Part shown: positions 1 to 32,000 of the stretch, one piece after another
Layout of the letters: every line of letters begins with the position of its first letter
Position numbering within the stretch: position 1 is the stretch's first letter
NCBI RefSeq assembly: GCF_000175255.2
Contig: NC_017262.1
Location: forward strand, 690,001-722,000
Length of the DNA stretch: 32,000 nt
DNA from: Zymomonas mobilis subsp. mobilis ATCC 10988
Lineage (GTDB): Bacteria; Pseudomonadota; Alphaproteobacteria; Sphingomonadales; Sphingomonadaceae
Direction of reading: 5' to 3'
The notes under the pieces: generated by a model
Told to the model about the DNA's origin: nothing
The model's input: the letters and a program-made list of their open reading frames with translations, nothing else
The model's database searches: none
Position numbers and translations under genes: made by a program

Positions 1-18
1 TAATTCCTATGCAAAGCA

Positions 19-55
19 TTTCTATCGAGTAAGCCTTATGCTTACTCGATAGAAA
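19..55. repeat. Perfect 16-bp inverted repeat (TTTCTATCGAGTAAGC / GCTTACTCGATAGAAA) with a 5-nt loop
   Basis: Read directly: arms 19-34 and 40-55 are exact reverse complements. No U-run follows on either strand, so it is not a canonical intrinsic terminator. It may be a protein-binding palindrome or an RNA hairpin. Confidence 0.6.
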
Positions 56-212
56 ACGCAGATAGTAATTGCGGTTACTGCTCTCGATTTCCAGCATCAC
101 CTCATTATTCATTATTTCCACATTCAAAAAATAAAAAATAAAAATGATGGAAAGGGATAGCTCTTCAGGCGTTCATAAAAACAACGATCAAAATAACGGG
201 GAATAAAACTCT

Positions 213-241
213 TTTGAATAAAGAGCCTCGTTTTATTCAAA
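213..241. promoter_or_regulatory. AT-rich inverted repeat TTTGAATAAA-N9-TTTATTCAAA upstream of ohr; candidate operator
   Basis: 10-bp perfect arms at 213-222 and 232-241, about 30 bp upstream of the ohr start. ohr genes are typically repressed by OhrR, which binds AT-rich palindromes. The assignment is inferred. Confidence 0.3.
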
Positions 242-273
242 GCATATCGTTTTGAAGATAAGGAGTATACCGA

Positions 274-699
274 ATGTCTGTTGATGCTAAATACCATGCA
301 ACTGCCATAGCAACCGGTGGCCGTGATGGCCGTTCGCGTACGACGGACGGTTCCTTAGATATCAAAATGACGGTACCAAAAGAGCTGGGCGGTCCAGGCG
401 GTGAAGGTAATAATCCGGAACAACTTTTTGCAGCGGGTTATTCGGCCTGTTTCCTTGGTGCAATGAAGGCGGTCGCGCCAAAACTCAATCTAACGGTGCC
501 GAAGGATGCAACCGTTGAGGCTACGATTGGGATTGGCCCCCGTTCCGAAGGTGGCTTCGGGATCACTGCGGATCTCTCTATTCATCTGCCAGGTTTTTCT
601 AAAGAAGATGCAAAAAAACTGGTGGAAACGGCTCATCAAGTCTGCCCTTATTCCAATGCGACCAGAAATAATGTCAATGTTGGCTTAAAAATCGTCTAA
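274..699 (+). CDS. ohr: Organic hydroperoxide resistance protein (Ohr/OsmC family)
   Basis: 141 aa with the two Ohr catalytic Cys contexts (GYSACFLGA and QVCPYSNATR). An AAGGAG Shine-Dalgarno lies about 8 nt upstream of the ATG. Confidence 0.85.
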   Translation: MSVDAKYHATAIATGGRDGRSRTTDGSLDIKMTVPKELGGPGGEGNNPEQLFAAGYSACFLGAMKAVAPKLNLTVPKDATVEATIGIGPRSEGGFGITADLSIHLPGFSKEDAKKLVETAHQVCPYSNATRNNVNVGLKIV

Positions 700-736
700 C
701 AAGATTGATTTTTCTTCATTTTTTCTAGATTTATCC

Positions 737-782
737 GGCTTTCGGTGCCTATTCTTCACGATGTGGGGTGGCGCCGAAAGCC
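737..782 (+). terminator. 13-bp stem (one G-U pair) with a 20-nt loop between ohr and gyrA; possible ohr terminator or gyrA leader structure
   Basis: GGCTTTCGGTGCC (737-749) pairs with GGCGCCGAAAGCC (770-782) and is followed by TTCTTACGTT. The structure contains the GTG at 768 that the ORF track used as the gyrA start. Confidence 0.35.
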
Positions 783-854
783 TTCTTACGTTACAAGAAG
801 GCAAGCGTTTCCCAGACGCCTATTTATGTCCACTTAATCGGAAGATATGATCCC

Positions 855-3545
855 TTGGCCAGCGTATTGCCGTCCACAGACACCAACGATATTTCACCTG
901 TTTCTATCATTGATGAAATGAAGTCGAGTTATCTCGACTATGCCATGTCTGTCATTGTATCCCGTGCCTTGCCTGATGTGCGTGATGGGCTAAAACCTGT
1001 CCATAGACGCATTTTATTTGCGTCACAGGAAGGTGGTTTTGTTCCAGGGCATCCCTATCGCAAATCGGCAAAAATCGTCGGTGAAGTGATGGGTAATTTC
1101 CATCCCCATGGTGACTCTGCCATCTACATGGCCTTGGCTCGTCTTACACAAGACTGGTCAATGCGGGTGCCTCTGATAGACGGTCAAGGCAATTTCGGTT
1201 CCATGGACCCAGATGGCCCGGCGGCCATGCGTTATACCGAAGCCCGCCTATCTCCGGCAGCGATGATGCTTCTCGCTGATATTGATCGGGACACGGTTGA
1301 TTTTTCGCCTAACTATGACGGCTCCAGACAAGAACCTCAGGTTTTACCAGCCCGTTTTCCCAATCTTCTGGTAAACGGCGCGGGTGGTATTGCTGTTGGT
1401 ATGGCCACCAATATTCCACCTCATAATCTCGGCGAAGTTCTAGCAGCCTGCCGTGCCTATATTGCTGATCCGGCGATTTCTATCGAAGATCTTATTCGCC
1501 TTGTCCCTGGCCCTGACTTCCCGACAGGCGGTGTTATGCTCGGTCAAGGTGGTGCAAGGTCGGCTTACCAAAATGGCCGAGGTTCGATTATCATTCGTTC
1601 TCGATATAATATCGAAGAGAAACATGGTGACCGTCGTTCGATCGTTTTAACTGAGATTCCTTATCAAATCGGTAAAAGCGCCCTTGTTGAAAAAATTGCC
1701 GAGGCAGCGAAAGACAAGCGGGTCGAAGGTATCAGCGATATTCGTGATGAATCCAATCGCGAAGGGGTTCGGGTTGTCATTGACCTGAAGCGCGATGCAA
1801 CGCCTGATGTTGTTCTGAACCAGTTATGGCGTCACACACCTGCACAAAGTAGTTTCCCAGCGAACATGCTGGCGTTGAATGGTGGGCGGCCAGAAACGAT
1901 GTCGTTAAAAGACATTATCGCTGCCTTTGTTCAGTTCCGCGAAGAAGTTATCACCCGTCGTTCCAAATATGATCTTTTCAAAGCACGGGAACGGGCGCAT
2001 CTATTATTAGGCATGGTGATCGCGGTCACTAATTTGGATGAAGTCGTCCGCATTATTCGCAACGCGCCCTCACCCGCCGAAGCGCATAGCGAACTTTCTG
2101 CGCGCAAATGGCCTGTTAATGATGTTCTACCTTACATCAAACTAATCGAAGCCGTTGAAGATTTTGAAGAATCTGGTCTCTATACTCTATCCAAGGCACA
2201 GGTAGACGCTATTCTGGCCTTACGACTTAGCCGCTTGACCGCCATGGGACGGGATCAAATAGGCGAAGAGCTGAAAAAGCTGGCTATCTCTATCAGCGAA
2301 CTTCTGGAAGTCTTACGCAATCGCGAACGCCTCTACGAAATCATGGTAGAAGAATTTGATGCGGTTGAAGCTCAATTCGCGACACCGCGCCGAACTCAGA
2401 TTGTCGCCGCCAGCGATGCTATTGAAGACGAAGACCTGATCGAACGGGAAGAAATGGTCGTAACGGTTACCCATGGCGGCTATATCAAACGGACTCCATT
2501 GGATACTTTCCGCACACAAAATCGTGGAGGTAAAGGCCGTTCGGGTATGGCAACCAAGGACGAAGATGCGGTTACCAATCTCTTTGTGACTTGCACGCAT
2601 ACCCCTGTGCTTTTCTTCTCCAATCATGGGAAGGTTTATCGTCTAAAAGTCTGGCGCTTGCCAGAAGGTGCGCCACAGGCACGCGGTCGCCCAATGGTCA
2701 ATTTGTTGCCTTTAGCCGAAGGTGAAGTGGTCTCAACGGTTTTACCTCTTCCAGAAGATGAAGCGGAATGGGGTAATCTCCATGTTCTCTTTGCGACAGC
2801 CAAGGGCAGTGTGCGTCGGAACTCAATGGATGCTTTTACTAATGTTCCAAGTAATGGGAAATTCGCCATTCGCTTTGAAGAAGGCGACGATGACCGTTTG
2901 ATCGGCGTCACGCTTCTTTCAGAAAATGACGATGTGCTTCTAGCTACCCGTAATGGTAAAGCCATTCGTTTCGCAGCGACCGATGTTCGTGTTTTTCAAA
3001 GCCGCACCTCGACTGGTGTGCGGGGTATCACCTTAAAAGACGGTGATGAGGTTATTTCACTTTCAACGCTGCGTGGGTTTGAAACAACGGTTGAAGACCG
3101 CGATAAATATCTTCGTTCTGCCGCATGGAAAACAGATCCGGCTCCGGCTGAATTGCCACCAGAAAAAATAAAAGCTTTTGAAGAAGCTGAAGACTTTATC
3201 TTAACGGTTACAGCTAATGGATATGGGAAACGGACGTCTTCCCACGAATATCGGCGTAGTAATCGGGGCGGTCAGGGTATTACCAACATCGAAACATCAG
3301 AACGGAACGGTTCCGTTGTTGCCAGCTTCCCTGCCCATGATGGCGATCAATTGATGCTGGTGACTGATCAGGCAAAACTGATACGAACAACCGTTAATGA
3401 TATCCGAATTGCAGGCCGCAATACGCAGGGTGTCACTATCTTTAATGTTGCCGAAGGTGAACAAGTGGTGTCAGCTGCTCGTATCACTGACGATGGTGAC
3501 GATGAAGAAGAAGGCACAGTAGAAAATCAAAGCGGAGAAGCCTAG
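855..3545 (+). CDS. gyrA: DNA gyrase subunit A
   Basis: Contains the YLDYAMSVIVSRALPDVRDGLKPVHRR motif, the catalytic-Tyr motif AAMRYTEARL, and the GyrA box QNRGGKGRSG in the C-terminal domain. The start is uncertain. The ORF is open from GTG 768, but I favour TTG 855, which has GGAAGA 9 nt upstream and lies outside the hairpin. Confidence 0.93.
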   Translation: MASVLPSTDTNDISPVSIIDEMKSSYLDYAMSVIVSRALPDVRDGLKPVHRRILFASQEGGFVPGHPYRKSAKIVGEVMGNFHPHGDSAIYMALARLTQDWSMRVPLIDGQGNFGSMDPDGPAAMRYTEARLSPAAMMLLADIDRDTVDFSPNYDGSRQEPQVLPARFPNLLVNGAGGIAVGMATNIPPHNLGEVLAACRAYIADPAISIEDLIRLVPGPDFPTGGVMLGQGGARSAYQNGRGSIIIRSRYNIEEKHGDRRSIVLTEIPYQIGKSALVEKIAEAAKDKRVEGISDIRDESNREGVRVVIDLKRDATPDVVLNQLWRHTPAQSSFPANMLALNGGRPETMSLKDIIAAFVQFREEVITRRSKYDLFKARERAHLLLGMVIAVTNLDEVVRIIRNAPSPAEAHSELSARKWPVNDVLPYIKLIEAVEDFEESGLYTLSKAQVDAILALRLSRLTAMGRDQIGEELKKLAISISELLEVLRNRERLYEIMVEEFDAVEAQFATPRRTQIVAASDAIEDEDLIEREEMVVTVTHGGYIKRTPLDTFRTQNRGGKGRSGMATKDEDAVTNLFVTCTHTPVLFFSNHGKVYRLKVWRLPEGAPQARGRPMVNLLPLAEGEVVSTVLPLPEDEAEWGNLHVLFATAKGSVRRNSMDAFTNVPSNGKFAIRFEEGDDDRLIGVTLLSENDDVLLATRNGKAIRFAATDVRVFQSRTSTGVRGITLKDGDEVISLSTLRGFETTVEDRDKYLRSAAWKTDPAPAELPPEKIKAFEEAEDFILTVTANGYGKRTSSHEYRRSNRGGQGITNIETSERNGSVVASFPAHDGDQLMLVTDQAKLIRTTVNDIRIAGRNTQGVTIFNVAEGEQVVSAARITDDGDDEEEGTVENQSGEA

Positions 3546-3572
3546 GCGGCCAAGCCGCCGCTTCTTCTCATT
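3545..3572 (+). terminator. Short GC hairpin (GGCGGC-CAA-GCCGCC) with a T-rich tail after gyrA
   Basis: 6-bp GC stem at 3545-3559 overlapping the gyrA stop codon, followed by GCTTCTTCTCATT. Confidence 0.35.
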
Positions 3573-3593
3573 AATTGTAAGTGAATTTTGATA

Positions 3594-4934
3594 ATGCAGC
3601 CTGTCAATATTATCGGTGGAGGCCTTGCCGGTTCAGAAGCCGCATGGCAACTTGCTAGCCGACAAATTCCGGTCAGACTTTTTGAAATGCGTGGGCGTGA
3701 AAAAACGCCTGCGCATAGCACAGATAAGTTAGCTGAATTGGTTTGCTCCAATAGCTTCCGGTCAGATGATCCCAACAGCAATGCCGTCGGCGTGTTACAT
3801 GCTGAAATGCGGAAAATGGGCTCTCTGATTATGATGATAGCTGATCAGCACCGTGTTCCTGCCGGATCAGCGCTGGCTGTTGATCGTGAAGGTTTCGCAG
3901 AAGCCGTAACCAATAGATTACAAAATCATCCTTTAATCGAGATTCACCGCGAGCGGATTGACCATATCCCCGATGAAACTACGATTATTGCATCGGGACC
4001 TTTGACTTCTGACAGTTTAGCCAATGCTATCACGGAATTAACCGGTCGGGATGCGCTTTCCTTTTTTGATGCTATTGCACCGATTGTCTATCGAGACAGC
4101 ATTGATATGGATATCGCCTGGTTCCAATCCCGCTGGGACAAAGGCGATGGTCATGATTATATCAACTGCCCTTTGAACAAAGAGGAATATCTCGCTTTTC
4201 ACGCGGCCTTATTGGCAGGGGAAAAGGGTGATTTTCATGAGTGGGAAAAAGATACCCCTTATTTCGAAGGATGCATGCCTATCGAAGTCATGGCCGATCG
4301 CGGCATTGATACCCTCCGTTTTGGGCCCATGAAACCTGTAGGACTGGATGATCCTCGAACAGGACGATGGCCTTATGGCGCGGTGCAATTAAGGCAGGAT
4401 AATGCTCTTGGCACCCTTTGGAATATGGTCGGCTTTCAAACCAAGTTAAAATATGCCGAACAAATTCGTGTTTTCAGAATGATACCAGGACTAGAAAAAG
4501 CTGAATTTGCTCGGTTAGGGGGAATGCATCGGAACAGCTTTATTCGTTCCCCTGTCCTACTGGATGAATATTTACGTCTGAAAAAACAGACTAACATCCG
4601 TTTTGCTGGTCAGATTACCGGTTGTGAAGGTTATATTGAATCGGCTTCAATCGGATTGTTAGCAGGTATTTTTACTGCCGCAGATAAACTCGATAGGAAG
4701 GTTTCTTCTCCTCCAGTCGAATCAGCTTTAGGTGCATTATTGGGACATATCACTAAAAACGCTGATCCTGACCACTACCAGCCTATGAATATCAATTTTG
4801 GGTTATTTCCACCTATTTCGGAAAAACATCCCAAAAAACAGCGAAAAGCTATGATGGCGGAAAGAGCTAGAAAAGCCCTTGATCAATGGATCTCCGAAGA
4901 GGCTTTTCTGAAAAGCTCTATTTTAGAGCAGTAA
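3594..4934 (+). CDS. trmFO: Methylenetetrahydrofolate--tRNA-(uracil54-C5)-methyltransferase TrmFO (Gid)
   Basis: N-terminal FAD-binding motif [14 protein letters not shown], about 446 aa, with TrmFO-type sequence throughout. ATG at 3594; the ORF track began at TTG 3588. Confidence 0.9.
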
Positions 4935-4970
4935 ACTTTATTATATTGCTCATCTTTGTTAAAAATTATG

Positions 4971-5016
4971 TATCGATAAAAGATAAATATCATTTATCTT
5001 TTATCGATATTTTTTG
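4971..5016 (+). terminator. Rho-independent terminator after trmFO (18-bp perfect AT-rich stem plus T6)
   Basis: TATCGATAAAAGATAAAT (4971-4988), loop ATC, ATTTATCTTTTATCGATA (4992-5009), then TTTTTT. Confidence 0.6.
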
Positions 5017-6863
<1,847 letters not shown>

Positions 6864-6927
6864 TTCTGACTTAACCTATTTGGGTTAAACAGACTTATTT
6901 TTCCTGTTTTAGGAAAATAGTTAAAAA

Positions 6928-6961
6928 GGCGTTATTGGTTCTTCCAATGACGCCTTTTTTT
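6928..6961 (+). terminator. Rho-independent terminator after gfo
   Basis: GGCGTTATTGG / CCAATGACGCC stem (one G-U pair), loop TTCTT, then a T7 run. Confidence 0.8.
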
Positions 6962-7072
6962 ATAAACAAAAAAATCCTTTTGTCGGTTTTATAAAAATAC
7001 TTCATATTTTGATAAGCCGCCTTAAAAATATAATAAATTTTTATAATATTTATCCGATCAAAGGACCCCTTT

Positions 7073-8020
7073 ATGCTAGAAGTCATTATATCGGCATTAC
7101 TACCGATTATAATTACTTTAATGATAGGTTTTTTCGCTGGCTGGCGTGGTGAATTTACGGCAAATCAAGCCTCGACCTTGAATAAAATGGTCTTACGCTA
7201 TGCCTTACCTATGACTTTATTCTCTGGGATTTTATCACTTCCCAAAACACAGATTTTATCGTCGGGTTCTGCCGCAATTATTTTACTTTTAGCCATGGCT
7301 GGCGGCTATCTAATTACACTTGGGATAGGATATTTTGTCTGCCAGCGCCCAGTGAATGAATCTGCTCTTTTAGCTCTTTCTGTTAGCGCACCTGCAGTTC
7401 CTTTTGTTGGCATAACAGTTCTAGGGCATTTATTTGGCACTGCCAGCACGATATTGGTTTCAATATGTAGCCTGATGATGAACCTCGTGCAGGTTCCCGT
7501 TACCATTTTTCTTTTGTCAGCGTATTCCCCAAAAAAGAATACTGACAAAATAGCCACGGATAGTTCTTTTTTTTCTCATATCAGACATGCTTTTACCGAA
7601 CCTATTGTTATTGCCCCTATTCTAGCTCTTATCTGTGTCAGTCTCTCTATTCCTTTCCCTGAAACCTTAAAATCTTCTTTAATGCTACTAGGAAAAGCGA
7701 CCGGAGGCGTTGCGCTTTTCTCTTCTGGTATAATTTTATTTTCTCGAAAAGTTATTTTAAGTAAAACAGTAGCATCTTTAGTTTTATCAAAAAATATTAT
7801 TATTCCAACAGCGGTATGGGTTCTTGCGTCTATAAATAAAACCCCTCCCCTTATCATTGAACAGACAACAATCACTATGGCTATTCCCAGCGCAGCCATC
7901 ACAACCATGCTAGCCATCCGATATCAATTGATGGAACAGGATATGGCTTCGACTTTATTTTTTAGCACAATTTTATCTATTATCTCTATGGGAGGATTTA
8001 TTCTTCTAACCGCCATTTAA
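7073..8020 (+). CDS. AEC (auxin efflux carrier / Mem_trans) family permease
   Basis: 315 aa, about 10 predicted hydrophobic segments. The N-terminus and overall organisation are typical of AEC-family transporters. Confidence 0.7.
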   Translation: MLEVIISALLPIIITLMIGFFAGWRGEFTANQASTLNKMVLRYALPMTLFSGILSLPKTQILSSGSAAIILLLAMAGGYLITLGIGYFVCQRPVNESALLALSVSAPAVPFVGITVLGHLFGTASTILVSICSLMMNLVQVPVTIFLLSAYSPKKNTDKIATDSSFFSHIRHAFTEPIVIAPILALICVSLSIPFPETLKSSLMLLGKATGGVALFSSGIILFSRKVILSKTVASLVLSKNIIIPTAVWVLASINKTPPLIIEQTTITMAIPSAAITTMLAIRYQLMEQDMASTLFFSTILSIISMGGFILLTAI

Positions 8021-8083
8021 ATTATGTAAGGAGAGCCGGCTTTCTAGAATCGGAAATGCTACGTCAAAAAGGTTTTCTCTTTT

Positions 8084-9745
8084 ATGTCTGATACAAAGTC
8101 TACGGTGGCGAAGCTGTTAGTTAAATGCCTTGAAGCCGAAGGCGTCGAATATGTTTTTGGTATCCCGGGTGAAGAAAATATCCGTCTTATTGATGCCATG
8201 GCGGATTCTTCTATCCGTTTCATCCTGGTTCGCCATGAACAAGGTGCATCCTTTATGGCGGATATGTATGGTCGCCTAACTGGCAAGGCCGGTGTTTGCA
8301 CCGCAACCTTGGGGCCCGGTGCCATCAATCTTTTACTGGGCGTTGCCGATGCTCAAACCGATAGCACCCCTATGGTTGCCATCAGTGCGCAAGTCGGTCT
8401 TAACCGTATTTATAAAGAGTCTCATCAATATATTGACCTTCAGGGCATGTTTGCCCCTGTTACTAAATGGTCAGACACGATCCTGACGCCAGCATCCGTG
8501 CCAGAAATGATGCGGAAAGCCTTTGACCTTGCCCAAAGAGAGCGCCCTGGTGCGGTTTATCTAGCAGTACCACAGGATTTAGAAGAATCTGATGTCTCTG
8601 CGGATTTAAAGCCAATCACCGTCCATCCGGTTCACACAACAGCACCAGATCCTGATCAGGTAGCTGCCACGATTGATTTGATTAAGAAGGCAAAGCAGCC
8701 AATCATTCTGGCGGGTCACGGCGTTGCTCGTAGCCATGCATCAAAACAGCTCATTGAATTGTCTGAACTTTTAAACGTTCCGGTTGCAACTACCTTTATG
8801 GCAAAAGGTGTCATTCCTGATCGCCACCCCAATGCTCTGGGTGTTGCTGGCTTTATGCGCCGCGACTATGAAAATTTTGCGTTTGATGCAGCTGATGTCA
8901 TTTTGTCAGTTGGATATGAATTGCAGGAATTTGCACCTTCAAAAATCAATCCTAATCACGACAAAAAGATTGTCCATATCCATCATTTTGCTGAAGATAT
9001 CGATGCAGCTTATCCGGTAGCCATTGCTATTGAAGCGGATATCGACAAATCTTTGGATGCGTTGATTGATGGATTGAAGAAAACAACTTTCCCGAAATTC
9101 GACAATCATGCCAAAATTAAACAGATCAAAAAAGAAGAATTAGACGGGAATGCGGATGATCAGAGCTTCCCGCTGAAACCACAGCGGATTATCTCTGATA
9201 TCAGAAAAGCTATGGGCGATGATGATATCGTTCTGGCTGATACAGGCGCTATCAAAATGTGGATGGCTCGCCTCTATCCGACCCAAAAGCCTTCGACTTG
9301 TTTAATTTCAAATGGTCTCTCTACGATGGCCTTTGCGCTACCAGGTGCTTTGGCTGCTAAACTTGCCTGCCCTGACCGGAAAGTTCTCGCTGTAATGGGC
9401 GACGGCTCATTCCTGATGAATTCACAGGAAATTGAAACAGCTATCCGCGAAAATATTCCGCTGGTTGTGCTGATCTGGGTCGATGACGCTTATGGCCTTA
9501 TTAAATGGAAAATGGATCTGGAAATAAAGCATCACCGCGATGTGGACTTTACCAATCCTGATTTTGTTCAATATGCAGAAAGTTTCGGGGCTAAAGGCTA
9601 CGAAATCAAAAGTGCCGATATGTTGTTACCTGTCATTGAAAAAGCATTAGCCGATGATGGTGTGTCTATCATCGCTTGCCCAGTAGACTACGCAGAAAAC
9701 AACAAATTGACCGATAAATTAGGTGATCTGACGATCACAATCTAA
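8084..9745 (+). CDS. Thiamine-diphosphate-dependent acetolactate synthase, catabolic AlsS-like (no small subunit adjacent)
   Basis: 553 aa with N-terminal FGIPGEEN...RHEQGASFMADMYGRLTGKAGVC...LGPGAINL and a ThDP/Mg motif region (GDGSFLMNSQEIET). Confidence 0.8.
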   Translation: MSDTKSTVAKLLVKCLEAEGVEYVFGIPGEENIRLIDAMADSSIRFILVRHEQGASFMADMYGRLTGKAGVCTATLGPGAINLLLGVADAQTDSTPMVAISAQVGLNRIYKESHQYIDLQGMFAPVTKWSDTILTPASVPEMMRKAFDLAQRERPGAVYLAVPQDLEESDVSADLKPITVHPVHTTAPDPDQVAATIDLIKKAKQPIILAGHGVARSHASKQLIELSELLNVPVATTFMAKGVIPDRHPNALGVAGFMRRDYENFAFDAADVILSVGYELQEFAPSKINPNHDKKIVHIHHFAEDIDAAYPVAIAIEADIDKSLDALIDGLKKTTFPKFDNHAKIKQIKKEELDGNADDQSFPLKPQRIISDIRKAMGDDDIVLADTGAIKMWMARLYPTQKPSTCLISNGLSTMAFALPGALAAKLACPDRKVLAVMGDGSFLMNSQEIETAIRENIPLVVLIWVDDAYGLIKWKMDLEIKHHRDVDFTNPDFVQYAESFGAKGYEIKSADMLLPVIEKALADDGVSIIACPVDYAENNKLTDKLGDLTITI

Positions 9746-9756
9746 TATATTCTTAT

Positions 9757-9786
9757 AAAGCGTGGGGTATTATTACCCTGCGCTTT
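9757..9786. terminator. Hairpin between the convergent AlsS-like and EF-hand genes (candidate bidirectional terminator)
   Basis: AAAGCGTGGGGTA / TACCCTGCGCTTT stem (two G-U pairs), loop TTAT. A-rich on the 5' side and T-rich on the 3' side. Confidence 0.6.
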
Positions 9787-9831
9787 CATAAAAAGCTTTA
9801 AAATAATAAATCTCTAAATAAAATAAAGAAA

Positions 9832-10254
9832 TTATTTTATATCTTCATGATTTCGGCTTCTGTCTATAGAGGCAAGGTCTTCTTTGTTTAAAAATCCATC
9901 ATGATCTTGATCTGCCTGATCAAAATGTCTGACCGCAGAAGCGGCATACTCATCGAAACTCAGCATGTTATCATGGTTTTTATCTAGCCGTTCAAATGCT
10001 CTTTTGCGTCCAGCTAAATATTCATCGCGGCTTATTTTCTGATCATGATCTAAATCTAGATGTTCAAAATGCCGACTAAACTTATTATTTATATAAGTAT
10101 TTTTTGCATTTTCGGCATATATTCGTACAGGAGATGTCGATTTAATTGACTTTGAAATAATATCAGATGCTCGCCCCGAGCGGCATAATAAAAATACGCC
10201 AGAAGCAATAAGAATAGCGACTCCACCTAGAATAAATGGCAATTTATCTTTCAT
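9832..10254 (-). CDS. Small membrane-anchored or secreted EF-hand calcium-binding protein
   Basis: 140 aa with an N-terminal hydrophobic segment (LPFILGGVAILIASGVFLL). Three EF-hand-like loops: DLDHDQKISRDEY, DKNHDNMLSFDEY, DQDHDGFLNKEDL. Confidence 0.65.
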   Translation of the reverse strand: MKDKLPFILGGVAILIASGVFLLCRSGRASDIISKSIKSTSPVRIYAENAKNTYINNKFSRHFEHLDLDHDQKISRDEYLAGRKRAFERLDKNHDNMLSFDEYAASAVRHFDQADQDHDGFLNKEDLASIDRSRNHEDIK

Positions 10255-10409
10255 AATCTAAAAATCTTGTCTTTAAGAAGAGAAATCGAATATTAAGATT
10301 TGTCTTTAAAAATTTTATTACTTTTTATATCAGAAAAAATGAATTTCTTCAGCATAAAAATGATGAATAATTCATAAATGCCATGAATATTTCAAATATA
10401 AAATACTGC

Positions 10410-10430
10410 CTAGGTTCTGTTGACAAAGGA
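10410..10430. repeat. Left terminal inverted repeat of the IS (CTAGGTTCTGTTGACAAAGGA)
   Basis: Reverse complement of 11244-11264 with one mismatch. Confidence 0.85.
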
Positions 10431-10485
10431 TATAATTTAAAATTTTTAGAGATAAATTGAGAACAAGTTTTGTAGGGTAGACAGG

Positions 10486-10902
10486 ATGCGAGGAGATCTG
10501 ACGGACGCGGAGTGGGAGATAATAGAGGGTCTTCTTCCAAGCGAACGAGGCCGTTGCGCGCGTCCCGCCAAAAGTAATCGGTTATTTCTCAATGGTATGC
10601 TTTATGTGCTTCGAACAGGCTGCCCGTGGCGAGACATGCATGAACGTTATGGGAAATGGAATTCGGTCTATGTTCGGTTTCGTAGGTGGGCGGAACAGGG
10701 TGTGTGGGACGCTCTTCTTGAAACCCTGGTTGACCTTGGCCTGACAGATGACTGGCAACATATGATAGATAGTACGATTATTCGCGCCCACAGCCAAGCA
10801 GCTGGCGCAAAAGGGGGACGTATAAGGAAGGCTTTGGTCGCAGCCGCGGAGGCTTTACGAGCAAGATCCACGCCCGTTCCGATGGTCAAGGCCGCCCTCT
10901 AG
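10486..10902 (+). CDS. IS5/IS427-group transposase, OrfA (N-terminal DNA-binding part)
   Basis: 138 aa beginning MRGDLTDAEWEIIEGLLP...LRTGCPWRDM, typical of the DUF4096/IS5 N-terminal domain. Confidence 0.85.
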   Translation: MRGDLTDAEWEIIEGLLPSERGRCARPAKSNRLFLNGMLYVLRTGCPWRDMHERYGKWNSVYVRFRRWAEQGVWDALLETLVDLGLTDDWQHMIDSTIIRAHSQAAGAKGGRIRKALVAAAEALRARSTPVPMVKAAL

Positions 10903-11264
10903 CTTTCGCACTAACCGGTGGTGAGGTTTCTGATTATTCTGGCGCTGATAGCTTGATAGATATCCCTGTCACAACACCCCGCTGTTTTCTCGCTGATAAA
11001 GGATATGATAGCGATAGGTTACGCGAAAAACTGCTTTTTCGAGGCATTCTTCCTGTTATCCCGCCTCGTTCCAATCGAAAAAAGCCTATTCCTTATAATC
11101 TCCAGCACTACAAAGATCGTAATCGTATTGAGCGGATGTTTAATAAGCTAAAGCAGTTCAGGCGCATTGCCACACGCTATGACAAAACCAGAAAATCTTT
11201 CCTCGCCTTCCTTCATCTCGCGGCCGTAAAATTGTGGTTACCTTCCTTTGTCAACAAAACCTAG
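10809..11264 (+). CDS. IS5/IS427-group transposase, OrfB (DDE catalytic part), reached by a -1 frame change from OrfA
   Basis: The -1 frame is open from 10773. From the A-AAA-GGG-GG run at about 10809-10817 it reads ...GRSRGGFTSKIHARSDGQGRPLAFALTGGEVSDYSGADSLIDIP... and continues into the listed 10953-11264 ORF. The exact slip site is inferred. Confidence 0.75.
   Translation, partial: KRGTYKEGFGRSRGGFTSKIHARSDGQGRPLAFALTGGEVSDYSGADSLIDIPVTTPRCFLADKGYDSDRLREKLLFRGILPVIPPRSNRKKPIPYNLQHYKDRNRIERMFNKLKQFRRIATRYDKTRKSFLAFLHLAAVKLWLPSFVNKT
11244..11264. repeat. Right terminal inverted repeat of the IS (TCCTTTGTCAACAAAACCTAG)
   Basis: Reverse complement of 10410-10430 with one mismatch. Confidence 0.85.
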
Positions 11265-11438
11265 ACAAGGTTTATTATTATCATGCTCTGGAAAACTGAT
11301 ACCAATATGCTGGCTACCCAACCGCACTAATTCTAAATGCAGTAGAGAAAATAGCTTTTCCATGATAATATGAGGGGCTATTTCCTGATTAGGTAAGATA
11401 TAGATATCCTGATAGGAATCGACAGGATTAGCTAGCAT
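11262..11438 (-). pseudogene. cas6f: cas6f (csy4) remnant: N-terminal ~59 codons only, truncated by the IS
   Basis: MLANPVDSYQDIYILPNQEIAPHIIMEKLFSLLHLELVRLGSQHIGISFPEHDNNKPCL aligns by eye with the first third of Csy4/Cas6f (MDHYLDIRLRPD...LFGKLHQALV...RIGVSFPD). The reading frame then runs into the IS inverted repeat (FVDKGR-stop). The ATG overlaps the csy3 stop codon. Confidence 0.8.
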
Positions 11439-12471
11439 CCCCAAAGACTCCCCCTCTTACTAATACAGCTATCACAAAATGCTGGTCTTCGATTGCAGGC
11501 TCTTTATCTTTTAATACCCAAGCATCCAATAAATTGTAAAAGTCTTTTTTTGCCTTTGGCTGGCGATAAGCGACCCCTTGCGTTGTAACAGAGCCATAAG
11601 GTTCAACTGCAATCGGGCCATTGATTTCGGCGTCAGGATACCATGTATCAATAGTTCTTAAGGCATTCCCAATTTTTTGAGAATGAATAGCTGCAATCGC
11701 CTTTTCATCTTGACCAACGCTGTAGAGAAAACGGCTTTTCGTGCTTTTTCCTTTATCAAGCAGCAATTCCTGCGAAGGGAATACTTCCTGTCCTGCTCCC
11801 ATGCGAATAAAAGCTTTTACGCGGAGCAAAACATGTTCCTGCCCAGCTAAGCCTGCCGTTATCAGTTTCGCCAAGGCTTCTAACTCTTCTGAAACTGACT
11901 TCTCTTCAAATTGACGGAGAGGATGCGCTAATGCATCAAAAATACCGACTAGAGTTGATTCCTCACCGCTTAATCGAGTTATTTGAATAGATATAGCATC
12001 CGCACCCAAGCGATTCCGCCATAGGAAACGACCATTTGCCAAATTAGCAGCGTATCGATTCCCTAAAATATCAAGTCCATGAGTATCAATATAATGGCTG
12101 ATAGTAGCCACTAATTTAGAACGATACTCCATACTATTACAGGCAGCAGGCTCACCAACGCCGCCCAAAACACGCAAAGTAAATTCTACTTTCAGTGTAT
12201 CACTATCAAAAGGCAGCGTCGCAACATCCACCGTTTGCAGATTGGGCTTTTCGATAGCCGCCTTCAACTTGATTGGATCATCTCCAGTCTTTGAAGGAAT
12301 ACGGTTGGAAATTGTGCCACGAACCGATTTTTCGCGCAAATGAATTGGTTGCCATGCCGTATCATCGTCTTTGTCGCTCCAATTACCAGAAAAAAACAAA
12401 GCATCGGAAGGATCTAATTTACGCTCAAAAGATAGAACAGACGCTGTTTTTAAATTCTTTTCTTCAGACAT
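11428..12471 (-). CDS. csy3: Type I-F Cascade backbone subunit Csy3 (Cas7f)
   Basis: ASVLSFERKLDPSDALFF, REKSVRGTISNR, ANLANGRFLWRNR, IHSQKIGNALRTIDTWYP and IAVEPYGSVT closely parallel P. aeruginosa Csy3. Start taken at ATG 12471 (MSEEKN), not the upstream 12504. Confidence 0.93.
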   Translation of the reverse strand: MSEEKNLKTASVLSFERKLDPSDALFFSGNWSDKDDDTAWQPIHLREKSVRGTISNRIPSKTGDDPIKLKAAIEKPNLQTVDVATLPFDSDTLKVEFTLRVLGGVGEPAACNSMEYRSKLVATISHYIDTHGLDILGNRYAANLANGRFLWRNRLGADAISIQITRLSGEESTLVGIFDALAHPLRQFEEKSVSEELEALAKLITAGLAGQEHVLLRVKAFIRMGAGQEVFPSQELLLDKGKSTKSRFLYSVGQDEKAIAAIHSQKIGNALRTIDTWYPDAEINGPIAVEPYGSVTTQGVAYRQPKAKKDFYNLLDAWVLKDKEPAIEDQHFVIAVLVRGGVFGDAS

Positions 12472-12519
12472 AATAAAAACCTTCTTAATTTTCCTGAAAA
12501 ACAAAATATATAAGCGATA

Positions 12520-13533
12520 TCATAAAGAATATTGGTAAAAATTATGACAACGATAAACGCTTTTTTCTATAATATTCTTTTCCCCCAAGAATGAAGACGG
12601 ATACCATAATAAATCATTGGGGTGTTTTAGACGGAAAGGCGCAATCCATTCCCCTATCGAAAACAGGCTTTCAACAGGCTGGAAAGGAATAGTATTATCT
12701 CGGGCAGAAGATACCGATCCAGATGGCTGCATTTCACCGACTGCACCATAGCCAACAGGAATAGGGACGATCCAACCATTGTCTTGATCGTTTTCCCATA
12801 TATTTTCTTTTTTTGTTTCGGTTTTTGGAGATTGGGCTTCGCTTTTACACCGCCAATTGACGCGTGATAATGAAAGCCACGCATCCAAAGAGGTCGCCTC
12901 TGGCTGGGTCTCCTGCATTTTTTTTAAGCGTTCAGCAATAAGGCCACTTCGCTCAACCAGAGCATAGCCCGGCAAAAGACGATAACAATTTTTACGATAA
13001 TCAGAAAAGTTATTATCGTTATCAGAAGAAGTATTACATTCTATCCAATGCGGTTTCCTATGCTTCGCCATATTGGGAGAGGGAGGTATAATACTTCCGC
13101 CAGCAATACGCATATTTTGCGCAATAACAGCTATCTTTTCGACATACTCGTCAATTTGGTAATTTTCTTTACCCTCACCTTTAAAGGCAATAGCGAGCAA
13201 TAAAGAGACATCAAGATGGATACGCCCTTCTTCAATGATTGGCGCTGTTTTCCCGCCTTTTTCAATTGGATTACGCGTCAGATTAAAAGCATAAGTAAAA
13301 CCGCTATCTGTCACCTGCTCCTGAAAATCATGACAAATAACCCCCACTGCATTAAACATTATATCGTCAATACCAGCGGCATGAGCTTTGCGCTCTAATG
13401 CCCACATAAAACCCATAAAGGCTGTGATAGAAGGGAATCCATGCGTAAGCGGGCTAGAAATAGCATTGGCATTTTGCACCCTGATATGAGGCAAAATCAA
13501 CATATGGCTTGAGAAGGGTAATTCTGTTTCCAT
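12520..13533 (-). CDS. csy2: Type I-F Cascade subunit Csy2 (Cas5f)
   Basis: VQNANAISSPLTHGFPS and FNLTRNP motifs, 337 aa, in the expected position in the operon. Confidence 0.9.
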   Translation of the reverse strand: METELPFSSHMLILPHIRVQNANAISSPLTHGFPSITAFMGFMWALERKAHAAGIDDIMFNAVGVICHDFQEQVTDSGFTYAFNLTRNPIEKGGKTAPIIEEGRIHLDVSLLLAIAFKGEGKENYQIDEYVEKIAVIAQNMRIAGGSIIPPSPNMAKHRKPHWIECNTSSDNDNNFSDYRKNCYRLLPGYALVERSGLIAERLKKMQETQPEATSLDAWLSLSRVNWRCKSEAQSPKTETKKENIWENDQDNGWIVPIPVGYGAVGEMQPSGSVSSARDNTIPFQPVESLFSIGEWIAPFRLKHPNDLLWYPSSFLGEKNIIEKSVYRCHNFYQYSL

Positions 13534-13544
13534 GCAACTAACTC

Positions 13545-14879
13545 CTATGCCCGTCTACGCCACGGCACTGGCCATGCTGCATCTATGGTGACTTGTCTGA
13601 CCCAGTGAATATATTCTGTGTCGCCCACGGGTATATCTTGATGTTTCAGCTTCGCATTCAATCTACGCCCGAAATTCTGCGCCACGGCATCAGGCCAATC
13701 ACCTTTCATATACTCATTATAAAAAATCTGATCGGCCTCATCCGAACCATCACGAAGAGAAAAAAGGCTTCTTTCAGGGTCTAGCCATAATTTTTCATAC
13801 GGAGGCAATTGACAGCTATCCTCCCGACTCCACCCAACAGGCATTTCGGCTTTTATAGTCGCAGCAAAATCGACAAGGCTTTCTGTTAATTTCTGTTCAA
13901 ACCTTTGCCGATACTGACGTGTATTCAGGTTATCTGGCGGATTTGATTTCAGGAATTTTATCAATCTATCAACCTGACCATAAACGTCATCTCTTTTAAA
14001 AAAGACTTCTAGGGCTGACTTACAATTTAAAGGCAGAAGCCGTCTTTTATTCTTCCAACGAGGGGGTAAGGATGCCAAAAGGTAATTAACGCCTCCTCGT
14101 TCAAAATTAAGTTGCGATATATTTTGTGGCTTTGTCCCTCCCAGCCTTTGAACTGCCAGTTTTTTATATTCCTGATAGACTAACTCAGAGGCTTCTTTTT
14201 TATAAAAAGCCGATCGGGCTTCCTTATTACTCTCACCGAAACGTACGGCCTGAATATTTTGATGGACATAGTTAACTAATGCGCTCGGGAATAAAGGTTG
14301 CAGCAAAATATACTGATCATCTTCAGTCGGGTCTTTCCCTCGCAACCAATAAAGCTGCTTCATCAAGGCATGGGACTGCACTTTTTTATCCGAAGACAAC
14401 AAGCCGGCAAAAGAAGAAATCCATTCTTCTGCCTGATCAGGATTTTTAGACAAGGCCGCTTTAAAATCAGGATCACCTGCTTCAGCCCACGCTAACAAGG
14501 TCTTATCTTCAACCTTTGTTTTTAAAAATTTGAAGACATCCAAGGCGGCAGCATTACCGACAATATCTATATCAAAATTTTCACCTAAAAGATGCGATCC
14601 GATTTCTTCTCTCTGTGGTAGAGAATCCGGTTTTATATAAAGATTGCTTCCTTTAGCCGATGAATGAATAGCTTTGGCGATATGGGTAGCCGCATGAATC
14701 TGCCCTACTCTTCTTGCCGCATCTTCTAGCCAAATAGCATAGTCATATTTACGCATTGCAGCGAGATCATCTGCTTTGCCCTTCAATTTTTCATCACGAC
14801 GATTCTTAATAAAATCAGAAATAGCCTGACGAAAAATCTGTATTCTTGCATTATTATGCTGCATAATCTTTTCCATCAT
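13545..14879 (-). CDS. csy1: Type I-F Cascade large subunit Csy1 (Cas8f)
   Basis: GNAAALDVFKFL and GGTKPQNISQLN motifs, 444 aa, in the expected position in the operon. Confidence 0.9.
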   Translation of the reverse strand: MMEKIMQHNNARIQIFRQAISDFIKNRRDEKLKGKADDLAAMRKYDYAIWLEDAARRVGQIHAATHIAKAIHSSAKGSNLYIKPDSLPQREEIGSHLLGENFDIDIVGNAAALDVFKFLKTKVEDKTLLAWAEAGDPDFKAALSKNPDQAEEWISSFAGLLSSDKKVQSHALMKQLYWLRGKDPTEDDQYILLQPLFPSALVNYVHQNIQAVRFGESNKEARSAFYKKEASELVYQEYKKLAVQRLGGTKPQNISQLNFERGGVNYLLASLPPRWKNKRRLLPLNCKSALEVFFKRDDVYGQVDRLIKFLKSNPPDNLNTRQYRQRFEQKLTESLVDFAATIKAEMPVGWSREDSCQLPPYEKLWLDPERSLFSLRDGSDEADQIFYNEYMKGDWPDAVAQNFGRRLNAKLKHQDIPVGDTEYIHWVRQVTIDAAWPVPWRRRA

Positions 14880-14891
14880 TTCTGAATAATA

Positions 14892-17800
14892 TTAACTGTG
14901 ATATTTAGAAAATCCAAGAATATCATTATAATTATATCCAGATATACTTTCTAAAACATTTACTTTTGTCATATATTCAGCACATTTATACAGGGAAATA
15001 CCAAGATTTTCAGACTGTTCTTCTAATAAATTTTCAAGACTATCAGCCTGCCATGCGGTTATATCGGAGCCATAATCAATTTCGACCGGATGTTTTTTTT
15101 CCCGTTCAACAAGAATATACGGATTATGACTATTTTCGGGATTCTTATATTCCTGATAAAGTTCCAGTTTTTCGCCATCTTCGTCAGGTAAAAATAGAAG
15201 AGTCTCTTCTCTTAAGGTTTTTTCTCTAAATGGCTGCCATTGGGGCAAAACACCCGTCAGACTAGCCTGAGGATATTGCCAACAAAGAGCCGCCATTTCC
15301 TCTTTTGGTTCCAATTTTTTGGGAGAACGGCTACTACCCCCCACAACTTCTCCAAGGTTTTTCTCTGGCAACATAGATTCACAAATACGTGCTTGTTCCA
15401 GATCAGACATTCTTTCTTGGCTATGCCGCTCTTCTTTGGGTTGCGGAGCTATGCGAGGCAAAGCCGTGATAATCTTATATTCTTCTGGTCTTAAAATTTT
15501 GCTTAACCAATGATTTTCAAGATAAAATCGATTGTCGCCATATGGAGTTTTAGGCTTCTCAAATCCTGGATGCCAAAAAACAGCCCCTGCAGGATTTTTA
15601 AAATAACGCAGAGCGGTATTCAAAATAGCGATATTCGGTTTTTCAGCAGATTTTCTTCTATGTCGCTGTACACGCCCTGCCAATTGGATGAGCGCGCGCA
15701 TAGAGGAAGGTTCAGTAATCGCCCAATCCAAATCCCAATCACGCCCTACCTCGCAAACAGGCGATGCTAATATAATAAAGGCGTGATCCTGTTCTGGATT
15801 GTTATCCAAAATCTCTCGGATATCCGCATGATGATAGACAAAGTCAGCCTCGCGGCGATTCAGCACCCTATCCAGCATATTTTCGATAGCTGAACGCTGG
15901 ATTAGAGGGAAACGCGCATGGTAGACACATAAATGGATATGCGTATCACGGCGACCACCTAAGGCAAAAAAATCTTTTGCGACATGAAATAGCGGTTCAA
16001 TATTAGCCATTCTGATCAGACCGAAACTAACTTTTCTTCCTGTAATCGGGTCTTTTTCAGCAAAGCCTTCATGCAAATCCAAGGCAGTCTTGCGTAATAT
16101 TGAAGCAAAATTTTTATATAATACCTTATCGTCTGGCGTTCCAACCACCTCATCCAAAGGCACGATTTCGCCTTTACAGATAGCGTCACTTTTCAAAAGC
16201 TTCTGCTTACGCCGCTTTACAAAATCATCATGCGCCTGCTCAAACTGATTGGCATCGGCACAATCAGCATGAGTAGTTCCAAATTCGTCTATCCACAAAC
16301 AAGGGATATCCTGCGCTGCCAGAGATAGACTAGGGTCATGATTTAATTGATAGCATTTCCGACCGGCAAGATAAGCCTGATACATACCCGAGACCAAGGA
16401 AGGCGGTAATGTGGCTGAAGACAATAAAACACGACTACCCAACAGACCTGCCCAATAGACCAATCGAGTTAAGGCGGGTAAATCCTTCAAATCATAATCA
16501 TCCAATTCATCTAAAACGAGATCAGCCCCCATCAAACGCAGCATGGGTGCGATTTGTCGCCCGCCCCGCAAAGATTCGGTTGCAGGAACCAGATGATCAA
16601 CGGTACAAACCAGAACTGGTGCGGATAAAAGGCTTCGTATTCTAGGATCATGCCCCAAACGGCTCAATAAAGGATGGCTGGCTTCACAGCCTTCATATGA
16701 AATATAGCTATCTTCTTCCAATAGATCCAAAGAGGAAGCTGAACCAGATTCTTCAGCCTTATCTGAATAATAGTCAAATAGGGTTTTACTGGCACTTCCT
16801 CCAACTAAAATAGCCAGATCATTGTCATTCAGATGTAAATCTTTTTGATAAGATTTTCCGGTTTGCAAAGTGAGTGCTCTCAATCCCAACGCATAGGTCA
16901 GACGCATCCCTTTTTCAGGGTTGGCCATGGCATTGATAATACGAGCACTAGCAAGAGTTTTTCCTGTTCCCGTAGAGGCCATACAGACACAGAAAGCTCC
17001 TTGCCTTTCGGTTTTTTCGCGCAGGGCTGTCGCCATATCAGCAGCCTTATCTTGCCACGAAAAACGGGGATTCTGGCTTCTCTTCTTTAATCCTTTATGT
17101 TTGGCTAAACGGGGCAAATATTCAGAAAAATTCGGCAATGCATGGGCGATAATTCCGGCATCTCTTGCCACACCCAATAAATGCTCACTCAAGCCTTGTT
17201 TCCGCTCACCTTGACTGTCTGTGTTGGCATAAAGAAAATCATCTCCGCTATAAGATAGTTCTTTGGTAGCGGCCATACGGTCTTTTGATTCTGGAGGAAG
17301 GCTAGAATAATAGTGATCCGCCAACATCAGACTCAAACGTGCCAGATGCATAAGATAAGGATTATCAAGCCCGTTTTTTCCGATGTCTTTTTTCTTGGCC
17401 AAAGCCAATAAACGCTTCGCTATTCTGGAAGCCTGTTTTTGCCATTCCGGTAACAAAACCGGAAATTTTTCTTTTTTGTCGATATCCCAATAGGCTTTTA
17501 TTTGAGCTGGTGATGCCTGATTGTCAGTTATTTCATTCCATAAAGAGGTTATCTTATTTAATGGATCTGTGAGGATCCCAAGTCTTACCGATTGGGGCTT
17601 TTTACCCAAATAGGCCTGTTCTCTACGGTCTTTTTTTTCAATATAAACAGGCAGTAACGGAATACGATGATGAGAAACGATTAACCATCCAATCGCTGCC
17701 GCCAAAGGCGGTAAAGATTTAAAGGGATAGCAGTCCTCTCCATTCAAGGCATCGACTCCATCTTTTTTATACCGTTTTTTCGCCACCCAGTCTTTTATTG

Positions 17801-18332
17801 AATAGTTGCCTTCTAACAGACGGGTTAACCAGACCTCATCCGTATCCTCCCCGACGAAAGCCTGAAATAACCGTAAAGAAACCCATTCATGGCGGTATAG
17901 ATTACGAGATTTTTCTCTCGACTGCAGACGCCTTTGAAAAGCTTTGCTGGCCTTTCCCAAATCATGCAACAAAGCGGCCATTTGCGCCAACATCTGAATA
18001 TCTTCGGCGGTTATCCAATCATTTTCATCCTGTTGGCGTAAAATATTTCGGGTAGTGCTATTGGTCGGGACAGCGCCTTCATTATTAAAACGGCTGGCGT
18101 CCCCAACTATCCAAAGTAAATCACACTGCCCACCCCCATGTAACCAATGACAGGCAACAGAAGTATTTCGCCTTGCTGTTTTTCTCAATAATTTTTGAAC
18201 AGTAGCCAAGCCTATTTGCGTGATAGGCGTTTGCCAGCTTCGACTTCCCTTCCGTTCAGCAAACTGATCAAGGATTCGCCGCGTTTCTTTCAGAGCATTG
18301 TTGTCGCATTGCGAAACGAATAGAACATTCAT
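14892..18332 (-). CDS. cas3: Type I-F Cas2-Cas3 fusion nuclease/helicase (Cas2/3)
   Basis: 1146 aa. The N-terminal Cas2 part (MNVLFVSQCDNNALKETRRILDQFAERKGSRSWQTPIT) is followed by an HD motif (LLHDLGKAS) and helicase Walker A (ASTGTGKT) and DExD-like (VLDELDD) motifs. Confidence 0.93.
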   Translation of the reverse strand: MNVLFVSQCDNNALKETRRILDQFAERKGSRSWQTPITQIGLATVQKLLRKTARRNTSVACHWLHGGGQCDLLWIVGDASRFNNEGAVPTNSTTRNILRQQDENDWITAEDIQMLAQMAALLHDLGKASKAFQRRLQSREKSRNLYRHEWVSLRLFQAFVGEDTDEVWLTRLLEGNYSIKDWVAKKRYKKDGVDALNGEDCYPFKSLPPLAAAIGWLIVSHHRIPLLPVYIEKKDRREQAYLGKKPQSVRLGILTDPLNKITSLWNEITDNQASPAQIKAYWDIDKKEKFPVLLPEWQKQASRIAKRLLALAKKKDIGKNGLDNPYLMHLARLSLMLADHYYSSLPPESKDRMAATKELSYSGDDFLYANTDSQGERKQGLSEHLLGVARDAGIIAHALPNFSEYLPRLAKHKGLKKRSQNPRFSWQDKAADMATALREKTERQGAFCVCMASTGTGKTLASARIINAMANPEKGMRLTYALGLRALTLQTGKSYQKDLHLNDNDLAILVGGSASKTLFDYYSDKAEESGSASSLDLLEEDSYISYEGCEASHPLLSRLGHDPRIRSLLSAPVLVCTVDHLVPATESLRGGRQIAPMLRLMGADLVLDELDDYDLKDLPALTRLVYWAGLLGSRVLLSSATLPPSLVSGMYQAYLAGRKCYQLNHDPSLSLAAQDIPCLWIDEFGTTHADCADANQFEQAHDDFVKRRKQKLLKSDAICKGEIVPLDEVVGTPDDKVLYKNFASILRKTALDLHEGFAEKDPITGRKVSFGLIRMANIEPLFHVAKDFFALGGRRDTHIHLCVYHARFPLIQRSAIENMLDRVLNRREADFVYHHADIREILDNNPEQDHAFIILASPVCEVGRDWDLDWAITEPSSMRALIQLAGRVQRHRRKSAEKPNIAILNTALRYFKNPAGAVFWHPGFEKPKTPYGDNRFYLENHWLSKILRPEEYKIITALPRIAPQPKEERHSQERMSDLEQARICESMLPEKNLGEVVGGSSRSPKKLEPKEEMAALCWQYPQASLTGVLPQWQPFREKTLREETLLFLPDEDGEKLELYQEYKNPENSHNPYILVEREKKHPVEIDYGSDITAWQADSLENLLEEQSENLGISLYKCAEYMTKVNVLESISGYNYNDILGFSKYHS

Positions 18333-19306
18333 AATGCAGGCTCGGCCTCCATACTCAAAGCAATCTTTTTGATTGTATCAATCATAAAATCGAGCGATTC
18401 ACTATGGGTAAGAGCGGCTATAGATTTCTGCCTAAAAGACGATTCTTCATCGCCTGCCATCGCCGAAAGGAAGGCCTGCGGTAAGATAGTCGCATCTTTA
18501 ACCAGATCAGCGACATCAAACACCAACCCGCCGCGGCGTGTTTTCCCGTGCAGTATCGCCAATCCATGAGGAATTCCCAAAACCCAGGTCGCAGTAGCAC
18601 CAAGGCCATAAGCCAAATAATTTCCGTGATCTAAAAAACGGTTTGCAGGATCGATACCAGTTCCTCTTTTGGATCGGGTAAAATCGCCATATCCAACGGT
18701 TTCGGAGGCGAGCTTGAACAAAGCCTTTGTCAGTCTGGCTTCTTCGATCAAAAGCGTCGCAATATCAGAAGCCCTTTCTATCGCATGTTCGCTTTGATGG
18801 AGCAAAGCCGATAAACGGCGTTCATCAGGTAAAAAGCCATCTTTACCAAGAGAAGACTTAAGCCACTGTTCCTTTATACGACTGCTTCTGGCTAATTGTA
18901 ACGCTTTCACCGCCCGTAAACGCTTTTCGTCATCGAACCAGAATTTAACCCATGCTTGCACATATTCCGTAGGCCGATATTCGCTTTGTGGAGAAAACCA
19001 CAAAACATCTGTTTCTTGCTCATTCGCAGAAAATAACGGTGTCCCTCCGCCTCCACAAAAGCCAACCAAAACACCGGATTTTCCCAATTCACGCATAGCT
19101 GCCTGCGTTATGGATGTGCCCGTACCCAATAGAATAGTGGTCGTATTCGCTATAGGAATATTCCAATAAAGAGACTTGTTACCACGGTCGGTAATATATT
19201 CGACCCGTCCCCCATTCACCAAAACCCGACAATGCTCTAAATAATAGATATTTGCCCGTTTCGAATGTAAAATAGTTTTCAGATCGCCCGATGTTATTGG
19301 CTTCAT
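18329..19306 (-). CDS. cas1: Type I-F Cas1 integrase
   Basis: LKTILHSKRANIYYLEHCRVLVNGGRVEY, GTGTSITQAAMRELGKSGVLVGFCGGGGTPLF and LHGKTRRGGLVFDVADL are near-identical in pattern to I-F Cas1. Start taken at ATG 19306 (MKPITS). The stop overlaps the cas2-3 start (ATGA). Confidence 0.93.
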   Translation of the reverse strand: MKPITSGDLKTILHSKRANIYYLEHCRVLVNGGRVEYITDRGNKSLYWNIPIANTTTILLGTGTSITQAAMRELGKSGVLVGFCGGGGTPLFSANEQETDVLWFSPQSEYRPTEYVQAWVKFWFDDEKRLRAVKALQLARSSRIKEQWLKSSLGKDGFLPDERRLSALLHQSEHAIERASDIATLLIEEARLTKALFKLASETVGYGDFTRSKRGTGIDPANRFLDHGNYLAYGLGATATWVLGIPHGLAILHGKTRRGGLVFDVADLVKDATILPQAFLSAMAGDEESSFRQKSIAALTHSESLDFMIDTIKKIALSMEAEPAL

Positions 19307-19719
19307 AGAAAATCTTCTGTATCTACAATGGCTAATTTTATTATTAGAATGTAGACTGTTGTACATTTAAAATATTTTATAAATACTAAATAAAATCTGC
19401 ATTTTATATATTTATGACATATAAATTTATCACGAGAATTTTTGAAATTACATTTTTAAAACAAATATTTAAGACTCTTATTTATTTAGGACGAGCAATC
19501 GTAAATATTACAAACAGAAATAAAATATTTAAATTTTTAAAAAATAAGACTTGTCACTAAATTTAGCTTTCATAAAAATTTTATCCAACAGGTCTTCATT
19601 TTTACTTTGGATACCAGAAGATAATAGCAACCATTCTTCTGCTCACTGAATGCCTCAAATGAACAGAAATATGGACATGCCCATCCACTATCATATCTTG
19701 ACCAAGGAATACGGATAGA
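19307..19719. promoter_or_regulatory. Very AT-rich divergent intergenic region (cas operon promoter side and nitroreductase promoter side)
   Basis: About 400 bp between the minus-strand cas1 and the plus-strand nitroreductase gene. Long A/T runs and no CRISPR repeats. No specific boxes are claimed. Confidence 0.4.
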
Positions 19720-20343
19720 ATGTCTCGCGCCCCTCATTCCGCCTCAAATATTCCCCAACCCCGCATTGCAGATTACCCAATTGATCCTGTTTTTCTGAAA
19801 CGTTGGTCGCCCTTGTCTTTTTCCTCAGAGGAAATATCCAAAGACCAACTCTATTCCTTACTAGAAGCTGCGCGTTGGACGCCTTCCGCCTATAACTCAC
19901 AACCTTGGCGTTTCGTCTATGCTATGCGGGACTCGGCGATCTGGTCGGGCTTTATCGATTTACTAATGGAAGGGAATCGCGGTTGGGCAAAACAGGCAGC
20001 GGCTATCATTTTCATTATTTCAAAAACAACGCTTTTATCTCCCATCAGCAATACAGAAAAAGACGCTCCAAGTCATAGTTTTGATGCTGGCGCCGCATGG
20101 ATGGCAATGGCACTTCAGGCGACTCGAATGGGTCTCGCCACGCGCCCAATGACAGGGGTATATTTTGATAAGGCGCGGCAGCTTTTAAAAGTGCCTCAAA
20201 ATTATCATATTGATGCCGCGATTGCAGTCGGTCATCCAGACACCCAAAGCGCACCAGAAGAATCACATAGCCGTCGTCTAAAATTTTCAAATATGCGCCA
20301 CTCTATCCATGATATGAGTAGAGAAGGTTATTTTAAATTTTAG
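19720..20343 (+). CDS. Nitroreductase-family flavoprotein
   Basis: 207 aa with RWSPLSF...LLEAARWTPSAYNSQPWRF, typical of the nitroreductase fold. An AAGGA ribosome-binding site lies upstream. Confidence 0.75.
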   Translation: MSRAPHSASNIPQPRIADYPIDPVFLKRWSPLSFSSEEISKDQLYSLLEAARWTPSAYNSQPWRFVYAMRDSAIWSGFIDLLMEGNRGWAKQAAAIIFIISKTTLLSPISNTEKDAPSHSFDAGAAWMAMALQATRMGLATRPMTGVYFDKARQLLKVPQNYHIDAAIAVGHPDTQSAPEESHSRRLKFSNMRHSIHDMSREGYFKF

Positions 20344-20475
20344 TAAGATTTTTCTTCAGAAAAGTTATCTTTTCCTGTCCTAAATTCTAATTTACGGTAT
20401 TTTCTATTCAAATGCTTGCGCTCTTATGTTGGTTCCGGCATGGCCTTTACACATATTAGGTAGAAGGAGTGCCCC

Positions 20476-21525
20476 ATGCGCATTGCATTGTTGGCCGGAG
20501 ATGGAATCGGCCCTGAAATTACAGCTGAAGCCGTCAAAATCTTAAAGGCGGTTGTCAGTCAGGAAATCGAATTTGACGAAGCTTTGATCGGCGGCGCAGC
20601 ATGGAAAGTAACGGGAAGCCCGTTACCGGAAGAAACCCTGAAATTATGCAAAAATAGTGATGCAATCCTGTTTGGTTCAGTCGGTGACCCAGAATGCGAT
20701 CATCTTGAACGCGCTTTACGTCCAGAACAGGCTATTTTAGGTCTTAGAAAAGAACTGGATTTATTTGCCAATTTGAGACCTGCGCGTTTATTCCCTGAAT
20801 TACAGGCAGAATCACCTTTAAAAGAAAATATCGTCACCGGCACCGATCTTATGATCGTTCGTGAATTAACGGGTGATGTCTATTTCGGCACGCCCCGTGG
20901 CCAACGCAAAGATGATCAGAATCGCCGTGAAGGTTTTGACACGATGCGCTATAATGAAGATGAAGTAAAACGCATCGCTCGCATTGGTTTTGAAACAGCA
21001 CGCTCCCGCAGCGGTAACCTCTGTTCGATTGACAAGTCGAATGTTCTCGAAACCTCGCAGTTATGGCGGACTGTTGTGCTGGAAATCGCTCAGGAATATC
21101 CTGATGTTGAACTCAGCCATATGTATGTTGATAATGCAGCGATGCAGCTTGTTCGCGCACCAGATCAGTTTGATGTTATTGTTACCGGTAATCTCTTTGG
21201 CGACATTCTTTCTGACCTGGCCTCAGCTTGCGTCGGCTCAATCGGCTTATTGCCCTCCGCTTCACTTAATAGCGAAGGTAAAGGCCTCTACGAACCGATT
21301 CACGGCTCTGCTCCTGATATTGCCGGACTGGGTAAAGCCAATCCACTGGCAACGATTCTGTCCGGTGCTATGATGCTGCGCTACAGCCTGAAGCGTGAAG
21401 CAGACGCTGATCGCATCGAAAAAGCTGTTTCGACAGCTCTTGAAAAAGGCGCTCGTACGGCTGACCTTGGTGGTAAAATGACTACCTCTGAAATGGGAAA
21501 TGCTGTTTTAGCGGCTCTTAACTGA
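20476..21525 (+). CDS. leuB: 3-isopropylmalate dehydrogenase
   Basis: 349 aa with [31 protein letters not shown] and HGSAPDIAG motifs. A GAAGGAG ribosome-binding site is present. Confidence 0.93.
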
Positions 21526-21591
21526 TCCACCTGTATCTTCTATAGGTATTTAAGCAGCGCTTTTCTCATTTTATAGAAACAGGAAAAAATT

Positions 21592-22800
21592 ATGAAACGG
21601 CATACCGGACTTGACCGGAATATAACCCGTAAATGGCGTCCGGCAACGCAAGCGATCAGAGGCGGTCTTGTTCGTTCGGAGTTTGGGGAAACGAGCGAAG
21701 CTCTTTTCCTGACTTCCGGCTATTCCTACGAACGGGCGGAAGACGCAGCAGAACGTTTCGCAGGCGAGCAAGAGGGTATGATTTACTCTCGTATGCAAAG
21801 CCCAACGGTCATGATGCTGGAAGAAAAGCTGGCCTTAATAGAAGGTGCAGAAACTTCTCGCACGATGTCTACTGGCATGGCTGCAATGACTTCAGTTCTG
21901 TTGTCAGCGCTTTCAGCCGGTGATCATTTTGTCATCGGACGAGTGGCTTTTGGATCATGCCGCTGGCTTTCAGATTCGTTGCTCCCTCGTTTCGGGATTA
22001 CAGCGACGGTTGTCGATGGCGCTGATGTCCAGCAATGGAAAGACGCGATCCAGCCCAACACCAAGCTGTTCTTCTTTGAAACGCCGACCAATCCTACTCT
22101 GGAACTGGTGGATATCGAAGCCGTCTGTAATATTGCTAAAGAAGCAGGTATCCTGACGGTTGTCGACAATGCCTTTTGTACGCCTGTTATCCAAAAGCCG
22201 ATGGATTTCGGGGTAGACGTTGTTGCCTATTCAGCCACCAAGATGATGGATGGTCAGGGTCGTGTTCTGGCAGGTTCTGTTGCCGGTAGTAACAAATTTG
22301 TCAACGAGACATTGCTGCCTTTCATTCGCAACACTGGCCCCAACTTATCCCCATTCAATGCATGGGTTGTGATGAAAGGACTGGAAACGCTTGAATTGCG
22401 CAGCATTCGCCAAAGCGAAAATGCACAAATTCTGGCAGAATTTCTTGAAAAACGGATTCCTCGTGTTTCCTATCCGGGTCTGAAATCACATCCGCAATAT
22501 GCGCTTGCGAAGAAGCAGATGAAGACCGGCGGAACCGTTCTTGCGTTGTTCTTGGGTAAAGATCGCCAACAGGCACTATCCTTACTCAACAATTTGGAAC
22601 TGATTGATATCTCTAATAATCTTGGCGATACACGTTCTTTAATGACGCATCCTTGTTCAACAACCCACAGCGGCGTTGCTGAAAAAGAGCGTTTGGCTAT
22701 GGGTATCACCGAGGATATGTTACGCTTTAGTGTAGGCCTCGAAGATGTCGAAGATCTCAAGGAAGATCTCGATCAGGCGCTTCGGAAAATCGGCTTATAA
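21592..22800 (+). CDS. metZ: O-succinylhomoserine sulfhydrylase / Cys-Met-metabolism PLP enzyme (MetZ-like)
   Basis: 402 aa with a MetZ-type N-terminus (WRPATQAIRGG...ETSEALFLTSGY) and the PLP-lysine motif YSATKMMDGQGR. Confidence 0.78.
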   Translation: MKRHTGLDRNITRKWRPATQAIRGGLVRSEFGETSEALFLTSGYSYERAEDAAERFAGEQEGMIYSRMQSPTVMMLEEKLALIEGAETSRTMSTGMAAMTSVLLSALSAGDHFVIGRVAFGSCRWLSDSLLPRFGITATVVDGADVQQWKDAIQPNTKLFFFETPTNPTLELVDIEAVCNIAKEAGILTVVDNAFCTPVIQKPMDFGVDVVAYSATKMMDGQGRVLAGSVAGSNKFVNETLLPFIRNTGPNLSPFNAWVVMKGLETLELRSIRQSENAQILAEFLEKRIPRVSYPGLKSHPQYALAKKQMKTGGTVLALFLGKDRQQALSLLNNLELIDISNNLGDTRSLMTHPCSTTHSGVAEKERLAMGITEDMLRFSVGLEDVEDLKEDLDQALRKIGL

Positions 22801-22866
22801 TTCGCTAGCAAGCGTCTATTGTTAGAGTAAAAGAAGGGTAGATATGTCAGCAAAGGAATATGGGTT

Positions 22867-23676
22867 ATGAAGCGGACACATCTACCCTTTAATGGTTTAC
22901 GGGTTATGGATGCGGCAGCCCGCCACTTATCTTTTACCCGCGCAGCTGATGAATTGGCTGTAACACCGGCCGCAGTCGGGCAGCAAATTCGGGCATTAGA
23001 AGATACTCTGGGTGTTGTTCTTTTTCGGCGTAATGCGAAAGGGCTAGAACTCACTCCCGAAGCATTGGCTGGACTAGATGCATTAAGAGAAGGCTTCTTA
23101 AAATTCGAAGAAGCCGTGCAACGAATGCAGGCAGGGCAATCCTCGAAAAGGCTGACTATTGCTGCACCACGCGATTTTACTGAATCATGGCTTTTGTCAA
23201 AATTAGCTCAATATCATCAGCAAAATCGTGATATCCAATTCACACTTTTAGCAATTGAGAATGATCTGGACTTTACACAGGCTAATTTGGATGTTGCTAT
23301 AAATTATACCGATGATCCGGGTAATCATGAAGCCATTACCCTTAGTGATGGCCTGATGGTGACCGTTGGCCTGCCCGATTCTCCAGAGGTCTTTATCGGT
23401 TGGCCAAATGCCGAGTATGAAGCAGATATACCCATCATTTTACATGTTGCTCACGCAGGCCTTGCCATCACCGCTGCCTTAAATGGATTGGGGCGCTGTC
23501 GAGTGCCGCTTATTTTAGCCAAGAAGCTAATCGAAAATAAAGAATTGCAACAATTTGGGTCTATTACCGAAAGCGAAATGCAATATTGGCTTATGGCACC
23601 TTTACCCCAATGGCGGCAAAAAAAGGTCAAAGCCTTGACCGCTGCCATTACCGCTGATTTAGAAAGTGAAGTATAA
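22867..23676 (+). CDS. LysR-family transcriptional regulator (GcvA-like subgroup)
   Basis: N-terminal wHTH LRVMDAAARHLSFTRAADELAVTPAAVGQQIRALEDTLGVVLFRR, 269 aa. Confidence 0.8.
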   Translation: MKRTHLPFNGLRVMDAAARHLSFTRAADELAVTPAAVGQQIRALEDTLGVVLFRRNAKGLELTPEALAGLDALREGFLKFEEAVQRMQAGQSSKRLTIAAPRDFTESWLLSKLAQYHQQNRDIQFTLLAIENDLDFTQANLDVAINYTDDPGNHEAITLSDGLMVTVGLPDSPEVFIGWPNAEYEADIPIILHVAHAGLAITAALNGLGRCRVPLILAKKLIENKELQQFGSITESEMQYWLMAPLPQWRQKKVKALTAAITADLESEV

Positions 23677-24201
23677 TTATCTGATAGGTGTACCACCCGC
23701 CGCACATTCAGGATGAACCGCATTTTCTGGGCTTTCTGTAAGCTGGATAATCATGACCTTAGCAGGCTGTTTCCCCAGACTTCCCGAGATATGCCCTTCT
23801 TTCCCGTTAACCATTTGGGCTAATTGATCGCCACCAAAAGACATTTCTCCAGCACTCATTTTAACGGTTTTCCCGTCAGTAGTTTTGACAAACCAGCGGC
23901 CAGAAAGGGGAATAATCCACTGAGGTTCTGGATTTTTATGCCAATTTCCGATCCAACCTACAGGCATGATATTAAAGACATATCGCTTTGTCGCATGATC
24001 GTGCTGCGATACCCATTCAGGATGGTCAGTATGCGCAAAATCCTGCAAAGCCAGATTACGAAGCGCGCAATGCGTTTGATGGGTCACACCTTGTGCATCA
24101 GCCCAAACACTCCAGTAAGGAATACTCGGCGATGACTTTACGGCTTGGGCTTGAAAGTTAACAGCCGCCAAACAACAAAAGGCTAAAGCCGTATATTTCA
24201 T
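23677..24201 (-). CDS. Secreted cupin-like protein of unknown function
   Basis: 174 aa with a signal peptide (MKYTALAFCCLAAVNFQAQA). The beta-rich C-terminal part resembles a cupin barrel. The functional call is weak. Confidence 0.45.
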   Translation of the reverse strand: MKYTALAFCCLAAVNFQAQAVKSSPSIPYWSVWADAQGVTHQTHCALRNLALQDFAHTDHPEWVSQHDHATKRYVFNIMPVGWIGNWHKNPEPQWIIPLSGRWFVKTTDGKTVKMSAGEMSFGGDQLAQMVNGKEGHISGSLGKQPAKVMIIQLTESPENAVHPECAAGGTPIR

Positions 24202-24238
24202 TTCTAATGCCTTCTTTCGCGTTACTTTCTAAAAATAC

Positions 24239-25003
24239 TCATGAGAAAGAGGCTTGTTCACAAGCCATCATAAAATTTTTAATCAGCCGCTGCCTTACCC
24301 AAAAAAAACGATGATAATAAGCCGCTTCAAAATGAAAGCGTAAAAAGAAACCACTTAATTTCAGTCCTTGTTGCAAGGATTCTTGGTCAGGTAAATCAAG
24401 ACAAGACACAGAAAAAGGTGCTTTTAAAAAGTCCGGTAGAACTAATAATTTTTTCTCATGACCTTGGGCAGCCTGTCGACTGACTGCCGCATGATGTTTT
24501 GGACTTACCCAGTCCAGACAGGCTTCTTGTCCGGTTATGATGCAACGGGATAAATGTAGACCATATCCCAATTCTGATAATAGCAATAATTCAAAACGAA
24601 CCAGCTCAGTCATCCATAAGACAGGCTCATCCGTTTTTTCTATAATAGCCAATAACCTTTTCAGATTTTGGAACAGATAAGGTTCTGGTTGACCTTCTGG
24701 CAGGACGGAGGCGGTAAATGGACATATCCAGCTTAAAAAAAGAGCCGCTAAGGGGTGCTCCATTATAAGCCCTCGGCTATGCCGTAATTCTATATTGATA
24801 GAAGGCAAAGAACGTCCGACTTTATCACGCCAACTTGCCTGAACATAATTACCCACAAACAACAAAGGGCGACGGTAACGAGAATGTGCGCCTTGTATAT
24901 ATCCTGTCAGAAGACCTTGTTCAGTCAACAGTCTGATAATAGCGCCATTTTCGCTGTGGAAGCGGCTCGTTAAAAGTAAGGCAGGCTCAGAGATCATTTT
25001 CAT
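24239..25003 (-). CDS. recO: DNA repair protein RecO
   Basis: RecO-like pattern, including the C-terminal zinc-finger-like region (LSRCIITGQEACLDWVSPKHHAAVS) and LLVLPDFL. The start is ambiguous between TTG 25012, ATG 25003 and ATG 24997. Confidence 0.78.
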   Translation of the reverse strand: MKMISEPALLLTSRFHSENGAIIRLLTEQGLLTGYIQGAHSRYRRPLLFVGNYVQASWRDKVGRSLPSINIELRHSRGLIMEHPLAALFLSWICPFTASVLPEGQPEPYLFQNLKRLLAIIEKTDEPVLWMTELVRFELLLLSELGYGLHLSRCIITGQEACLDWVSPKHHAAVSRQAAQGHEKKLLVLPDFLKAPFSVSCLDLPDQESLQQGLKLSGFFLRFHFEAAYYHRFFWVRQRLIKNFMMACEQASFS

Positions 25004-25038
25004 TCCGCGCAAACTCTCATAAAATTTTCTCCAATTAT

Positions 25039-26988
25039 TTACGCGGGACTACGATGAAAAAAGTCGTAAATTTGTCGAGCTATTGCCGAGGAAATCCCAT
25101 TTACTTTCTCTAGTTCAGAAAGCGATGCATTTTTCACATCACGTGCTGTTCCGAAATGTAATAGCAAAGCCTTCTTCCGACTTGGGCCAATACCCGGCAC
25201 CTCATCTAAAGGACTAGAGGTCAGATTTTTGGCTCTTTTGGCGCGATGGGTTCCAATAGCAAAACGATGCGCCTCGTCTCGCAATCTTTGAAGGTAGAAA
25301 AGCAACCCACTATTTGGCGGTAAAGCATATTCACTGCCATCAACTAAATGGAAATGCTCCCGTCCCGCATTACGATCGGGGCCTTTTGAAATACCGACAA
25401 TAGCAATGTCTGAAATGCCTTGTTTAGCCAGAATGTCTTTTACAGCATGGACTTGTCCTTTTCCTCCATCAATCAATAGAAGATCCGGCCATTCGCTGCT
25501 TGAATGATCTGGGTCACTTCGCTCCAACCGCGAAAAGCGACGCGTCAAAACTTCTCGCATCATTTCAAAATCATCACCTGGGTTGATGCTAGGTGATTTG
25601 ATATTGAATTTACGATAGCTATTACGACGAAAACCTTCAGGGCCAGCGACAATCATGCCACCAACCATATTGCTGCCCATTATATGGCTATTGTCATACA
25701 CCTCGATTCTGTCTGGGATTTTATCCAAATGGAATAGGTTGACCATTTCCTTTAATAACTGTTTCTGAGTAGACGCTTCGGCTAAACGTCGATCAATAGC
25801 TTCTTTCGCATTCCGTACAGCCTGATCTACCAGCTTTTTCAAGTCCCCTCTTTGTGGCTGGTAAAATCTCACTCGATAGTCGCGTTGCGATGACAAAGCG
25901 TCTTCTAAGACATTTTTATCACTAGGGAGATAATTGGTCAGAATATCTTTCGGCGCAATTTTATCCTCATAAAATTGCCCTAAAAAACTTTGCATGACAT
26001 CTTCTAAAGGCTGTTCATCAATATGATTTAAGTAATAGGCATGATGTCCCCAATTCTGTCGATTACGAATAAAGAACACCTGGATACAAGCGAGCCCTGC
26101 TCGACATTCTATGCCGAATATATCTGCATTTCTTAAATTGCCGCTGTTAATCGACTGGTGGCTTTGAATAAAGGCTAAAGCCTTTAAACGATCTCGATAA
26201 ACCGCTGCCAGCTCATAATTCAAATCATTTGAAGCCTGCTCCATAGCTGTTACCAGCTTTTTCTGGACATGAGTCGACTTCCCAGACAGAAAATCACGCG
26301 TATCTACAGCAAGATCACGGTAATCATCTTCAGAAATCCGACCGACACAAGGCGCTGAACATCTTTTTATCTGATACAGCAAGCAAGGGCGCTTACGATT
26401 GCGGAAGAAGCTATCAGAGCAGGATCTCAATAAGAATAGCTTTTGCAAGCTATTCAGAGTCAAGGTAACCGAATCCGCACTTGCAAACGGGCCATAATAT
26501 TTCCCCTTGGCACGCTTTACGCCACGATGCCTTTGAAGCGAAGGGAATTGCGGGAAAGTGCCATCCTCTTTTAATAAAATATAGGGAAAACTTTTATCGT
26601 CTCGTAATAGAATATTATAAGGTGGCCGATAACGCTTGATAAGCTGCGCTTCTAATAACAAGGCTTCGGATTCGGTTACCGTTGTTACAATCGTCATGCT
26701 GCGCGTTTGCGAAACCATGCGCTGAATACGACGCGATAACCCTGATATCTGGGTGTAATTAGCAACGCGATTTCTTAAGGCACGCGCTTTCCCGACATAA
26801 AGGATGTTTCCCTTACTGTCATACATCCGATAAACCCCGGGGCGTAGTGGTAATGTCTTTAAAACATTGCCGATTGCCGCAACGCCTTTTTCAAGGTCTG
26901 GATGATCGGTTCCTTTAAAAACGTCCAAAGTTTGTTTTTCGCTGAAACGATCTGTTTCTTGGGATTCGTTATTCAGATCGTGCCTCAT
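25039..26988 (-). CDS. uvrC: Excinuclease ABC subunit C
   Basis: GIY-YIG domain (PGVYRMYDSKGNILYVGKARALRNRV), a UVR domain, an endonuclease V-like domain and a C-terminal (HhH)2 (VPGIGPSRKKALLLHFG). The start is ambiguous: ATG 26988 is favoured, and ATG 27033 or TTG 27042 are possible. Confidence 0.9.
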   Translation of the reverse strand: MRHDLNNESQETDRFSEKQTLDVFKGTDHPDLEKGVAAIGNVLKTLPLRPGVYRMYDSKGNILYVGKARALRNRVANYTQISGLSRRIQRMVSQTRSMTIVTTVTESEALLLEAQLIKRYRPPYNILLRDDKSFPYILLKEDGTFPQFPSLQRHRGVKRAKGKYYGPFASADSVTLTLNSLQKLFLLRSCSDSFFRNRKRPCLLYQIKRCSAPCVGRISEDDYRDLAVDTRDFLSGKSTHVQKKLVTAMEQASNDLNYELAAVYRDRLKALAFIQSHQSINSGNLRNADIFGIECRAGLACIQVFFIRNRQNWGHHAYYLNHIDEQPLEDVMQSFLGQFYEDKIAPKDILTNYLPSDKNVLEDALSSQRDYRVRFYQPQRGDLKKLVDQAVRNAKEAIDRRLAEASTQKQLLKEMVNLFHLDKIPDRIEVYDNSHIMGSNMVGGMIVAGPEGFRRNSYRKFNIKSPSINPGDDFEMMREVLTRRFSRLERSDPDHSSSEWPDLLLIDGGKGQVHAVKDILAKQGISDIAIVGISKGPDRNAGREHFHLVDGSEYALPPNSGLLFYLQRLRDEAHRFAIGTHRAKRAKNLTSSPLDEVPGIGPSRKKALLLHFGTARDVKNASLSELEKVNGISSAIARQIYDFFHRSPA

Positions 26989-27131
26989 CCATCTTGTTTT
27001 AAAAAAGCTTTTTAGAACGATCTTTGAAATCATTCCGTCCAAAAAAGAGTTAAGAGGATATGGCTTTAAAACAAGGTTTTTAAATAGTTTTTACAAAAGT
27101 AATCATTTGATTTTGGTCAGTAGAAAACAAC

Positions 27132-27161
27132 AAAAAAGCGCCGTCGCAAAGGCGACGACGC
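27132..27161 (-). terminator. Rho-independent terminator of the F0 atp operon
   Basis: The minus strand reads GCGTCGTCGC-CTTT-GCGACGGCGC (one mismatch) followed by TTTTTT, 27 nt downstream of the atpF stop. Confidence 0.75.
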
Positions 27162-27187
27162 CGATTTGTACAGACATAACAATCCTA

Positions 27188-27826
27188 TCAGTTAAGGCGT
27201 GTGCCTTGCTGCTTCAAAGAATCGATTGTCTGATCTATCAAAACCTTATCATGCGACGCATCATTCTGTTTTTGAATAATCTGGGTCGCCGCCTGAAGCG
27301 CTAATTTGGCAGCAGTTTGCCGAATTTCAGCAACAGCTTCCTGCTCAGCAGCCGCAATCTGTTCGGTCGCCATTTTCTGACGACGTTCTACTAATTGCTG
27401 GGATTGAATCTTGGCATCAGCAATGATGCTGCTTGCATCTTCTTTGGCCCGTTCGATGATCGCTTCAGCTTCACTTGTAGCCTGACGCGTTTTTTCATCA
27501 TACTCGGCCTTCAGGGCTTCAGCTTCCTTGCGCAAGCGTTCAGCATCACCAAGGCGGGTACGAATCTCATCAATCTGTTTATCCAGCCCCGACGTAATAA
27601 TAGACGGAACTTTTTTCCAGACCAGAACGAGTAAAAAGACAATAATGGAGGCAGAAACCCAAGCCGGGCCACTTAATCCAAGAAAAGTCGACTCGTGGGC
27701 TTCCGGTTGAACACCTCCCGGTGCCTCGGTTGTCGCCGTTACCTTCGGCGCCGCAGGCGCGGTCTGAGGCATCGCTTCAGACGTCGCCGGAGAAGCTGGC
27801 GCTGAAGTCTGAGTTGTATTAGCCAT
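27188..27826 (-). CDS. atpF: F0F1 ATP synthase subunit b, with a long N-terminal Ala/Pro/Thr-rich extension
   Basis: 212 aa: about 50 aa of low-complexity N-terminus, one transmembrane helix (WVSASIIVFLLVLVW), then a long charged coiled coil. A GAGGGAG Shine-Dalgarno lies 8 nt before the ATG. Confidence 0.85.
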   Translation of the reverse strand: MANTTQTSAPASPATSEAMPQTAPAAPKVTATTEAPGGVQPEAHESTFLGLSGPAWVSASIIVFLLVLVWKKVPSIITSGLDKQIDEIRTRLGDAERLRKEAEALKAEYDEKTRQATSEAEAIIERAKEDASSIIADAKIQSQQLVERRQKMATEQIAAAEQEAVAEIRQTAAKLALQAATQIIQKQNDASHDKVLIDQTIDSLKQQGTRLN

Positions 27827-27839
27827 TAGGTAATCTCCC

Positions 27840-28340
27840 TCAGACCATATCAGCAGAAATAACTTGTGCTACAGCTTTGGTAATCTGTTCTTTTGGAACA
27901 GAACGGCCAGTGATCTGCTTGACAATATCGTGAGCAATATCACTCGCGATATTCTCAAGATCGGCCATTACCTTCGATTTCTCATCAGCGATCCGCATTC
28001 TGGCAGAATCGATCCGATGGTCATAATCGGCATTGGCCGCAGCATTTTGTTGGGACGCATCCTTCGAGGCTTGTTCTTTAGCAGCCTGCAAACGGGCCTG
28101 TGCTTCGGAACGCACCTTGGCAAGACGCGACTGGCATGCCTCATCCGCTTCTTTCGCTGCTTTGTGGGCAGCTTCCGCAGCAGCAAGATCATCAGAGATT
28201 TTGCTATCGCGGGAATCCATCGTGGATTCGACTTTCACGAGCATGGTCTTGGCAATACCAAAATAGATAATACCAAATACCACAAGCATCCAGAAAACCT
28301 GGGAAGCGTAAGTAGAGGCAAGCTGGGCTATCTGAGGCAT
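27840..28340 (-). CDS. F0F1 ATP synthase subunit b' (second b-type subunit, as in alphaproteobacteria)
   Basis: 166 aa with an N-terminal transmembrane helix (FWMLVVFGIIYFGI) and an Ala/Glu/Lys-rich coiled coil. It lies between atpE and atpF. Confidence 0.8.
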   Translation of the reverse strand: MPQIAQLASTYASQVFWMLVVFGIIYFGIAKTMLVKVESTMDSRDSKISDDLAAAEAAHKAAKEADEACQSRLAKVRSEAQARLQAAKEQASKDASQQNAAANADYDHRIDSARMRIADEKSKVMADLENIASDIAHDIVKQITGRSVPKEQITKAVAQVISADMV

Positions 28341-28411
28341 GATCGCATCCAGACTTTATCTAAGAACAGTTTCAACGCTGTCCTTTAACTGAACTTACTG
28401 TATTTTTCGAA

Positions 28412-28435
28412 CACCGGCTGAAAAAACAGCCGGTG
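28412..28435 (-). other. Intercistronic perfect 9-bp GC-rich hairpin between atpE and the b' gene
   Basis: CACCGGCTG-N6-CAGCCGGTG. No U-run follows on the minus strand, so it is more likely an mRNA stability or processing element than a full terminator. Confidence 0.5.
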
Positions 28436-28461
28436 CGAAAAATACTGCGAAAACCTGAAAA

Positions 28462-28701
28462 TCAGGCAACGAAGATCAGCAGAATCGAGATAACGAATGA
28501 CAGAAGACCCAAAAGTTCAGCAGCGGCGAAACCGATGAACAAACGGCCCTGCTGGCCATCGGCCGCAGCCGGATTACGCAGTGCGCTTTCAAGGAAGCCA
28601 GCGAAAACGCTACCAACGCCAACGGAAGCAACACCGGCACCAACAGCAGCAACACCACCACCGACTAACTTACCGAGCACTCTTGCAGCTTCAACGTCCA
28701 T
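28462..28701 (-). CDS. atpE: F0F1 ATP synthase subunit c
   Basis: 79 aa two-helix proteolipid with the RNP loop (ALRNPAA) and the conserved carboxylate helix (FAAAELLGLL). Confidence 0.92.
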   Translation of the reverse strand: MDVEAARVLGKLVGGGVAAVGAGVASVGVGSVFAGFLESALRNPAAADGQQGRLFIGFAAAELLGLLSFVISILLIFVA

Positions 28702-28736
28702 GACAATACTCCTTTACCATTCCATATACTGGGAAA

Positions 28737-29537
28737 TCAGTGAAGATTGATCGCGTCGTTCAAATAGAGCGACGTAAGCAAGGCGAAAACATAGGCTTGA
28801 ATGGCGCAAACCAAAAATTCAAGCGCAGAAATACCAATCATTAAAAGAAAGGTCGGGATACCCACTAGGGTATAATAACCTGCTAGAAAAGCAGGCGAGG
28901 CAGATTGAACCGGCGGGTTAACAATAAAGTTAGCCAAAACTTCCAAAAGGACATGCCCAGCGGTCATGGCGACGAAAAGACGAAGCGCAAGACTGAAAGG
29001 CCGCAAAATGAAAGAAAAGGCTTCAATCCCGGGGATCAGCCAAATAAGTGCCATGGGGGTACCATGCGGCACAAACAGCTTGAAAAAGCCGAGTCCATGA
29101 CGCGTGAAACCCACAACAAGCACGGTACCAAATGCAATCGCCGCCAGTGTTGCCGTAACGGTAACATGACTGGTTGACGTGAAAGGTTCTGCACCCGGCA
29201 AGAAACCGAATAACGGAACCAATCCAAGCAAATTGGCAAAAAGGATGAACATAAAAAGGGTGAAGATCAGCGGGGTAAACGGACGACCTTTGGGGCCGAT
29301 GTTTGTGCTGACCATATCGTTAACAAAGCGAGTCATGACTTCCACGGCCATCTGCCAGCGACCGGGAATCAACGCCTTCCTCCGACCACCTGCCATAAAA
29401 ATAGCAAGAGCGGCCATTGCAATCACCATCCAGAGAGCGGAGTTGGTGAAGGAAATATCATATTTTCCGATATGAAGCCCATGTAAAGGCTCCACGGTAA
29501 ACTGATGCATGGGGTCTACATTATTAGTAGCAGCCAT
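28737..29537 (-). CDS. atpB: F0F1 ATP synthase subunit a
   Basis: 266 aa polytopic protein with the conserved Arg helix (RPFSLALRLFVAMTAGH). Confidence 0.92.
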   Translation of the reverse strand: MAATNNVDPMHQFTVEPLHGLHIGKYDISFTNSALWMVIAMAALAIFMAGGRRKALIPGRWQMAVEVMTRFVNDMVSTNIGPKGRPFTPLIFTLFMFILFANLLGLVPLFGFLPGAEPFTSTSHVTVTATLAAIAFGTVLVVGFTRHGLGFFKLFVPHGTPMALIWLIPGIEAFSFILRPFSLALRLFVAMTAGHVLLEVLANFIVNPPVQSASPAFLAGYYTLVGIPTFLLMIGISALEFLVCAIQAYVFALLTSLYLNDAINLH

Positions 29538-29581
29538 ATTACGAGCCCCTAGCTATCTATCCATTAAAGAACATACAGGTT

Positions 29582-29899
29582 TTACTCTGGATGTTCACGA
29601 GAAATCCGTACCACATTTCTAAACGCAATACAGACCCCTAATAGAAGAAATATGATCAGAAATATTGGTTTAGTTCCAATCAGGCGATCGAACAACCACC
29701 CGATAAGTCCGCCACCAGCCGGGCCCGCAATCATCTCAGTCAACACTCTGTTTCCTTGAGCAAAACCTTTAACCGCAGGCTTATTGGCTTTTGCCAGACG
29801 ACTTTCAGAATCGCTTCTGCTCGTCGCAAGCATGGCCTCTAATTCTGCCATTCTAGGGTCTTGTGGTCCCAGCCCTTTATTAGAATCGTTACTCATCAT
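29582..29899 (-). CDS. atpI: ATP synthase protein I-like small membrane protein (AtpI/AtpZ family)
   Basis: About 105 aa with two C-terminal hydrophobic helices, immediately upstream of atpB as in alphaproteobacterial F0 operons. ATG 29899 is preferred over TTG 29905. Confidence 0.65.
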   Translation of the reverse strand: MMSNDSNKGLGPQDPRMAELEAMLATSRSDSESRLAKANKPAVKGFAQGNRVLTEMIAGPAGGGLIGWLFDRLIGTKPIFLIIFLLLGVCIAFRNVVRISREHPE

Positions 29900-29929
29900 C
29901 GCCAACTCGCTACGCCTTGAATTCCAACC

Positions 29930-29944
29930 CCTTGAATTTCAAGG
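29930..29944. promoter_or_regulatory. Perfect 7-bp palindrome CCTTGAA-T-TTCAAGG; its left arm is repeated as CCTTGAATT at 29915-29923
   Basis: Read directly. It lies 30-45 nt upstream of atpI on the minus strand. Function unknown. Confidence 0.3.
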
Positions 29945-30146
29945 ATAAATGCTATTCAGCATGACGAGTAACTATCTCGTCAAGTAGGTCTTTTTTAAGA
30001 AGACGGGTGAAGCAAGTCAACTCAAAGCACAGAGAATGAAAAACCAAACTTCTCTATTATTCCCATCGCAAAAAGAGACCAGTTCAGCAGAATAACGCCT
30101 ATTTACAGGTAAAAAGCCCTTCCAAAGCATTTTTTACCGAGTCTTT

Positions 30147-30545
30147 TTAACCGCAGGTTGAAGGTAATGCGATCGGGCCATTTTTTTTCTGCCACTTCCC
30201 ATCGGTCAAAGCATAAAATTGACCATCTTGGACGCGACTGGCCAATGTTTTACATCCGACAGCGACAGCCCATTCTTCGACAGTAACCCCACGTTTAGCG
30301 GCTTCTGCGGTATAGGCAGCACGTCTTCTAATATTCAAAGCATCAACAGCTGTTTTGACCGGCGGCGGTGGTGTTTGGGCAAAGCCCATATAGCCATCAA
30401 TCTTTTCACCAATCACGCCGTTAGCTATGGCTGATTGTAAAATATCATCACCGCCTTGAGCAAAAGAAGGCACGGCTAAGGATAGCCCCATAACAAGAGC
30501 CGCACGGACAATAGCTTTGGGCCATTTCATTTTTACGTTGGTCAT
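30147..30545 (-). CDS. ydbL: YdbL-family periplasmic protein (DUF1318)
   Basis: Signal peptide followed by a GVIGEKIDGYMGF...LNIRRRAAYTAEAAKRGVTVEEWAV pattern like E. coli YdbL. The start overlaps the ynbE stop (ATGA). Confidence 0.75.
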   Translation of the reverse strand: MTNVKMKWPKAIVRAALVMGLSLAVPSFAQGGDDILQSAIANGVIGEKIDGYMGFAQTPPPPVKTAVDALNIRRRAAYTAEAAKRGVTVEEWAVAVGCKTLASRVQDGQFYALTDGKWQKKNGPIALPSTCG

Positions 30546-30742
30546 TGTGGGAATAACTCCGGATTATTTTGAATAAAGTCGCCAGCATCTTTTTGAAGAT
30601 GAACGACAACCTCCTGCCGGACATTGACATTAAGATTTATCTCAATCGGTTTGTCAGGTGCCTTAACCGAGATACAGCCCCCTACCATCAGCAAGCTGGC
30701 GAAAAGAAGGCTCTTCTCTATTACTCCGGTCTTCTGCCTCAT
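30542..30742 (-). CDS. ynbE: YnbE-family lipoprotein
   Basis: 66 aa with a lipobox (LLMVGGC), then KPIEINLNVNVRQEVVV matching the YnbE signature (PITINMNVKIEHEI in E. coli). Confidence 0.75.
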   Translation of the reverse strand: MRQKTGVIEKSLLFASLLMVGGCISVKAPDKPIEINLNVNVRQEVVVHLQKDAGDFIQNNPELFPQ

Positions 30743-30796
30743 ATATAATCCTAATAGATGGTTACTAATATAGACTCTTTTTCTTCATTTTTAAGG

Positions 30797-32000
30797 TTAG
30801 AAGGCGCCTTCAGTAGCCAGCTCTGACTGATTAAGAACTGAACGAGGATTGTTATAAGAGCGCATCGCGTTCAGTAATCCACGGAAAGGTGCCTTTACTT
30901 GGACATTGAAATGGAAAGGTACTTTTTCAATCTCACGCGCCAAATAAGAACGATCGGCTTTCGTCTCGACTTCTCGAACACCGCCAAATTGAATGGAACT
31001 AACAAAATCGCCGTCAAGGCTACCATTCAAAAGAACATCTAAGCGTTGATAGCGGACCCCCTTCAAAACATCAAAAGCCACCTTACCTAACATTCCCTGA
31101 TGAGCATTAGAGACTGGGCCAACATAACTCACAACCCCACCAGGTTTACGGCTGGCCAGACGGCCGCCTTCGATTTTGCCACTATTGGCGCTAAATTCGA
31201 TCGGTAAAATTCCATCGAAACGACCACTAACAAATATATTTTTTAACTGGAGATTCTCGACCAACGGGGCACTATCCATATCCGATACATGGAAAACAAC
31301 TTTATGGGAGCCTGTATGCCCAAAATCGAGGACAGAACCATCCAATGTCAAATGACCATCAAAGAAAGGCCAATCGCCTTTTTCAACAACGACCACCCTA
31401 TTGGGTAAAAGCTGATACCGTATCTGTCCGCTTTTGATAGCTAAACCAGCATTGATCTCATCGACGGTTGCCAGCTGATTGGGGGGCGTTTTCAAATTCA
31501 AAAGATCAGAAAAAGCGACCTTCCCTTTAAAGCCTGAAACCGTGCCAAAGGCCGCCGCGAAATCGAGACCGTTAGTAACAAACTGTCCCGTGCTAACAAC
31601 GTTCTTTCTCTTCCAGTCAATTCTACCTTGGCCAGATAAACTTCCCTTCACATCCGCAAAAATACCCAAGGTTAAAGGCGTAATTTGTTCTGGTTGCAGG
31701 CTTTTATTAAACGACACATTATTGACGTGGAATAAAACATGACCACGGCTATCACCAAAATGATGCTCAATCCTTGTATCTAAAAGATGGATAGTCCGGA
31801 TGTCCAAAGGACGGTCTATACCCGCTGTAATATGGACACGATCTTTATTGATTTGCATCAACAAGTCTTGCGACCGTACCGGTAAAAAACGAGGCGAGGC
31901 TTGATCTGCATCGGCAATATCTACAGCACCATGCAAAACAATATCGGTATTATCGGTTGCCTTCTCGCCGCCCTTATTCTGCCATTCCCAATGAGCAGCA
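30797..32000 (-). CDS. ydbH: YdbH-like AsmA-family intermembrane lipid-transfer protein, C-terminal part (5' end outside the window)
   Basis: The frame stays open to the window edge; I translated 31937-31999 and found no stop. The sequence is beta-rich and repetitive, and sits upstream of ynbE-ydbL in the conserved three-gene arrangement. Confidence 0.65.
   Translation of the reverse strand, partial: AAHWEWQNKGGEKATDNTDIVLHGAVDIADADQASPRFLPVRSQDLLMQINKDRVHITAGIDRPLDIRTIHLLDTRIEHHFGDSRGHVLFHVNNVSFNKSLQPEQITPLTLGIFADVKGSLSGQGRIDWKRKNVVSTGQFVTNGLDFAAAFGTVSGFKGKVAFSDLLNLKTPPNQLATVDEINAGLAIKSGQIRYQLLPNRVVVVEKGDWPFFDGHLTLDGSVLDFGHTGSHKVVFHVSDMDSAPLVENLQLKNIFVSGRFDGILPIEFSANSGKIEGGRLASRKPGGVVSYVGPVSNAHQGMLGKVAFDVLKGVRYQRLDVLLNGSLDGDFVSSIQFGGVREVETKADRSYLAREIEKVPFHFNVQVKAPFRGLLNAMRSYNNPRSVLNQSELATEGAF

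What the first reader, a model, noticed from the sequence alone, without database searches (positions are those of the whole stretch)
10255..10430. The far flank of the IS does not resume cas6f, implying an IS-associated deletion
A simple insertion would leave the rest of cas6f immediately beyond the left IS end. Instead, the minus strand below 10410 reads an AT-rich 155-bp stretch with multiple stops. This stretch leads directly to the EF-hand gene start at 10254. About 125 codons of cas6f, and whatever followed it, are therefore absent. In I-F loci an array with its leader usually follows cas6f. This pattern suggests an adjacent deletion or recombination between two IS copies rather than plain insertion. 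The TA/CTAG at both junctions is uninformative, because this IS group targets such sites.
Basis: partly seen in the sequence, partly recalled or inferred. Interest (0 to 1): 0.7.

Follow-up and report, generated by a model that had tools for sequence, protein, structure and literature searches.

The report
IS-linked 673-bp deletion truncating cas6f
In the Zymomonas mobilis type-strain lineage, a small mobile element sits where 673 bases were lost, removing two thirds of the CRISPR RNA-processing gene cas6f; this is a real but ordinary kind of transposon-mediated gene loss.

Summary
The window comes from Zymomonas mobilis subsp. mobilis, ATCC 10988 lineage (99.99% identical to strain uvs51, VFOI01000001.1).

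**What is in the window**
- On the minus strand, cas1-cas2/3-csy1-csy2-csy3 is followed by only the first 60 codons of cas6f.
- Next comes an 849-bp IS5-family element at 10413-11261. It has IS427-group features: GG...CC ends, 17-nt inverted repeats, a -1 frameshifted transposase and flanking TA.
- The AT-rich 10255-10412 stretch is the native upstream region of the EF-hand gene.

**What is missing**
- Nine intact sister strains have a 193-aa cas6f and no IS.
- Relative to them, exactly 673 bp are missing: 405 bp of cas6f and 268 bp of spacer.
- No CRISPR array was lost. This species keeps its arrays elsewhere.

**Why the IS is implicated**
- Both deletion endpoints are native CTAG sites, two of only three in that 1-kb interval.
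- At least 12 other copies in the same genome all sit in YTAG with a TA duplication.

The IS therefore made the deletion, either by intramolecular transposition or by recombination between two nearby copies. The final sequence cannot tell these apart.

PacBio and independent assemblies exclude misassembly.

This is an ordinary mechanism, and this instance appears to be unreported. Interest is low to moderate.

The parts
11428..12471 (-). csy3 (cas7f), intact; the last complete gene of the type I-F operon
   Evidence: TIGR02566, 453 bits. The 347-aa product was found by exact look-up on 5 contigs, all carrying the IS junction.
11238..11438 (-). Truncated cas6f/csy4 ORF of 66 aa. Its 60 native codons occupy 11438-11259, and the last glycine codon is completed by bases from the IS end. 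Six IS-encoded codons (FVDKGR) and a stop follow.
   Evidence: TIGR02563 profile positions 2-46 of 184. The translation is identical to residues 1-60 of the 193-aa Cas6f of sister strains. The exact protein is TQL27962.1 / WP_041573366.1.
11262..11263 (.). TA at the cas6f-side junction, part of the native cas6f CTAG site. It also forms the first two bases of the transposase stop codon TAG (11262-11264).
   Evidence: Junction alignment with L002-L010. The same TA|G follows all 12 other copies.
10413..11261 (+). 849-bp IS5-family insertion sequence with IS427-group features. The inverted repeats GGTTCTGTTGACAAAGG and GGTTTTGTTGACAAAGG match at 16 of 17 positions. G+C is 48% against 44% for the window.
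   Evidence: Inverted repeat I1. Boundaries were defined by alignment to 12 other copies in the same chromosome. G+C and repeat comparison.
10486..11264 (+). Transposase gene of 259 aa, made by a -1 frameshift at the A-AAA-G run near 10809-10814. ORF A is 10486-10902; the ORF B frame runs to 11264.
   Evidence: NF033580 matches positions 2-111 on ORF A and 170-258 on ORF B. The reconstructed slip product equals database protein P0121 (AEH62440.1, TQL27963.1) exactly. Pfam gives DUF4096 plus a DDE_Tnp_1 domain.
10411..10412 (.). TA at the EF-hand-side junction, part of the native distal CTAG site.
   Evidence: L003, L004 and L010 have ATACTAGGCAGT at this point with no IS.
10255..10410 (-). Native AT-rich upstream region of the EF-hand gene (20% G+C). 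This is the 'far flank' of the finding, not cas6f and not a CRISPR leader.
   Evidence: It aligns end to end with L004 9828-10000, apart from two short indels. No CRISPR repeat was found.
9832..10254 (-). EF-hand calcium-binding protein gene (140 aa), the native downstream neighbour of the cas operon in all strains.
   Evidence: Pfam EF-hand_1, _5, _6 and _7 all score above their cut-offs. The exact protein lies beside cas6f in L002-L010.

Best explanation
An 849-bp IS5-family element of IS427-group type marks an IS-made 673-bp deletion in the Z. mobilis ATCC 10988 lineage.

The ancestral sequence read cas6f (582 bp), then about 440 bp of AT-rich spacer, then the EF-hand gene. It held two CTAG sites 673 bp apart. 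One was in cas6f codons 58-59 (TGT-CTAGG-AAGC). The other was 171 bp upstream of the EF-hand start (ATA-CTAGG-CAGT).

The IS inserts only into YTAG and duplicates the TA. Today its two ends abut the outer half of each site, and everything between them is gone.

Two routes give exactly this product:
- (a) Insertion at one site, followed by intramolecular replicative-type transposition of the same copy into the second CTAG. This releases the intervening DNA as a circle and is the classical 'adjacent deletion'.
- (b) A second, same-orientation copy inserted at the other site, followed by homologous recombination between the two copies.

I favour (a) slightly, at roughly 50:35.

The consequence, which is inferred and not tested, is loss of 133 of the 193 Cas6f residues. 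The lost part includes the arginine-rich RNA-binding helix and the C-terminal half of the fold. Pre-crRNA can then no longer be processed or loaded, so type I-F interference should be dead. cas1, cas2/3 and csy1-3 remain intact ORFs.

Shown directly: the deletion, its exact endpoints, the target rule of the IS, and the multi-copy state of the IS. Inferred: the order of events, the route, and the phenotype.
For: 1. **Deletion defined.** L002 1-9158 aligns to window 20421-11260, and L002 9832-20253 aligns to window 10408-1. Synteny is conserved on both sides. The TA-to-TA distance is 673-674 bp in 8 intact loci. The lost DNA is 405 bp of cas6f plus 268 bp of spacer.
2. **Endpoints at target sites.** Both endpoints are native CTAGG sites. 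The 1021 bp between the cas6f start and the EF-hand start hold only three CTAG sites (L004 8983, 9154, 9827), and the endpoints are the last two. CTAG is depleted in the window, 44 seen against 121 expected.
3. **Target rule of the IS.** Twelve other copies on VFOI01000001.1 are each flanked by TA within CTAG (10 copies) or TTAG (2 copies). Three francensis copies follow the same rule.
4. **The family is active here.** Seven copies are 100% identical. An IS-bounded rearrangement also distinguishes the sibling laboratory strains CU1 and uvs51.
5. **Not a misassembly.** The truncated 66-aa allele and its IS are on three contigs longer than 1 Mb and two Logan short-read contigs, one of which stops about 25 nt inside the IS. 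The uvs51 genome is a PacBio >10-kb-library HGAP assembly. Protein accessions place the same transposase variant (AEH62440.1) and the same truncated Cas6f (WP_041573366.1) in the ATCC 10988 records.
6. **Not translocated.** The missing segment is not in the window, and not within 2 kb of any of the 12 other copies.
7. **What Cas6f lost.** The alignment to P. aeruginosa Csy4 (2xli) is end to end. It places QAKSSPARLRRRAIRRH and everything after residue 60 in the lost part.
Against: - The final sequence is equally compatible with routes (a) and (b), and with a microhomology deletion. No strain with an intermediate state was found: every contig with this lineage's csy3 allele already has the deletion.
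- The transposition chemistry of IS427-group elements has not been characterised. Adjacent deletion is documented, to my knowledge, for IS903 (another IS5-family group) and IS1, not for this group.
- The cas6f copy differs at 15-17 positions from every other copy, so its own activity is unproven. Its 17-nt inverted repeats are identical to those of the active copies, though, so it could be mobilised in trans.
- I could not search the complete ATCC 10988-lineage genome for the missing 673 bp. Only the window and the 2-kb flanks of 12 IS copies were searched.
- Loss of interference is predicted, not measured.
Confidence: 0.85

Rival explanations
1. Microhomology (slippage) deletion between the two native 5-bp CTAGG repeats, independent of transposase. 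Either the deletion came first and the IS then inserted into the single remaining CTAG as a plain insertion with a genuine TA duplication. Or the IS inserted at the cas6f CTAG, and a later RecA-independent deletion joined its CC-TA-GG end to the distal CTAGG.
For: Both native sites read CTAGG. The present sequence is therefore exactly what a simple insertion into a pre-deleted CCTTGT-CTAGG-CAGT would give. Flanking TA is present on both sides, as for every simple insertion of this IS.
Against: - It needs two independent events to coincide at one position.
- A 1-kb region has several hundred 5-mer repeat pairs (my estimate). There is no reason for slippage to pick the one pair that is the IS target.
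- On the window's density of 44 CTAG per 32 kb, I estimate that the IS would then have to choose that one CTAG out of roughly 2,800 in a 2-Mb genome.
- There is no selection for the second event, because the first already kills cas6f.
- No IS-free deleted allele was seen among the contigs retrieved.
Confidence: 0.07
2. Assembly artefact. The real genome has two IS copies flanking the 673-bp segment, or an intact cas6f, and the assembler collapsed the repeat.
For: The IS has at least 13 copies in this chromosome. The Logan short-read contig breaks inside it, so short-read assemblies could in principle mis-join.
Against: - The matching assembly was made from PacBio Sequel >10-kb-library reads, which span an 849-bp repeat many times over.
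- The same junction is on three separate contigs longer than 1 Mb from different strains of the lineage. It is also in the older ATCC 10988 protein records.
- The cas6f IS copy has 15 private substitutions spread from position 18 to position 789. It is therefore a unique sequence rather than a collapsible exact repeat.
Confidence: 0.02
3. Large-scale rearrangement. Recombination between the cas6f IS copy and a distant copy, by inversion or translocation, moved the cas6f 3' part elsewhere in the genome. It would be displaced rather than deleted.
For: IS-bounded rearrangements do occur in this lineage. L103 and L106 share the IS and one flank but not the other.
Against: - The DNA beyond the IS is the native neighbour that lies only 673 bp downstream in intact strains. 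Synteny then continues for more than 10 kb. An inversion or translocation would bring in foreign flanks.
- The missing segment is not within 2 kb of any of 12 other copies.
Confidence: 0.03

Closest known systems
IS-mediated adjacent deletion (intramolecular replicative transposition), classically described for IS1 and for IS903 of the IS5 family
   Same: One IS copy remains. One flank is unchanged. The other flank is a nearby target site of the element, and the intervening DNA is lost. No informative target duplication is left.
   Different: The mechanism has not been demonstrated for IS427-group elements. Here the strict YTAG/TA target makes the product indistinguishable from IS x IS recombination or from a simple insertion.
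IS427 group of the IS5 family (ISfinder grouping)
   Same: A small element (849 bp) with two overlapping ORFs fused by a programmed -1 frameshift into a DDE transposase. PMC3281130 describes exactly this for IS427-group elements. It has a 2-bp duplication, GG termini and a TA-centred target.
   Different: No ISfinder name could be assigned here because that database is not available. The nearest full-length transposase outside Zymomonas is 84% identical (Komagataeibacter saccharivorans). Z. mobilis plasmid copies are 92-96.5% identical in DNA. The transposase stop codon is supplied by the target (TA+G).
Type I-F CRISPR-Cas of Z. mobilis ZM4 (Zheng et al. 2019, PMC6868425)
   Same: The same operon order, cas1-cas2/3-csy1-csy2-csy3-csy4, at 97-98.5% DNA identity. 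The arrays lie at separate loci.
   Different: In the ATCC 10988 lineage, csy4/cas6f is cut to 60 native residues, so the system is predicted to be non-functional for crRNA maturation. Papers that survey the species say only that the I-F system or a Cas3 homologue is present in almost all or all subsp. mobilis genomes. In the passages retrieved, they do not mention this lesion.
Inactivation of cas genes by insertion sequences in other bacteria
   Same: A mobile element disrupts one essential cas gene and leaves the rest of the locus intact.
   Different: Here the insertion comes with a short deletion that also removes the operon's 3' end and its terminator-like hairpin.

Membership tests
IS5 family, IS427 group | DDE transposase of the IS5 type | tested here: met
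   NF033580 (IS5 family transposase) scores 136.6 bits on ORF A against a cut-off of 110. ORF B, at 103.3 bits, covers profile positions 170-258. Pfam gives DUF4096, DDE_Tnp_1 and DDE_Tnp_1_2 on the fused protein.
IS5 family, IS427 group | Two overlapping ORFs joined by a programmed -1 frameshift | tested here: met
   ORF A (10486-10902) and the -1 frame ORF B (ending at 11264) overlap. The fusion product that slips at A-AAA-G is an exact match to database protein P0121. PMC3281130 gives this as the group's feature. The frameshifting itself was not shown experimentally.
IS5 family, IS427 group | Short terminal inverted repeats, size 800-1000 bp, 2-4 bp target duplication | tested here: met
   The element is 849 bp. 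Its 17-nt inverted repeats match at 16 of 17 positions. A TA duplication flanks 12 other copies in the genome. The size and duplication ranges for the group are from my memory of ISfinder.
IS-mediated deletion (adjacent deletion or IS x IS recombination) | DNA that is contiguous in relatives is missing precisely at an IS end, with synteny kept on both sides | tested here: met
   673-674 bp are missing relative to 8 intact loci (L006 not located), and more than 9 kb of collinear sequence lies on each side.
IS-mediated deletion (adjacent deletion or IS x IS recombination) | The far endpoint is a bona fide target site of the element | tested here: met
   The distal endpoint is CTAG in L003, L004 and L010. 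The element's target is YTAG in 12 of 12 other copies.
IS-mediated deletion (adjacent deletion or IS x IS recombination) | Flanking repeats differ because the flanks come from two different target sites | tested here: inconclusive
   The duplication is always TA, so hybrid flanks cannot be told from a true duplication.
IS-mediated deletion (adjacent deletion or IS x IS recombination) | Observed intermediate (single insertion or two flanking copies), or an excised circle | tested here: not met
   All 5 contigs with this lineage's csy3 allele already carry the IS plus the deletion. All other strains retrieved lack the IS. Absence of an intermediate does not contradict the model. It only leaves the route unresolved.
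[quoted passage not shown] | Complete Cas6f endoribonuclease | tested here: not met
   Only 60 of 193 residues remain. The region aligned to the arginine-rich helix and the C-terminal half of P. aeruginosa Csy4 is lost.
[quoted passage not shown] | cas1, cas2/3, csy1, csy2 and csy3 intact | tested here: met
   All five score far above the NCBIfam cut-offs with full-length profile coverage. Their lengths equal those in sister strains.
[quoted passage not shown] | CRISPR array adjacent to cas6f | tested here: not met
   No repeat was found in the window or in nine intact loci, allowing up to 7 mismatches. This holds for the species as a whole and is not a result of the deletion. Arrays at distant loci could not be examined here.

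The most novel reading that the evidence does not exclude
The Z. mobilis type strain ATCC 10988 and its derivatives would be natural Cas6f-null mutants whose loss was selected rather than neutral. The selective reason could be escape from self-targeting, or tolerance of this lineage's own plasmids that its orphaned arrays would otherwise target. The IS, an old and diverged copy, would be the instrument. This would make the lineage a ready-made natural control for I-F interference and adaptation studies in an industrial organism.
Probability: 0.15. Interest if true: 0.4.

Novelty: new member of a known kind. Interest (0 to 1): 0.25.

Why it matters
- **Practical.** The endogenous I-F system of Z. 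mobilis is used for genome editing in ZM4, and it is stated to be usable across the species (PMC6868425). The type-strain lineage (ATCC 10988, CU1, CU1rif2, uvs51) lacks a working cas6f, so endogenous-CRISPR tools should fail there unless cas6f is supplied in trans.
- **Annotation.** The 66-aa product is listed under the name 'type I-F CRISPR-associated endoribonuclease Cas6/Csy4', the same name as the full-length protein.
- **Conceptual.** This is a clean, fully delimited example of an IS with a strict tetranucleotide target producing a deletion whose two ends are both target sites. It adds no new principle.

Tried and rejected
- **CRISPR array or leader in the deleted DNA.** Rejected. No I-F repeat was found in the window, in nine intact loci allowing up to 7 mismatches, or by TRF. 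No Rfam family matches L004 8900-10100 apart from a sub-threshold chance snoRNA hit.
- **Exact-protein look-ups of transposase ORF A and ORF B.** Not on record.
- **First reconstruction of the frameshift product (…GAKGGTY…).** The alternative slip (…GAKRGTY…) is the recorded protein.
- **First IS right-end coordinate (11271).** This was wrong by 10 bp. It was corrected to 11261 after aligning the other copies.
- **Split Cas6f entries P0145 and P0146 (119 aa and 64 aa) as a possible single-insertion intermediate.** Rejected. They are residues 1-119 and 130-193, which indicates a gap or frameshift at a different position, not an insertion at the CTAG site.
- **Identical IS copy on a plasmid as the source.** None found. 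The best plasmid match is 96.5%.
- **The one genome-contig scan.** It returned subsp. francensis AN0101 as the species representative rather than the ATCC 10988 lineage. It could not be used for a whole-genome search for the missing segment.
- **Chimeric IS as a trace of recombination with a burst-type copy.** Not seen. The 15 private differences span positions 18-789.

Full report
**What is at the coordinates**

The window (44% G+C) carries a complete type I-F cas operon on its minus strand, up to csy3:
- cas1, 19366-18329
- cas2/3, 18332-14892
- csy1, 14879-13545
- csy2, 13533-12520
- csy3, 12504/12471-11428

All five have full-length NCBIfam matches far above cut-off.

The next ORF (11438-11238) matches only profile positions 2-46 of the 184-position Csy4/Cas6f model. 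Its last six codons (FVDKGR) are read from an insertion sequence.

The IS is delimited by 17-nt inverted repeats, GGTTCTGTTGACAAAGG and GGTTTTGTTGACAAAGG. Its boundaries were fixed by alignment to other copies, giving 10413-11261, 849 bp and 48% G+C.

It encodes an IS5-family DDE transposase in two overlapping frames. The -1 slip product at the A-AAA-G run is an exact match to a recorded 259-aa Z. mobilis transposase, P0121 = AEH62440.1/TQL27963.1. Two overlapping ORFs with a conserved frameshift motif are the stated hallmark of the IS427 group of the IS5 family (PMC3281130).

Left of the IS, 10255-10412 is AT-rich (20% G+C over 10255-10410). It runs directly into the start of a 140-aa EF-hand protein gene at 10254-9832 on the minus strand.

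**Where the window comes from**

An exact-protein look-up of the EF-hand protein returned a locus 99.99% identical to the window (L001). It is GCA_006716005.1, contig VFOI01000001.1.

According to Table 1 of PMC8088579, this is Zymomonas mobilis strain uvs51. It is a laboratory derivative of the type strain ATCC 10988, through CU1 and CU1rif2. It was sequenced on PacBio Sequel from a >10-kb library and assembled with HGAP4.

**The deletion, defined by comparison**

The same look-up returned nine loci from other Z. mobilis strains (L002-L010). In these, a 193-aa cas6f is intact, no IS is present, and the EF-hand gene starts about 440 bp after the cas6f stop.

By BLASTN, L002 1-9158 equals window 20421-11260, and L002 9832-20253 equals window 10408-1. 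Both flanks are collinear for more than 9 kb.

The junctions read as follows:

| Position | Strains | Sequence |
|---|---|---|
| cas6f site | intact strains | ...CCTTGT-CTAGG-AAGCCG... |
| distal site | L003, L004, L010 | ...AAATA-CTAGG-CAGTATTTT... |
| both, minus strand | window | ...CCTTGTC-TA-[IS]-TA-GGCAGTATTTT... |

The TA-to-TA distance in intact strains is 673 bp (674 in two of them). The lost DNA is 405 bp of cas6f (133 codons plus the stop) and 268 bp of 24%-G+C spacer.

What remains at 10255-10412 aligns end to end with the proximal 173 bp of the intact spacer, apart from two short indels. It is simply the EF-hand gene's own upstream region.

**What was not lost**

In this species they do not.
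- No I-F repeat occurs in the window.
- No match to the Z. mobilis repeat GTTCACTGCCGCACAGGCAGCTTAGAAA, with up to 7 mismatches, occurs in the window or in any of the intact loci.
- TRF and Rfam find nothing in the relevant stretch.
- In ZM4 the four arrays are described as separate loci (PMC6868425).

The deleted spacer holds only two minor features. One is a terminator-like hairpin overlapping the cas6f stop. The other is an unannotated 76-aa ORF without family matches.

**Why the IS is responsible**

Using transposase variants from the protein cluster, I retrieved 12 further copies of the element from the same 1.73-Mb contig.
- Every copy is flanked by TA. The tetranucleotide target is CTAG in 10 copies and TTAG in 2. 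Three copies in subsp. francensis follow the same rule.
- In an intact strain, the 1021 bp from the cas6f start to the EF-hand start contain only three CTAG sites. The two deletion endpoints are exactly the second and third.
- CTAG is strongly under-represented in this DNA, 44 observed against 121 expected in the window.

A deletion unrelated to the IS would have no reason to begin and end at the element's target. A deletion made by the element must do so.

The family is demonstrably active in this lineage. Seven copies are identical over all 849 bp. One copy has the same right flank but an unrelated left flank in the sibling strains uvs51 and CU1 (L103 against L106).

**Which route**

Three routes give this exact sequence.
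- (a) A copy at one CTAG attacks the second CTAG on the same molecule, by intramolecular replicative-type transposition (adjacent deletion).
- (b) Two same-orientation copies, one at each CTAG, recombine homologously.
- (c) Slippage between the two native CTAGG pentamers, before or after a simple insertion.

I rank (c) low, at about 0.07. It requires two unrelated events to coincide on one of roughly 2,800 CTAG sites in the genome, and on one of several hundred possible 5-mer repeat pairs in the region. Both figures are my own estimates. There is also no selection for the second event.

Between (a) and (b) I lean slightly to (a). The cas6f copy is the sequence outlier of the family, with 15-17 substitutions against every other copy, spread from position 18 to 789. 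It is therefore not a chimera with a burst-type copy. Route (b) would need a second copy of this otherwise unique variant. No intermediate allele exists among the retrievable contigs, so this stays an inference.

**Artefact and translocation**

The truncated 66-aa allele was found by exact look-up on three contigs longer than 1 Mb and on two short-read Logan contigs. One of these, from SRR066225, ends about 25 nt inside the IS, as expected for a repeat.

The protein accessions tie both the specific transposase variant and the truncated Cas6f to ATCC 10988 records as well as to the PacBio assemblies. Long reads, independent data sets and a sequence-unique IS copy together make a collapsed repeat very unlikely.

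The missing segment gives no hit in the window or within 2 kb of any of the 12 other copies. I could not search the whole genome, because the single genome-collection scan returned subsp. francensis as the species representative.

**Consequence (inferred)**

Z. mobilis Cas6f aligns end to end with P. aeruginosa Csy4 (2xli, E = 1e-43). Everything from residue 61 onwards is lost. This includes the segment aligned to the arginine-rich stretch (QAKSSPARLRRRAIRRH) and the whole C-terminal half.

From established knowledge of type I-F systems, Cas6f cleaves pre-crRNA and stays bound to the 3' hairpin as a subunit of the Csy complex. The lineage should therefore lack interference despite its intact cas1, cas2/3 and csy1-3.

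Published surveys report the I-F system or Cas3 homologues as present in (almost) all subsp. mobilis genomes. They also report CRISPR repeats common to all eight strains compared, ATCC 10988 included. In the passages retrieved, none mentions this lesion.

**Verdict**

The mechanism is a textbook kind, IS-mediated deletion inactivating a gene.

The instance appears unreported. It has practical relevance for anyone using endogenous CRISPR tools, or comparing defence systems, in the Z. mobilis type-strain lineage.

Interest is 0.25. Novelty: a new member of a known kind.

Noticed in passing
window 11262-11264, and the same position in L095-L109: The transposase stop codon TAG lies outside the 849-bp element. 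It is built from the duplicated TA plus the G of the YTAG target, so the ORF is closed by the target sequence in every copy examined.
   Followed up: partly
window 10413-11261 compared with L095-L109: The cas6f copy is the sequence outlier of its family in this genome. It differs at 15-17 positions from all 12 other copies. Seven of those are 100% identical to each other, which points to a recent burst.
   Followed up: yes
L103 (VFOI01000001.1, about 532 kb) and L106 (VFOH01000001.1, about 1174 kb): The sibling laboratory strains uvs51 and CU1 share this IS copy and its right flank but have unrelated left flanks. This is an IS-bounded rearrangement that arose within a mutagenised strain pedigree.
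   Followed up: partly
L095 3496-4292, L099 3184-3980, L108 1-535, L109 4340-4779: A second IS5-family element with a 265-aa transposase, repeated at more than 99.7% identity, sits within 1-2 kb of several copies of the first IS.
   Followed up: no
L004 9578-9808 and 9535-9555 (DNA absent from the window): The deleted spacer of intact strains holds an unannotated 76-aa GTG-start ORF with no Pfam match. It also holds a terminator-like hairpin overlapping the cas6f stop codon.
   Followed up: partly
L005 1117-2089 and L010 1111-2089: cas1 is split into two or three ORFs in two other Z. mobilis assemblies (GCA_024329495.1 and SRR8244582). This is either further independent erosion of the I-F locus or sequencing error.
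   Followed up: no
L002, L005, L007-L009 around 9826-9830, compared with L003, L004, L010: The distal CTAG target site is polymorphic in the species: CTAGG in some strains and CTGGT in others. Not every strain offers the second target needed for this deletion.
   Followed up: partly
window 9898-10071: Three 30-nt repeats spaced 72 bp apart lie inside the EF-hand gene. They correspond to its repeated calcium-binding loops. The protein has a weak, sub-threshold NCBIfam resemblance to lanmodulin (38 bits against a cut-off of 135).
   Followed up: partly

What the first reader, a model, noticed from the sequence alone, without database searches (positions are those of the whole stretch)
11238..11444. 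cas6f (csy4) is cut off after ~59 codons by an IS element
The gene after csy3 starts like Cas6f (DIYILPNQEIAPHIIMEKLFSLLHLELV...IGISFPEHD). After ...NKPCL the frame enters the IS right inverted repeat and stops six codons later. Cas6f proteins are about 185 aa. The missing two thirds carry the arginine-rich RNA-binding helix and part of the active site. Without Cas6f, pre-crRNA cannot be processed or loaded into the Csy complex, so this I-F system should be interference-dead even though the other cas genes look intact. This matters practically, because endogenous I-F systems in this lineage are used for genome editing.
Basis: partly seen in the sequence, partly recalled or inferred. Interest (0 to 1): 0.75.

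Follow-up and report, generated by a model that had tools for sequence, protein, structure and literature searches.

The report
IS-mediated deletion truncating cas6f
In the Zymomonas mobilis type-strain lineage (ATCC 10988 and derivatives), an insertion sequence sits where the last two thirds of the CRISPR RNA-processing gene cas6f used to be, so this otherwise intact type I-F system is very probably inactive; this is an ordinary gene loss with some practical relevance for strain engineers.

Summary
On the minus strand, right after csy3, an ORF encodes 60 residues that are 100% identical to the N-terminus of the 193-aa Cas6f of other Z. mobilis strains. It then runs into the right inverted repeat of an 849-bp IS5-family element (10413-11261) and stops after six IS-encoded codons.

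It is not a simple insertion. Compared with intact loci, 668 bp are missing: the last 403 bp of cas6f and 265 bp of the downstream spacer. Both breakpoints fall on adjacent CTAG sites, which this IS appears to prefer as a target. So the IS caused a deletion, and losing the IS could not restore the gene.

The window is 100% identical to strain uvs51, a derivative of type strain ATCC 10988. All five public contigs with this csy3 allele carry the same truncation. A 2018 supplementary table lists ATCC 10988 without csy4 and does not comment on it.

cas1, cas2/3 and csy1-3 are full length and show no relaxed selection, so the loss looks recent. I found no second cas6f, but the search was not exhaustive. 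Loss of crRNA processing, interference and probably adaptation is inferred from work on other I-F systems; it was not tested here. This is ordinary biology of modest interest.

The parts
11259..11438 (-). The native part of the cas6f (csy4) remnant: codons 1-60, from the ATG at 11438.
   Evidence: tblastn of an intact Z. mobilis Cas6f gives residues 1-60 = window 11438-11259 at 100% identity, and nothing else in the window. Pfam PF09618 covers profile positions 1-48/181. DNA is 179/179 identical to L003.
11238..11258 (-). The IS-encoded tail of the remnant ORF (FVDKGR plus a stop codon), read from the complement of the IS right end.
   Evidence: Translation. Junction comparison with L003.
10413..11261 (+). 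An IS5-family (IS427-like, NCBIfam transpos_IS5_3) insertion sequence of 849 bp. It replaces 668 bp of the ancestral locus.
   Evidence: BLAST against the intact locus L003 leaves exactly this block unmatched. The ends are defined by comparison with plasmid copies L010 and L011. Full-length copies at 92-96.5% identity occur on Z. mobilis plasmids.
10413..10430 (+). The IS left terminal inverted repeat, GGTTCTGTTGACAAAGGA.
11244..11261 (+). The IS right terminal inverted repeat (complement GGTTTTGTTGACAAAGGA). The cas6f frame runs into it.
10486..11264 (+). The transposase gene. orfA is 10486-10902; the orfB frame is open from 10773 to 11264. An A-AAA-GGG motif at 10809 fits a -1 frameshift that would give a 259-aa product. 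The TAG stop at 11262-11264 lies in the flanking target sequence.
   Evidence: NF033580 matches orfA at model positions 2-111 and orfB at 170-258. Reconstruction of the frameshift product. The public annotation gives a 259-aa product over 779 nt.
10411..10412 (.). TA flanking the IS on the left, inside a CTAG. It corresponds to the CTAG at L003 9878, in the spacer between cas6f and the EF-hand gene.
11262..11263 (.). TA flanking the IS on the right, inside a CTAG. It corresponds to the CTAG at L003 9205, inside cas6f at codons 59-60.
10255..10412 (-). The remaining 158-159 bp of the ancestral 424-bp spacer upstream of the EF-hand gene. The other 265 bp were deleted together with the cas6f 3' part.
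11428..12471 (-). csy3 (cas7f), full length at 347 aa.
   Evidence: PF09615 covers 1-328/328. 96% aa identity to Z. mobilis Csy3 P0002.
12520..13533 (-). csy2 (cas5f), full length at 337 aa.
13545..14864 (-). csy1 (cas8f), full length at 439 aa from the annotated ATG.
14892..18332 (-). The cas2/3 fusion, full length at 1146 aa.
   Evidence: TIGR02562 covers 1-1109/1110.
18329..19306 (-). cas1 (I-F type), 325 aa.
   Evidence: TIGR03637. Gene call in L001/L003.

Best explanation
In the Z. mobilis subsp. mobilis ATCC 10988 ('Drainas group') lineage, an 849-bp IS5-family element caused a 668-bp deletion. The deletion removed codons 61-193 of cas6f and 265 bp of the downstream spacer. What is left is a 66-codon remnant: 60 native codons and 6 IS-encoded ones.

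Shown: the ancestral state is csy3, then a 193-aa cas6f, then a 424-bp spacer, then the EF-hand gene. It is preserved in other Z. mobilis strains and in a more distant Zymomonas MAG. The two deletion endpoints are two neighbouring CTAG sites, the sequence at which this IS is found flanked by TA.

Inferred mechanism: either two same-orientation IS copies inserted at the two CTAG sites and then recombined, or one copy transposed intramolecularly into the nearby CTAG and produced an adjacent deletion. The final sequence cannot tell these apart.

Inferred consequence: without the Cas6f endoribonuclease, which also forms the head of the Csy complex on the crRNA 3' hairpin, the three remote I-F arrays of this strain cannot yield mature crRNAs and no Csy surveillance complex can form. 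Interference should therefore be lost, and by analogy with the P. aeruginosa I-F system, spacer acquisition as well. cas1, cas2/3 and csy1-3 remain intact because the event is recent.
For: Identity of the window: window 5428-18471 is 100% identical to VFOI01000001.1, which is strain uvs51, a derivative of ATCC 10988 (PMC8088579 Table 1).

Truncation: Pfam and TIGRFAM match only the first 48 profile positions. Residues 1-60 are identical to intact Cas6f, and no other part of Cas6f is encoded in the 32 kb.

Deletion: BLAST to the intact locus L003 aligns window 13000-11260 to L003 7472-9209 and window 10413-9001 to L003 9878-11290. L003 9210-9877 has no counterpart.

Breakpoints: L003 8900-10100 holds only four CTAG sites (9034, 9205, 9878, 10061). 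The breakpoints are two adjacent ones, 9205 and 9878.

Target preference: two other copies of the IS, on plasmids, are also flanked by TA within ATAG or CTAG.

Polarity: the more divergent Zymomonas sp. W26 MAG has an intact 193-aa cas6f and the same downstream gene.

Not an assembly artefact: the 66-aa product and this csy3 allele co-occur in the same 5 public contigs. Three are longer than 1 Mb, and one short-read contig ends 24 bp inside the IS. The S1 Table of PMC5919020 lists ATCC 10988 with cas1, cas3 and csy1-3 but no csy4, and with three I-F arrays of 6, 3 and 8 spacers.

Missing functional parts: alignment to Csy4 structures (2XLI and others, E=5e-44) places the Arg-rich helix and the C-terminal active-site region beyond residue 60.

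Functional precedent: a Csy4 H29A mutation abolishes crRNA-dependent spacer acquisition in the P. aeruginosa I-F system (PMC4678832). ZM4, which has cas6, makes mature crRNAs and shows interference (PMC6868425).

Recency: the other cas genes have no stop codons, and pairwise dN/dS is 0.15-0.27. On the window's own branch there are 37 synonymous and 10 nonsynonymous changes, against 27 and 13 on the intact lineage.
Against: No functional data exist for this strain, so loss of interference is an inference. A divergent Cas6-type nuclease elsewhere in the genome is not rigorously excluded. The genome scan only detects copies that share exact 8-residue peptides, and it is only my inference that the species representative in that collection is this lineage with the window masked. 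The ATCC 10988 plasmids did not appear among the PLSDB hits, so one search does not cover them for certain. The order of events and the exact deletion mechanism cannot be recovered from the final sequence. Continued purifying selection on the remaining cas genes would also fit some retained function.
Confidence: 0.87

Rival explanations
1. Simple IS insertion, which is the literal reading of the finding. The IS merely interrupts cas6f and the rest of the gene lies on its other side, so precise excision could restore it.
For: The IS is flanked by TA on both sides, as a fresh insertion with a 2-bp target duplication would be.
Against: The sequence left of the IS (10412 downward) aligns to L003 from 9878, which is intergenic DNA 265 bp past the cas6f stop. 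It does not align to cas6f codon 61. tblastn finds no trace of Cas6f residues 61-193 anywhere in the window. Only about 159 bp separate the IS from the next gene.
Confidence: 0.02
2. Assembly artefact. A multi-copy IS was collapsed or misjoined during assembly, and the real genome has an intact cas6f.
For: The IS is repeated in this genome: a short-read contig breaks at it. Repeats are classic sites of misassembly.
Against: Five contigs from separate records show the same junction. Three of them exceed 1 Mb and read through the IS into the EF-hand side. An independent short-read contig contains the cas6f-IS junction itself. The published cas gene list for the finished ATCC 10988 genome lacks csy4. 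Both junctions fall on CTAG sites, as expected for real transposase activity.
Confidence: 0.03
3. The truncation is real but the system still works, because Cas6f activity is supplied in trans by a second cas6f or cas6 gene on the chromosome or a plasmid, or by host RNases.
For: The remaining five cas genes are intact and show no relaxed selection. The strain keeps three I-F arrays.
Against: No Cas6f homologue was found on any Zymomonas plasmid in PLSDB at E<=1e-3. The species-representative genome scan with full-length Cas6f found only a MAG of another Zymomonas. The published cas inventory of ATCC 10988 has no csy4. From my own knowledge: Cas6f is a stoichiometric subunit of the Csy complex as well as a nuclease, and no Cas6f-independent I-F1 system is known.
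Confidence: 0.06

Closest known systems
The type I-F1 CRISPR-Cas operon of Zymomonas mobilis ZM4 (cas1-cas2/3-csy1-csy2-csy3-csy4; Zheng et al. 2019, PMC6868425)
   Same: Same species, same chromosomal position between the nitroreductase and EF-hand genes, and same gene order. The arrays are remote. Csy3 is 96% identical to that of intact-locus Z. mobilis strains of unstated identity (L003-L006). The first 60 Cas6f residues are identical to theirs.
   Different: Here cas6f ends after codon 60, and 668 bp are replaced by an IS. ZM4 has an intact cas6 and shows crRNA maturation and interference.
P. aeruginosa Csy4/Cas6f (PDB 2XLI, 2XLK, 4AL5; Csy complex 6B44)
   Same: The intact Z. mobilis Cas6f aligns end to end (E=5e-44). 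The remnant keeps the position equivalent to the catalytic His29.
   Different: The remnant lacks about 70% of the fold, including the Arg-rich RNA-binding helix and the C-terminal active-site residues.
IS5-family, IS427-group insertion sequences (NCBIfam NF033580 transpos_IS5_3), and adjacent deletions as described for IS903 (own knowledge)
   Same: A length of about 850 bp, terminal inverted repeats starting with GG, a two-frame transposase with an A-AAA-G type slippery site, and TA flanks within xTAG targets. One IS copy is left bordering a deletion.
   Different: I could not assign a formal ISfinder name. The nearest copies, on ZM4 and NCIMB 11163 plasmids, are 92-96.5% identical and none is identical.
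IS-inactivated cas genes in other bacteria (a general phenomenon; own knowledge)
   Same: A mobile element knocks out one essential cas gene while the rest of the locus still looks complete.
   Different: Nothing in principle. This is another instance.

Membership tests
Cas6f/Csy4 endoribonuclease (PF09618, TIGR02563) | Sequence match to the family model above the curated cut-off | tested here: met
   PF09618 scores 50.5 bits against a cut-off of 25. TIGR02563 scores 37.0 bits against 36.25.
Cas6f/Csy4 endoribonuclease (PF09618, TIGR02563) | Full-length domain of about 181-193 aa | tested here: not met
   Only profile positions 1-48 of 181 are matched. Only residues 1-60 of 193 are encoded in the window. 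It is a gene remnant, not a functional family member.
Cas6f/Csy4 endoribonuclease (PF09618, TIGR02563) | Catalytic His (P. aeruginosa His29) | tested here: met
   His34 of the Z. mobilis protein aligns with His29 of 2XLI, and it lies within the retained 60 residues.
Cas6f/Csy4 endoribonuclease (PF09618, TIGR02563) | Arg-rich RNA-binding helix and C-terminal active-site residues (P. aeruginosa R102/Q104, R114-H120, S148/S150, Y176; residue roles from my own knowledge) | tested here: not met
   In the alignment these positions fall at Z. mobilis residues of about 107-181, all beyond residue 60 and absent from the window.
Type I-F1 CRISPR-Cas system | cas1, a cas2-cas3 fusion, cas8f/csy1, cas5f/csy2 and cas7f/csy3 in one operon | tested here: met
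   All five are full length with equivalog-level NCBIfam matches.
Type I-F1 CRISPR-Cas system | A functional cas6f | tested here: not met
   Truncated after codon 60.
Type I-F1 CRISPR-Cas system | A CRISPR array with the 28-nt I-F repeat | tested here: not met
   The window has no match to GTTCACTGCCGCACAGGCAGCTTAGAAA at up to 3 mismatches and no tandem array. According to PMC5919020 S1 Table, ATCC 10988 has three remote arrays; I did not verify this on sequence.
Type I-F1 CRISPR-Cas system | crRNA maturation and PAM-dependent interference | not testable with these tools
   This needs RNA-seq or northern blots and plasmid-interference assays in ATCC 10988.
IS5 family, IS427-like group (NF033580) | A DDE transposase matching the family model over its full length | tested here: met
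   orfA covers model positions 2-111 and orfB covers 170-258 of 258. A -1 shift at A-AAA-GGG (10809) gives an uninterrupted 259-aa product.
IS5 family, IS427-like group (NF033580) | Terminal inverted repeats and a short target-site duplication | tested here: met
   18-bp inverted repeats matching at 17/18. TA flanks both sides of this copy and of two plasmid copies. Here the two TA dinucleotides come from different CTAG sites.

The most novel reading that the evidence does not exclude
The most novel reading not excluded is that the Cas6f-less module (cas1, cas2/3, csy1-3) is kept under selection because it still does something. It might use crRNAs matured by a host RNase, or act in a crRNA-independent role. 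That would be the first naturally Cas6f-independent type I-F1 system. A smaller variant is that the IS left end supplies an outward promoter for the EF-hand gene, whose native upstream region was largely deleted.
Probability: 0.03. Interest if true: 0.6.

Novelty: already known. Interest (0 to 1): 0.2.

Why it matters
The practical value is for Zymomonas engineers. The native type I-F genome-editing toolkit was built in ZM4. It should fail in the type strain ATCC 10988 and its derivatives (CU1, CU1rif2, uvs51) unless cas6f is supplied in trans. Comparative papers that call this strain's I-F locus 'complete' should be read with that in mind. For the wider field it is a clean, well-polarised example of an IS-mediated deletion disabling CRISPR immunity. 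Both breakpoints sit on sites the IS appears to prefer as targets, and the event looks recent. It raises no new principle.

Tried and rejected
1. A protein search with the 61-aa fragment returned only a 42-aa copy of itself. It gave no information.
2. A genome-contig scan with Csy3 found nothing. With, this suggests the species representative's cas locus is masked in that collection. This is an inference, so I give the 'no second copy' result little weight.
3. An exact look-up of the IS orfA product found no record. I therefore could not map other IS copies, or find an intermediate strain with the IS in cas6f and no deletion.
4. Look-ups of ATCC 10988 plasmids by guessed accessions failed. None appears among the PLSDB hits for the IS. 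The plasmid tblastn therefore may not cover this strain's plasmids.
5. Promoter and terminator scans of the junction and of the deleted spacer gave promoter-like hit counts within about two standard deviations of shuffled sequence. I treated them, and the two overlapping terminator-like hits at the 3' end of intact cas6f, as not informative.
6. I tested for relaxed selection on the surviving cas genes with the W26 MAG as outgroup. There was no signal (37 synonymous/10 nonsynonymous against 27/13, Fisher p=0.33).
7. I rejected the simple-insertion model and the assembly-artefact model; see the rival explanations.
8. I ran no further search on full-length Cas6f. A divergent second copy in this particular genome could not have been recognised from its output.
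Full report
WHAT IS IN THE SEQUENCE

The minus strand of the window carries a type I-F cas operon:
- cas1, 18329-19306
- the cas2/3 fusion, 14892-18332
- csy1, 13545-14864
- csy2, 12520-13533
- csy3, 11428-12471

Each of these matches its Pfam and NCBIfam model end to end.

The mechanical ORF starts at a TTG. The biologically sensible start is the ATG at 11438, which overlaps the end of csy3 by 11 nt, exactly as cas6f does in intact relatives. The 66-aa product matches Cas_Csy4 (PF09618, E=3.5e-13; TIGR02563, 37.0 bits), but only over profile positions 1-48 of 181.

Immediately beyond it is an 849-bp IS5-family element at 10413-11261.
- Its 18-bp terminal inverted repeats are GGTTCTGTTGACAAAGGA and GGTTTTGTTGACAAAGGA.
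- Its transposase is read in two frames. orfA is 10486-10902, and the orfB frame is open from 10773 to 11264. A -1 shift at the A-AAA-GGG motif at 10809 joins them into an uninterrupted 259-aa protein.

The cas6f frame reads 60 native codons (…NKPCLG), enters the right inverted repeat, adds FVDKGR and stops.

WHERE THE WINDOW COMES FROM

An exact look-up of the Csy3 protein found it on five public contigs. Window 5428-18471 is 100% identical over 13,044 bp to VFOI01000001.1. Table 1 of PMC8088579 identifies that record as Z. mobilis strain uvs51. This is a laboratory derivative of the type strain ATCC 10988, and the paper places it in the 'Drainas group'. The flanking genes, including glucose-fructose oxidoreductase, fit Zymomonas.

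IT IS A DELETION, NOT JUST AN INSERTION

Other Z. mobilis strains carry a Csy3 that is 96% identical (P0002). In them the order is csy3, a 193-aa cas6f, a 424-bp spacer, and then the same EF-hand gene that lies next to the IS in the window (L003-L006).

BLAST of the window against L003 gives two blocks:
- window 13000-11260 aligns to L003 7472-9209;
- window 10413-9001 aligns to L003 9878-11290.

The 849-bp IS lies between them in the window. L003 9210-9877 has no counterpart. Those 668 bp comprise the last 403 bp of cas6f and 265 bp of the spacer. tblastn with the intact Cas6f finds residues 1-60 at 100% identity and nothing of residues 61-193 anywhere in the 32 kb. The missing two thirds of the gene are gone, not displaced, and loss of the IS could not restore them.

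HOW IT PROBABLY HAPPENED

In L003 the breakpoints are CCTTGT-CTAG-GAAGC (CTAG at 9205, cas6f codons 59-60) and AAAATA-CTAG-GCAGT (CTAG at 9878). The 1.2 kb around them contains only four CTAG sites (9034, 9205, 9878 and 10061), and the breakpoints are two neighbouring ones.

Two other copies of this IS, on plasmids of strains ER79ag and NCIMB 11163, are likewise flanked by TA within ATAG or CTAG. So both ends of the deletion sit on the kind of site where other copies of the element are found. This points to transposase action at both ends rather than random breakage.

Two classical routes give this product, and the final sequence cannot separate them:
- two same-orientation copies inserted at the two CTAG sites and then recombined, losing the segment between them and one copy;
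- one copy transposed intramolecularly into the nearby CTAG and produced an adjacent deletion.

The ancestral state is not in doubt. A more distant Zymomonas, MAG W26 (L007), also has a full 193-aa cas6f followed by the EF-hand gene.

IS IT REAL, AND HOW WIDESPREAD IS IT?

The 66-aa product occurs on exactly the same five contigs as this csy3 allele. Three of them are longer than 1 Mb. One independent short-read contig (SRR066225) contains the cas6f-IS junction and breaks 24 bp into the IS, as expected for a multi-copy repeat.

The supplementary table of PMC5919020 lists the cas genes of the finished ATCC 10988 genome as cas1, cas3, csy1, csy2 and csy3. ZM4, CP4, NRRL B-12526, NCIMB 11163 and ATCC 29191 all have csy4 in that table. 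The same table records three I-F arrays for ATCC 10988 with 6, 3 and 8 spacers.

The loss was therefore tabulated in print but never discussed. PMC5294841 and PMC8088579 treat the locus as a normal I-F system. An assembly artefact is very unlikely.

WHAT IS LOST FUNCTIONALLY

The intact Z. mobilis Cas6f aligns end to end with P. aeruginosa Csy4 structures (2XLI and others, E=5e-44). The remnant keeps His34, the equivalent of the catalytic His29. Everything from residue 61 onward is missing. That includes the arginine-rich helix (SPARLRRRAIRRH) and the C-terminal segment that aligns with Ser148/Ser150/Tyr176; the roles of those residues are from my own knowledge of the Csy4 literature.

Cas6f cuts the pre-crRNA and stays bound to the 3' hairpin as a subunit of the Csy complex. 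In the P. aeruginosa I-F system even a point mutant, Csy4 H29A, abolishes spacer acquisition because mature crRNA is needed (PMC4678832). In ZM4, which has cas6, mature crRNAs and interference were demonstrated (PMC6868425).

The inference is that this lineage can neither mature crRNAs nor interfere, and probably cannot adapt. I consider this strong, at about 0.85-0.9, but it has not been tested in this strain.

IS THERE A BACKUP COPY?

I found none, and the check is incomplete.
- The window encodes no other Cas6f sequence.
- No Zymomonas plasmid in PLSDB has a Cas6f homologue at E<=1e-3. ATCC 10988's own plasmids did not appear among the PLSDB hits and may not be in that collection.
- A scan of one genome per species with full-length Cas6f returned only the W26 MAG. 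It did not return the window's own fragment, which contains two of the search peptides. The Z. mobilis representative therefore appears to be masked at this locus. The absence of a second hit elsewhere is weak evidence, and it applies only to near-identical copies.
- The published cas inventory is independent support.

AGE OF THE EVENT

The five remaining cas genes have no stop codons or frameshifts. Pairwise dN/dS against the intact lineage is 0.15-0.27. With W26 as outgroup, the window's branch carries 37 synonymous and 10 nonsynonymous changes, against 27 and 13 on the intact branch (Fisher p=0.33). The 179-nt cas6f remnant has no substitution relative to L003. Nothing indicates decay, so the loss is recent on the scale of strain divergence. 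It could even have arisen in culture; I cannot tell which.

COMPARISON WITH WHAT IS KNOWN, AND VERDICT

The locus is the Z. mobilis I-F1 system already characterised in ZM4, minus a working cas6f. The element is an ordinary IS5-family, IS427-like IS that is common on Z. mobilis plasmids (35 plasmid records at 81-96.5% identity). IS-mediated inactivation of a cas gene is a familiar phenomenon.

The editing relevance also applies to ZM4, not to this strain.

Novelty is low, because the absence of csy4 in ATCC 10988 is already visible in a published supplementary table and in public gene calls. Interest is modest and mainly practical. Anyone who wants to use the native I-F toolkit in the type strain or its derivatives should supply cas6f in trans.

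Noticed in passing
L007 2521-7446 compared with L003 5608-10459: In the Zymomonas sp. W26 MAG, cas6f is 96% identical in DNA to Z. mobilis cas6f. csy1, csy2 and csy3 are only 69%, 66% and 77% identical, and the downstream EF-hand gene is 92%. This looks like a sharp recombination boundary at the csy3/cas6f junction: the Csy1-3 module appears to have been swapped or to have diverged fast, while cas6f stayed with the conserved flank.
   Followed up: partly
window 11260-19500 compared with L003: Divergence between two Z. mobilis lineages is mosaic along the cas operon. Most 300-nt windows over cas1 and the 5' half of cas2/3 are about 99% identical. The 3' half of cas2/3 through csy3 is mostly 92-97% in 300-nt windows. 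The cas6f remnant is 179/179 identical, and the flanks are about 99%. This suggests recombination within the operon.
   Followed up: partly
window 11259-11264; also L010 and L011 right ends: The transposase reading frame runs through the IS right end (ACC at 11259-11261). Its TAG stop codon is supplied by the flanking target sequence (TA plus G of xTAG). The two plasmid copies examined show the same arrangement.
   Followed up: partly
window 10395-10423 (minus strand) and 9832-10254: The EF-hand gene lost 265 of the 424 bp upstream of it. A weak outward-facing promoter-like site (TCAACA-17-TATATT, 9 of 12 matches) spans the IS left end and the flank, and points at the gene. Promoter-like hits in this region were only modestly more frequent than in shuffled sequence, so this is only a lead.
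   Followed up: no
PMC5919020 S1 Table (literature, not the window): The same table lists NRRL B-1960 with only cas1, csy1, csy2 and csy3, without cas3 or csy4. This may be an annotation gap or another defective I-F locus. I did not check it.
   Followed up: no
window 19367-19700: There is a very AT-rich stretch (GC 22-25%) between cas1 and the divergently oriented nitroreductase gene. It is probably the cas operon promoter region. The first 300 nt here are also the most divergent part of the alignment with L003, at 90% identity.
   Followed up: no

What the first reader, a model, noticed from the sequence alone, without database searches (positions are those of the whole stretch)
11428..19719. 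No CRISPR array on either side of a type I-F cas operon whose five other genes remain intact
I scanned both flanks and all intergenic regions of the window for 28-bp I-F-type repeats (GTTCACTGCC...GGCAGC...GAAA) or any regularly spaced direct repeats. I found none. Meanwhile cas1, cas2-3, csy1, csy2 and csy3 are full length. Tight translational coupling is preserved (cas1/cas2-3 ATGA overlap, csy3/cas6f overlap). So either inactivation is very recent, or the remaining genes are kept for another reason. Possible reasons are use of distant orphan arrays, or a non-canonical role.
Basis: seen in the sequence. Interest (0 to 1): 0.6.

Follow-up and report, generated by a model that had tools for sequence, protein, structure and literature searches.

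The report
Known array-less Zymomonas cas operon, IS-broken

Summary
No CRISPR-like repeat exists in the 32-kb window. cas1, cas2-3, csy1, csy2 and csy3 are full length and cas6f is a 60-residue stub. The interpretation needs correcting. The window is Zymomonas mobilis subsp. mobilis, ATCC 10988 lineage. Every other Z. mobilis strain examined, including ZM4 where the system is experimentally active, has the same operon between the same housekeeping genes with no array within about 10 kb. Published work places the arrays elsewhere in the chromosome: over 500 kb from the operon where record coordinates allow a comparison (NCIMB 11163, CP4). It already describes these as isolated cas loci working with remote CRISPRs. 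It also lists ATCC 10988 as the only strain lacking csy4. So the missing array is ancestral and was not lost with cas6f. The new detail is mechanistic. An 849-bp IS5-family element replaces 673 bp (cas6f codons 61-193 plus about 265 bp downstream), and sits between two pre-existing CTAG sites. The other five genes carry only 15 lineage-private codon changes (omega about 0.32). This fits recent inactivation rather than retention for another role. Low interest; already known.

The parts
18329..19306 (-). cas1 (type I-F Cas1f, 325 aa). The ORF is open to 19366, but the start conserved across strains is 19306.
   Evidence: TIGR03637 532.7 bits, profile 1-306/307. Same 325-aa call in all strains. 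98.8% identical to ZM4.
14892..18332 (-). cas2-3 (fused Cas2/Cas3f, 1146 aa). Its ATG overlaps the cas1 stop (ATGA).
   Evidence: TIGR02562 1142.5 bits, 1-1109/1110. ATGA overlap read. 96.7% identical to ZM4, with no residue private to this lineage.
13545..14864 (-). csy1 / cas8f (439 aa)
   Evidence: TIGR02564 364.9 bits. 95.4% identical to ZM4. Carries 5 of the 8 lineage-private amino-acid changes.
12520..13533 (-). csy2 / cas5f (337 aa)
   Evidence: TIGR02565 273.5 bits. 94.1% identical to ZM4.
11428..12471 (-). csy3 / cas7f (347 aa)
   Evidence: TIGR02566 452.9 bits, 1-340/341. 95.1% identical to ZM4.
11238..11438 (-). cas6f stub: 60 Cas6f residues (M1-G60, including the catalytic-His equivalent H34), followed by 6 IS-encoded residues and a stop
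   Evidence: Pfam Cas_Csy4 positions 1-48 of 181, against 1-181 for the 193-aa protein of intact strains. Alignment to P. aeruginosa Csy4 shows that the Arg-rich helix and the C-terminal domain are missing. Junction sequence.
10413..11261 (+). IS5-family insertion sequence of about 849 bp (ends uncertain by 2 bp). It has 17-bp terminal inverted repeats GTTCTGTTGACAAAGGA / GTTTTGTTGACAAAGGA. The transposase is in two frames (10486-10902 and 10812-11264) joined by a -1 slip at GCAAAAGGGG (10808). It is transcribed convergently to the cas operon.
   Evidence: NF033580 transpos_IS5_3 on both ORFs. Inverted repeat I1. Frames and slip site. Called as a single 259-aa product in the public assembly. 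92-96.5% identical copies occur only on Zymomonas plasmids.
10410..10413 (.). Left junction CTAG. In IS-free strains this CTAG lies 673 bp from the right-junction CTAG.
   Evidence: CP4/L151: CTAG at 12327-12330 and 13000-13003.
11261..11264 (.). Right junction CTAG inside cas6f codons 59-60. It also supplies the transposase stop codon TAG.
19307..19719 (-). AT-rich cas1 upstream region (presumed operon promoter). No repeat remnant.
   Evidence: 99.5% identical to ZM4 over 413 bp, with 2 mismatches. No repeat-like sequence.

Best explanation
This is the chromosomal type I-F1 CRISPR-Cas operon of Zymomonas mobilis subsp. mobilis, in the ATCC 10988 ('Drainas') lineage. In this species the operon is always an 'isolated' cas locus. 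It sits between a nitroreductase/leuB block and an EF-hand/TPP-enzyme/gfo/gyrA block, with no array nearby. It works in trans on three or four arrays that carry the standard 28-nt I-F repeat and lie elsewhere in the chromosome. In this lineage a Zymomonas IS5-family element landed at a CTAG in cas6f. Then 673 bp up to the next CTAG were lost, either by a second local transposition or by recombination between two copies. That removed Cas6f residues 61-193 and about 265 bp of downstream intergenic DNA. The 60-residue stub keeps the catalytic histidine but lacks the RNA-binding arginine-rich helix and the C-terminal domain. Pre-crRNA should therefore not be processed and the Csy complex should not assemble. 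I infer that interference and spacer acquisition are both off. The other five genes look intact simply because the event is recent and there has been no time for decay. Shown here: identity, synteny, absence of arrays, IS boundaries, the deletion, and intactness of the five genes. Taken from the literature: the remote arrays and ZM4 activity. Inferred: loss of function and recency.
For: Organism and lineage: exact Csy3 look-up hits GCA_006716005.1 (uvs51), a derivative of ATCC 10988. Family assignment. The same flanking genes and an intact 193-aa cas6f occur in all other strains examined, including ZM4, NCIMB 11163 and CP4. No I-F repeat appears in 33 Zymomonas loci totalling 576 kb, which include about 10 kb of the same genome beyond window position 1 (L013); the cas1 side is covered by 12.7 kb of the window itself. 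The IS replaces 673 bp between two pre-existing CTAG sites. An independent read-set assembly (SRR3925454) ends 23 nt inside the IS at the same junction. The Cas6f stub lacks the RNA-binding part. The five genes are colinear with ZM4 at 94-99% amino-acid identity, with no stops, 7 synonymous and 8 nonsynonymous private codons, and omega about 0.32. The promoter region is 99.5% identical to ZM4. Literature: ZM4's I-F system is active with four arrays not shown adjacent to the operon (PMC6868425). Z. mobilis isolated cas loci with remote CRISPRs, ATCC 10988 included, were described in 2017 (PMC5294841). ATCC 10988 arrays with the I-F repeat lie at 125 kb, 830 kb and 1812 kb, and its cas gene list lacks csy4 (PMC5919020 Table S1). 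I-F adaptation and interference need an intact Csy complex and crRNA (PMC4678832). Another IS-split gene in this lineage is reported in PMC8088579.
Against: I could not read the remote arrays of this genome with the tools. Loss of function is inferred from the truncation, not measured. Omega of 0.32 on 15 changes cannot separate 'recent and neutral' from 'still under selection'. csy1 carries 5 of the 8 private amino-acid changes, which could be early relaxation or a recombination tract.
Confidence: 0.85

Rival explanations
1. The system is still functional. The five intact genes are kept by selection because crRNAs from the remote arrays are matured by another nuclease or by a second Cas6f encoded elsewhere.
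For: Remote arrays with 6, 3 and 8 spacers persist in ATCC 10988. Private-branch omega of about 0.32 is below 1. The promoter is intact.
Against: No Zymomonas plasmid in PLSDB encodes a Cas6f. The published cas inventory of ATCC 10988 lists no csy4. Cas6f is an integral subunit of the Csy complex, and the stub lacks every RNA-binding element. Fifteen changes are too few to show selection.
Confidence: 0.07
2. The IS-mediated deletion also removed a CRISPR array that used to lie just downstream of cas6f. On this view the array loss and the cas6f loss are one event.
For: Many I-F systems carry an array directly after cas6f (general knowledge). The deletion extends about 265 bp beyond the cas6f stop.
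Against: In all IS-free strains the cas6f-to-EF-hand interval is only about 420-440 bp and contains no sequence within 8 mismatches of the repeat. The missing 673 bp can be read in full in L004.
Confidence: 0.01
3. The remaining genes serve a non-canonical role independent of crRNA, for example Cas1-Cas2/3 in DNA repair or Csy proteins in regulation. That role would explain why they remain intact.
For: Only the absence of decay. Such roles have been proposed in general for orphan cas loci (PMC5294841).
Against: No feature of the locus differs from the canonical, immunity-active ZM4 operon apart from the lesion. Cas2-3 has no private amino-acid change. Recency explains the intactness more simply.
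Confidence: 0.04
4. The IS junction is an assembly artefact and cas6f is intact in the real genome.
For: IS copies are repeated and often cause misassembly.
Against: The same structure appears in a 1.7-Mb contig that spans both junctions, and in two further look-up places collapsed as similar (contigs over 1 Mb by the block counts). An independent short-read assembly breaks exactly at the junction. A published table built from the separate ATCC 10988 genome lacks csy4.
Confidence: 0.01

Closest known systems
[quoted passage not shown] 2019, PMC6868425)
   Same: Same gene order (cas1, cas2-3, csy1, csy2, csy3, cas6f). Same chromosomal neighbours. Amino-acid identity of 94-99%. Upstream region 99.5% identical. 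No array within about 10 kb of the operon.
   Different: ZM4 has a full 193-aa Cas6f and shows crRNA processing and plasmid interference. Here Cas6f stops after residue 60 because an IS replaces 673 bp.
'Isolated cas loci' functioning with remote CRISPRs (Zhang and Ye 2017, PMC5294841)
   Same: The locus meets their definition: at least 3 cas genes and no array within 10 kb. Z. mobilis, ATCC 10988 included, is one of their worked examples. They find that 12% of type I cas loci are isolated.
   Different: That paper treats the ATCC 10988 locus as a 'complete' subtype I locus. It does not mention that cas6f is truncated.
IS-inactivated cas operons in other bacteria (general knowledge, not tested here)
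   Same: A mobile element disrupts one cas gene and leaves the rest looking intact. This is a common route to loss of CRISPR immunity.
   Different: Here the lesion is an IS-associated 673-bp deletion between two CTAG target sites, not a simple insertion with a target-site duplication.
Type I-F3 Tn7-associated (CAST) systems
   Same: A type I-F effector whose array arrangement is atypical and whose role is non-canonical.
   Different: I-F3 lacks cas1 and cas2-3 and sits beside tnsABC/tniQ. This locus has full cas1 and cas2-3, and no Tn7 genes appear among the called neighbours.

Membership tests
Type I-F1 CRISPR-Cas | I-F type cas1 | tested here: met
   TIGR03637 532.7 bits against a cutoff of 150, full profile.
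Type I-F1 CRISPR-Cas | Fused cas2-cas3 (Cas3f with an N-terminal Cas2 domain) | tested here: met
   TIGR02562 1142.5 bits, 1-1109/1110. Pfam Cas3_I-F_Cas2 on the product.
Type I-F1 CRISPR-Cas | csy1/cas8f, csy2/cas5f and csy3/cas7f | tested here: met
   TIGR02564, TIGR02565 and TIGR02566 are all above cutoff and near full length.
Type I-F1 CRISPR-Cas | Full-length cas6f/csy4 endoribonuclease | tested here: not met
   Only 60 of 193 residues remain, matching profile positions 1-48 of 181. The locus is therefore a defective member of the family.
Type I-F1 CRISPR-Cas | CRISPR array with the 28-nt I-F repeat next to the operon | tested here: not met
   None in the window or within about 10 kb in any strain. 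This is true of the functional ZM4 locus as well.
Type I-F1 CRISPR-Cas | Cognate arrays somewhere in the same genome | not testable with these tools
The literature lists three I-F arrays in ATCC 10988.
Isolated cas locus (Zhang and Ye 2017) | At least 3 cas genes and no CRISPR within 10 kb | tested here: met
   The array-free zone covers uvs51 record positions 777,335-819,060. That is 12.7 kb on the cas1 side and about 21 kb on the cas6f side.
Orphan cas locus (companion CRISPR lost from the genome) | No cognate array anywhere in the genome | not testable with these tools
   A published table reports arrays at 125 kb, 830 kb and 1812 kb in ATCC 10988, so the locus is probably not an orphan.
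IS5 family insertion sequence (NCBIfam transpos_IS5_3 type) | DDE transposase in two frames joined by a -1 frameshift | tested here: met
   NF033580 matches both ORFs. DUF4096 and DDE_Tnp_1 domains. Slip site and open frames.
IS5 family insertion sequence (NCBIfam transpos_IS5_3 type) | Terminal inverted repeats | tested here: met
   16 of 17 positions match at 10414-10430 and 11244-11260.
IS5 family insertion sequence (NCBIfam transpos_IS5_3 type) | Target-site duplication flanking a simple insertion | tested here: inconclusive
   CTAG (or TA) lies on both sides, but the two flanks are 673 bp apart in IS-free strains. The shared CTAG reflects two target sites, not a duplication.
Type I-F3 (Tn7-like CAST) | No cas1 or cas2-3; adjacent tnsABC/tniQ | tested here: not met
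   cas1 and cas2-3 are present and full length. The neighbours are housekeeping genes.

The most novel reading that the evidence does not exclude
The five intact genes are actively retained in the ATCC 10988 lineage because they keep a Cas6f-independent activity. Examples would be Cas1-Cas2/3 acting in DNA repair or recombination, or Csy1-3 assembling on unprocessed transcripts from the remote arrays. A milder variant: the cas6f knock-out was itself selected, to relieve self-targeting by one of the strain's own spacers against its resident plasmids.
Probability: 0.04. Interest if true: 0.5.

Novelty: already known. Interest (0 to 1): 0.12.

Why it matters
There is little of general significance. 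The array-less layout of the Z. mobilis I-F operon, its use of remote arrays, and the absence of csy4 from ATCC 10988 are all already in the literature. The practical point concerns native I-F genome-editing toolkits built for ZM4. They rely on the host's own Cas6f to process plasmid-borne mini-arrays. They should therefore fail in the type strain ATCC 10988 and its derivatives CU1, CU1rif2 and uvs51 unless cas6f is supplied in trans. The exact lesion, an IS5-family element plus a 673-bp deletion between two CTAG sites, also gives a simple PCR marker for this lineage.

Tried and rejected
1. The search for related loci with Csy3 on genome contigs found no relative. The region may be masked in that collection, or the peptide words may have missed.

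2. The second and last genome-contig scan used two adjacent I-F repeats, one carrying the CRISPR1-type GCATAGGC variant. So I could not read the remote arrays of this genome directly.

3. I considered walking along the chromosome from the window ends. One step, to about 10 kb beyond window position 1, found no array. I stopped there because the coordinates of the published ATCC 10988 arrays (125, 830 and 1812 kb) are not in the same frame as the uvs51 contig. In NCIMB 11163 and CP4, whose record coordinates can be compared directly with the published array positions, the nearest array is over 500 kb from the operon. Each further step would also have cost a full-database protein search.

4. The supplement of Zheng et al. 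2019, which holds spacer, leader and primer sequences, is not available as text. I therefore could not design a Zymomonas-specific pattern.

5. My first alignment of the cas1 upstream region used the wrong strand for the window. I repeated it with BLAST.

6. I rejected the idea that an array lay in the deleted 673 bp, because intact strains show none.

7. I rejected a plasmid-borne backup Cas6f, because no Zymomonas plasmid hit was found.

8. Literature searches for any discussion of the ATCC 10988 cas6f lesion found only the table entry.
Full report
**What is in the window**

On the minus strand, from 19306 down to 11428, lie five genes. They match the NCBIfam type I-F equivalog models essentially end to end:
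- cas1: TIGR03637, 532.7 bits.
- cas2-3: TIGR02562, 1142.5 bits, positions 1-1109 of 1110.
- csy1: TIGR02564.
- csy2: TIGR02565.
- csy3: TIGR02566.

A sixth ORF (11238-11438) matches only the first 48 of 181-184 positions of the Cas6f/Csy4 models. Directly below it are two ORFs of an IS5-family transposase (NF033580), flanked by inverted repeats. The cas1 stop and the cas2-3 start overlap as ATGA. csy3 and cas6f overlap by 11 nt, as in every other strain.

**Is there an array?**

No. Five independent checks agree:
- Tandem Repeats Finder reported only short low-complexity rows.
- The I-F consensus with 3 mismatches gave no hit.
- A scan for the species' own repeat (GTTCACTGCCGCACAGGCAGCTTAGAAA) allowing 8 of 28 mismatches gave one hit, at 29058 inside the ATP synthase genes, which I take as chance.
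- A repeat-agnostic scan looked for any pair of 23-mers at least 19/23 identical and 40-110 bp apart. It gave 0 hits in the window, 58-364 in genuine I-F arrays used as positive controls, and 0.05 on average in shuffles.
- Rfam gave no match.

**Where the window comes from**

An exact-sequence look-up of Csy3 hit GCA_006716005.1, contig VFOI01000001.1. This is Zymomonas mobilis strain uvs51. uvs51 derives from CU1rif2, which derives from CU1, which derives from the type strain ATCC 10988. ATCC 10988 was isolated from agave sap in 1924. The window differs from the uvs51 record at only three positions in the roughly 30 kb compared (window 1-30344): one SNP and two homopolymer indels. It is therefore a sister genome of the same lineage.

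**The array-less layout is species-wide**

Look-ups with three flanking proteins returned the homologous locus from many other Z. mobilis subsp. mobilis genomes. These include ZM4 (CP023715), NCIMB 11163 (CP001722) and CP4 (CP003715).

All have the same arrangement: nitroreductase, then cas1, cas2-3, csy1, csy2, csy3 and cas6f (193 aa), then about 420-440 bp, then an EF-hand protein. None of 33 Zymomonas loci (576 kb in total) contains anything within 8 mismatches of the repeat. For the window's own genome, the array-free zone runs from 12.7 kb beyond cas1 to about 21 kb beyond the cas6f stub.

The literature already covers this:
- Zheng et al. 2019 showed that the ZM4 system is transcribed, processes crRNAs and interferes with plasmids. 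It uses four arrays (CRISPR1-4) that are drawn separately from the cas cluster.
[quoted passage not shown] They name ATCC 10988 explicitly. They report that 12% of type I loci are isolated.
- Table S1 of Chen et al. 2018 places I-F arrays in ATCC 10988 at 125,014, 830,110 and 1,811,916. It also gives array positions for NCIMB 11163 (126 kb, 1255 kb, 1910 kb) and for CP4 (132 kb, 1255 kb, 1808 kb). The operon lies at about 692-701 kb in NCIMB 11163 and about 694-703 kb in CP4, so the nearest array in those strains is over 500 kb away.
- The same table lists the cas genes of ATCC 10988 as "cas1, cas3, csy1, csy2, csy3". It is the only I-F strain in that table without csy4.

**The cas6f lesion**

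BLAST of intact loci against the window shows that L004 positions 1-9158 and 9832-20253 align to the window. The 673 bp in between are absent and are replaced by the IS.

At the sequence level the IS (about 10413-11261, 849 bp) has CTAG on each side. In IS-free strains such as CP4, L152 and L006, both CTAGs already exist, 673 bp apart. One lies in cas6f codons 59-60. The other lies in a small AT-rich hairpin of the downstream intergenic region. This is therefore an IS-associated deletion, not a simple insertion. It could have arisen in two ways, which I cannot tell apart:
- a second, local transposition event into the neighbouring CTAG, or
- two same-orientation insertions followed by recombination between the copies.

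The lost segment holds Cas6f residues 61-193 and about 265 bp of intergenic DNA. It contains no repeat.

Other features of the IS:
- Its transposase reads convergently to the cas operon.
- The transposase looks functional. The two frames join by a -1 slip at GCAAAAGGGG, and the public annotation calls a single 259-aa product.
- Copies 92-96.5% identical occur only on Zymomonas plasmids.
- The lineage has at least one other IS-split gene.
- An independent short-read assembly (SRR3925454) is 100% identical across the operon and breaks 23 nt into the IS. This argues against an assembly artefact.

**Consequence for function (inferred)**

I aligned the intact Z. mobilis Cas6f to P. aeruginosa Csy4 (PDB 2XLI, E = 1e-43). 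The stub retains the equivalent of catalytic His29 (H34 here). It lacks the segment carrying the arginine-rich helix (RLRRRAIRRH) and the whole C-terminal domain.

Cas6f both cuts the pre-crRNA and stays bound as a subunit of the Csy complex (established knowledge of the family). In type I-F, naive and primed adaptation both need an intact Csy complex and crRNA (Vorontsova et al. 2015). No Zymomonas plasmid in PLSDB encodes a Cas6f that could complement. The most likely state is therefore a dead system.

**Are the other genes decaying?**

Not detectably.
- All five are the same length as in intact strains, apart from csy3, which is 346 or 347 aa among intact strains and 347 aa here. None has an internal stop.
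- They are 94.1-98.8% identical and colinear to the ZM4 proteins.
- Pairwise dN/dS against intact strains is mostly 0.1-0.4. Among intact strains it is 0.14-0.37. The exceptions are csy1 (up to 0.69) and one csy3 comparison based on only five differences.
- Against 9-11 intact strains, only 15 codons are private to this lineage: 7 synonymous and 8 nonsynonymous, giving omega about 0.32. Cas2-3 has no private amino-acid change, while csy1 has five.
- The 413-bp cas1 upstream region differs from ZM4 at two positions.

This is what a recent lesion predicts. The numbers are too small to exclude continued selection.

**Verdict**

The 'distant arrays' idea is true of the species and was published in 2017-2019, but it explains the layout rather than the survival of the genes after cas6f was lost.

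What this analysis adds is the exact anatomy of the lesion, and the demonstration that the deletion did not remove an array. Novelty: already known. Interest: low.

Noticed in passing
L007 1117-2089 (GCA_024329495.1) and L012 1111-2089 (SRR8244582): cas1 is broken in two other Z. mobilis assemblies that have an intact cas6f. L007 has a 5-bp deletion at cas1 nt 640-644. L012 has a +T insertion at nt 155, and its cas2-3 is also 1147 aa. The I-F system therefore appears to be inactivated independently, by different lesions, in several strains, unless these are sequencing errors.
   Followed up: partly
window 11428-19306 (cas genes) compared with L004-L012 and L148-L153: The closest intact strain differs from gene to gene: L005 for cas1 and csy3 (5 nt differences in csy3), L152 for cas2-3 and csy2, and L007 for csy1. 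This mosaic pattern suggests recombination among strains inside the cas operon.
   Followed up: partly
window 13545-14864 (csy1): csy1 carries five of the eight lineage-private amino-acid changes (E20K, P34L, S254F, P292D, Q/R358K). P292D needs at least two nucleotide changes. This could be early relaxation of selection or a tract imported from an unsampled strain.
   Followed up: no
window 738, 5242, 24735: The window differs from the uvs51 record at one SNP (G versus A at 738) and two homopolymer indels (a T-run at 5242 and an A-run at 24735). The window therefore comes from a sister genome of the ATCC 10988 lineage, not from uvs51 itself.
   Followed up: partly
window 11262-11264: The transposase stop codon TAG is formed at the IS/target boundary, within the flanking CTAG. 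The reading frame is therefore closed by the target site.
   Followed up: no
window 9832-10254 (-): The gene downstream of the operon encodes a 140-aa EF-hand protein with a signal-like N-terminus. It has a weak sub-threshold match to lanmodulin LanM (38 bits against a cutoff of 135). The IS-associated deletion removed about 265 bp of its upstream intergenic region but left 159 bp before its start codon.
   Followed up: no
window 4971-5009: A perfect 18-bp inverted repeat with a 3-nt spacer (TATCGATAAAAGATAAAT / ATTTATCTTTTATCGATA) lies in the intergenic region after trmFO. It may be a terminator or an operator.
   Followed up: no
window 28612-28662: A 21-bp tandem repeat (2.4 copies, 76% matches) lies inside the ATP synthase c-subunit gene on the opposite strand. 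It probably reflects the repeated Gly/Ala-rich helix coding sequence.
   Followed up: no
L013 4717-8292 (about 2-5.5 kb beyond window position 1, uvs51 record): A 1191-aa AAA_11/AAA_12 (Upf1/Dna2-like) helicase gene lies next to yfdX, about 13 kb from the cas operon, and is conserved in all strains. I did not examine whether it is defence-related.
   Followed up: no
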